A stretch of 64,000 nt of DNA, taken from positions 29,636,001 through 29,700,000 of the forward strand of contig OZ024748.1 of NCBI GenBank assembly GCA_964016885.1, in the 5' to 3' direction. This stretch comes from Eledone cirrhosa (lineage: Eukaryota). Of this stretch, positions 1 to 64,000 are shown in pieces. A program made the translations under genes and the position numbers. Below the pieces are notes generated by a model. The model worked only from the letters and a program-made list of their open reading frames with translations. It was not told the DNA's origin and searched no databases. Every line of letters begins with the position of its first letter. Positions within the stretch are counted from its first letter, which is position 1.

Positions 1-36
<36 letters not shown>

Positions 37-94
37 CCCATGCTAGCGTGGAAGAACGGACGTAAAACGGTGATGATGATGATGATATATATAT

Positions 95-212
95 ATTAAA
101 ATAACAGATTAAAGTTTAAGCGAAGAATCGCTGCATTCACCCTTAACGGGATCTTCTGAAACTAAGAAAAATCAATCTGTGAACGCAGACATAAATATTT
201 CGAAAAACGTTA
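95..212 (-). repeat. Orphan fragment of the same PLE pseudo-LTR, between (TA)n tracts
   Basis: Clear similarity to 47797-47913. Confidence 0.8.
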
Positions 213-1977
213 CACACTATATATATATATATATACACACACTATATATACATAAATACACACACACACAGATAGTGTCATAATGTCGTAATGCAGACAG
301 CATTACCCTTGTGTCTTTTAAAAATCATTATCAAAAGTTTGTTGTATCTCAGCAGCCGCCACCACCATCATCGTTTTTACATCATCTTTTCTAAATCGGC
401 ATATATATTTACATATTAATATGTGTGTATGAATGCATATATGTATGATTGTATGTATGTACACACACACACAATCTACTTACAGATAAAAATACAATCA
501 TATAACAGCAGCATACAAGGAAACAATATTCTGAATAGTTTTAAAAAAATCAAATCAAATCAAAATATTTAGATAACTGTACATACATACTCTTATATCT
601 TTCTATACACCCACATAGACACAGCTGTGTTTATCAACCCCAACTTCGGGTTGATATGAACAGCTGACAAATGAATTTGACTGAAAACCCAACTGATTTT
701 TACAGACCTCACCTTCACTGCCCCACTCTACAATATTTACAGATCAATAGGACTGATTTTTGATAGGATTCATATTGATTGATAATTTAATCAAAGTAAT
801 GAAATAATGATTTCTTAAACATGCATAAAATTCCTGAGTTATGTGAGTGCAGATGTGTGTATGCTACTGCTTCTCTCAATGGAAAGAAATCGAGCTGATT
901 ATCAGATCCAACCAAGGAAACTATGTTTCCAATTCCTGGCAGAAGAAACGAATTGATCGTCAAATCATACCAAGGTAACAATGTTTCCATGGCTGATACT
1001 ATCTGCCAGTTGCAACTTCCAGCAGAAAATATCAGATTTGAACTCAGAACCTGATCAGATACTGCAAAGCATCCATTCTGACTCTTTAACAATTCTACCA
1101 CACCATAGTCTCTAGCCTGGCCTAGACTGGTACTTTATTTATCATTCCTGAAATGGCAAAGTTGACCTTGGCAGGATTTGAACTCACAACACAGTGAGCC
1201 CGAATGAATACCAAGGTATTTAATCTGACACCTTAATGACTCTGTCAATTTGCCACCAATAAAAGAAAGAAAATAATAGCTCACACCTACACATGTTTTT
1301 GCTGATTTCCTAGGAAGTTTATTGGGGCTATCCTGTCATCTCATGACATAACTTTTTTCACTGGCTTGAGGTGGGATTTGAACTCTATGAAACAAAACAA
1401 CTCCTTTTAAATGATTCCTATTTAAATTAAAATCTTCCAATGTAATTTTATATGAAAGCCATATGTTAAATTACTATTTTAAGCAATGACATAATAGATA
1501 ATTTTATTAATTTATCATTAATTAATTGAAATAAAATGTGCAGAGTTGGAACAGATACTGTGAGGTATCCTATCTGATATTCTAACAATTATGCCAATCC
1601 ATTACCATGGATGGATTGGTATTTTATTGTTTCTGAAAGAATGAAAGACAAAGTTGACCTTGGTGAGATTTGAACTCAGAACACACAGAGCTAGAATAAC
1701 TACCACAAGGCATGCAACAAAATTACGTAGATATGTAAAGAAAAGAAAATGGTTTTTTTTTCATGAAGGAAAAAAAAAAGTGTTCTTTCAATCCTCCACA
1801 CCTTTACAATTGTCAAATGTATGCTGTTTACTATTGTAGGCCTTTAGTTTTTTTAGTGCATAGAATCATATGAATATGTTTTATATTATATGTTTTTGTG
1901 TATTTATATCATTTCTCCACACCTTCACAAACATTTTAATTTTCCCTTCACTATTTATTTACACACATATCTAGAAA

Positions 1978-2305
1978 TCATCATCATCATCATCATTTTA
2001 CGTCCGCTTTTCCCTGCTTGCAAGGGTGGGACGGGAACTGATTCTGGCTTGATTTCTACAGCTGGATGCCCTCCCTAACACCAACCTCATTTACAGTGAG
2101 TGCTGGGTGCTTTTTTGCCGTGGCGCCTACACGTCTGCTTTACAGTGGAATGATAGGGACCTCAGTCCCTATCATCTCATTTCTACAGCTGAGTAAACTG
2201 GAGCAATGTGAAATAAAGTGTCTTGCTCAAGGAAACAACACATCACCCAGTCTGAGAATTGAGTGATGTGTTGTTTTCTTGAGCAAGACACTTTATTTCA
2301 CATTG
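1978..2305 (-). mobile_element. SINE family A copy, 5'-truncated with fold-back
   Basis: Matches 4738-5078; 2204-2305 is an inverted duplication. Confidence 0.85.
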
Positions 2306-2414
2306 ATCTATATAAATAAAATTTAGACACAAAAACATATATTCATATGTTATAAATAAGTGTATGTGTGAGTATATATATATAGTCATCCATATAGTAA
2401 ACCAAGTTATACAA

Positions 2415-4363
2415 AATTGGGTCATACCCATTAACTGGCGTAGCAGCAGCATCGTTAACTGCCACAAGGGCAAAGGAGACACTCTAGAATCTAGACAGAG
2501 AAAACTGTAGAGGCATTAAGTTGGTTGACCAGGTCATGAAGGTCATAGAAAGAGTTATCACACAGCTGATTAGGGACTGAATTAACCTTGATGAAATACA
2601 GTTTGGATTTGTGAAAGGTAAAAGTACCACAGATAGTCTCTTCCTCGTAAGGCAACTGCAGGAGAAGTACCTAGCTAAAAGTAAACCCCCTTTACTTGGA
2701 GAAAGCCTTTGACAGAGTCCCCCACTCCATTATCTGGTGTAGATGAGTGGCTTGTGAAAGCTATACAAGCCATGTATAGTGGAACAGTCAGCAAGGGTAG
2801 AATTAACAATGAATATAGTGAAGAATTTAGCATACAAGTAGGTGTTCACTAAGGCTCCGTCCTTAGCCCCCTCCTGCTTATTATTGCCCAGAGGCTATAA
2901 CAGAAGAGTCTCAGACTGGCTGTCCATGGGAACTTCTGTATACAGATGATCTAACTCTCATAGCTGAATCTATGGCAGAATTAGAGAAGAAATTTCAAAC
3001 CTGGAAGCATGGCTTAGAATCAAAAGGTCTTAAAGTTAACTTGTCTAAAACTAAAGTTCTAGTATGTAGAAAATAAAATAGGGCACAGATTCTCTCTGGG
3101 AAATGACCTTGCTCAGTGTGCAGGAAAGGAGTAGGTAAAATTTCCATTCTATGTCTCAAAAGCTATGGGTACATAAAAGATGTAGTGGGTTCACAGGTAG
3201 GCTATCAAAGAACGTAGGCTTTATATGTGGCTGATGCTCAAGTGCAGTAAATAGCATGTGCCCACAGAATACTAGCTACTTCAATTGCCAGAGGGCTCTG
3301 TAGGAAGAGACAAGAGTTTCTGTTACCTGAGTGATGAAATCAGCAGTGGAGGAGGGTGTTCTGAAAGTACAGTAGCCAGAGTAAGAATGGGATGGAGAAA
3401 GTTCACATAGCTAATACCATTGTTAGCTACAAAAGGTTTTTCCCTTAAAACGAAGGGCAGATTGTACAATGCAAGTATACGAAACAGCAATGTTACATGA
3501 TAGTGAGACCTGAGAACTGTGCGCAGAGAACCTGCGAAGATTGGAAAGAAATGAAGCATGCATGCTCCGATGGATGTGTAATAGTAATATACACGAATGG
3601 CAAAGCGTAAATGAAATGAGAAATTAGGCATAAGAGAGATCAGATGCAGTATACTAGAGAAGAGTTTGTATTGCTAAAGGACGACAGCTGTATAAAAAGA
3701 TGCAGGGTGATCAAAATTGATGGAAGCTATGGAGTAGGAAGACCTGGTATGAGGTGATAAAAACTGACTTTGTGCAATTGCACCTCTCAAAGACAATGAC
3801 ACAGGATCGAGATCTTTGGTGTTATGCAGTAATACAGAAGACCCGCCTTCCATGCATATGGACTTAAATATACATCTAGGAGGTACCTCTTAACCACTAT
3901 ACGCTCCTTCCATACACCCACCCTCTTACTTCTGTCCACACCACCCTTACACTGTAAAGTTATGTTGGTATCACAAAAAACATCCAGCCCACACTATAAA
4001 GTGGTCATCTAGGTGTGTCACAACAAAAAGCACCCAACCCACACTGTAAAGTGGTCGTGTAGGTGTCACGACAAAAAGCACCCAACCCACACTGTAAGGT
4101 GGTCTTGTAGGTGTCACGACAAAAAGCACCCAGCCCACACTGTAAAGTGGTCGTGTAGGAGTCACAACAAAAAGCACCCAGCACACACTGAAAATGTGGT
4201 TGGCATTAGGAAGGGCATCCAGCTGTAGAAATCTAGTCAGAAACAGTCCTATATGAGCAAAACAGAGTCATCTGACCCAACTTGCCTCTAATGGGACAAC
4301 CCGTCTAATCCATGCTAGCATGGAAAATGGACATTAAACGATAATGATGATGATGATGATGAT
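2415..4363 (+). mobile_element. Degenerate RTE LINE copy (RT, PHD relic, 3' UTR with ~45-bp tandem repeats, (GAT)n tail)
   Basis: Colinear with the 62-63 kb copy but with many stops and frameshifts; extends further 5' (GIKLVDQVMKVIERV). Confidence 0.9.
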
Positions 4364-4373
4364 GTTATATATA

Positions 4374-4578
4374 TATGATGGTCAACTTAAAAGTTCATAG
4401 GCTAACTATGAAGGAGTGATACCAGTGCTGTGAAATCTTGCATTCATTAATTTCAACTCTTCTTATTAATAACTGCATTGTTTCTTTCTAAGGACTATGT
4501 TGAAAAATAAACCTCATTTAGTAATTCCCTGGGAGTATCTTCGTTAGCCTATGAACCTTTCAGCTGACCTTCATGTAT
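4374..4578. mobile_element. Mariner-type MITE
   Basis: ~30-bp imperfect TIRs (..aaagttcataggctaac / gttagcctatgaaccttt..) in TA context. Confidence 0.65.
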
Positions 4579-4737
4579 ATATAGGTTTGATTAAAACAGA
4601 TTGCATAATTAGTTAATCAATAAAGGAATTACGGCCAACACAAACAGAGAGGATATAGAAAAAAATATTTGATACGGAGATGGCCTGCGACCTAGGTATT
4701 ATTGGTAGCGCAGACCATCCCCATATTCACACACACT

Positions 4738-5133
4738 CATCATCATCATCATCATCATTTTACGTCTGCTTTTCCCTGCTAACAACGGTGGGATGGGAAC
4801 TGATTCTGGCTTGATTTCTACAGCTGGATGCCCTTCCTAACACCAACCTCATTTACAGTGAGTGCTGGGTGCTTTTTTTTCCGTGGCGCCTACACGTCCA
4901 CTTTACAGTGTGGGCTGGGTCCTTTTTTTGCTGTGGCACCTCCACGATCACTTTGCAGTGGAATGATAGGGACCCCAGTCCCTATCATCTCATTTCTACA
5001 GCTGAGTAAACTGGAGCAATGTGAAATAAAGTGTCTTGCTCAAGGACACAACACATCACCCGGTCTGAGAATTGAACTCACAACCTTTCGATTGCAAGCC
5101 CAATGCTCTAACCACTAAGCCAAGTACCTCCAT
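4738..5133 (-). mobile_element. tRNA-derived SINE with RTE-LINE-derived 3' end (family A), full length
   Basis: A box TGGCTTAGTGG, B box GAGTTCAATTC, central tgtgtccttgagcaagacacttt segment, tail matching the RTE 3' UTR, (GAT)n. Confidence 0.85.
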
Positions 5134-6515
5134 ATATATTTCAAATGTTTCTATGCAATCAAAACACTTTTCAACCTCTTGAGGGCCTGCCTTTCTGTGA
5201 CCAACAATACAATTTCTATAGAACAATATCTGATAGAAACTTATAATTCTCCTACATCAAACACCAATGGTCTATTGTACTTGATGACTTCAGTAAAACC
5301 AATATTGTTGCCCTTGACATCAGTTTGACATTCTACTGTGTCTGGTCAACTAAGTTGCCTGTCTTTATACCATTCCATTTGTCAGGTCAGGCTTCTGCCT
5401 GCTACTAGTAACATGTAACCCTGTACTACTTGCTTCATGGTCAAGTGGTCAGCAACTAAACCAGCTCCTCCACTAGACCCTGGACTGGTAAGGAGAGTAA
5501 GTGGAATCCCAGCAACACAAAAACAAGAGCTGTTTAAAAGGCGGATGAACTCCTCAGGGTCAATGGCCATCCATCCCAACTATGTGTTAACTAGCTTCTC
5601 CAATTCACAATTAGCTAAGCTTCGTGAGTACAGCTACACCTTCGATATGACTAAAACTGAACAGAAAGCAGTGGAGGTCAAAGGAGTGAGAAGGCCCTGG
5701 ATTGGATTGGATCATTTCATTTCATTACAGCCTATGTCAATAAGGTCTCTTATTCTAGAAACTAACTCTGTTACTATCATATCTCCCACACTCTCTTCCT
5801 TCTGTAAACCTGACCTGTTTGTTCGTACTTCTAATCAAAGTTAGTCATATGCATAAAATACCACTTCTGAATCCCAATATTCCACAAACAACAGTTATCA
5901 TTTCATACACAATTTAAACATATCATGCTAGTCATCCATTGAAAATACCAAAATATTTCCAAAACATAGTAGCCAGATTGAGAATGACATTGAAAAGGTT
6001 CTGGAAGCTACCATCTCTGCTTGCAACAATTCTTTTACCCATAAGTGCATTGCTCCTATCATTTTGGGGGGTTGCAGGCATTCATAATTTTCTGACAATT
6101 TTTTGTTGGGTGTAGCTGTACCCCAAGCAATATGTCACTGCTCTTACCACATGTAAATAGAGGGTGTATAATGCTAAAATGCTGAACAATAGAGCAAAAA
6201 TGAGCAGAGAATAACGAAACGAACAGGAGTCAGATGTAGTGTGCTAGAGAGAAGATATCATGTGATGCATATGGAGAGTTGCGCCACATGATTGAAGTGG
6301 AAGGAACCTGTGGAAGAGGAAGAATGGGGTAGAAAGTGCTAAACTTTACACAGATGATGATAAAGAGTTGCAACAAGTGGTGAGACAGTCCTGGAGAAGA
6401 CCTGTCCAACCTATGCAAGCATGGAAAAATAGACATGATGATGATAATGATAATAATCATTTCTACTTTTCGCACAAGGCCAGATGATATATATATATAT
6501 ATATAGATAGCTAGC

Positions 6516-6553
<38 letters not shown>

Positions 6554-6733
6554 TATATATATATAACGATGATGATGATGATGATAGCTATAGATATATT
6601 TGTTTAGTAGACTTTTAGTTGTGAAATAGAGAAAGAAATGTATAATTACCAAGCTCACTAGGAAATCTATTTGTACTAGATTAATAGTTTATATGGGTGT
6701 AGAGAAAGGTCAGATTTGTTTTAACTTGTTTAA

Positions 6734-6954
6734 CCCTTTAACATTTACATTACTCTATATATATACTATTATATTTTCATGGTAAAGGCTTTACCTCGCA
6801 TAATTATCTCACATAATATCGAATCTATGAGATTTTGAAAGTATTTATTTTGAGAACATACCTTAACATCAGTATGAGCGACCAGTTACAGCCAGTTTCA
6901 ACAGAAAGATGTAGAGAATTCTGGCCAGTTTTGGCCGGTTTGAACATTAAAGGC
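6734..6954. mobile_element. piggyBac-like MITE
   Basis: TTAA on both sides; ccctttaacatt / aacattaaaggc imperfect TIR. Confidence 0.5.
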
Positions 6955-7162
6955 TTAATACCAAACTGCCCTTGGTTTTATGATACAAAATTGTTTGTTT
7001 TAAAGTGTTAATATTTATCTGAAAACCTGCCATAAAATATTTAAGATATGTTCTAAACAGCATCTTAATAACGAGAAGATTAGTTATATTACTAAATCTC
7101 TCAAAATTCTTGATTATTTTCAAAACTTCATGAATATTTTAAGCAGTGTCTTTCATTAGAAA

Positions 7163-7873
7163 TCATCATCATCATCAGGTTTAGCGTCCGTGTTCCACGC
7201 TTGCATGGGTTTGGACGGGGGTTTTCCCACTTGAGGCAAGAGTGGTTGTCTTGCTCGCATAGGACTGTCTGGCGGGTTTTCTACAGCTGGATGCCCTTCC
7301 TAACACCAACCACATTTACAGTGTGGGGCTGGGAGGTTTTTACCGTGTTGCCTACACGGCCACATTACAGCGTGGACTGTCTGGCGGGTTTTCTACAGCT
7401 GGATGCCCTTCCTAACACCAACCACATTTATAGTGTGGGGCTGGGAGGTTTTTACCGTGTTGCCTACACGGCCACATTTACAGCGTGGACTGTGTGTTTT
7501 CTTGTCGTGACACCTACACGATCTCTTTTGTTTCGGCCTGGATGTTGTGGGACCAACATAACTTTACATTGAAAGGGGCGGTGTGGGACGGGGGGTGATG
7601 CCTACTGACTGTAGTAGGTTTTTACTTTGTATTTAGGTAAGGCGGGTCTTCTCTATTACTGAGGACTGCCAAAGGTCTCGGTCCAGTGACATTGTCTTGG
7701 AGAGGTGTAAGCGTGTGAGGTCGGAATTTATCAGCTCGTCCCAGGTTTTTCTGGGTCTGCCTACTCCGTGGCTACTGTCTATCTTTATTGCCCTGCACTT
7801 TGTTATACAGCTGTCGTCTTTCATGCGCATCACGTGACCGTACCAACATAGCCTTCTCTCGAGTAAACAACAT
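7163..7873 (-). mobile_element. Young RTE LINE 3' fragment
   Basis: Near-identical to 62050-62667, with an internal 112-bp tandem duplication. Confidence 0.92.
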
Positions 7874-10605
7874 ATAGTAACAAAAGGGTTAACAACACAA
7901 ATTTTGGGTTAAACAAACCTGTGACTCATAAAAAGATTTTAAAAATATGTAAGTAGAAGTAGTGAGGTACAAGTTTAAGACAAAATATTAAGTGTATAAT
8001 GTAATATGTCAGCCAAGCATTATGTCTCTTACGGCCCTTGCCATTCTGAGTTCAAATCCCGCCGAGGTTAAGTTTGCCTTTCATCCTTACGGGGTCGATA
8101 AAATAAAGTACCAGTAATGCACTGGGTAATTGCTGGCCTTGTGCCAAAAGTAGAAACAATTATGTCTCAGCAATACATATTGCTCATCTCTTCCTCCTGT
8201 TGTTTGAAGCTGATAACTCACTACTCTGAGTTGCGTGTTCTTTGTTCAGGTATTTATGTCCTTGTCGCCTGAATGAACACACAAAGTGAGAGGCTTACAG
8301 TTGTGACAGTTAGTTATCAGCTTCGAATGCAAACACATACACACATTTTATATATATAATAAAGACAGAGAGATAACTATGTGATGTAGCATAAATAAAG
8401 TGAAGAGAAATGTAATCAATCCAAGCACTGTAGAAATGATGTGATGCGCCTCCTAAAGAAGACTATGATGTAGTTTAACTTTCAAAAGACAGTATAATAT
8501 TTCATTACATCTACCATCAACCAACAGACATACAATAAGAGAGGGAGAGAGAGAGAGGGGGAGATAGAGAGATTGCGAGGTTCATTAACAATATTTTATG
8601 TTAAAAGAGTCAAGTTGTTAAATCTGTTTGCCTTGACACATTTCATCAACTTTTTTAGACATTGTGTTATCTGGGACTGCATGATCTAGTGTCATACAAC
8701 AAGAAACAACATTTTAAGGAAATGTTCTCTGCCAAAACAGTGCTTAGTTTTGCAGGACCCATACTCATACAATTGTTTTAAGGAACTTTTCCCTGCCCAA
8801 AATAGGGCTTCGTTTTGTAGGCTCCTTACTCTTTATGGACTCTTTTTTAAGCAAATGTTTTACAGCTGGATGCCCTTTCCTACATCAACCTTTTTATTCC
8901 CTTCTTATGCCATGTAGGGTTATGGTGTACCTATTTTAATCCCTTTAAAACAAACAAACTGCAGGGTGTCATGTGAGGGAGATTCAGCTGCTATTGCTAA
9001 CAGGTTGAGCACCCACATTTGTAAAATGTACAAATAGTAGACCAGCTTGCATGAATCTAGTAATCTATATCTGTGAATCCAGCTTCATTGCAGCTGATGA
9101 AGTTTCTAAATAGAACTGAATTCACAATGTTTTAGTTGCTGAACATCTATTGTCTCCTCAGCTATGTAGGCGCTGAAAAGGGTTAGGGGAACTGTGCTTC
9201 CTTCCCTCACATCAGTCACAGATGCCCTGAAAAGGGTATATATATATATCGTCAGTCGATCGACTTTTGTCAAATCAGACCTAGGAAACAATGTTTCCAT
9301 TGGTCTTTCTAATTGCTAATACTATCTATTGGTCGCAACTCCAGGTAGAAGGAGCAGCATGACATAAAGTGTCTTGCCCAAGGACATAACGCATCGCCTA
9401 GTCTGGCAATCAAATTCACAATCTCATGATTGCTAACTCTATTCTCTAACCACTCAGCCACGCGCCTTCACTATATATATATATATACCACTTAACCCCT
9501 ATCCTCCATGCCCTAATACCCCCACCCATGCCCCGGCCGACACTGTAAATTGTGGTTGGCATTAGGAAGGGCATCCAGCCATAGAAACCAAGCCAGTTCT
9601 GTATGTGCAAGACACGGTCACCTGACCTGACTTGCCTCAAATCATGCTAACCCATGTTAGAATAGAAAATAGACGTTAAACTATGATGATGATTATCATC
9701 ATCATTTTACGTCCGCTTTTCCCCTGCTTGCAAGGGTGGAATGGGTCCTCTTCAGCATAGCATCTCTTCATTTCTTCATGGACCCTCGTCATCTCTGTGA
9801 GCTTCAGCGATCTGAGGTCAGCTCTCACCACCTCCGCCCATGTTTTTCGTGGTCTTCCTCTACTGCGTCTTTCTAAATATTTTTTTATACACTGACAAAT
9901 AATGGCCCCCACTCATCCCTTGGAACCCTGGTTATTATCCCTTTCTTTCAGGTTGCAGCCAGTTGAATTGATGGAACATCGGATAACAAGCCAAAGGTGT
10001 GCAGCCTTGTATCCGTTCAAGTGAGATGATTTGGAAAAGTTTAACTGCTTCTAATATATTTACCTAAAACATACATATCACAGATCAAAGAACAAAGATG
10101 TTAGTGATGTATAGGATACAAAGCCCAGAGATTTAACTCTTACCAGCTCAGTTCATCTAGATGTAAAGAAGTATATAAGCACTGCTGTAATAAGTAATGA
10201 GATTTTTGTAATGGTGAGTTGAAAGAAAATAACTGGACTTTCTTAAGGTCTTTGTCACCTGTTTTCTCACAGAAAATGTTGTACTTATAGACATTTTGTC
10301 TACAAGTACCCCAGAAATCATCAATGATTCAATAGTAAGCCTTAACTAAAGGCGTTCCAGTCATGATCATCTACGCCAACTTTTATTCAGTTTTTCTGAC
10401 TACATTATCATCCATGTTTTATAGTAACAGTGCATATTTTGACAGAGATTTGGTTGCTATTTCTAGTAGATCATGCAGAGAATAACTCGTTGGCTCATCA
10501 TATTTCAAGATATTCAAGTTTGGAACCCCATAGTGCAGAGTTTAATTTTCTCTGACACCGGAAATCAGTGCTAGGGTTAACTGGTTTAATATAGTTAACT
10601 ATATT

Positions 10606-11800
10606 CAGGGTGTGTAAGGTATTTGAAGACAACTTTTTTTGGTTATTGCTGTATTTTTTCGGAAAACAATAGTGGTAGATACCCAACTCAGCTTACTCAA
10701 GAAACGAAAAAGCATACTGTAATTATAGCTTTAAAGGTTGAGCATAGCGATTTAGAGATATCTCGATTTTTAAAAGTTGTCAGATCTTTCATCTACAAAG
10801 TTCGTAAGGAGACTGAAGATGGAAATTTATCAGCAGTATCAGAGCGTAAAAAGCATTTCTAATGCTCTGACATCATCAGAACACCTGACTTTATCCAGAA
10901 ATTTTAGCAGACCATTGATGACAATCCCCGAAAATCCATGAGGTCACTTGCAAAAGATATCCATGTGTCAGAAGGAACAATCAGAAATGTTGTCCACAAT
11001 GACATCAGATATAAATCTTGTGATGAGGAAAGGCCAGAAAAAAAAAGAAAAAAAGAAAATCATTTAATCAGATCTAAAAGGCTCTTAAATAAACTTAAAA
11101 ATCCAGCAGATGATGTGATTTGGTTTTTCTCAGACGAGAAAAACTTTGACTAAGATCAGAAATTTAACAAAAGAAATGACAGATGGTTATGTGCAGAATA
11201 TTTCTGAAGTTCCAACAGTTATGCACACAAAATTTCCTGCAACTGTCATGGTTTTTGGGGTGTCAGCAATGAAAGACATTTGATGCCTCCTCACTTCATT
11301 ACACAAAGCCTTAGAGTTAACTCTGCTGCCTACATAGAGGTCCTGGAAACAGTTGTTAAGCTCTGGATAGACAGTATATGTAATGGAAGGCCTTATGTGC
11401 TTCAACAAGATGTTGCACCATCATACAAGGCTGAAAATTTTCATGATCACAAAACCCCAAACATTTGGCCTCCCAACTCCCCAGATCATTGGATTACAAT
11501 GTGTGGAGCACATTGTTGAGCGAGAAGTCAATGAACACCCTCATAACACCAAAGATTCTTTGAAAGCTGCCATGGTCAGTGTAATGTCTAATATGAACCA
11601 GGACCATTTAATTCGAGCATGGAGACAATTTCTCTCTCACATAGAAGCAGTTATTGAAGCTGAAGGTGGATTTATTGAATAAAATTATAAAAAAGATGTT
11701 TTATTTTTATGCTTACAGCATTTTTTTCACTAATTATTAGTTATTATATATCTGTTTTTCTGTAAGCATAAATCTGTCCTCAAATACCCTAAGCACCCTG
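10606..11800 (+). mobile_element. Tc1/mariner superfamily DNA transposon relic (DD37D/maT-like)
   Basis: Imperfect TIRs CAGGGTG..GGTATTTGA.GACA at both ends, TA on the right; broken transposase with SMRSLAK HTH, FFSDEKNF, LQQDVAP and WPPNSPD. Confidence 0.9.
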
Positions 11801-13560
11801 TATAATCCATGCTACCTTTAAAACTGGTCTTGTTACTCGTCAAAAAGTAATCATTATATGAATAGTATCGGTAGAGGTTCGGACGCCATGCTTTGACGCA
11901 TAGAGTTACGGCCCTTGCCATTCTGAGTTCAAATCCCGCCGAGGTTAACTTTGCCTTTCATCCTTACGGGGTCGATAAAATAAAGTACCAGTAATGTACT
12001 GGGTAATTTTCTGGCCTTGTGCCAATAGTAGAAACAATTATATGAATGTTGCTGCTGCTTAGCCCCATATCAACACTGAATGAGTCGACCTATGACCAAA
12101 GGCATTACACCCAGGTTAACATTATCCAATATCTACTTTCTCCTCCACTCTAAGACAGTAGTGTGATTTGACAGCTATTTCTAGAAGGTCGACCAAATGC
12201 ACAGGAGCTCTCTCTCTTTGACTCATTATATGGATGTGAGAACAGTCGGTATTTAGTGTGAATAATAACATTCGCTGTACTTTGCAATATCTAGTCGAAT
12301 ATCTCACATTGTTGTTCTAAGTTCAAATAGATCTTTCTCAAGGTTGTCATAGTTTATAATTTATTTGCTTTGTATAAACACAATGTTGGTATTTTGGACA
12401 GAAAGATTGGTTTGGGTCATGCTTCAATAAATACACACAGACATATATACATTCATATACGGGGCATTTGATATAGTGCTCAACAAATGGTTAACAAGGT
12501 AGTCAATGCATTAGGAGAGGCAGAGTGAGTATAGAGCTTGGCGCCGCGGTCGGGATTTTACATCTCTCTCTCTCTCACGATATACATATATATACAGGGG
12601 TGGTGGAACTGGGGGAGGTTTCAGAGGGTCGATTGATCATGGAAAATCGATATAATGGTCAATAGGTAGTGGTTATGTCACCATCTATTTCTAGTCTCGA
12701 TATCGTAGATCCATTTCACCGTCTTCAGAAATAATTGTTTCTACTTTTGGCACAAGGCCAATTCGATGGAACCTTATGCGATGAGAGCCTACAAGCTCTC
12801 ACTATATGAGATCGTTCTAACGTTATCGGCCCCACCTTAAACAGGCGTGTGTGTATGTGTATACATATATATATAATTAATAGTTGTAGAAATGACAAAA
12901 TCTATGAAATTGGAAGGCATGATGAAAAATAAATGTCCGAGTTTGCGTTAGCTTTCTAGAAATTGAAGTGTGCAATAATGAATGTATTATATTCCTTTCT
13001 TCATTTCCATGTAATGTAATAAACTACAATTTTGAACCATCAACTTAATCGTAATATACATATTGGAAAAGGTAACGCTGCAAAATTTTATTTTAAAAAT
13101 TTGCGTATGTCCCAGGAAAGAATCGCTGGACAGATTTTATGGGCAAAACCAACCGGCAGAAGACCCAGGGGTAAACCCCGAGCAAGATAGTTGGATAACA
13201 TCCATGAGCTTGGCTGGTCTCTCTTGGGGATCCAGCCGAATCAGTTGGAGATTTTTTTTTATATTAGTGTTAATGATAAAGAAATAATAATATATATATA
13301 TATATAATTTTTGATGATTTAGTATTAAAGAATAAAAACGAATGATAAAAAAATATTAAAAAAGTTATAGCTATAGACTTATAGGTAAGTCCAGCACTGG
13401 TGTTGTGGGGGAAACTAAACTGTAGTTATGCTACATTAAATTAGGATACAAGCAAAATACAATAGCTTACATGATAAATATGGAAAAGTTCGAAAAATCA
13501 TTTTCTCATATATATATATTATGAAATACAGTTCTTGCTCACAATAATTTCTATACTTTC

Positions 13561-13614
<54 letters not shown>

Positions 13615-13979
13615 TAGTTTCAGTCACTGGAATGTGACTAAACTGGGGTTCCACCCTCAAAGGTATAGACGATTATTTTGTTCCCGACCGCATCCTGCGG
13701 TTACTGTTATTGACCTCGGAAGGATAAAACACAAATGTGATTTGAGCAAGATTTGAATTTATACATATATATTTTATAAATCTACATATCTCAATTTATT
13801 TTACATCATCTCAAGTGCATGATGCTAAATTTAATCCGAATGATTTAAGATGTTTATTTTTCAGTTATACTTTTATTTACAAGTTGAAAAATCGATAATA
13901 AAAAAATCTTTGAAAAATATATATATATATATTAAATTGACTTCTTTGCGAAAAAGTAAAAAAAAACAAGAAAAAATAC

Positions 13980-14069
13980 CTTATTGGTTAGGTTAAATGT
14001 CAAAAACTGGGTTGTATTAGTGCTAGGTGTTAAATACTTAAGAGTTGTATCGTGTACGATGGTCGGCAT
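13980..14069 (-). CDS. Candidate first coding exon of an unidentified divergent gene (MPTIVHDTTLKYLTPSTNTTQFLTFNLTNK)
   Basis: aaccATG start, exactly 30 codons, ends AAG|GTATTT, two NxT sequons, non-repetitive sequence head-to-head with LMBR1; no convincing downstream exon found. Confidence 0.3.
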
Positions 14070-14399
14070 GGTTATTTGACCATTTACATGAATAGAAACA
14101 ATAGCGGCAACAACAGTGCAACATAAATAAATAAAGATAACAGTGCGAAATGATACATAAAAGGCCGGGGGAGAAAACAAATGAAAATTAATTTGCGAGA
14201 CGTGAAGTGTGTATGGGAAGCAAATCAAGCCATTTTCATAAGGGATAACAACTTTTATACTCACAATAATAAATGTTATTTTAGCTACAAAAATAGCGAA
14301 GAGCGACTGAAAGTAATCGTAAAAGAACTGACAGAGAAAACAATATTGACAATTATTTTAGGTGAAAATCAAAACCATCACAGAAATTGAGAGAAAGAG

Positions 14400-15500
14400 A
14401 CTGATAGCTGTGTCGCAGTAGAAACAAAACTCAATAGACGGTAGTGTGAACCTAATAGAAGGGACAGAAATCAGATGGACACCGCTTTGTCCTTAGCTCG
14501 ATAATTGTTACGGGTAGAAAGTGACAAAGAGTGGGGAGGTTCGTTATCACGTGATTATCTCACATGACCCACACAAAAACCCTTAATTCATTTTTGCGAG
14601 GGGCTTTTTTAAAATCTTCTAATCCCTTTTTTTCTACCATAAACTTCTCTGATTTTGAGTGTCATCTGACTAACTTTTCTTTTCTAATGCCCCTGCTCCT
14701 CTATTCTCATCCCTCTCTCTCTTTCTCCTGCTTTGAGCGGGAAAGGGTCGCAGTGAGATGCTTTGCTTCTTGCCCCATCCACATTTTATCCTTCCTTCAC
14801 GTCATCACTATGGCCTTTAACTAGTTATTGATGGTGGTATCGATGTCATCAATGTATGGCAAACATTCATTTCATCTCTCCACCACCATCTCTTAATCTC
14901 CCTTACCACCATCAGTATCTCCCTCTTTCTTCTCTGTTCCTGCTACCATGGTTTCTATATCACTTGTTTTTTTTCTTTATACCTGAAATGACCCTTTCTT
15001 TATCTCTCTTTTTTTTCTCTATACCTGTCATTACCCTTTCTTTATTTCTCTCTTCTTCTCTGTACCTGCTACCACGCTTTCTTTATTACTCAGTTAAACC
15101 TTTTTTGTTCCCTCCTCTCTCTTCTCCTGCTCCTTCACCTTCGTTCATCTTTCTCCCACTCCCCTCCCACCTCATTATCACTCTGTTGAATAGAAGTAAC
15201 TGTTGAAGTAAGCGAGAAAGTAAGATTGCGCCGTGTTTGAAACAACAGGACGAAGAGAAGGGGGAGGATGAGGAGACAGCCAGATTGGTGTCCCTTAGCA
15301 AACTTAGTCTCCGGAACAACTTCCGCGCAAACACCACCACTACAAGTTTATAAACACGCAACGGAGTTAGGGACAGTGGGACACCTAAAAATCTTTTCGG
15401 AGTGCTGTTATACAACGGATTTTACTTGTTTACAAGCTCACTGATTGATGCATGCTCGAAAAGGTGGGGAAGCACCATTGTTAATCATCACCAACAATCC
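14400..15500. promoter_or_regulatory. Putative, possibly bidirectional, promoter region upstream of LMBR1
   Basis: Repeat-free and relatively CpG-rich; ATCACGTGAT palindrome at 14546-14555, TCACATGAC at 14560-14568, TCACGTCA near 14797, long CT-rich tract. Confidence 0.45.
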
Positions 15501-16398
15501 CTCTAATTCATACATAAATACATATACACTAGAACCACCAAAACATTACACGTATACGCGCGTTCGTATATATATATAAGTATATATATATATATATACA
15601 TACACACATATATATAAATATATATATATATATATGTGTGTATGTATATGCAAATACAGAACTATATAGATTTCGAAAAAGGAAGTGTTAGTAAGAGAGA
15701 AGCAAAAAGTAAAAGTTAAAGACCTCCCGACAATGAACACGTATAAAGACAGATAAAAACATGTATACACATAACTAGAAATAGAGTGCGTGTAATATAT
15801 ATTTATATAGTGTAGCGTTGCACGAACGATATAATTTTGATAACCGTTGGCATGTTTGTTTGACTTCGTGTGTTGTTCTACTGGCTATTGGTTTCTTTTA
15901 TAAAACTAAGAGAAAACAATACACAACGAACGAGTAGACCTCAGTCTACTCTATTTTGTCAGGCTATCATTATCTGTTTCTCTATCTTCTATTGTATTGG
16001 TAGACCGACACATACATTACACAAAGATAAGTGGGGTTGTTGGTGTTTAGCCCCAGGTAGGTCAGCTGCCCTGATCAAAAAAGAAAACTTAAACGAACGA
16101 ACGACAGTCAGTGTGTTGTGATTTGTAGAAAATCTTGGTGCAATTTTTAACTGGTTCGAAATCAATCCCATTTTAACAGTCGTAGAAATTAAATAAAAAG
16201 GAAAAAAAAAAAAAATTCAACAAGGAACAGAGGAACGTTTACGACGACGACAGTAGCAGTAACAAGAAGACTGCATTTTTGGTGGTGCTAGTGGTTCATG
16301 TTATTGAAGAGAAGCAATCACTTGGAATTAATAATAATAACCCTACAGATCAATGTAGCCATGCAGTTGGAGGGGTATACAAATGTCGTCCTTCCAAA

Positions 16399-16467
16399 AT
16401 GATTGGAGACGACAATGAATTGGATGTCAGAGAGCAAGTTTTCCACAATGCCATTCGTGAACATGTC
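16399..16467 (+). CDS. LMBR1: LMBR1-family coding exon 1 (MIGDDNELDVREQVFHNAIREHV)
   Basis: caaaATG start, donor GTAAGT at 16468; resembles the LMBR1 N-terminal REQxFHxxxRE. Confidence 0.9.
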
Positions 16468-16823
16468 GTAAGTAGAACAAAAAAAAAAAAGACAAACAAG
16501 ACCCAACCCCTACACCAGTTGCCTTAATTATTAATACTGTTCAACTTTTATGTTTTGAGTTCAAATCTCGGTAGGGGTAGATTTAATATGTACCACTTAA
16601 ATACTTGTAAATTATATACTCCTCTAAAAATTAATTGTGTATATATATATAATGTATAACAAATTTAATATAGAAATGGCTTCTACAGGACTAGAACTGT
16701 TTCTTTCGAATGAAACAGTTCTAGTCCTGTGGAAGCCATTTCTATATAAAATTTGCTGTTTACACTCTACTAATGTATTGAGTACTCTACTTACTGTGGT
16801 TACCCCCAATTGAACCCGGGACT

Positions 16824-16872
<49 letters not shown>

Positions 16873-19800
16873 ATACATATGTGTGTGTATATATATGTAT
16901 ACATGTGTGTGTATATATATGTATACGTGTGTGTGTGTATATATATGTATACATGTATGTATACATGTGTGTGTGTGTGTATATCTATACATGTATGTAT
17001 ACATGTGTGTGTGTGTGTATATATCTGTATACATGTGTATGTATATATGTGTATATGTATATGTATATATACATGCATACACATATGTGTGTGTGTGTAT
17101 AATATATATATATATATACACACAGTACAATGAGTTCTTGTAAACTTTCGGACAACTGGTCTATATAGTTGAATTGAAAGTGTCAATAAAGTCGACCTTG
17201 CTTCTCGTCACCGTGGTCCATTAAATAAGTATCAGTCAATTATTGAATATCTAATTAATTGTAAACCCACCCACCCCACACGTAATCACTTACGGCCGGG
17301 TTTGTGTTGATGTGAGAAATTGTTATTGTATGTCCATTATATTCTATGTTGGAATCTCGAAAAGTTGAGATGTTTAAGCCATGGTCCTTCACCTACTGAA
17401 TTCAATTCGCCATCGGAGATTAACTTACACTGGCATCCTTCTGAAATCGATAAAATCCTGTAGCAGCCAACTACTTTGTCTTTTCTCGCTCCATACACAG
17501 TAAAAAAAAAAAACGCTTGAAAATGTTGGACGATTTCACTTTCGTTCCCCATGAATGTACTTCAGTAGGAAATCAATATGTGTTATGTATGACCCTCACC
17601 TCTCGATTCCAAATCCAGAATACTGGAAATTCGATGAAATACAAAATTAGATTCAGACAACTGCCCCTTTTCTTCAAAGAGTAGGTTTTGTATGATACAT
17701 TCAACTCAACCTAGATATCGAACTAGGTTCGATTTCTAGTCAACGCAATTTCATCCTCACTTAACCTGCCAAAAATGCTTACTGATTTTTTAGTTGCATC
17801 CCTTCCTATTTCGACTCGAAATCCTGAGTTTTTTTTTTCTCGTCTTTCATCACTCCGGGTTCGATAAATCAAGTACTAAACACATACTGGAGATGATTAG
17901 TAAGTGAGGCAAACTAATTTTGTTCTGATGGTCTGTTAGAGGTGCTGCGTTTAGTTTTTATTTGTCGAGCTCGCTGGCTGATTTCGATTTCAAATTGAAA
18001 GCAGCTTTCACTTAACATCGACAATTCATTTCAGTTTGAAAATATAAAGCAAGAAATACTTGAACATCACAGCATCCCATCTCACTTAACTTTTTGAATA
18101 GGCTATGTAGCCGGTAAACCCTAAAGGGATGCAACACACATATCACCAACCCCTTCCTTCCTCAATCATTCATAGATGTGTATGTCATAATTATTTTGTA
18201 TAATGTGTCTATTTATGAATATGTATGAGTAGATGTGTGTGTGTGTGTATGTATGTATGGGTTTGCACTTCTGTTGTCTATCTGTTTATGTATTTACGTG
18301 TAGATGTGTGCGTGTGTGTGTATAACTAAAGTACGTTAAGAATGGACGACTAAATGATTTTAACTTTTTTTTTAAGAATTGATGGTGGAAAAGATTTCAA
18401 ATTGTCTTAACTCAAATCGTAAAACTCATGGTGTCTGACACTCTTACCGACTGGTAGTCTATTTTACCAAGACCGGCTACATAGCCTCTTCCATAAATTT
18501 TGAAACGTCATACTTCTACACGAGACTAATACTACTACCATTATTACTACAAGTGATAAATGTTACTTGTGACACAATTTCCACTCATGTTTTCTGGCAT
18601 GTTTCATTTGTTTACGATATAGCAATGGTCTCTCTCTTTCGTTATCACTGTCCCTGTTAAGAGGGAGCTCTCCTAAAGAATTCCTGTTTATTTGTACTCC
18701 CATTCATTCGTCCACCGGAGCGAGCTAAATCCACGATCCTACATGAATTTACTGATTATTGAAGGCACCCAAGTCTTATTTCTGAACCCCACTTCTAACA
18801 TTAAGTTAACACAAAAATGCGTGTTTGATTAATGAATGTTCATTGTATAGACGCAAGAACTCAAGATTTGTGATAGAGGCTAAATGGGATTGCATGGCTC
18901 TCAATAGCATGCAGAAATCGAAATATGGAATTTCTTATATCATTCTTCCGAGTTTCGTTCGTTATAACCGACGAGTGTCGTCGTGGTATATGATGTTAAA
19001 TTGTTAGATAGTCTCCTCCATTTAGGCTGAAAAGTTGGTTTGTATTTTGTTAGCTGGTCCTTTGGTGTGTCCTTAATATCCCAGTCCTAAATAAATTATT
19101 GTTGTTTAGCTCAAGCATGGGCAACCTTTTTTTGAGTAGTGGGCCACATATGATGTGGTTTATCATAAGGTGGGCCGCATTACTAAAGAATCCAAGGCAA
19201 TTTTGAAATTGCGTACCATTCAGAAAGTCAAACGGACCGCAGTTTGCACACGACTGGTTTATTTAGGACATATTTTTGGACTACTATCAAATGGGTAGGG
19301 TGTTCAAGGGAGCAGTAGTCCAAACAATCATGTAGAAACTCCCACAGAATAAGTAGCCTGTGAGAGGTGGCAGGGGTCATTGTATGAACCAAGGTGTGTT
19401 CTATTTAGTTTAGTGTCAACTTTAAACGTCGACATAGTTTAAGACCTATTCTTTTATTCGTTTACTAGTTTATTGCGATCTCTTTTTGTCCAACAGCTAT
19501 GTCACCTGTTGACGAATAAACCCTTCATTGTTGAGAGAGAGAGAGAGATGAAATTGTATCTTAACAGTGTAGTACCGGAAACAAATCTTGATTACACATC
19601 GCCTGTTAAATTACCTTGACCTTGGAGGTCAATTATGAAGGATCCTGCTTAAATTCTATCTAACCAACAGTCGTCCCCATTTTTTCAACCCCCCCCCCCC
19701 TCCCTGAGTTGCTCGCCACCAGCGTTGTCTCATGAGTTGACTTGAATGATATAAAGTAAAGTATAATACTTGCGACCGTACTCTTGTTTTCTGTCCGTAT

Positions 19801-20329
19801 ACGGTGGTGCTAATTGTACATTACATATAAATACGTGTGTGTATTACATATACGTATGTGCATTACCTATAAATACGTGTGTCGGTGGATTGGCAATATC
19901 GGTAGAAAGTCGGAAGCCATGCTTGCAGCATCGAGTCACGGCCCTTTACGGTCTGGGTTCAAATCCCGCCGAGGTTAACTTTGTCTTTCATCCTTACGGG
20001 GTGGATAAAATAAAGTACCAGTAATGCACTAGATTAATTGCTGGCCTTGTGCCAAAAGTAGAAACAGTTATTACATATGGTTGCGTGTGTATCATGACTC
20101 AGGTGTAAAGTTTTAGATGGTGTTTTACAATCATCAGACACATGTAATACACCGTTTGGTTAAATTGTTATTTCATAGCAGTCTTTTTTTTAAAAACTAC
20201 GTAAACTACGTATATTAGTATTACGTGTTATTCAATTGAAACTTCTGAAAAATGTAGTAACCACACCTACACATGTAATGTGCGTGTAAATGGCATGATT
20301 TATACGCATGAAATACGCATGTGTATGTA

Positions 20330-20376
<47 letters not shown>

Positions 20377-23300
20377 CATCATCATCATCACTTTACGTCC
20401 GCTTTTCCTTGCTTGCAAGAGTGGGACGGGAACTGATTCTGGCTTGATTTCTACAGCTGGATGCCCTTCCTAACACCAATCTCATTTACAGTGAGTGCTG
20501 GGTACTTTTTTTCCGTGGCACCTCCACGACCACTTTACAGTGTGGGCTGGGTGTTTTTTTTCCGTGGCACCTCCACGACCACTTTGCAGTGGAATGATAG
20601 GGACCCCAATCCCTATCATCTCATTTCTTCAGCTGAGTTAATTGGAGCAATATGAAATAAAGTGTCTTGCTCAAGGAAACAACACATCACCCGGTCTGAG
20701 AATTGAACTCACAACCGTTCGATTGATATATATATATATATATATACATACATATATTTTAAGTATGTGTTGTTTACCGACACCTCAGTATGCAGGGTGG
20801 AGCACTCTACGAAGTACACAGACTGGTTTGTTTACTCCGGAGTAATGTAAAATAAAATGTGAAAGTCAAACATATTAAAGTTGGCTTCGTTTATTCCAGT
20901 TCCCTGCTATATATATGGCATACGTTAAGACGGGCGTTCCGGAAAGTGAAAGTAAATTTTTTGACAACACTGAATTTGTTTTTTTGTTTTTTTTTACAGT
21001 GAAAGTTACGATACACACGCAATTGTATGGATTTCTTAATATATATATATATGTGTGGGTGTGTATATGTGTGTATATATATGTGTGTCTGTATGTATAT
21101 ATATATATATGTGTTTGTATATATATATGTGTTTGTGTCATCATCATCGTTTAACGTCTATCTAAAGAAAAAATAATCACACACGCAATACTAATTAACA
21201 CCATATCACTATAGAGACCTGTTGTAAATAAACAAACAAATTCACAGTGTACACACATATTTACACACCCACACATATATATATATTAAGAAATCCATAC
21301 AATTGCGTGTGTATCGTAATTTTCATTGTAAAAAAAAAAAAATTCAGTGTTGTCAAAAAATTTACTTTCACTTTCCGGAACGCCCGTCTTAACGTATGCC
21401 ACCTTTTCCTATATATGCCATGACTAAATTATAACCATCAACATAGTCAAGGTATAATAATAATGAAATTATTGTGTACAGTGCTCAGCACTACATGTCA
21501 GACATCAACTTATTTTATCTGATGAGGACGTTCTGTTAAAATAGCTTAGTACCTCTGAAATATGTATAATAAAATATATTTGATCACATGAATGTCTATA
21601 TTTATTAATATTTTGAAGTAATATAATATATATATATATATAGTATAAACAAAGTTTCATATATTTAACATGCATGTGCTACCATTGGTTTCGGGGTCCA
21701 GTCATCGCCTTCACTGTATAATGGAAGAGGCACATTTAAACTGGCCTTTCATTGAGGCACGTGGACAAAAATATTTGTTTATACTAAATAAGCTCTCCTC
21801 CAACAAATTGAGCACTGTTTTCCTTGATATCTTCATCTACGGATTTCTGCCAATGCGTATGTGTTATATGAGAGAGAGAGAGGTTTCCTTGCGATACACA
21901 CATACAATAAATACATGTCTATGTAATGTTAATCTCTTATATTAAATATCAGTGATTTGGTGAGTTTAAAGTTCTGAAAAAATAAATAAAATCTATTACA
22001 AAAGAACAAACCAAAAAAAGCCCTAACTAAAAACTCTTGTCTATTTTATCTTTTACGTATCAGTTTTCCTATCTCTCTAGTCTCATTCTCCCCTTTTAGT
22101 TTCCTGTTTAAGCATTCCATTCATTATTTTCGCCATGCTTTCCAGCATAGTTACGTCCCTTTATCTGAGTTCAAATCCGCCGAGGTTGACTTTGCCTTTC
22201 ATCCTTACGGGATCGTAAAAATAAAGTACCAGTAATGAACTGGGTTATTGCTGGCCTTGTGCCTAAAGTAGAAACAATTATTTAGCCAAAATAACAGGGG
22301 TTCACCTTTGGGGTCTACATCATTACTTTTGTCTGTTTTTCCATGCTGGCATGGCTGGACCGGTCATTTAAATGCAACTCATTTAGTTGCCTCTCATGAC
22401 ATAGAGAGAGAGAGGGATATAGTGTAGCTATTTTATTAGAAACCAGAACACACATGTCCATTTTCTCAGAGGCCTGCAACTTGCTTACATGCGCTCCGGC
22501 ACTCTCCCGAATGCATTTTTTCAAAATAGGCCTGTTCTAAATCCAAATTAATAGAATAATGAGAGAGAATAAAATATCAATTCTGTATTTAGAGTTGGCT
22601 AAAACTGAACAAATTCTTTCATTAATAGATTTCTTATGAACGTCTCTGCCTATAATTTTCAAATCATTTTGACGATAATAAGGGGGAAAAAATGATAAAA
22701 ATAGCTAACTTTCTTGTTATTAAGGTGGTATTTAGAACATAACAAAGGTTCTTACATAAAATTATAATGGAAAGTTTTTAGATAGATGTAAACATAAAAA
22801 TCGAGAGGACTCTTCAGTTGTCTCAAGGGCACAACAACCTTTCTAATGTTGGTGAGCTACACGATAAACGCACTTAGTACACACTAGAATGTGGTTGGTG
22901 ATAGGAAGGACATCCAGCCATGGAAAACCTGCTAAACAACAGGTCAGGAGAACTCTTTAGCTCTATCAAAGATATGCCAACCTCCTAGTGCTGGTGCCAT
23001 GATAAAATGTCCCAGGTACACTCTGTAGAGAGTGGAAACATGTAAACGAGATGTAGGCCAGAACTTATGAGGGGATCAGTAGCTTCACTTGAGTATTGAC
23101 TTGGTCTGTGACAACCTGTCCAACTCTTGCTAGCATGGAAAATGGATGTTGAATGATATGATAAACAGTTTTGTATCACAGGACCAGAGCAGTTTGGTAT
23201 GAAAAGGGTTGTCTGTTTTCAATGGTTTTGCTTTAACATAAATGGCCTCATATTTTGAGAAAAATGTTAACTGTAAAAATCTCTCAATCTTACATTCTCC

Positions 23301-26300
23301 TGGAGCTTCAATCTGAGGAATGAAAGTTGAGTTATCAACATTCATTCTAAACAGGCTGTGATTTTCTTTTACATTCAGTAACATCTGTATTCTCATCAGA
23401 ATTTATGAACTCTTAATCTAAAAACATGTTTAATTCAAATGTTTATAGTATCTTTACTAGTTGACAGATCATTCTGTGTTCATTAACACTTAATTCTTTA
23501 ATGATTTAGCAGAGAACATCTAAATAAGTGTTTTGTTAATTCAAATGTTTATAGTATCTTTATTAGTGAACAGATCATTGTAAAAAATTGCAGTAAATTA
23601 GTTACAGATTATAATTTTTATATCTGATGCAGTCATAGGAATGTCTTGCTAATGTACCATCATCATAATTTAATGCCTGTCCTCCTTGCTTGTGTTATGA
23701 TCAAGATCCTTGCTATTTTTGTTACAGTCATCTGAAATCATTTCAAGTTGTTGGATGAATGAAATGCATGCATTAAGCTTCAGACCAATTGATTGAAGAT
23801 ATTCTGAGGCTTTTACATAATGCTCAGATAATTGTATGCCTTAAATGAGTCTCATTTAACAATTTCTTTACAATATTTCTAATGAAAAATACTGCCTATG
23901 ATTTTCAAGTCATTTTGAAAATAATCAAAAATTTGAAGGCATTTAGAAATGTAATTGACTTTCTTATTCAAAATATAACTTTCTTGTTCAAAATATAAAT
24001 TAAGTTTCTTACATAAAATTATTAAGCTGATGGTTGGAACAGAACTTACCAATGGTTCTTGCATAAATGTGGTTGGTGTTAGGAAGGGTATCCAGCCGTA
24101 GAAACCAAACCAAAATACAGGTCTGTATGAGCAAGGCATGGTCTCCTGATCCAACTTGTTTCATAATGTGATGACCCATCTAATCTATGGAAGTGTGGAA
24201 AATGGATGTTAAACAATGAGTTTAGTTTCAATATTTTCCAATTCAAAACTGGCCCATAAACTGACTCACATAATTTCTCAGAATAATATAGAATCAATTC
24301 AGTTAGATTTTGATATTGTGATAAAATTCTGGCCTGTTCAGCAGTTATTAATTTTGGGGGGCATGGGTGGGATATGTGATGAACTGATGACATAGATCTG
24401 ATACTGCTAATTTCATATGGTCATCATAAATAATTTAGATAAAAATAAATCTGTTGTTTGTTTATCATCATTACAACAAGCATTTTAAGGCAATTTTCCT
24501 TGCTTAAGTAGGAGTTAGATTTGTGGAGGACTGATGACAACCTTCTTTTATCTTCAGCACCTCCTTCACTAAGCCCCTGGATTTCATTTCCTCCTCCATC
24601 TTTAGCCATATTTATCATGGTCTTCCTCTTTCTCTAGTACCTTCCACATCCATTACCATAACTCCTCTCACCTAGTTTCACTTTCTTCATCCATCTCACT
24701 TTACAATATCCACCTGGCTTTATTCCCTTCATCCAGTCACTTTGGTCCTTCCTCAACACGACACAACCATCTCATTCCATTTCTCTTCACAACACCCATC
24801 ATTGAGTTTATTCTCATCCTCCTCTGCAATTCATTGTCTGTCTTCCTCTCTCTCTCTCTGAGTAATGTGCCCCTAATCCACATTAGTGTCGAAAAATTTC
24901 TGCATTCTTTCTAGAGCAGCAAAAGATCAAAACCAAGCCTTGATCAAAGCACTGGAACAACAAGGTCACGATTCTTTGGTTAACTAAACCACAAGGTTGC
25001 ATAGCAAAAGGCAGAAAGTGTTCAGTACATATCACATTCTAAAGTAAAACTGACCCAACAAAGTTCATCTAGATTGAAAACAGCCACATATCTGAGAGAG
25101 AAACATACATACTTGATATAGTGACATAAAAGAAAAATAGCTTTGACAACACACACACACACACACACATGCACTCACACAGAGTTATTGTTGTACTGAC
25201 ATACACATTAGTTTTATGATAATTAGCATTAGTTGGTATTTGTACCTTGTTCCTCTTAATCCTGTGTTTGTCTTTCGTTTCTGACCATTGATCCGACAAA
25301 AATCTTCCAGTTGACATTACTATGAGGGGGAAGAGGTTAGCAAAATTGTTAGGACATTGGACAGAATGGCTTTTTATGTTCTGAGGTCAAATCCTATAGA
25401 GGTGAAAATTACCTTTTATTCTTCCATGGCTGATAAAATAAAGCACTAGTTAAGTAAGTAGTGGATTTGACTTTTCCCTTCCCTCAAATTGCTGGCCTTG
25501 TACCAATGTTAGAAAGAATTGTTGCAGCTATTTAAGGGTTGGGAATTGGCAAAATCCTTTGAGCATCAGACAAAATGCTTTATAGTATTTCTTTCAGCTC
25601 TTTATGTTCTGAGTTCAAATCCTGTTACGGTTGGTTTCAGATTTGGTATCAAAAGAGTTAAATAAGTCTAAGTAGAGAATTGTGGTTTTGGTCTATCAAT
25701 GTACAGCACTGAACTTTGGTTTTTGTGTGTTTTGTTGTAGTTAACCCCCAGTTCACCAGGCTTATAATCCAAGTTATTTCTGCTTAAGCTGTGTCATAGT
25801 TCATGACCACACAGAAACTCATTTTTAAAAAAGCATGACACAATATGTCATGTTTGAATGTAAGCCTGGCTGGCTTAAACATATTTTATAATGTTGTCAA
25901 ATTATAAAAAGTCATTTACCAGATCATATAATGATGATATTTTTGTTTGGCAAAGAAGTGCAAGCAGTTTTTCTTTGTTTGCTGGCTATGGCAAAAGATG
26001 TAGTATGGTAGATGAAATTGAAAAAGAATGAGGACAGACATTTTCTTTTTTGACCCAAGCCCATATCAACTTGCAGTTGGTGATATAACCAAGACATTAG
26101 AGCATTGGACAAAATGCTTTGCTGTATTTATTCAGGCTTTCTGTGCTCTGAGTTCAAATCCTGCCAAAATTAACTTTGCCTCTCATTCATTTGTGGTTGA
26201 TAAAATAAAATACAAGTCTGGAGTGATGAATTCGAGGAATTTTCAGAGCATTGGACAAGGTGCCTTGTGTTATTTGTTCTGGCTCTCTGTATTCAGAATT

Positions 26301-29300
26301 CAAATCCTATCAGTCAATAAAGTACATTGTTAGGTAGTGAGGTTGATATATTATAATTGACTGTGTCCTCTGCTTGAATTTCTCGTACACTAAATTATTA
26401 TTAATATTACTGTTTTAGGTTAATTTTTTATGCTGACACTGGTTGATCAGGTTGTTCTGAGATAAGACAAATCAGATGACCGCATCCTGCTCAGACAATT
26501 TTGGCATGATTTCTAAAGCTGGATGTACTTCCTAATGCCAATCACTTTATAGCAAATTGGATAGAATACTTTGTGGTATTTATTTCGATTCTCTTCCCTC
26601 TGAGTTCAAATCCTGCCAAGGTCAACTTTACCTTTCCTTCATTCAAGGTTGATAAAAAAAGCACCAGTCTAGTACTGGGACTATATCTCTTTCACTTTCT
26701 GTCTATCCTTCTCTGGAAGAAATCTGCTGTGTTCAGACCTGGAGAGGGGATGGGCTCCGCCAGGTTTTAAAAAATGCCTTGAAATGCTTTAAGCCGATAC
26801 AACATCCCCTAGCTCCCTCGGGAGTTACAGGACAAATGAAAAGAAAATGGCTATATTTACTATAGTGTATGACTATATTTACTGTAGTGTATGGCTTATA
26901 TTTACCCTAATGTATGTCTAAATTACCATAGTGTATGTCTATATGTACTGTAGGGTATTACTATATTTACCATAGGGCATGTCTATATGTACTGTAGTGC
27001 ATGTCTATATGTACAGTAGTATATGTCTATATTTTCTCTAGTGTATGTCTATATTTTCTCTAGTGTATGTCTATTTGTACTGTAGTGTATGTCTATATGT
27101 ACTGTAGTGTATGTTTATATGCTGATTAAGTTGATTTCAATGCATTACTGGTGCTTTACTTTATCAACCCTTTAAGGATGAAAGGGAAATCTAACTGTGG
27201 CAGGATTTTAACTCAGAATGTAAAAGGATGTAACTATATGCCACAAAGCATGTTTTGCAATGCTCTACTGATTCGACCAATCCACCAGGTTAATGAAACA
27301 ACATATCTTACATCCATAATGTTTTATATTCAGTATTTATGTCAGTATTTATTGTTCTTAGCTCTCAAGTTATTTTCTACACAATATTTGGAGTGAGTTC
27401 ACCCAGTTTTGATATGGCAATTGTTAGCATATCAATGTCCTCTTCCTTCCTCTCTTTCTCTTCCATGAATTATATAATCGTGGTCTTTGTTATGATATAA
27501 TGGTGTATTAAGGTAGGTGGAGATGTGTAAGGTGTTCTATACAGATTTTGTTACCTGGCAGTATAAATAAATATAAAAGCACATTAAAAAATATATATAC
27601 ATCACTGATAATACCTTACTGGCACCACTCATGTAAGGTAATTATTTAAGCACCATGGAGATTATAATTAACAGCACTAGGGTTAGAGCTTCTAACTACA
27701 CTGCCAAGGAGCAGGGAGGGTCAGTGAATAATGGATGGGTTGTCTCTGAGACAGAAAAATATAAAGAACTCAGTTTTGTCCTGCAGAAGAGCCATTAAAA
27801 TTGGGAGGACTGTTAGGGTGCTGGAGAAAAGAAAGAAGCTGTGTTATCTGTTTGAGGAAAGTGGTACGCTGATCCTTGTGACCCAAGAACACGGGATCCT
27901 ACATGATGAGCCCATAAAGAGAGCGATGATTGGAAGGAGGAGCCAGCTCATCAGCTAATGTTGCAGTAGGAGGAGTGGGGCTTGTTTTGAGTGTAAGAGC
28001 CAACCTATTAGTGAGGGAGATTATACCTGTCTCCCCGAGAGTTTTGAATGTTATCTTCAATGGAGACCCAAGGATGACAGTCATCGCAGCCTATAGTCCA
28101 ACTGAGGGGGACAGTGATGAGAGTGCAGAGGAGTTCCATGAGGAAGTGTGTTCACCATACAAGCTCACAACATCCTGCTTGTTCTGGGTGACTTCAATGC
28201 ACATCTGAGTAAGGAGAGTAGTGAAGATCCCTGCTGGTACTTCCATGACAATATCAACTGAAACAGGAGACTACTGAGGGACACCCTGCTGGAGGCGAAC
28301 CTGATGGCAACCAACCTAAGGTTTAGGAAGAAGCTGGGGAAGATATGGACCTACATCTCTGATATGCATCTGACCAAGTCCCAGATTGATTTCATTCTGG
28401 TGAGGAGGAAGTGGCAGAATAGTATTCTGAACACAGAACCCTACAGTTATTTCAGTACATTGGGCAGTGGTCACTGGCTTATGAGTGAGGTCTAGGAGAG
28501 TTTAAAAAAGAGTAAGGCTAAGCCATGGAGAGCTATCTGTGACCGGGGAGCTATCAAGGAAGATAAGTTACAGGAGAGGTGCACAGGTGAGCGAATTAGC
28601 AGCGGAGGTGGGTGTTCGGAAAGTACAATAACTAGGGTAAGAACGGGATGGAAGAAGTTCAGAGAGTTACTGCTAGCTGCAAAAGGCTTTTCCTTCAAAA
28701 TGAAAGGCAGACTGTATGATGCGTGTATACGAACAGCAATGTTACATGGTAGTGAGATCTAGGCGCTGTCTGTAGAAGTTTTGCGCAAATTAGAAAGAAA
28801 CGAAGCTTGCATGCTCCGATGGATGTGTAACAGTAATATACGTGAACGGCAAAGCATAAATGAACTGAGAGAGAGACTGAGCATAAGAGGAATCAAATGC
28901 TGTGTGCAGGAGAGGAGGTTACGTTGGTATGGACATGTGATGTGTATGAAGGATGACAGCTGCATAAAAAGGTGCAGAGCACTAGAAGTCGATGGAAGCC
29001 GCGGAGTGGGGAGACCCAAGAAGACCCGGGATGAGGTGATAAAAGCCGACCTTATCCAATTGCACCTCTCAAGGGCGATGACACACGACCATGACCTCTG
29101 GCGTCATGCAGTAATACAGAAGACCAGACCCCCCATAGGTACAAGCCGAAGCTGAAGCATATAGACAATATGCCCCCACCCGCTCTCACTGCAAATTGGT
29201 CGTGGAGGTGTCACGGCAAAAAGCACCCAGTACTCACTGTAAATGAGGTTGGTGTTAGGAAGGGCATCCAGCTGTAGAAATCAAGCCAGAATCAGTTCCT

Positions 29301-32300
29301 GTATAAGCAAGACAAGATCAGCCGACTGGACACTGCCCACAACAGGACAACCCGTCTAACCCATGCTAGCGTGGAAGAATGGACGTAAAACGGTGATGAT
29401 GATGATATATGTATATGTGTATATATAAATATATAGCTATATGTATGTATATATATATGTATGTGTATATATGTATGTATATATGTGTGTATGTATATGT
29501 ATATGTATGTATGTGTATATATATATGTGTGTGTGTTTATATAGGGAAAAGCAGATGTAAAATGAAAAAAAAAATGTATGTAATTGTATATATGTATGTA
29601 TGTATGTATGTATGTGTGTGTGTGTATGTATGTATGTATGTATGTTTATGTATTTACACACACATACAGAAACACATGGGTAAGCAAGGAGAGAGACAGC
29701 AGAGACTGACTAGCGAGGAAAAGATTTGAATTTCTTCAAATAGCAGTCCACTACTAGGTCATGAGGTAAAAGAATGGGGGTATCAAAGGAATGGTTATTT
29801 TGGCTCCACTGATCTCACATGTTACAAAGTGCACCATGCATTTTATTGTGGTATTAGCAATAGGGATGTTGTCACATGTTTTTCACTAATCGCTTTATAG
29901 AGGGGACTGGGTGTGTATTCATTACCAACTCTAGAGAGGTTGTTACCTCTTTGACACAACTAAAGAGTCCTATCGACCAGTTTTTTGGTATGGTTTCTAC
30001 TGCTGGAACCACTTCTAACTAAGGCTTCTGTGATGAAGCTGAAATTACAAAGGATAAGAAAGGCATCTTTCTTCTTTTTTTTTACATGGTATGTCTGTGA
30101 TGTAGCTTAATTTTAGGGAATAAAAATTAGTTCTCAATTTCTATTTTTCTCAGGAAAACAATGATGACAATCATTATCTTCGTTTTTACATCCATTTTTC
30201 CATTCTTGTGTGGGTTGGATGGGTGCTTTTCAGCACAGCATCTCTCCACACATTACATTCCTTCGTCATCTCAGTGATTTGAGACCACCTCCGCTCAGGT
30301 CTTCCTTGGTCTATCTCTACTTTGGCTTCCTTCCACTGGGATTTCCTGGCACTTCTTCACCCAGCAATCATAATCTATGGTTATCAAATGCTAGTACCAA
30401 TACAGTCATCTCTCTTGCACACCACTTCTGATTCCTCTTAAACCCAGTTTTTCTCGGTTTATTCAAGCTCTGGCGTTCTCTCACATTTACAATAACAACA
30501 AAATCTAGCATGGTAATGATATATGATATTTGTGAATGAAGTGTAGTAGTAGTAATATTAATAGTAGTAGCAGCAGTAATTTCTCAAATTTTTAAACACA
30601 TACATTCTTCTGTTAAAATAAGAGATTTCAGTTTGAAATTCTTCCAAACATTTTCAGATGTTTAGAAGCTTTAGATTAGCAATTTAGTTGAAAAATTCTG
30701 TTCAATGTTTCTGTGGAATGTCTGTGATTTGGTTCCTTTTCTCTAGTTTGGCATTGATTCAAACTGCACAGTTCAAATTGAGATAAAATTGTCAGCTTTA
30801 CAGTGATCTCTTAGAGATCACTGTACAGTAATAATAAGTTATCAGAAAATTGCGTGCACCATATAATTTTTCCTCCACATCCTGGCCATATATATCCTGT
30901 TTTTTAGAATAGGTACCTCATATCCCTGAATGTCATGAGAAGTGACTAAAAGAATTGGCTGTAAAACATTATCTCAAATGATGGTGATCTTCACTAGAGA
31001 TCTCTGAAGAATATGTCAGTTTCTTGGCAAGGCCATTTCCGCCTAGTTTGCCACTATGCCATGTCCTGAACCCTTAACTGCAGATGGAGTCATAGAGGCA
31101 CAGTCATGAGTTGGACATTTAAAACTTGGGAGAATCCATCCTTTGCCAGCTGATTTTATCTGAGAAAGAAAAAATCAATCAGACTGACTGGTGCTTAATT
31201 TTAAAAGGATGAAAAGCAAAGTTGATCTCGGTGGGATTAGAACTCAGAGCACTGAATGCCACAAAAGATTCTATCTGATGAACAACACTGCCAAATCATT
31301 ACATAGGTTACTAAATATAACCCCCCCCCCCCCAATCCCTCATCCAGCCTATGGATCAAGGCATGATCCATGCCTTCAAGGCACTTTACACACTGAACCT
31401 TTTCCAACCTTGTGGACGCAATGGACTCTGATGAGAATTTCAAGTTAAAGGATATTGGCGTAACTTCATGATTGCAATGTACCTGTCAGTCATCCAAGCT
31501 GCTCTTAAGGCCTCATCGGATGCTGGAAGAAGGCATGGCCAGAGTGTGTCCAGGACTACAAGGATTTCTCACCTGAAGAAATTCAGCACGAGGCTGTCGA
31601 CAATGCGGTGAGACTGGGAAAGGTACTTGGTGGCGAAGGTTTTGACGATATCATGCAAGATGAGGTCAACCTCATTGATGTCCACTCTGAAGCCCTGATG
31701 GACGAGGATTTGTTGGAGTTAACAAAGTCTGCCAGCGAAGAAGAGGAGGAAGTGCCAGAGGAAGAGGAGGAGTAGGGCTTGACAATGGAACATCTGTCCA
31801 ACCTTTTGAGGACAGCAAAGGAGTTGCAAGGGAAGGCAGAAGCATGGGATCCTATATGGTTTGGTCTCTCCAATTTAAAAATGCCATCGATGCTGCCATG
31901 CAGACAAATAAAACTCTCCTCACCACCATGAAGAAACAGCGACAGCAACTTCCCATCACAATGTTCGTCAAGCACACCAAGAAAACCTTGTACAAAGATA
32001 CCACATCTGCTGAAATGCCTGCAGAAGAGGTGCCACCTGAGGAGCTTTATATCCTCTGCCTTACTGTGCAGTCATTATCTTCATTATTTTGATCATCAAA
32101 ATTACCTTCAATCAATATCATTCATTATTGGTGAGTACCCATACATTTTACAGTATTTTTTATTAAAGACTGCAAAAGCATTTCCATGGGCAATGGCCGG
32201 CGACACCCACTGCAACAGCCACCCCACCTTGTGGGGCTCCTGACGTTCCTATATATAATATAAAAGATTGGAACTCCCATCATCCTTTTGAGAAACCTCA

Positions 32301-35300
32301 ACCAGCTATATCTCTGCAATGGGACATGCTTAACAGTCAGGGGGAAGATGAACCACCTCCTAGAAGGTCACTATTCTTGGAGGCAATCATCAAGGAGAAA
32401 ATGCATTTATTCCCAAGATTCCTCTAATCCCTTCCTGTACCGAGCTGCCGTTCAAATTCTCAAGACTTCAATTACCTGTTAGAGTCAGTTTTGCTATGAG
32501 CATAAATAAAGCTCAGAGTTTCAAAGTTGTAGGATTGAATACAAGAGAATCATTTTTTAACCTTGTACTGTAAACCAAACAACACATCCAATACAGTCGT
32601 TTTCTTTTACAGGTCTTCTCTCATCATCTATTTACCCAGGCAAAGCCGGGTGTGTCAACTACTTTATTATAAGAACTCATTGTTATGAACAAATACCATC
32701 TTAATAATTGTTTCTATTGGCACAAGGCCAGCAATTACTCCAGTACATTACTGGTACTTTATTTTATTGACCCCGTAAGGATGAAAGGCAAAGTGAACCT
32801 CAGCAGGATTGGAACTCACACCATAAAGGGGCGTAACTCTAAGCTGCAAAGCATGGCGTCCGACCTTCTACTGATACTGCCAATCCCCCGCCCTATTAAA
32901 TACCATCTTAATAATGAAATAATTAGGCATACTAATGCTAATAAGTAGTCATGCTGCAACACTACATAGTTTAGTCATTAGGCTGTGGCCATGCTAGAAC
33001 ACTACATAGATTTAGTTATTAGACTGTGGCCATGCTGGAACACTACATAGATTCAGTTATTGGACTGTGGCCCATGCTGGAACACTACATAGATTCAGTC
33101 ATTAGACTGTGGCCATGCTGGAACACTCCATAGATTTAGTTATTAAACTGTGGCCATGCTGGAACACTATATAGATTCAGTCATTAGACTGTGGCCATGC
33201 TGGAACACTCCATATATTTAGTCATTAAACTGTGGCCATGCTGGAACACTACATAGATTTAGTCATTAGACTGTGGCCATGCTGGAACACTACATAGATT
33301 TAGTTATTAAACTGTGGCCATGCTGGAACACTACATAGATTTAGTCATTAAACTGTGGCCATGCTGGAACACTACATAGATTTAGTCATTAAACTGTGGC
33401 CATGCTGGAACACTACATAGATTTAGTCATTAAACTGTGGCCATGCTGGAACACTACATAGATTTAGTTGATCATATTGATCCCATTGCCTTGGTGTTCA
33501 AACTAATTTAAAAAAAGAAGTTAGAGAACTTTATTGAATATTGTAAGTTTGTGTTTGGAACATACCTTAAAGTATTCTGAGGTAATATTATGATGGAAAG
33601 TTTTAGTTTAAAGTCGATGGAAGCCTTGGAGTGGGGAGACTCAGTAAGACTTGGGATGAGGTGATAAAAACTGACCTTGCCTAAATGTACCTCTCAAAGG
33701 TGATGACACAGGACTGAGATCTCTAGTGTTACGCAGTACTCTGAAGACCCGACTTCCCACAAGCACAGGCCAAAGCTGAAGCATGTATACAGTATGCCCC
33801 ACCCCACTCTCTCATACATCTCCCATGAGGACAGGCCGAAGTATGCACACTGTAAAGTGGTTGTGTAGATGTCACAACAAAAAGCACCCAGCCCACACTG
33901 TAAAGTGGTTGTGTAGGCGCCACAACAAAAAGTACCCAGTCCACATTGTAAAGTGGTCATGTAGGTGCCACAGCAAAAAGCACCCAGTACTCACTGTAAA
34001 TAAGGTTGGTGTTAGGAAGGGCATCCAGCTGTAGAAACCAAGCCAAAATCAGTTCTGTATGAGTAAGACAAGGTCACCCGACCTGGCATTGCTCACAACA
34101 GGACAACTCGTCTAACCCATGCTAGCGTGGAAGAATGAACGTAAAACAGTGATGATGATGATTGGTACCCTCCCATGGAAAGGGAGCGAAGAGGACATCA
34201 CATAATGAACTGGCAGCAGACAATTGATATGGACCTGAAACCCATCAACAAAAGTTGGAACAATGTAGTGATAGATGCAACTAATTGAAAACAGTAATGA
34301 AAGAAAGGATTAAGTTGTTAAGTCATTGAGAAAAACATAAACTCCTATCTATATAGACCAGAGGGTATGGCACATGCCATGGTTCCCACTTGGACTAGGA
34401 GCACTTTCTGTTAAAGCCAGATAAGCTGTCGTTGGAAAATGAAAAAAAAAAACTTCTTCAGATGTATGATTTGTCTTTGATTATCATGGATGAGAAGCAC
34501 TGGTGGCTGAATCGTTAAAACATTTATATAAATTATTGTGGTTGGGCAGGGACGCAATTTCACTGCTTGCCATAAGCGCTGTTTTCCTTAATTATGCCTC
34601 TGCTTCTAAGCCTTGTACTTATGTAATAAAAAAAAATGTGTATGAAGTCAGTTTTCTGAATATCTTATCAATAAATCTGATTCTACAGCAGCAGCTGAAC
34701 AGAAACAGTAGCAACAACAGAGCCAATGCTGTATTGGTCAGTTTTGATTAACTTTGCTATTACATAAATGTTTACTTAATGCACCAATAATTTATATAAA
34801 TGTTCTAGCTTCTCAATATAAAAGATAGTTTAAAAAAAAAATTATTTTTCATCTTTTATGTGTTGTTGATATAATCAGTATCACCAGGTTTGTTTTTATA
34901 TGGGTTGGATGGGTCTTCCTCAACACAGCACCGCACTACCCATTGCATTCCTTCATGCCATTTCTTTTACAAGGTTCAACTTTCTGAAAACCACCATTCA
35001 CCAATTCTCTCTCTCTCAAGTGGTGGGTTGGAATTGTTACCAGCACTAGACACTGACAATTGCATTCTGAGTTCCAATTCCACTCTTCTGCGCATGGGAC
35101 CACAAAAGATTAACAAAGCTGCAATGGGTAGATGTCTGTTACTGCAGTTGAATGATGATGATGATGAACAGGAGGTTTATTTCATGTATTATATCCTGTA
35201 CGAGCAAGACACGGTCACCTGATCTGACTTGTTTCACAACATCAGAACAACTTGTCTAGCCCATGCTAGCATGGAAAATGGATGTTAAAATGATGATGAT

Positions 35301-38300
35301 GATAATGATCCTCGTTATTTTTAAAGTCAGTCAAATTCAGGCCAGCATGGAAAGTGGATGTAAAATGATGATGATGCTAGTGTATAATTTGAGGGTAGAT
35401 TTCTAGCAAGTTGAGTGTAGAGCTATTTGGAAGCTCCTATGTTTGCTTTCTAAAATCTTCTATGTCTTAAATCAGCTTCTTTCATATTACAGATATTTCT
35501 ACTTTTATCAATTTTATTAATACTACTATCCTATGTTGGGATCCAGTTGATAAGGAAAAAAGCTGACACAGATGAATGCTATACAGGTAAGTTGCCCTGT
35601 TTTGGTTTATTTCTCTTCTGAAAAAGTTTCGCCCAACCCATGCCAGCCTGGAATGGTCCACCTAAAACCAATGATGATAGAGAGAGAGAGTTGTTTTCTT
35701 TTTACTAGTTATTTTAGTACGCGGCATGTATCATTAGCCAGTATTGATCTGTAGATATACTATTTCACATATACTGATCTCTTATACATAATATATACTA
35801 TATGTACCCAGCTTTGCCCGGGTAAAAAGGATAAGAGAAGACAGGTAGAAAAGAAAACAACTGTATTGAGTGCATTGTCTGGTTTACAGTATGAGGCGAG
35901 ACCGTAGTGTGTGTGTGTGTTTGTGTGTGATGAAAAAAAAAAAAAAGAAACAGTAAAAGATCTTCCAGATACACTAGATTCTTTGTTTTACCATTCATGC
36001 ATAGTTTATGAAGATTTCTAGGTGTTTCCACTCCGGAACAACCTCCATGGGTAAAAAGTGATTCTTGTATTCAATCTTACAACTTTGAAACTCTGAGCCT
36101 GAGCTTTATTTATGGTCATAGTAAAACTGGTCTAACAGGAAACTGAAGTTTTTAGAATTTGAATGGCAGCTCGATAGAGGTTAAGAGGAATCTTAATACT
36201 TTTTGTATCATCATCATCATTTTACAACTGTTTTCCATGCTAGCATGGGTTGGATAGGTTGTTACAGGAAGTATTTCAATCATATACAGAGTTGTGTCTT
36301 GGACATGACAACCTCCCTAGTGCTGGGGCCATAATAAAATGCACTCAGTACACTCTGTAAAGTGGTTGGCATTAGAAAAGACATCCAGCTGAAGAAACCA
36401 TGACAAAACTTGTATGTATGGACAGTAGCTCCTATTAAGATCTGGTGTTCTTGGTCCCTGTACAATCTCCCTACTCACTGCTACCGGGGCAGAGTTGGCC
36501 ACCTACAGGAGTGAGTCCCATGAAATGAAATAGCTATTTCAATTTTCAATACATCTTCCTTGCTAGCTTCTGAGGTAACGCTTTCTCTACTCTGTCCGCT
36601 GGCGCAACAAGGCAGCACCTTGGACTTGGGGTTCAGAATGCCAGAGAGTGTTCTTCATTCTCCAGACTCATATATTTGGTTATAGGTCACTGATTGTTAG
36701 CAAACATATTTTTTTCTGAAAATTTTAAAGCTTGAATCTGATTTGTGTGCATACATACTCACACACTGTAACTGTACTACATTATACCAGAATGTGAAAT
36801 ATTTCAAAATAAAGTCTTATTTATGTTTCTTAGATTCTTCCTCTCATTTCTTCCAACAGGTGATGAAGACGTTTATGTTTACAAAATCTCGTAAGTAGCT
36901 TTCCATTCTACTCTTGTCTTAGTCCTGGCATGTATGTGTTTACATGTGAATGTGTGTACTTGTGTGACTGTGTGTGTGTCCATGAGTGTTTGTATCTATA
37001 TTTTGTATTCTGATATCAGATCCCACAATTTTCTATATACCCTTATGAAATAGTTTAAATATATGAATTCGACATGTGGTTTCCCATCATGTCCATTTCT
37101 TGCCTCCATACACACACTTGTCACAGTACCTAAGGAATATGTGAAAAAGCTGTAATGTAATAGGATTTCCTCCAACTCAGCAGTTTTCTTTTCTTATGTG
37201 GCCATCAACACTTCTAGCTTTAAAACTAAAAACCTATCGTTATTGTATTTATAGTCAAAATCCTGTTAAATTTTGTTAATTAGTTCTCCAAAATTTAGTA
37301 TAAAATATTTCTTGTGCATGAAAATTTGTATATTCTTAAAAGTAAACCCTACTAAAATGTTTCACAGCACTCCTACTAGCATCTGTAGATCTCCTTTTAC
37401 AGTGTAGTGCATCCATGGACGTCTCCTGACCTACCCCCGCCGGCTCACCTTACCATGCCAACGTTGTGGGTTGGGTTTTGACCCCCCCCCCTCTTCCTCC
37501 TGTACAATATGTATATACTGTGTCTTTTACACATCTACTTTACAGTGTGGGCTGGGTGCTTTTTGCATATTTTTTCCTGTTAGAATTTCTGTTTTAATTG
37601 TTATGTATTTTAATAACTAAGTATAATTAATGGTTTCTATTTAAAGCACAAGGAAAGGAGAAGGGGAAGTCGATTGTATTGATCTCAGTATTTGACTGGT
37701 ACATTTTATCATTGAATCCTTGGCAGGATTTGAACTCAGAGTAGAGCACTGTAACATGCTAAAAAGCATTTTGTTCAATGTTAATCCATCACCATAATAA
37801 TTAAGAAGAGTAATTAATAATAACAATAATAATTAATAATAATAACAATAACAGAACAATATTATGATTGGAGTAAGATTCAATGTTTGAAGTATTTCAA
37901 CATGTTGATGCAATAGATTAATGACTAGAAGTGAAAACAAAGGAATAGCTGACTATTATGATATTGCTATGTTTGTGTGTATTGTGAAGGCATATAATAT
38001 GGCTTAATGGTTAGAGCATCCAACTCAAGACTTTATGATTGTGAGTTTAATTTCCAGCACAGTGGGAATTCCCTCTCTCCTCTCATCTCTCTTCTTCCCT
38101 CCTCTTATCTCTCTTCTCCCTTCCTCTGTTCTCTTCCCTTCTCTCACTTCTCCTCTCTCTTCTCTCTCCTCTTCTCCCCCTCCCCTCCCTCATCTCCACT
38201 TCCCTCTCTCTCCTCTCATGTCACTTGTTTTATTATTACAGACTATTGCTGTGTACCCTGACCTTAGCCATATCTTTTGGTGCTGTCCTTTTGTTGCCCA

Positions 38301-41300
38301 TCTCCATTGTCAGTAACGAAGTCTTGCTACTTTACCCAGACAGTTACTACGTCAAGTGGCTCAACAGTTCCTTGATCCACGGTAAGATACTGCATTATTA
38401 TTATTACTAGCAGAAAAACCACCCTCAGCTGGTTTTTCTGCTAGCATGTGTAGTGTGTATATTGATATTATACATAAATATATATGCATGTAGATATGAT
38501 ACATCAAATAAAATCGTAATTGATAATATACACAGAAATTGAACGAAGACTGTGTTACACTGTCTTCTGTAATCAGTAAAGTAATCCATGATATATTAAA
38601 AAAAGACGATATTATATATAAACTGCATTAGGAGAAAATTAGCGACGGAAATATGTGATATTTTTATTATATTTTTGTTATAATATAACGGCCGCTAACC
38701 GGAAGTGTTGACATTTGAAGATACTGCATTATTATTATTATTATTATTAGTTAAAGGGCGGTGGATTAGCAGTATCAGTAGAGTGTTGGACAATATGCTT
38801 TGCAGCATAGAGTTGCAGCTCTTTATGGCCTGAGTTCAAATCCTGCCGAGGTTAGCTTTATTTTTCATCCTTTTGGGGTTGATAAATAAAGCACCAATAA
38901 TGTACTGGTTCGATTGAATCAACTTTCCCTCCCCACAAAATTGTTAGCCTTGTGTCTAAATCAGAAACCATTATTATTAGTTTTATTTTTGTTGCGCTCC
39001 ATCACTGCATTACTGAGCACAGTTCTGTGCGTCTTGGGTATGTGCTGCAAGGGTTTTGGTGGTGTTTGTTCTACTGTATTGAGAGTACTCTTTGTAATAT
39101 GTGTGCAGTGTATTATTGTTATTATTATCATTTTATGAGACTGGAAGTGTGTATGACGATTGAACAGAAAGAGTATAGTGTCTAAAAGGACTCCATGGTC
39201 TCGACGATTGTATGGCAACCTCTCTAGTGTTGGTGCCAGTGGTAGTACTGGTGCCACGATAAAACACACTCAGTCCATTTTGTAAAGTGGTAGTACTGGC
39301 ACCATGTTAAAACACGCTCTGTAAAGTGGTAGTACAATAAACCACCTAGTCCACTCTGTAAAGTGGTAGTATTGGCGCCATGATAACAACTGGGTGGCAC
39401 ATTATGTTCTTTCACAACACATTTCATTTCATGTTGCTTTTCGATAAAACTTATGAGATACCTTGTATCTCATAAGTTTACATAGGTATGAACTGTAACA
39501 ACAACATAATAGCACTGGAACCCCTATTATTAGGACACCTGAGAAAGCTCCTATGAGATAACAACCTCAGAGGCAGCTAAACCTACACAAATGTGAGCTG
39601 CAACAACAACACAATAAGATTTGGGTCCCTATCATTAAATCATCTGATGGGTCTCTATCATTAAGTTACCTGAAAAACCTCCTCTAAGATACAACCTCAT
39701 AAGCTAACTAAACTTTTGTAGGTATAAGTTGTAAATTTTCTATTAATTCCTACAGTCTATATGTGATGTTTTTGTGGAAGTAACTGCATATCTTTATGTA
39801 TTTCCTTGCAGAATTATGGAACTTGATATTCTTTCTCTCCAACCTGGCGCTCTTCATATTGATGCCTTTCTCTTACTTTTTCACAGAGTCAGAGGGATTT
39901 TCTGGCTCAAAGAAGGTCAGTACACGCACACAGACACACTACACATACTACATACATACAATTTTCTCTCTCTCTCTCTTATATATATCATCATTTAATG
40001 TCCATCTTCCACACTAGCATCTCTCACCCACCTTTTAACACATATCATAAGAATTTCATAATGAATGAAAAGTTAACATTTCCTGTCAGTTGTCATTGAC
40101 CAATAACATCAATCTGTACCCATGGGAAATCGGGTCTTCTGTATTACTACATAACGCCAGAGGTCTCGGGCCTTTAGATGCAATTGAGCAAAATCAGATT
40201 TTATCACTTCTTCCCTGGTCTTCTTGGGTCTCCCCACTCCAAGGCTTCCATCAACGTTTTTATGCAGCTGTCATCCTTCATAAGCATCACTTGTCCATAC
40301 CAACGTAATCTCCCCTCCTGCACACAGCATTTGATTCCTCTTATGCTTAGTCTCTCTCTCAGTTCGTTTATGCTTTGCCATTCATGTATATTACTATTAC
40401 AGCTCCATTGGAGCATGCAAGCTTCATTTCTTTCTAATCTATGCAAATCTTCTGCACACAATGCCCAGGTCTCACTACCATGCAGCATTGCTGTTTGTAT
40501 GTACACATGTTACTGTACTTTCAGAACACCTACCTCTGCTGCTAATTCGGTCACCTAGGTAGCAGAAGCTGTCTACTGTTTCTACAGAGCCCTCCCAGAA
40601 TTTAGTAGTTTTTGTTTCCTGTGACTGTTTGCTGCTTACTGTCCCGGTGCAACTGCTACATGTAAAGCCTACATTTTTAGCTAAACTTCTTGAGATCCCA
40701 CTACATCTCTTGTGTACTCATAGTTTGCATTTGGGGCAGTGGATGCAATCTACACCATTCCTACTTACTGAGCAAGGCCATTTCCCTGAGGGTACAGGAA
40801 TAAGACTTGTACAGGCTTGCCCCTTATCTCCCTTTGTTGTGGAACTCTTCTTTGCTAGATGTCAAAGTGCTTTTGTCACTTTGCAAATGACTTACTCATG
40901 GACACACGCGTTGAGTACTTCTTTTGTCATAAATGAGTCTCAAATACTCTTTGCTTCAGAAATAATGTCTTAAGAAAAGAGTGTTCCAGAGAAGTCCAAT
41001 GCATGTGTATCGGCTGGGTCAGCATTGACAAAAGGGTAAGGGTCAGAAGAGTGCTTCACCCTTGCATTGCAGAATTCGCTGTACACATGGTGATCAAGGG
41101 TTACTGCTTTGGTAGAGGATCGGGTAGGTGTGTCAATTACATTGCTGAGGTTGTTGAATATGGTGTTGGCGTGATCATCAGCCTCCGCTCCATTGGTCTG
41201 AGCCTGTTGTTGGGGATGTCGCCGTTGTTGGCGGGTGACACTCTCGTGGTGGTGTAAGATACTACACTTGGCGTATTTGTGGTTGTAGGCAGGGCATTTT

Positions 41301-44300
41301 TTCATACGTTCCTGTATATGGTGTCTGTGGCCTTATTTCCCACAGTGGCTACAAAGGGCAGGTGAAGGTTGAGTTATCGGACCTGTTGACGTATCAATTC
41401 CTCTTCTGATATCTGTAGGGGCTGGAGGTGGCTACGCTTGAGGTGATGTTGTATTCCAGAAGACGACTGGCTGAGCGTTTTCCGTTTTCTTTCACCTCGA
41501 CATACCTCAAGGCGTCTTCGAGGGTCATGTCCTACTGTGAGTTATTGAGGATGTCTAGGCGGATCAATAAGGGCGTCATGGACCATGATGTTATTATAGT
41601 TGACTGTAGTGTGGCATGAGGCCAATGTGCATTCCACTTTGAAATTGCAGACATGGCCTGACCTCAGAGATTGGCAGTGAAGGCCATAATCAGTTCATCC
41701 CGGTCCTGGCGTATCTGTTGCAGATGCACTTGAGCATCCATGACGTCTTCTTGGCAGACGGCCAGCGACTTAATGTTGCAAAGGGCTGTTTGCTCATCAC
41801 TGGAAGCTATGGCACCGAATGTTCGTGTGAGGTCCTTCCTCAAGTCGTCGTTGCAGCACTCGAGTAGTTGGAAAACAACATCCCTACCTGTAAGGTGCGT
41901 GACACTTTGGTAGTCCGACCATCTCTGCTCAAAGTAGGCCCATTCTTCACTCATTCCAGCTGCGGAGATGACAGGGGCATCATACTTTCTTGGGTGCAGC
42001 TGCTCCTGTAGTGGGTGGCGGTGCATTCGTGCTGTGAGCTGTTGAGCTGTGAAGGTTGATGAGGCAAATCAGCACCTCCTTGGGAATGTTGGCGGACCAT
42101 GTCGTGCCACATTCAGGTGCAGGCAGGGTATGTCGCTCATGTTGGTTTGCAGGAGGTTGAGTGTACTTTTTTTAATCATAAATGAGTCTTGAACACTCTT
42201 TGCTTTAGAAATAAAGTCTTAAGAAAAGCAAAGAGTGGATCTGGGTTCTGTTTTCTCTTCTACTTATGAGGACCTTTGTCTTTGTCAGGTTGACTTTGAG
42301 ACCCCTTCTTTCTAAGCCCTGCTTCCATGTTTGGAATTTCTTTAGTTCACAATAGATTCAGCTATAAGTGTAAGATCCCATGGGTATCTGTTATAGCCTG
42401 CAATACAATAATAACCAGGAAAGGGCTAAGAACAGAGCTCTGGTGAACACCAACCTATATGCTAATACTCCTAAACAATTTTTAATTGCACCATTAAATA
42501 CAGTCATTAAAAGACTTTTAATGCACCCCTTAACACTTTTGATACCAACCAAGCCAAAAGGGTTCCTATTTAAGTTAAAATCTTCCAGCATAATTATATA
42601 TAAGACCATAATTATATATGCCCCAGCATGGCCTCAGCCGGATGGCTGGAACAGGTAAAAGGGTAAGAACCACGTTAAGTTACTGACATAATAATGAAAT
42701 AGTTAATTCTTTGAACTAAAATTAATCTGTCTGAGTATCTACAATCTCTCCATTTTATATTTCAGGGGATCATGGCACGAGTCTACGAGACTGCAGTGGT
42801 GTTGGTCATTTTAGGAATCCTTGTGTTTGGTATAGCCTGGGTGGCCTCGGCTCTCATAGATGGAGATAAGAGCAGTCGACAGACCCTGTTTGGTGAGTAG
42901 TAGTAGCAGTGGTAGTAGAGGTGTTGGTTGTGATGATGGTGCTGGTGCTGGTGATGGTTGTGGTTGTGATGGTGCTGCTGGTCACAGTTGTGGTGCTGGT
43001 GATGATGATGGTTGTGGTCGTGATGGTCATGGCTGTGGTGCTAATCGTCATAGTGGAGGGATGGTGGTGGTGCTGGTTGTGGTTATTGAGGTGGTGGTCT
43101 TGGTGACAATTGTGGTGTGGTGGAGGTAGTGGTCGTGGTTCATAGTTTTTACTATATTGTGATGGTTGTAGCTGCAGGTCAGTCTGAGCGAGTTTTTACT
43201 ATATTGTGATGGTTGTAGCTCCAGGTCAGTCTGAGCGAGTAAACCTATGTTCAAAGATATTCCAGCCATGACCACCTGTCTTTTTTTGTATATATTTTTA
43301 CTTTATTTTACTTAATTCTATTTAATCAGTCATATATGTTAACACTAATTCTCAACTAATGTGTAAAATACTACATATTGGTTATTATATTATACTAGCT
43401 GAATTACCCGGCGTTGCCTGGGTTACTGCTGTTCTTATTCAGATTAGTAAGCAATAAATATGAAGATATGTTTTTTTTTCTCATAATTATTTCAAAATAT
43501 CTATATTTTATAAAAAAAAAAATATCAAAATTGTAATGATAATAGAATTTAGAAATAAAAATCTGTCAATCTTGAAGCACCTTAGGGTAAACAATATTCA
43601 TTGTGTAATTTTTTGTTGGTGTCCAAATGAATAAATTGTTGCTACACACATACACTCACACACACACATACACCCTCACACACACACTCACACACACACA
43701 TACACCCTCACACACACTCACACACACATATTAAGACAGACACGCACAGACATACATTCACGCACACCTGTCTGTCATCAGATGTATGTGTAGATGTGTG
43801 TATGTGTTTAATTCTCTGAGGCCTAACGTATGTAACAAACTCGCAAACACACACACTCACAGAGACATACGCACACATACAATGTGATGTCGTAGTTGTG
43901 GTGGTGGTTTACTATAGTTTACTATAGAAAGTTTATTTGAGATAAAATATTATAAAATAAAAATTACATGTTGACACTCACGGGGTCTAATACTGTTACC
44001 TTGTAAAATTTGATTTGATTTGGTCCAGCTGTTTGGGAATGCATAAGAACAGACAGACAGATGAAGATTTTATATATATATATAGACTAGCAGAAAACCA
44101 CCCGGGGAGCGGTTTTCTGCTAGTCTATATATCTAAAACAGAGAATGTCTGTCTGTCAGCTCACTAAAACTTGAGAACCATCCAACCGATTGTTTTCAAA
44201 CTTTAGACATGTAATACTTATGGTCCTGTGAGTGTTTTGAGCAAAAATTATTTCAAATTTTCAATGCCCTAGGGACCTCATTAGGCGATTTAGCGTTCTC

Positions 44301-47300
44301 TCTATATAATTCTTAGTCTTTCTTTTTAGATAGATACATAGATATAACGTTGCGCCCTTATAATATCTGTCTGGCTGTCTGCATTACGTCATGACGCGCT
44401 CAGCGCGATTCCCTTGGCCTCAGTGACCAAAGTCAGTGGAGAGGGGAAGGTAATGTTTCTGTAGCACGTGTTTTAGCGGCTATTCACTCTCTCCCTCTCT
44501 CCCTCCCGCTATCCCCCTCTCGTAGTCTGTCTCTTTCTTTCACTCTCACTCTCTCTCTACGCACGTGTTTCCACTGTCGGACAGACTGAGAAATTGCTGG
44601 TTATATATATAAGTAGATTATCACAACTGTCACTACTACTCCTATCTAACAGCCTGAACTGTTATTGTTGCTGCTGTAAACAAATCCATCTGATACAACA
44701 ACCAATTTCTAAGATTAACCTCCTACTGCTAAAGCATCTGTGAATGATCTGGTTCCTAACCATGGTGCCACTAAGGAATTCACAATGGTTTGAGGATATG
44801 GTGGTGGAACTACCTGTGACCAATAGCTATTGGCCTTTTATATCCCTTGTGTTGATGCTGTGAGACTGTTTATTTTAAGTCATATGTCGCTGGTGCTTTG
44901 AGAAAGCAACACCAAGTGTTAACCTCGGACATATCAATGAATTGAAACAACAGCAGTAATATTTATTTCTTCATGTTTTTTTTCTGTTCAACTTCTAGCT
45001 GTTGTATAACAGTTATGATCAAAATATCTATAACAGCGATTATGAATAAATGAAGTAAATTCTAACCTGTTGGCTTGTACTTCATTATATATATATATAT
45101 ATATAAAACCATGTTGTTTAGGGTCCAGTCCCACTGTGCTGCACCTTGAGTATGTGTATGTGAGAGAGAGAGAGTGTTTGTAATTGAGAGAGAGGGAGAG
45201 ATCATGTGGCAATGAAATGATCAGGATTTTGGTGTCATTTTGGTTTGCATGTAATTGGAACCTTGCATATACTCTTAGTATGTATGTATCTGTGTATGCA
45301 TGTATATATATATGTATGTGTTTATATATGTATGCATGTACGTATGTATCTGTGTGTGTTTGTATGTGTAGTTTAAATGTATGTATGCATTTAGACATAT
45401 AATTCATACATAGATATGCATATACATGTATTCACTCACACATACATATGAATAACATGCATGTTGAATAGGAAAGTAGAAGAAATATGGAATATTATTA
45501 TCATCATCATTATTATGCTTTAAACAGCTGCTTCATACACACATCTGCACGCACACACACACACACACTTTCTGTCTGTCTCTCTCTCTCATATATGTGT
45601 GTGTGTGTAGTGAAACTTTACTGAATATTGGGATTAACAACATTGGAATATTAAAGTAGCTTTTTAGTCAAGTGTTGTGTAATGACCCTAGTATTGTGCC
45701 GGTGTGTGCCTGTCACTGTATGTATGTGTGATTGTGTGTGTAATATTGTTTATGTAGATGGTGCATGCAGGTGTAATGTGTGTGCATGTGTTGTGTGCAC
45801 AAGTGATGCTTGCAGATGATTTGTATGCAGGTGTGATGTGTGCAGATGTCCTGTACATCAGCTGAAGCTTGCTGTTCACTTTTAATAGATGTAGTAATCT
45901 GGAAATGTGTCTGTCTGCCTACCTGATTCTTTATTTGTCTGTCTGCATGCCTGATTCTCTTTCTCTCTTTCTCTCCACCACTTCTGTATCTGTCTTTCTG
46001 CTCCTCCCTCACTCTCTGTTTCTTTGTCGGGGGGGGGGGGGGGGGGTCCCTCTCTCAGTCTGCATGCTTAACTATATTTTTGTTTATATGCCTGCTTCCC
46101 CTCTCTCCTTCTGACTTTTTCACACACACACATACACTTTGTATGTTTGTTTCTCACTCTGTCTCTCTCTTTCTTTCACTTCCCTCTTCCCTCTATGCAG
46201 CTTTCAACTTATGTTTCTGTGTGTGGAATGGATATGTGTGTGTGTGTGTGTGTGTATAGGGAAGGAAGCTTATTTTCTCATTTTGCTTCTCATTTTTCCC
46301 TCTATTAATTTTCGCTTATATTACTGATGAAAATGGTGGTGGTGTTGGTGGTGTGCGGTATTGCTAGCATTCCTCTACTTTTCATTTTCTGAGGAAGAGA
46401 GAGTTGTAAGCCCCACCCTTCCTTTTTCCCAGTTTCAACCTCACAGCCAGACCTTAGTCTCTGTTAGTTCCTAAAATCTATTTTCACCATAGTGTTATAT
46501 AGTTTTCTATCCTTTATTTCTCCTACCATCACTAAAACAATACTGTTTAAGTTGAATGGCACAATCAACATTATTAGGCAGTTTTGCCTATGATATCGAA
46601 TGCAAAGCTTTATAGTTTTATTGCTGTTGTGGTTGTTGTGTTTAGGGTTATTGTGGTTTTTGTTGTTGTTATTGTGCTGGAGGTGGTTGTTGTGGTGATT
46701 GTGGTTGTTTTGGTTGTTTTGTGCTTGTTGTTGCAGTGGTGGTGGTTATTGTTCAGCTGACCAGGTTCTCAACTTCATCAAACACTAATGCCAGCCTGTC
46801 TGTGTATATATGTGTGTGTATGTATGTATATATGTGTGTGTATGTTCACCACCATTGCTTCTTCTTCTCATTTCTGTTGAAGTAGTCCTTACTTTCATTC
46901 TCTTTGATTTCTTTTGATTTTCTTTTATCTCCCTAGAGAATTCGTTGACAAGCTTCTTTAATTTATTTTCTTTGTTTTCTTCATTCAAATCACTGACTGT
47001 CTAAGAGACGTACAAATATGACTTATAAAACTTACCAAACTAAAGGGGCTTCTAGCACCCTCAAAGTTTCAAACGCCCCTTTACTGCATGACCCCCCCCC
47101 CTAACACCCCTTACCCTATAACGCTTCCCTGGAGCTACGAAACGCCACCCAGGGGGGCATATGCCTCCCGTTGAGAACCTTTAGACTAGAGAAAGGGCCT
47201 GGGTTTCAAAGACCTCATTTCGGCTGCAAAGGCAGTGGATTCGGAGAAGTTGGGAGTAGGGGATGGAGTGTTTGGTGTGAATGGGGTGGGAGGAAGTAAA

Positions 47301-50300
47301 GTCGAGGTAGGAGTGGGAGTCTGTGGGTTTGAAGAAGGCGGAGGTGATCAGTGAGCGGTGGGAGGGGTTAATGGCGACGGAGATGTCTAAGAAGTGAACA
47401 GATGTGATGGAGGTGGTGAAGTGGAGGGAGCGATGGAAAGAGCAGAGGAAAGAGAGAAAAGTTCAATATTATTACTGGCAAAGTATTCTCTTTGGCCATT
47501 TTCTAAATGTATATCCAATTGTTGAACACATATATATATATATATATATAGTATATTAGGGAGAGGATCAGGGGTGTATAACACTCCACTTATCCAACAG
47601 GCAGTATAAGGTTAGCTCGATGTCTGAGGACAGAGCCGTGATATAATCAATAACAAAGAACGCCTATGGCATATGCATATCTTTACTTGCTAACATTGTT
47701 TCATCCGCACTATAGTGCGGATGAAACAATGTTAGCAAGTAAAGATATGCATATGCCATAGGCGTTCTTTGTTATTGATTATATATATATATATTTATTA
47801 AAATAACAGATTAAAGTTTAAGCAAAGAACCACTGCTTTCACCCTTAATGGGATCTTCTGAAAGTAACAAAGTCAATCTGTAAACGCAGAAGTGGATATT
47901 TCAAAAAACGTTGCAACCAGAGGAAGACAGGAAGACGATACTTTGGTTCGTGGAAACGTTTGCTGGCAAAGAACGGGAAAAAACGAATATAATATGTCAT
48001 TAATAGGAGCGGTGAAAAACAATTACGCGCAAAGACAGAACCACGTTTATGGTATAAAAGAGGTCGTAGACTAATGTTCTCTTAGGTGGTTCATAGAGAC
48101 GTTCTCTGGCAATGAACGAAAAAAACGAAGATAATAGGTCATATGTGGATCGTGGAGAACAATTGCACGCAAAGACAAAACCACGTAAATGGTATAGCAG
48201 AAGTCGTAGACTAAAATTCTAACTAGGCTTATTAACTAGGCTTATTAACCCTACGAAGTCCGATTTAGGTAGATTTATTAAAACGATTCTTGATAGAATT
48301 ATACCTGAAATTAGAAGTTTGGCCCCTCTCGCACTGTGGAACAATTCTTTCGCGGTGATTGATTGGTTCAACTGCATATGTAACAAGGAACATTGCCGTT
48401 TTATCCAATTCGACATCAACAATTACTACTCCTCCATCACTTTACCACTTCTCCTTAGAGCTATCAATTTTGCTAAAACACTCACAGTGGTTAAGGATTT
48501 CGAAGTTGATGTCATCCTCAATGCCCGTAAGTCGGTGATTAATTTCGACGACTCTATTTGGATTAAAAAATCCAATAGTACCCCATTCGACGTGAGTATG
48601 GGCGCCAGTGATTCTGCGGAGGTTACTGATCTTATTGGCCTTTTCCTTCTTTTCTCTATCAAGGACGAATTCCCCAACGCGGGCGGTGGTTTGTACCGTG
48701 ACGATGGTCTTTTGACCATGACTAAGTGCGGACCTCGTGCTTGCGACAGGTTCAGAAAAAAACTCACAGCCTTCTTTAAAGGCTCCAACCTCTCTATACA
48801 GGTTGAGGCCAATCTCTCGGTCATTAATTACATCGACGTTACCCTCAATTTATTGAATGGGTTGTATTACCCGTATAGAATGCTGAATGATAATTACATA
48901 AGTAAGCATTCCAACCATCCTGCCAGCATAACCAAGAACCTGGTAAGAAACGTTTCGTTGAGGCTTTCCCGTCTATCTACTAATCAGCATATTTTCAACG
49001 ACCATTCTACTTATTACAATGAAGCTCTTGCTCGGAGTGGATTTGTCGATAAGGTAGCATATAGAGTACGAAAATAGACCTAGAAGAAATAGATCCCGTC
49101 GCGTTTGTTGGTATAACCCACCATATAATATGGAGGTGGCCACACCATTAGCTAAGATCTTTCTTTCCCTTATTCGAAGCATTTTCCCCCTACACATAAA
49201 CATAGTAAAATTTTTTATAGAAATACTATTAAAATTTCTTACTCTACGACTCCAAACCTTGCACAACTTCAAATTTAGCTAAACTACCTAGCCGTAGGAA
49301 CACGTGCCACCCTGTAGTTAGTACTAACTGTAATTGTAGGAATCGGGTTGATTGCCCCCTATCCGGGAAATGCCTCTCTAGTAACATTGTCTACAAATGT
49401 AAGGTTGAAACACCCACGTCCCGTAGGGCCTACATAGGGTTAACCGCCAATAGTTTCAAGCAGCGTCTTTACATGCATACCCATTCTTTTCGTTACCCTC
49501 AAAGAAGGAATATGACGTCAATTTCAGCTCATATCTGGAGTCTAAAAGACAACCACACCCAATATTAGTTACACTGGGAGATCCTAGCTAGGGCTAGATC
49601 GTATAACGGAAATAAAAGACCATGTGACTCTACGCCACAGACCACATCTTAAACAAAAAATCTGAGGCAATTTCGGCTTGTAAACATAAATTGTACAAAA
49701 CTTTCCTGTATTACAGCCCCACGTTATACCCTAACGGATAGTACGATCTATACGTGGATATTTTACGTCTTGATGTGGGAGCTAAGTATATGTTTTGTTT
49801 ATTCCTTTACTTATTTGCATAGGTAAGTATATATTACCTGTATGTTTTGTGAAGGTACGTATACCTTCTCGTACGTATATTTGATTGTATATGTTATGGC
49901 GTATAATTTTATATATTCTGGTACATATGGTTTGGTTATGTGTATTCGTGAGTTTTGCGTCTGTGTGAGTATGCAGGTTCGTACGTATGTAGAGTGTGTG
50001 TATATGTGTACTTCTTGTTTTGGTTGACTTACATCTCCGAACATTTGTGTATTTACATGTAGGTATGTGTGTGCGCTTGTTATATACGTATTTATTTATT
50101 TATATACGTTTATTTAATTATTTATTTATTTGTATACACGCATACACACACACATCTTTATATGTGCGTGGTTTTGTATACCTATGGTAAGTGTTTTCGC
50201 GTATGCTTGTGTATGTGTATGCGTGTATGTATTTATTTAATTTCTATTACTTCTGTATTGTATTTATTTACTTTGTTCTTAACTCTGAAGCGGGGATTCA

Positions 50301-51538
50301 TTCGGTCTCCTAGTTAGAATTTTAGTCTACGACTTCTGCTATACCATTTACGTGGTTTTGTCTTTGCGTGCTATTGTTCTCCATGCTCCACATATGACGT
50401 ATTATCTTCGTTTTTTTCATTCATTGCCAGAGAACGTCTCTATGAACCACCTAAGAGAACATTAGTCTACGACCTCTTTTATACCATAAATGTGGTTCTG
50501 TCTTTGCGCATAATTGTTTTTCACCGCTCCTATTAATGACGTATTATATTCGTTTTTTCCCGTTCTTTGCCAGCAAACGTTTCCACAAACCAAAGTATCG
50601 TCTTCCTGTCTTCCTCCGGTTGCAACGTTTTTTGAAATATCCACTTTTGCGTTTACAGATTGACTTTGTTAGTTTCAGAAGATCCCATTAAGGGTGAAAG
50701 CAGCGATTCTTTGCTTAAACTTTAATCTGTTATTTTCATAAATATTTGCTCTACGGTTCTTATATATTTGATATATATTTATCCTTATCAAGCCCTCTTT
50801 GGATTTTAGTCTTCAAATTTATTATTATTACTATATATATATATATATATGTCCTGGGTTCAATTGGGGTTAACATCAGTTAGTAAGGTACTCAATATAT
50901 TAGTAGCTTCTACAGGAAAGTCCCGATGATTTCTTTTGAATAAAACAGTTCTTTTCCTTTAGAAGCCTTTTCTATATTAAACTTGAGATATATATATATA
51001 TCAGATAGGGTGTGGTAAAATACCAGGTGGACCATAACCCACCAGAGTACTCAATACTTAGGGTAGTAGAGTGGGTAATATAAGTTCAGCTAGATTCCTG
51101 CCGTTCGAATACCGGTGCTTTAGTTCGGATCTAGCTGTTGATACGGCCGGCGCTCAGCCATCGGGGTCCTGAATCTTTTCCTATATATATATATATAATA
51201 TATGCAGATATATGTATAATATATTTATAAATGTATGTTTGTATGTATATGTATGTATCAATACATATGTGCATATATATTTTGGTTTGATTCTTAAATT
51301 TTCTTTCACACTCTCTCTCTGACTATCACTCTCACTCTCTAACTATCACTCTATCGCTAATTATCACTATCACTCTCTCTCTCTAACTATCACTCTCTAT
51401 CTATCACTCTTTCTATCTACCTTTCTATCTATTTCTCTCCAGAATTAAGGAAACCAAGTTGTAAGTACTGTTTCTATTCTAGACACAAATTTTATTTGCA
51501 GTGGCTTGCCAACTTACTCTCTGTGTGTATCATCACTA

Positions 51539-51576
<38 letters not shown>

Positions 51577-54500
51577 ACTAATTTCCCCTGCAACCACCCT
51601 ATTGGAGAACTGGCCCTAGTTGACATTCATTATTTTGTTCTAATTGTTATGAATATATATAAGCAAATACTATGATTGTAATATATTGTTTTCAGTGATG
51701 TCCTCTGGTATTTACTTGATGTCACCCCTACTCTGTGTTGTTTTGCCCTTGTATTATTCTCAATATCTTGGGCCTTTGTGGTCAATAAAAGAAATCATTA
51801 TTATATCTAATCTATTGAGCAGTGGATCAGGTGCCAACATCTTCACTTAGATAGAACCTTCTAATTTATGCTTTGTTTTTGCATTTCCAGTCTCTGCCAT
51901 GTTCTTTTTAGTTTTATTTAGTTATGTTGTTGCTTTTTAAAAATTTCATTTGTTTATTTTAATTTTTTAATTTTATTTAATACTTATTTTGGGGGAGTGG
52001 AAATTATATTTTATACATTTTCTTCTCTTTCTCTATCTCTCTCCCTCTTGTTCCTTCTATTCCTTTTTCTCTTTCTTTTTCTTCTGTTTCTCATTTCTCT
52101 CTCCTTTATTCTCTTTATCTTCCACCTTGTTTTTCTTCCTTTCCCTCTTTCCTCCCTCCTTCACCATTACTTTTTCCCTCTGATCAGGTTAACTACTCTC
52201 TCTCTCATCCCCACTAAAGTAGATGTGAAAGGGGGAAGGAAATCATGTTATGGGCTGTGTTTCTATGTACTCTAATGATTTTTATTTATTTTTTTAAATG
52301 TCTATTTAAGAAACAGTTAAAAGTTAAATATAAAGTATGTCCCAATCCCAAATGCCCATAAGGCTGGGGCCTATTCTAGTTTTATTAGACTCTTCCTTAT
52401 ATGGGGTGCCAGTCTACCACACAGTTAACTTCCCCATACTAATGCTAGTATTAATTGTTTCAGTTGAGTGGACTGGAATAATGTGAAATAAAGTGTCTTA
52501 TTCAAGGACCCAATGTGCTAGTAGGTTCAGAAATTGAACCAACAACCTTATGATTTTCAGGCCAGCACTCAAACCATGAGACTACTTCTTCACACGTGAG
52601 AAACAAGAGTACTACTGTATTAGACAAAGCAAGTAGACAATAAAAACAAAAGAAAAAGGGGCAATCATCAGGTTGGACCAAGGAAATAATGTTTCTATTG
52701 CTGATACTGTCTGTGGGATGTAACTCCAGGGTCAAAAAGAAAAAAAAAACATGCACACTTCTTCAATTTCATACTACAACAGAGGGGAATGCTTAGGGTG
52801 TTACCATGAAAAATAGAAAAGTTGAGACGCTGAAAGTTAATAACTCTGTATGTACATGTGTGTGAATGAGCACATGTGTTTAGCAATCGGCAGCGATTCG
52901 AAATTTAAAAATTGAATCAGAGCTTTCACCCTATTTTGATTGCAGGACATATAAGCCTCCATAACTAGGGGGAATTGCCATGTTTTTTTTTTCCATTATG
53001 GGGACTTATATTCCCTGTTATTAGACTATTTTCTGCAGTTAAAATATGTCAAAAACTCAATTAAATGTTCAGATATATATATCTATATATATCTACTGTT
53101 CTGATAACAAGTGTTCTAGTTAACATGCTTGTGGCTGAGCATTCCACAGACATATGCACTGTTAACATAGTTCTCAGGGAGATTCAGCAGGACACAGTGT
53201 ATGTGAAGGCCGGCCCTTTGAATTACAGGTACTACACATTTTTCCCAGTTGAGTTGACTGAAGCAGTATGAAATAGTGTCTTGCTCAAGGACTCAATGTA
53301 CCACCAGTGATGGTGAACCAAACACTCTAACCACTAAGCCATATACCTCATCAAGCAGGCTCAGGGTTGTCGGTTTAATCACACACATACACATATACAT
53401 GTACGTACTTTCGTTACGTAGATGATATTAATATAGTAATATAAACACCCCGACAAGAGAGTACAAATAAACAGATAGCTAATTCCATATATCACAGCAT
53501 CACAGTAACTATAGATTACCCTTCCAAACACCCTAACAATAGACTGAACTCTGATTAAACACTATAAACGAGAAAACTCAAATTCTCCACTCACATTATG
53601 CTAAACCCATGGCCTCCAAATACCTTATACACAAAAACTCAGTAATAGTGCTAAGTTTAATATCCTGATCGCAGACTTGGTAAGAATGATGAAGAATGTG
53701 TCCCACATGTGCGATCCAACACTTCATCAATTGCATGCAGTTCTCTGGCTACAACCAAAGAGACAGAATCAGGCTCTACAAAGAAGCCATGGAGAAATAT
53801 AAGACCCTCATAGAGATGGACATGAAAAGGATTTGCAAACTGTAAATCATGGAATATCATAGATAGGACTAAACAAAAGATAAGGAAAGCCACTTCATGG
53901 TACGACAACCAAAGATACCATTAGCTAATCAATTTAGAAAGGCCTAAGAAAGATCCATTTAAAGATTAAAGTGGTAGAAAAGCCAAGAACTACCATAAAA
54001 TCCCTGATCAGCAAAGCTTACACCTTTAAGAAAATCCATAAATGTGTTATATGTAGAATACATCTACAAATAAATTGTAAAAACTAGAAATGTAGTCTAT
54101 AGAATAAGATGTACAGAGGGTACTTGCAGAAACATGACAATGACATACGTAGGAGAGACAGCTCGGAGCATAGGGGAGAGAATAGACCAACACTGGGGTG
54201 AACTAAAAGGACAAAAAGACGGTTTGGTACTATATTAACACGCCAGACGAAGACATGATGGTAATATAGACAACATAGAAATGACTCAAGAGGTAGACAA
54301 ATTCGGGAGGCAGCCGGGACAGAGCTAAGAAAACTGAAGCTGGACAGAAAACATGAATGGAATGACAACAACCATACATAAATATAAATAAATATATGCA
54401 GGTACAATAACAGCAATTTCACATAAACACACACTAGTGAGCAAAGATAGAATACAAACAGACTCAGGCATGAACACACAAACAGAAAACATGCACATAA

Positions 54501-57500
54501 ACGTATGCGCAAACAGAGACAACAATAAATAAATAAAAAATAGAATAAGTAAACATTACAACAATACAAAGGAAGGAAACATAATAGTATCACTGATGAT
54601 GTCACAGGTGTGTGACGAAAGAATTCTGAGACTATATATATATTTATATCTATATTTTTAACTGTTGGTCAATCAATGATAAACATTGATTGCCAGCTAA
54701 ATTAACTATATGAATATAAAATATGCAGAAGCGAAAACCAACCCAAACTGTGTTTTAGTATATATTTCTGGCAATATTATAACATGACCTTCCCCAAATA
54801 TAATTGTATATATGCGAGCAAGACAATCACTCTTGCCTCAAGTGGGACTACCCCCGTCCAAACCCATGCAAGCGTGGAACACGGACGTTAAACGTTGATG
54901 ATGATGATATATATATATATACACACACATAATGTTGTCTCGAAGACTAAGATGGAGCGCAAGTGTGTTAGAATTTATAGAATAATGAGAAAAATTCAGT
55001 ACAAGAATAGCTGTTAAAACTGCAAGATGCTGTAAATGACAGCATCCGGTAAAATCTCCCTCAAAGGATAGAAGTGTGTTGGCCAGCAGAAGTGATAGGA
55101 AGAAAGAAATAGAGGAAGAAAATGAATGAGACAAAATCACACACATATCTTTTAACCTCTTTAGCTCTCAGATTGGCTGTGGTTTTGTACGATTTAATTG
55201 GGAGGACCATATAAAATTGTTGGCTCATGTATGTGTGTGTGTGTGTCATTGTTTAATGTCTATTTTCCATGCTTGCATATATGTGTGTATTATACATAGT
55301 GTATATGTATTGTGTGTGTACTTACATATACATATATGATGTATATATATGTTTGATCATGTGTGTTTGTACTTATGTCTACATCTGCCTCTGTGTATGT
55401 GTGTATTTCTTGTGGCAGTTTGCTCATGAAAATAGAGAGCTTGTGGTGTGTCAAATTACAAAATCCTCTCAGTTTTTGCCCTGTTAATTATGTATCCACT
55501 TTGTGTGTGTGTACTGACATGTGTATGAGTGTGTGTGTATGCTCAAGTGCCTGTGTATGTGCTATATATGTAAATGTGTGTACGCGTTCACATTCCTGTA
55601 TGTATGAATGTGTGTGTTCACATGCCTATGTTTGTGTGTGTCTATGTTCTCACGTGTGTGCTAGCATGTGTACATTATTTTACTAAATGACAAACAATTT
55701 CTATAAAACCTACTTGTGTGTATGTTATGAACAATAACACAATCTTGAGTTTGTTGTTTTTTGTTTTTTTTCCTAGATTGTTCTAGAATTTGACTCTTAT
55801 TCATATATTTCTAGGCTTGTGGAAATAACTACTAAAATGTGTATCTTTTATTATTTTATATTTGGTTTTTGCTTGGATTGACTGGTTTGATTTGTAACTA
55901 TTACCATTATCATTGCTATTATTCAGGGCGGTGGATTGGCAGTATCGGTGGAGGGTCGGACGCCATGCTTTCCAGCATAGTTATGTCCCTTTACGATCTG
56001 AGTTCAAATCCCGCCGAGGTTGACTTTGCCTTTCATCCTTACGGGGTCGATAAAATAAAGTACCAGTAATGCACTGGATAATTGCTGGCCTTGTGCCTAA
56101 AGTAGAAACAATTATTACTATTGGATTGGCAGTATCGGTAGAGGGTCGGACGCCATGCTTTCCAGCATAGTTACGTCCCTTTACGATCTGAGTTCAAATC
56201 CCACCGAGGTTGACTTTGCCTTTTATCCTTACGGGGTCAATAAAATAAAGTACCAGTAATGCACTGGGTTATTGCTGGCCTTGTGCCTAAAGTAGAAACA
56301 ATTATTATAATTCTTTTATTGCTATCATTATTACTATATTCCATAAGCCATTAATTCCAACCTCTGCCTCAGCCTCTAAAGTAACCTCTACTCTAGCAGA
56401 GTTAGTCATTTTGTGGTTAAAAGGTTGTGTGTGTGTCTGTATGTACTCACACATTGTGTGTGTATACTCAGACATGTATGTGTGTGTTTGAATGTGTAGA
56501 TAACCAGATGCGTCATTATATAAGATAATATACTAGATTTGCTTACAGTCTCATCTTGAAAAGACACACATGTTTTCCCACATGTATAACATTTTCACAC
56601 CTACAAGTATATTGTATTAACATTAACACATATGCATGTATCCATATACATACATATATCCAAACACACACATGTATCCATATATATGCTTGTGCTCTCT
56701 CAGATACATGTAATATCCTCACTAATGTACATATTATATCTTTATATATTTTCAGATGTGTGGCATATCTACCTACCCTATCTCTATTCATGCATATCTT
56801 TCCTGGGTGTATTGGCATTGCTATGTGAGTATTGTTTTATAACTATTGAGAGTTTGAAACAGCTGTAAAGTGGTTGGCAATAGGAAGGACATCAAGCTGT
56901 AGAAACCATAAAGGTTTGAGAGGACTCTTCAGTTGACTCTTCAGGACATGACAACCTTTCAGGTGCTGGGGCCATAATATAATGCACCTTGGCATTAGAA
57001 ACTGTAGAAACAATGCCAGCATGAAAGAACGGAGAAATATGATGATGATTGGGAGTGGTATTGTTACTCCTGTGTAACATTTGTTGGGTTTAGTCACCAC
57101 CCATCTGACCATGAGACAGATTGTAGTGGGTTATTTGGTGACACTTGTGCCATCTGATCTCTGACCTGCCTGGAGAAAAAATGTTGAGGTTTTGATTTAT
57201 TTTTTAGTGTTTAGTCAGATGGAGAGGGGGTTACCTTGACCCTTTTCAGTGCTTCAGTGACTGGTGGGAGGGAGGAAGGAATGTATCCTCAAACCATAAT
57301 TCTTGCCCAAATGCTTGCAACAGAGTGGACTTTACTAAAACATTCAAGGATTTGCTATTAAACCAAGTGATGGATTAAATAAAATCTACCACCCAACAAT
57401 AGAGTAGACTCTGTTAAAGGTACCAAATGACTAGGTGTTGATGTTAAATCAGGTGATGCATTAACCTCTTCAGTCCCGTAGACGAGATAACTCGTCTTAA

Positions 57501-60500
57501 CATTGTTTGAACTCTTTTCCAACACTCTTCAAAGTTATGAACTCGTTTCCAACAGTTCATAACTTCAAAGCTAGATAGGGTTACAAGTTTATTGATGTGA
57601 CATTTGTCAATCATTCAGATATCTGTTGTTACATGAAGCTGTGTAAAATATACTTGGCAGACAACAGGTTAAATTAAGTCTGCCACCCTACAACAAAGTG
57701 GACTCTGCTAAAGGTACCCAAGGATTAGGTGTTGATGTTAAATGGGGTGTCAAGTTCAGCCCATCCTGAGAGGAGCGATCACCAATAAGATTGGGTCAGA
57801 AGTCATTTACTGTAGACAACAGGTGTATTAAATAGCATACCCATAGGGGGGGGGGGGGGGGTGATGTGCAGTCATGTGACTGTCTTTTTGTCAGGCATGC
57901 AGATGTTTTAAGAGGTGTCTGGGATGTTCCATTATGTAGTAAGAATGGATGTGATAAATATGACAATTCAATGAGGGGGATTATATGTTCAATCCTGAGC
58001 AAGTTATGAGTCCAGAAAATGTTTTGAATTCAGTACATCACATTGCCTGCTACACAAATGTTAAATTCCTATTAATGGATTCAGTTCTTTCAACTAAGAC
58101 TTAGCTCTTACTTGTGTTATTTTTACTTGAATGTTTCTTCATGCCTTTCCTTTCTCATCTTTTCTTTTCTACAGTGTGTACTCCTGTTGGATTTGCTCGA
58201 ATGTTCACTGTCATGGGCCAATTAGTTGTGAAACCACAGGTCAGTATAATGTTTGTTTATTGGGGTCAAGATTGTTTGTGGAGATATTAAGTTGTTGGAT
58301 TTCACTGAATGTAAATTGTAGTAGAATTAACTCCTTTTGTTACCAAACCACATGAAACTGCTCCTTGTTCTACAATACAAAGCTGTTTATTTCAACCCTT
58401 TCATCGCCATATTTCTAATGAAAGACACTGCTTATGATTTTCAAATAATTTTGGAAATAATAAAGTATATGGAGGGATTTAGTAATATAACTAACTTAAT
58501 CATTATTAAGCTTCTGAAAATTCTTCACACACTGAAGACATCTAGCAGTGAAGAAAAACTTACAACAGGTTGTGTGTAATTCTCTATCGACACTAGGTAA
58601 ACATCCTTATAGTAGGTACTACATGATAATCCAAATTCACTCTTCCATTTTGTCGTGCTTCTATCACTCTCTCTTTTCCCATTATACTACTCATACTGTT
58701 TTTCTATTCAATGTTCAGACCAACAACCAGTATGTTGCTATCTCATTGACTGTATTCCATTATTCCCTCCTCTATCACACTTTTACTCCTATCACACTAT
58801 TTCTCCCATCATAATCTCTCTTTTATCACCTTCTAACTCTGTCTCTCTCTCTTTCATCGCTCTCCTATTTAGCTTCTCAGTCACATTGCTTTAAATGAAT
58901 GCAAACATAATATAAAGATGAGTCTTCAATTTTCTAGTGCTCATGTCATGTAGTGCACTATGTAAAGTGGTTGATGTTAGGAAGAGCATCTAATCATAGA
59001 GACCATGTTAAAAAAATGATATGTTGAAGTGAGATGTGGTCCTCAGCTCATCTTGGAGAGCAGTAACTCTGAATAAGAACTTGGATCATTATGTCCCATT
59101 CACCCCATGTCAACATGGAAAAGCAGACTTGAAATGATGATGATTATTTAAGTTTCATGTAAATTGTTGTTTCCTACAGTTTCTCCATGATATTGACTCA
59201 GATCTCTTCCAAGCAACACTCACTGAAGAAGATCTGCTCCGCAAAATAAAACATTCCAAGTGTGGTAAGTTACATGCTGCTGTTTATTTCGTATTAGAAT
59301 TGGTCCCCTGTATGTCACTGCTATGTCAGTTATCTGGTGGTTCAGGTTTTCTTAGTTTTTGTGTGTGGTACTGCCAAGTTAGTTATCTGGGTGACTCAAG
59401 ATGTCTTTGTTCATCTGATGGCTGACTCATTGCCTAAATAATAATAATAATGAAATTATTGTGTAAAGTGCTCAGGTGCACTACAACTCTACAAATGTTA
59501 GTGCTGAGTTGGTTATCTGATGGCTAGCTCAAGTTGCCTAGATATTAATGCTGCATTGGGCATCTGATTGCTCAAGTTGTCTGAATGTATGTATATTACA
59601 GCTGTATTGGTTATCTGGTGACTCAAGATGTCTTTGTTCATCTGATGGCTGGCTCAAGTTGTTATAATGTTACTACTTTGTTGGTTATCTGATGGCTCAA
59701 TTTGTCTGAATGTATATATGTTACAGCTGTGTTGGTCATGTAATGGTTCAAGTTGTCTTAGTTTGTATGTAACTGTTAAGTTATCTTTAATCTCATATTA
59801 CTGCTCTGTATGTGTTCTAATTTAATGTATCATCTATATTGCTTGAGCCTCAACTTTATTTTTGTAAAGGTCCTTCTAAAATAGCAAATGGCAGAGCTGG
59901 TACAGATCTCTTCCAAAGACTTGAAGAAGTTCGAAAGCTGAAACAAGAACTTGGTAGGTATCTGAAAACATATTGATTGCCTAGAAGTTTTGTTTCCTAT
60001 TTTTTCTTTAATCTATTCTGAAAGTTTTGGGGGATGGTCAGCTAGGGTTGAGAGCTGACTAAGTCAGTTGATGATGGGGTGTATTGGTTGATCTGAAAGA
60101 TAGATTAGTGGGAATCATATACCCAACTCCTATAAGATTTCTTCTCTAGGTTGTGAATTCAAGGCTTGTTACAAGTTATTATTGTGATCTAACAAGTAGA
60201 GAGGAAGGCTGCATGGCCTAGAGGTTAGTGTGTTGGCCCCATGATAATGTTGTGGGCTTGATTCTCAGACTAGGTGGAGCATTATTTCCTTGAACAAGAC
60301 ACTTAATTTCACATTGCTCCAATCCACACTGCTGAAAAAATGAATACCAGCATTCAGTTCAGTTTAGTTTTGACTTTGGTCCCCCTCTGGAACATAAGCT
60401 GCCAACAAGTTTTCTCCAACCATCACAGTCATGCATTAGTCACTCCAATGGTCCCCAGGAATACCCGAACCTCTTTCCTTATGCTTCCAGATCATGACAC

Positions 60501-61105
60501 CAGATATCCTTAGGCCTTCCTCTTTATCTTTTCTCTTGTGTGTTCCAAGTCAGGACTTGCTTTGTGGTACTAGCATTAGCTGGGGTTTAACCGTGTGATG
60601 GACTGACTGGGTTTATTTCAGTCTGCCCAGCTGAGCAAAACTGTGTCCCTTCCATTTTATGTTGGTAGGAAGTATTGGATATTAAATTGTTAAAACATTG
60701 TTAGTTTCTTATTTTCTTTCATTTGCTCCTTCTTTTCCCCTCTTCCAGGTTTTCCATATGGTGGTCTATAACTGTAATTTCTGCATGTTAGAATGTATTT
60801 GAATGCTAACTTGGGGTAGACATAAACTCTGTAAGCTATAAAGTAAAGGGAACTCTTTATGGGAAGCACTAATTTTGCATGAATGTTATTTTGAAAAACA
60901 AACATATTATAAAGCCATTTTAACTCTTTTGTGACTATATTCTGGGAAATACATTGCCTGCGTTTTGCAGTTAATTTTGAAAAATAATCAAGTATTAAAA
61001 ATGATTTAGTAAATGTTTCTTGTTTCAGAAAAACGAAGACAAGTGTCTTCATTACGAAGAAATCTTGGTTATCCACTTGTCATTTTAATATTGTTAGCTC
61101 TCACA
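16399..61105 (+). CDS. LMBR1: LMBR1/LMBR1L-family (lilipod-like) multipass membrane protein; spliced CDS, exons 1-11, 3'-incomplete
   Basis: join(16399-16467,35493-35586,36860-36890,38242-38381,39812-39915,42766-42892,56756-56824,58175-58239,59180-59264,59870-59953,61029-61105) = 945 nt, 315 aa, no stops, all introns GT-AG with matching phases (0,1,2,1,0,1,1,0,1,1,0). Motifs such as GAVLLLPISIVSNEVLL..YYVKWLNSSLIH, LWNLIFFLSNL..FILMPFSYFFTESEGFSG, YLPYLYSCIS and CTPVGFARMFTVMGQL match LMBR1 as I recall it. Probably co-orthologous to vertebrate LMBR1 and LMBR1L. Confidence 0.95.
16660..16825 (-). repeat. Short (TA)n-associated repeat ending in a 44-bp-stem hairpin
   Basis: Diverged second copy at 50851-50985; GGTTCAATT B-box-like head; hairpin at 16660-16755. 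Confidence 0.6.
16826..17122. repeat. Compound (TA)n/(TG)n microsatellite, representative of dozens in the window
   Basis: Direct inspection; source of the YIYI/CVCV pseudo-ORFs. Confidence 0.95.
19112..19256. mobile_element. hAT (Charlie-like) MITE relic
   Basis: caagcatgggcaac ... gtttgcacacgactg termini with internal gggcc(a/g)ca motifs. Confidence 0.5.
19884..20072 (+). mobile_element. SINE family B copy (others near 8025, 11865, 22130, 25330, 26090, 26590 and 38755 on +; near 1130, 1620, 27150, 32705 and 37635 on -)
   Basis: Same core as 55925-56308. Confidence 0.8.
20376..20725 (-). mobile_element. SINE family A copy
   Basis: Matches 4738-5095. Confidence 0.85.
20916..21401. mobile_element. 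MITE-like element with ~135-bp terminal inverted repeats and a microsatellite core
   Basis: tggcatacgttaagacgggcgttccggaaag... mirrored at about 21275-21401; no clear TSD. Confidence 0.75.
21511..21575 (+). ncRNA. Degenerate minimal hammerhead-like motif (probable PLE terminal relic)
   Basis: tattttat-CTGATGAGG...CCTCT-GAAA-tatg-TA-taataaaata. Confidence 0.35.
26850..27120. repeat. Minisatellite, 22-bp unit, about 12 copies
   Basis: Unit tagtgtatgtctatatgtactg, seen at 27061, 27083 and 27105. Confidence 0.9.
27770..28570 (+). mobile_element. Degenerate LINE apurinic-like endonuclease domain (RTE-like)
   Basis: Translated pieces QEH, GGVGLVL, VIAAYSPT, LGDFNAH, SQIDFILV and LGSGH (SDH equivalent), interrupted by frameshifts. 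Confidence 0.85.
28575..29405 (+). mobile_element. RTE LINE 3' fragment with (GAT)n tail
   Basis: LERNEACMLRWMC..RLRWYGHVM..GRPKKT, then the family 3' UTR. Confidence 0.9.
31340..32170 (+). mobile_element. Tigger/pogo-type transposase C-terminal relic
   Basis: CWKKAWPECVQDY..LGGEGFDDI..DEDLLELT..EEEE..KKQRQQLPITMF, typical of TIGD1/Tigger tails; interrupted by stops. Confidence 0.8.
32950..33468. repeat. Minisatellite, 41-bp unit, about 12.5 copies
   Basis: Unit tagatttagtcattaaactgtggccatgctggaacactaca, 41-bp period (33312 to 33353), no spacers. Confidence 0.95.
33615..34161 (+). mobile_element. RTE LINE extreme 3' fragment
   Basis: Matches 28990-29405; UTR tandem repeats and (GAT)n tail. 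Confidence 0.85.
35493..35586 (+). CDS. LMBR1: LMBR1-family exon 2 (IFLLLSILLILLSYVGIQLIRKKADTDECYT), first TM helix
   Basis: ttacAG acceptor, GTAAGT donor, phase 0 to 1, hydrophobic helix followed by basic residues. Confidence 0.88.
36860..36890 (+). CDS. LMBR1: LMBR1-family exon 3, 31 nt (GDEDVYVYKIS)
   Basis: polypyrimidine tract and caacAG, GTAAGT donor, phase 1 to 2; DED..V..IS motif. Confidence 0.9.
38242..38381 (+). CDS. LMBR1: LMBR1-family exon 4 (LLLCTLTLAISFGAVLLLPISIVSNEVLLLYPDSYYVKWLNSSLIH)
   Basis: tacAG / GTAAGA, 140 nt, strong family motif. Confidence 0.96.
39812..39915 (+). CDS. LMBR1: LMBR1-family exon 5 (ELWNLIFFLSNLALFILMPFSYFFTESEGFSGSKK)
   Basis: ttgcAG / GTCAGT, 104 nt, strong family motif. 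Confidence 0.96.
40205..42460 (-). mobile_element. Degenerate RTE LINE split by a Gypsy-like insert
   Basis: RT C-terminus and PHD relic at 40205-40795; the upstream RT part (GLKVNLTKTKVL, GVHQ-region) resumes at about 42235-42460. Confidence 0.82.
40836..42232 (-). mobile_element. Ty3/Gypsy-like gag fragment with ~70-bp direct repeats
   Basis: EEWAYFEQRWSDY..QLLECC..DLRKDL gag-like segment, degenerate zinc knuckle CPAY..C..H; direct repeats at about 40910-40979 and 42157-42228. Confidence 0.7.
42766..42892 (+). CDS. LMBR1: LMBR1-family exon 6 (GIMARVYETAVVLVILGILVFGIAWVASALIDGDKSSRQTLF)
   Basis: tttcAG / GTGAGT, 127 nt, WVASALID motif. Confidence 0.95.
42896..43140. repeat. Degenerate (GGT/GAT)n low-complexity tract directly after exon 6
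   Basis: Direct inspection. Confidence 0.85.
43395..44086 (-). mobile_element. Non-autonomous Helitron-like element
   Basis: 5' TC at 44086, (GTCT)n near the 5' end, subterminal hairpin acccggcgttgcctgggt, 3' CTAG at 43395-43398 followed by T. Confidence 0.7.
47195..47470 (-). mobile_element. Second Penelope-like RT fragment (Neptune-like C-terminus)
   Basis: Minus strand reads VHFLDISV..FFKPTDSHSYLDFTSSHPIHTKHSIPYSQLLRIHCLCS. Confidence 0.8.
47641..47784. repeat. Perfect 144-bp palindrome with no spacer
   Basis: 72-bp arms centred on cactat|agtg region (axis 47712/47713). Confidence 0.95.
48319..49077 (+). pseudogene. Penelope-like reverse transcriptase ORF (5'-truncated, disrupted downstream)
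   Basis: 252-aa frame with PLE RT motifs; the endonuclease lies beyond a stop and frameshifts. Confidence 0.85.
50671..50721 (+). ncRNA. Non-canonical hammerhead-like motif in PLE pseudo-LTR
   Basis: agttt-CAGAAGA-tcccattaagggt-GAAA-gcag..ttgc-TT-aaact: all three stems can form, but the core is CAGAAGA instead of CUGANGA. Confidence 0.5.
53385..54633 (+). mobile_element. Third, degenerate Penelope-like element ending in a hammerhead motif
   Basis: RYVDD (YVDD at 53415-53426), TIDYPSKHPNNRL, HYAKPMAS..LVRMMKNVS, and GIY-YIG NVVYRIRC..C..YVGETAR (54089-54166); followed by (TA)n. Confidence 0.82.
54586..54633 (+). ncRNA. Minimal type I hammerhead ribozyme motif
   Basis: agtatca-CTGATGA-t-gtcaca-ggtg-tgtgac-GAAA-gaat-TC-tgagact: stem I 6 of 7 bp, 6-bp stem II, minimal stem III, at the 3' end of a PLE. 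Confidence 0.75.
55925..56308 (+). mobile_element. Tandem dimer of SINE family B (GAGTTCAAATCC B box, Meta-domain-like core, (ATT)n tail)
   Basis: Two ~190-bp near-identical units with gttgactttgcctttcatccttacggggtcgataaaataaagtacc. Confidence 0.85.
56756..56824 (+). CDS. LMBR1: LMBR1-family exon 7 (DVWHIYLPYLYSCISFLGVLALL)
   Basis: tttcAG / GTGAGT, 69 nt, YLPYLYSCIS motif. Confidence 0.95.
58175..58239 (+). CDS. LMBR1: LMBR1-family exon 8 (LCTPVGFARMFTVMGQLVVKPQ)
   Basis: ctacAG / GTCAGT, 65 nt, CTPxGxxRMFTVMGQL motif. Confidence 0.95.
59180..59264 (+). CDS. LMBR1: LMBR1-family exon 9 (FLHDIDSDLFQATLTEEDLLRKIKHSKC)
   Basis: ctacAG / GTAAGT, 85 nt, phase 0 to 1, fits the cytoplasmic loop. 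Confidence 0.88.
59325..59790. repeat. Degenerate tandem repeat filling intron 9
   Basis: Recurrent gttggttatctgatggct..ctcaagttgtc units. Confidence 0.65.
59870..59953 (+). CDS. LMBR1: LMBR1-family exon 10 (GPSKIANGRAGTDLFQRLEEVRKLKQEL)
   Basis: taaAG / GTAGGT, 84 nt, phase 1 to 1, coiled-coil-like; acceptor is less canonical. Confidence 0.82.
61029..61105 (+). CDS. LMBR1: LMBR1-family exon 11 (EKRRQVSSLRRNLGYPLVILILLALT)
   Basis: tttcAG / GTAAGT, 77 nt, RNLxYP motif followed by a TM helix. Confidence 0.93.
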
Positions 61106-62046
61106 GTAAGTAAACCTTTTCGACTTTTCTAGTGATGAGACATTCATATATATCATAAATTAGAATATAGTCTTTGATTTTTTACTTCTCCCTTGAGATT
61201 TATTTAAGTTCTTTACAAAGTGAAAGTGTGTGGCTTAGTGGTTAGAGAATTGGATTAGCAATTGTGAGGTTGTGAATTTGATTCCCGAACCAGGCAATGT
61301 GTTTATGTTCTTCAGTAAGACACTTTATTTCATGTTGCTCTTCCTGCCAGGAGTTGTGACCAATAGATAGTATCAGCAATGGAAACATTGTTTTGTCGGT
61401 CTGTTTTGACAAGTTCCACCACATACAGTAAGCATATGAAATCTGGGATTTTGTTATACTCAATTTAGAATAGGTACACTATATCCCTGCTTGTTGTCAG
61501 AGGTAACTAAAAAAGGCTGGCATTGGAAGAGCATCAAACCATAAAAAATAACCCCACGATGTGTCTGAAGCTTGTCATAGAGCCCACAAAGCCATTTTCC
61601 CTTAAAAATACTAATTGTTGATGTTTGCCAAAGCTTTATTGTTTGTTTCAAGACAGTTCCAAGGATTTGTGAACATGTGAATGAGTTTTTGTATATTTGT
61701 AGGTGTATGTATACAAAGTCACACTAATGTAATGAATACACGTTTCTTCAGTGTGTGTGTGCGTACACACCATATGCCTACATTTACATATTCAGTTCAG
61801 CTAACTTAAATAGAAAATCATTGAAAATCTTTGCAAATCTTTGCTGTATTGGATTTGGTGCATGTGTTAGTTTGCCATATATTTTTTTGTGCACACTTGT
61901 GTATATGTGTACGTGTTTATGCTGATGGCGCTAAATCTGAATATCTAAATATGCAGATCTATGTGTACTAATGTGGTCTGTGCATGTGTGTATGCAGATC
62001 TATACATCTATATGTACTGATGCTGTTGATAAATTTCTTCCTCTTT

Positions 62047-63778
62047 CATCATCATCATCATCATCATCAGGTTTAGCGTCCGTGTTCCACGCTTGCATGG
62101 GTTTGGACGGGGGTTTTCCCACTTGAGGCAAGAGTGGTTGTCTTGCTCGCATAGGACTGTCTGGCGGGTTTTCTACAGTTGGATGCCCTTCCTAACACCA
62201 ACCACATTTACAGTGTGGGGCTGGGAGGTTTTTACCGTGTTGCCTACACGGCCACATTTACAGCGTGGACTGTGTGTTTTTTGTCGTGACACCTACACGA
62301 TCTCATTTGTTTCGGCCTGGATGTTGTGGGACCAACATAACTTTACATTGAAAGGGGCGGTGTGGAGGGACGGGGGTGTGTTTTGATAGAGGTGCCTACT
62401 GACTGTAGTAGGTTTTTACTTTGTATTTAGGTAAGGCGGGTCTTCTCTATTACTGAGTACCGCCAAAGGTCTCGGTCCAGTGACATTGTCTTGGAGAGGT
62501 GTAAGCGTGTGAGGTCGGAATTTATCAGCTCGTCCCATGTTTTTCTGGGTCTGCCTACTCCGTGGCTACCGTCTATCTTTATTGCCCTGCACTTTGTTAT
62601 ACAGCTGTCGTCTTTCATGCGCATCACGTGACCGTACCAACGTAGCCTTCTCTCGAGTAAACAACATCTGATCCCTCTTATTTCTAATTTTTTCCTTAGT
62701 TCGTTTATGCTTTGCCGTTCACGTATATTACTATTGCACATCCAGCGGAGCATGCAAGCTTCGTTCCTCTCTAGTCTGCGTATATCCTCTGCACACAATG
62801 CCCAGGTCTCACTGCCATGCAGCATTGCTGTTCGTATGCAGGCATCGTATAACCTGCCTTTCATTTTTAGGGAGAACCCTCTAGCGGCTAATAGTGGTAT
62901 AAGCTCTCTGAACTTTTTCCATCCAGTTCTGACTCTAGCTACTGTACTTTCAGAGCACCCTCCCCCACTGCTGATTTTGTCACCCAGATAACGGAAGCTG
63001 TCCACTATTTCTATAGAACCCTCTGCGCAGTTGAAGGAGCTAGTATTTTGTGGGCACTTGCTGCTACTTATTGCACCAGAGCACCGGCCACATGTAAAAT
63101 CTATGTTCTTAGTTAGCTTACCTGTGATCCCACTACATCTTTTATGCACCCATACTTTGCATTTGGGACATAAAATGGAGTTTCTACCTACGCCTTTCCT
63201 ACACACTGAGCATGGCCATTTCCCCGATGGGACCGCCGCCTTATTTTCTTTCCTACAAACTAGAACTTTAGTCTTAGCCAGGTTAATTTTAAGGCCTTTT
63301 GATTCTAGGCCGTGCTTCCACGTTTGGAATTTCTTCTCTAGTTCGGTCATTGATTCAGCTATGAGCGTTAGATCATCTGCGTATAGGAGTTCCCATGGGC
63401 AGCCGGTCTTGAACTCCTCTGTTATAGCCTGAAGGGCAATAATAAATAGTAGGGGGCTAAGTACAGAGCCCTGATGGACACCAACTTTTACGCTAAACTC
63501 TTCACTATATTCGTTGTTAATTCTAACCTTACTGACTGTTTCTTTATACATGGCTTGTATAGCTCTCACAAGCCATTCGTCAACACCTAGTTTTCTAAGA
63601 GACCACCAGATAATGGAACGGGGGACTCTGTCGAAGGCTTTCTCCAAGTCGACAAAAGCTAAGTATAGGGGTTTACTTTTAGCTAGGTACTTCTCCTGTA
63701 GTTGTCGTACAATGAAAAGAGCGTCTGTGGTACTTTTGCCTGACACAAACCCGAACTGCATTTCATCTAGATCAATTC
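62047..63778 (-). mobile_element. Young 5'-truncated RTE-clade non-LTR retrotransposon (RT with inserted PHD finger)
   Basis: Uninterrupted frame with QFGF, FVDLEKAFDRV, GVHQGSVLSP, YADD (63372-63383), FRYLG, LRWYGHVMR and GRPRKTW; 3' UTR; (GAT)n tail; candidate 7-bp TSD cctcttt at 62040-62046 and 63779-63785. Confidence 0.95.
62427..63778 (-). CDS. RTE LINE reverse transcriptase ORF, 5'-truncated, no endonuclease domain
   Basis: 461-aa ORF in the track; the first ~11 aa come from flanking AT-rich DNA. Confidence 0.9.
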
Positions 63779-63798
63779 CCTCTTTATTTATATATATT

Positions 63799-64000
63799 TC
63801 TATATATAACATTCTTTGTCTCTGTCTGTCTGTCTGTCCTTAATGCATTCTCAAATGGCTCGACCAAATCAAATCAAATTTTACAAGGTAATAGTATTAG
63901 ACCCCAGCATTAACATGTAATTTTATTTTCATTTGGATTAAAACAATATAACATTTTATCTATAATAATCTTTCTATAGTCAACTATAATAAATGGACAT
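63799..64000 (+). mobile_element. 5' part of a Helitron-like element of the same family
   Basis: TC start, (GTCT)n, reverse-complement match to about 43900-44086. Confidence 0.7.

Follow-up and report, generated by a model that had tools for sequence, protein, structure and literature searches.

LINE retrotransposons of the RTE clade possess a single open reading frame (ORF) comprising an APE-type endonuclease and a reverse transcriptase (RT), and their hallmarks are a short tandem-repeat 3′ tail, 5′ truncation and a target-site duplication (TSD). The choice of target by LINEs is commonly ascribed to the endonuclease. An ORF1 is missing in some RTE clades (PMC4120745). The RTEs of catfish and nematodes, a BovB-like family of the genome studied here and RTE-2_OV of Octopus vulgaris, none of which carries a PHD finger, resemble the family described below in their single endonuclease-RT ORF, short-repeat 3′ tail, 5′ truncation and short TSDs; the latter family differs from them in having about 63 extra residues, with a PHD finger between RT motifs 6 and 7. 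RTE-2_OV was reported to have a C2H2 finger, and the searched portions of the article and of its supplements make no mention of a PHD domain for it (PMC9115989). By description, RTE-2_OV likely resembles our BovB-like family, which has C-terminal C2H2 fingers.

PHD fingers occur on other retrotransposons. In the ORF1s of CR1/L2 elements, their top match is Pygopus (PDB 2vpb and 3zpv) and a role in targeting was proposed only, no functional study being known in 2014 (PMC4120745). CR1/Crack elements have a 2A-PHD-endonuclease arrangement at the start of ORF2 (PMC3708506), and cnidarian retrotransposons of "different retrotransposon classes", with no position given in the portion consulted, are fused to PYGO-type PHDs (bioRxiv 10.1101/2021.11.30.470311). 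All of them share with the present family a Pygopus-type PHD borne by a retrotransposon, whereas the PHD of CR1/L2/Crack lies in ORF1, or N-terminally in ORF2 before the endonuclease, and that of the RTE family interrupts the RT of a single ORF. A further parallel is offered by MAGGY-like chromodomain Gypsy elements (cited in bioRxiv 10.1101/2021.11.30.470311), in which a transposon-encoded reader is also linked to an insertion preference; there, the reader is the chromodomain of an LTR-element integrase directed to H3K9me heterochromatin, whereas here the putative reader belongs to a LINE RT apparently directed to active gene bodies. Pygo-type PHDs on retrotransposons are already known, and no description of a PHD inside the RT of a LINE was found in the open full-text literature (Repbase and subscription journals being outside the scope of the search), with the proviso that a figure and Supplementary Table 6 of bioRxiv 10.1101/2021.11.30.470311 may list such an RT-internal PHD.

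Results

A 5′-truncated RTE copy with a zinc finger inside its RT

The window, i.e., the whole 64,000-nucleotide stretch of Eledone cirrhosa DNA analysed, contains the RTE copy under study, relatives of it and candidate exons of a host gene:

62040..62046, minus strand: target-site duplication AAAGAGG (7 bp), 3′ copy
62047..62069, minus strand: (GAT)n tail
62070..62426, minus strand: 3′ UTR
62427..63778, minus strand: 5′-truncated, stop-free RTE ORF with RT core, thumb and C-terminal region; endonuclease half absent
62982..62996, minus strand: RT motif 7 (FRYLG), where the RT resumes past the insert
63015..63254, minus strand: whole loop from RT motif 6 to motif 7 (residues 178-257), made of a linker, the PHD and a fast-evolving linker
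63081..63218, minus strand: Pygopus-like PHD finger, Cys4-His-Cys3 (W190-C235 of P0001)
63372..63383, minus strand: YADD catalytic motif (from the ORF translation)
63779..63785, minus strand: target-site duplication AAAGAGG (7 bp), 5′ copy
63786..63810, no strand: TA-rich tract immediately upstream of the insertion
2579..4362, plus strand: decayed copy (identity about 75%), its PHD broken near 3100-3240
40127..42470, minus strand: decayed copy with interruptions, its PHD broken near 40640-40790
7149..7873, minus strand: short 3′ piece belonging to the young family (identity 95-97%), without the PHD part
28577..29128, plus strand: 3′ fragment of an older subfamily
56704..56824, plus strand: weak candidate exon of an LMBR1-like host gene (Pfam LMBR1 E 0.14, below cut-off)
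61029..61105, plus strand: second candidate host exon, open and AG/GT bounded, without Pfam match

The region 62427-63785 (minus strand) is a single open frame encoding 452 amino acids (P0001), in which the RT was recognized by Pfam RVT_1 (E 1.3e-28). The motif WP-CSVC-x10-CPKC-KVWV-H-KR-C-x14-CGRC, which the preliminary description of this DNA had placed at 63081-63218, proved exact and is flanked by NLAKTKVL and IEIVDSFRYLG. The two decayed copies that it had mentioned are both present, and their fingers are broken: the copy at 2581-3849 (plus strand) has stops and a frame change within the finger, and the one at 40798-40496 (minus strand) has lost one Cys and acquired one stop and a 2-aa gap. 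Across the family, the (GAT)n tail has a median length of 25 nt.

Candidate LMBR1-like exons are spread on the plus strand of the window (35493-35586, 56704-56824, 59180-59264 and 61029-61105); one of the four tested yielded the weak Pfam LMBR1 match cited above, and the one at 61029-61105 may be LMBR1-like. On this weak evidence, the host gene of the window copy is likely an LMBR1-like gene, to which the element would be antisense, in or beside one intron. Two other observations concern the window: its CpG observed/expected ratio (CpG o/e) per 8 kb is 0.26-0.68, and the open stretches at about 48297-48942 (plus strand) presumably resemble a Penelope-type RT fragment.

The PHD-RTE family is young and its finger is conserved

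A 171-aa query over the finger retrieved 81,517 candidate matches in the 3.0-Gb genome. All 150 scored copies were 100% identical over these 171 aa and the median identity to one natural copy was 99.3% (108 copies), i.e., the family is very young and in a burst. In each of seven long copies (L031-L037), a single ORF, counting 1077-1078 aa when started at its first Met, encodes the endonuclease, the RT and the PHD, and the family exhibits the single APE-endonuclease/RT ORF, short-repeat 3′ tail, 5′ truncation and TSD of RTEs. The 5′ UTR of the full-length copies (L031-L047) consists of tandem monomers of about 200 bp in variable number, an organization that resembles mouse L1 promoters.

The closest named relatives come from Octopus bimaculoides (62%), O. 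vulgaris (61%) and then Hydractinia (52-56%), which are the sole sources of named PHD-bearing protein matches, hardly any of the protein clusters being named. A 69% relative (P0002), which its label assigns to a Herbaspirillum MAG and which lies on a contig of 1.5 kb, is likely animal DNA in a bacterial bin. The finger profile retrieved 946 clusters (50% identity) at E up to 1e-10; the flanking RT motif was found, by a strict pattern, in 83 of the best 150 clusters, many of the others looking like broken pieces of this same element. In a tree calculated after excision of the insert, 48 PHD-bearing rows (out of 59 dereplicated) fell on one side of a branch (SH-aLRT 100, one change) and 41 PHD-less rows, including the catfish and nematode elements, on the other side; this was a quick, midpoint-rooted tree with neither outgroup nor named Repbase RTE. 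The finger appears from this tree to have been acquired once and to mark one clade extending to cnidarians, two of the three protein searches having been seeded with PHD-bearing queries, such that losses of the PHD could be under-sampled.

The dN/dS values of the subfamily A versus B pair (comparisons with subfamily C were saturated at silent sites) were 0.113/1.26-1.48 for the PHD, 0.084/1.50 for the RT core and 0.53/1.34 for the downstream linker, i.e., ratios of about 0.08-0.09, 0.06 and 0.4, respectively. These values indicate that the finger is under purifying selection. Furthermore, conservation of the eight zinc ligands reaches 98-100% in 113 of the 121 proteins parsed and the full Cys4-His-Cys3 pattern is intact in 108 of these 113, on which grounds a chance pattern was dismissed. 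The finger is a trait of the family, as the preliminary description had claimed, and it is a real, conserved and probably functional domain. A PHD-less subfamily of the element was considered and rejected: the 30 best matches to a PHD-less query, which was picked to catch deleted copies and gives no deletion rate, turned out to be copies of the family whose deletions are scattered (28 breakpoint pairs, almost every one distinct).

The finger has a PHD fold and resembles Pygopus

The insert was recognized by Pfam PHD (PF00628; cut-off 24) with 26.5 bits in the whole window protein (residues 192-235), 26.7 bits in a full-length family protein and 33.6 bits (E 4e-8) when the 66-aa piece was tested alone. 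The C1_1, C1_2 and RING profiles were all under their cut-offs (top score, C1_2, 25.5 versus 26), and a C1 or RING identity was rejected. An AlphaFold2 model of the RT with its finger had a pLDDT of 88.8 (86-94 over residues 191-240), and the best structural matches of the RT model were R2 (Z 18.5, rmsd 4.2, 337 aligned) and L1 ORF2p (Z 18.2, rmsd 3.6, 366 aligned). The finger modelled alone (pLDDT 68, 16 sequences) retrieved PHD-containing chains at all 44 top places of a wide structure search, its best match being BPTF (Z 5.8, a modest value for a small domain; rmsd 2.6, 57 aligned), and Foldseek placed Pygo PHDs at ranks 1-6 (E 0.03-0.07). Both profile and predicted fold agree with the PHD identity initially proposed.

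Pygo PHDs were also the best PDB profile matches (E 4.5e-8 to 5.8e-7; next match 1.4e-6), with 2vpb and 3zpv at the top. The H3K4me2 cage of Pygo1 is formed by W366, Y341, D352, V350 and A356, with I357 and L382 nearby (PMC2726290). The six Pygo residues Y341, V350, A356, I357, W366 and L382 map to W190, V199, S203, I204, W212 and L224 of our finger. Among 151 relatives (two of 153 with another spacing were set aside), the residue types at W190, V199, S203, I204 and W212 are kept together in 137, W212 in 148 and the near-invariant N202 in 150; L224 is kept in 91% of 113 proteins. H3K4me readers invariably have a Trp at the position of W212, as the divider of their cage (PMC3241642), and the finger has this Trp two residues ahead of the His together with an aromatic/hydrophobic cage, as in Pygo-type PHDs.

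The likeness to the Pygopus PHD, i.e., the fold and the six pocket residues, comes with differences. First, in the alignment, the acidic D352 (lip of the K4me2 pocket) and E360 (anchoring of R2/A1) of Pygo are absent from the finger: D352 is deleted along with its loop, making the finger two residues shorter than Pygo there, E360 is not kept, and the position following Cys3 is occupied by T/S/G/Q/N/K. A mutant of E360 in Pygo lost binding (PMC2726290). Second, loop 2 is shorter. Third, the finger is basic (median net charge +7, range +1 to +12, n=153; conserved K/R at 189, 197, 215 and 216), not acidic like Pygo1 (−6 for residues 341-395, counted by hand). A reader of unmethylated K4 of the BHC80/AIRE type was rejected: the acidic cluster before Cys1 is absent, S-G-K-W/Y-P being found there, and the cage Trp is present. 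As regards the initial idea of a chromatin reader, the residues of a methyl-lysine cage are kept, and the basic character of the domain and the loss of both D352 and E360 count against it; a histone lysine in methylated form is the likely ligand of the finger. As to the donor of the finger, P0566, in which a 2A-like NPGP motif precedes PHD fingers that have the short loop of the RTE finger (hhalign 97.5%), may be a lead to the donor lineage.

The finger occupies an RT loop approximately equivalent to R2 6a

The finger lies between RT motifs 6 and 7, in a loop about 63 aa longer than that of PHD-less RTEs. Among 230 proteins parsed, the YADD-YLG span measures 67-76 aa in the 77 RTE proteins that lack a PHD and about 130 aa in the 153 that carry one, in agreement with the short linker initially ascribed to ordinary RTEs, the RTs of which do without the insert. 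The profile alignment of Bombyx R2 (R2Bm) ends at residue 669, i.e., profile position 353 and residue 178 of our protein, this position between motifs 6 and 7 being approximate as it was read from the end of an HMM alignment. The 6a loop of R2 (residues 672-677), between motifs 6 and 7, reads the upstream target DNA and is required for nicking (PMC10499050). According to this alignment, the PHD occupies a loop equivalent to R2 6a, to within a few residues. Both are insertions between RT motifs 6 and 7, and they differ in that R2 6a is a short loop reading bases at a fixed site, whereas the RTE insert is a folded two-zinc domain of an element with no fixed target sequence.

Local target choice is shared with a PHD-less LINE

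For the analysis of insertion sites, we took 80 of 150 listed insertions with about 10 kb of sequence, plus 30 with short flanks (two insertions without anchor and one tandem duplicate were left out), and 40 random regions of 9.9 kb from contigs 1 and 2 served as controls; metagenome loci were unsuitable for such an analysis, being short and broken. The junctions of the PHD family were (TA)n-like in 52 of 94 cases at the 3′ side and 56 of 88 at the 5′ side, as compared to 5.1% of random 20-mers and 18.3% of those following an AT (P 1e-15 versus junctions). The visible target duplications were mostly of 4-8 bp, often starting with the (G)AT of the tail; one insertion (L114) appears to have a far longer duplication, of about 40 bp and with a single mismatch.

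(TA)n targeting was rejected as the function of the finger because a PHD-less CR1-like family is also inserted in (TA)n, in 26 of 30 copies as compared to the 52 of 94 junctions above. In random DNA, TA content does not track CpG o/e (rho 0.24, P 0.15). The CR1-like LINE, itself young (L349:769-3162 and L350:1345-2553; 3′ ends L288-L317), resides almost exclusively in (TA)n microsatellites by the threshold used; its ORF1 has a Myb/SANT-like domain (E 0.0024), polyQ and CCCH fingers, and the Myb-like domain could be the cause of this preference.

PHD-RTE insertions lie mostly in CpG-poor DNA

Two PHD-less LINE families of the same genome served as controls, each with 30 of 150 listed copies and the downstream flank only. 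The first is the CR1-like family (17,847 candidates, 99-100% identical), the ORF1 of which has Myb-like and CCCH parts, with no PHD in the one full ORF1 examined. The second is the BovB-like RTE with C-terminal C2H2 fingers (64,074 candidates, 96-99%), the RT region of which was only partly observed. This BovB-like element (L147:1126-2154, L151:8835-9665) has three such fingers, a microsatellite-rich 3′ UTR and a (TATG)n end. CpG o/e was calculated on masked flanks, keeping the loci with at least 1000 bases.

The median CpG o/e was 0.465 for the flanks of PHD-RTE (under 0.6 in 57 of 72 loci), 0.733 for random DNA (11 of 38), 0.695 for CR1-like flanks (7 of 21) and 0.672 for BovB-like flanks (10 of 28). 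The PHD-RTE flanks differed from each of these three sets (Mann-Whitney P 9e-6, 2.4e-4 and 2.2e-5, respectively), whereas the CR1-like and BovB-like flanks were the same as random DNA (P 0.65 and 0.37). Restricting PHD-RTE to its downstream flanks gave 0.405 (44 of 57 under 0.6). When the loci with at least 800 bases of unique DNA were taken alone, CpG o/e was 0.285 for PHD-RTE (55 of 60 under 0.6) versus 0.69 for random DNA (12 of 37), 0.71 for BovB-like (4 of 22) and 0.89 for CR1-like loci (0 of 8; this strict masking leaves 8 of 30 CR1 loci), and TpG/CpA was raised in the unique PHD-RTE flanks. The bias was found at TA targets (21 of 23) and non-TA targets (26 of 28) alike. Within the random regions alone, copies of the family occurred in 6 of 12 CpG-poor regions versus 2 of 25 CpG-rich ones (P 0.008). 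The CpG o/e of the young element itself is 0.66-0.71. Steering to promoters (H3K4me3, CpG-rich) was not supported: flanks above 0.8 were found in 5 of 72 cases versus 9 of 38 in random DNA. Other copies of the family were present in the flanks of 67 of 79 PHD-RTE loci, as compared to 9 of 40 random, 10 of 30 CR1 and 3 of 30 BovB loci, a crowding that also fits homing on older copies.

Fragments of R4/Dong-like (L144, L149, L159) and Tx1-like (L063, L151, L156) LINEs were mostly seen in CpG-rich random regions; pooled PHD-less LINEs occurred in 1 of 12 CpG-poor versus 7 of 25 CpG-rich regions (P 0.23), and LINE families may partition the genome.

In O. bimaculoides, 5mC was reported in the bodies of broadly expressed genes and not in transposons (PMC9476566), hence the CpG-poor compartment, CpG depletion being a proxy, likely corresponds to long-methylated bodies of broadly expressed genes. 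The bias is a correlation, since a single PHD family was compared with two PHD-less ones that also have a different endonuclease, ORF1 and timing. Of the steering of insertion initially suggested, one part is supported, i.e., young copies lie in a non-random, CpG-poor compartment as compared to random DNA and to two PHD-less families. The local preference for (TA)n is not the work of the finger.

Discussion

We propose that the finger is a methyl-lysine reader that tethers insertion to gene-body chromatin, a reading that we hold to have about an even chance of being right. The target DNA would consist of the long-methylated bodies of broadly expressed genes. The loop bearing the finger would face the upstream target DNA, as does 6a in R2. 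The ligand would be a methylated lysine of gene-body histones, H3K4me1/2 (Pygo type) being the likeliest mark and H3K36me the alternative, as opposed to H3K4me3 of promoters, and the basic surface would add affinity toward nucleosomal DNA. The finger would thereby keep the RT beside its target, on the chromatin of transcribed genes; once tethered, the endonuclease would nick AT-rich or (TA)n DNA close by, with the (GAT)n tail priming on AT microhomology, a local step common to PHD-less LINEs. The finger would derive, through a single acquisition, from a PHD that other LINEs already possessed. A point against such a reader is that H3K4me2/3 is not classically located in gene bodies.

Rather unlikely, in our opinion, is that the finger operates as a nucleic-acid clamp like R2 6a, its basic face gripping the target DNA or RNA to raise the efficiency of priming, with perhaps a taste for methylated or nucleosomal DNA, and reads no histone mark. 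The match of the loop to 6a, the positive charge with its four conserved K/R positions and the loss of the acidic H3-binding residues all agree with a clamp, which nevertheless leaves unexplained why most relatives keep the surface Trp along with the other cage residues; moreover, plain DNA binding predicts no family-specific CpG-poor compartment, and the (TA)n choice occurs in a PHD-less family as well. It is improbable that the finger binds a non-histone partner, such as a host factor acting in elongation, repair or silencing, or a methyl-lysine thereon, which brings the element to transcribed genes. PHD fingers do bind non-histone proteins too (PMC3241642), the near-invariant N202 and the shortened loop are unlike Pygo, and the CpG bias fits transcribed regions; yet there is no candidate partner, the surface that binds BCL9 in Pygo is shortened here, and the best-kept surface is the histone pocket. 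Finally, it is likewise improbable that the bias has nothing to do with a merely structural finger and results from homing on older copies, from activity at a time when only transcribed chromatin was open, or from old copies drawing methylation to their flanks, for although the family copies crowd the flanks and a single family was compared with two, CpG depletion is strongest in unique DNA, octopus transposons were reported as unmethylated (PMC9476566) and the CpG content of the young element is not low like that of its flanks, equally young PHD-less families lack the bias, and the RT folds without a finger in PHD-less RTEs.

Conclusions

Together, these data lead us to propose, tentatively and with slightly less than even confidence, that a widespread clade of animal LINEs has built a methyl-lysine reader into the RT loop that touches the target DNA, for insertion into the introns of broadly expressed, methylated genes. 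If true, it would be the first LINE to encode its own guidance of target-primed insertion by a chromatin mark, and its loop would lend itself readily to the grafting of targeting modules onto the RTs of LINEs. That an RT loop accommodates a whole domain bears on the engineering of LINE and R2 gene-writing tools. Having the finger within the polymerase, together with a family-specific bias as compared to two controls of the same genome, makes the old idea of targeting by PHDs testable. With 81,517 candidate matches in 3.0 Gb, the family would, if gene-body targeting is true, shape the introns of housekeeping genes.
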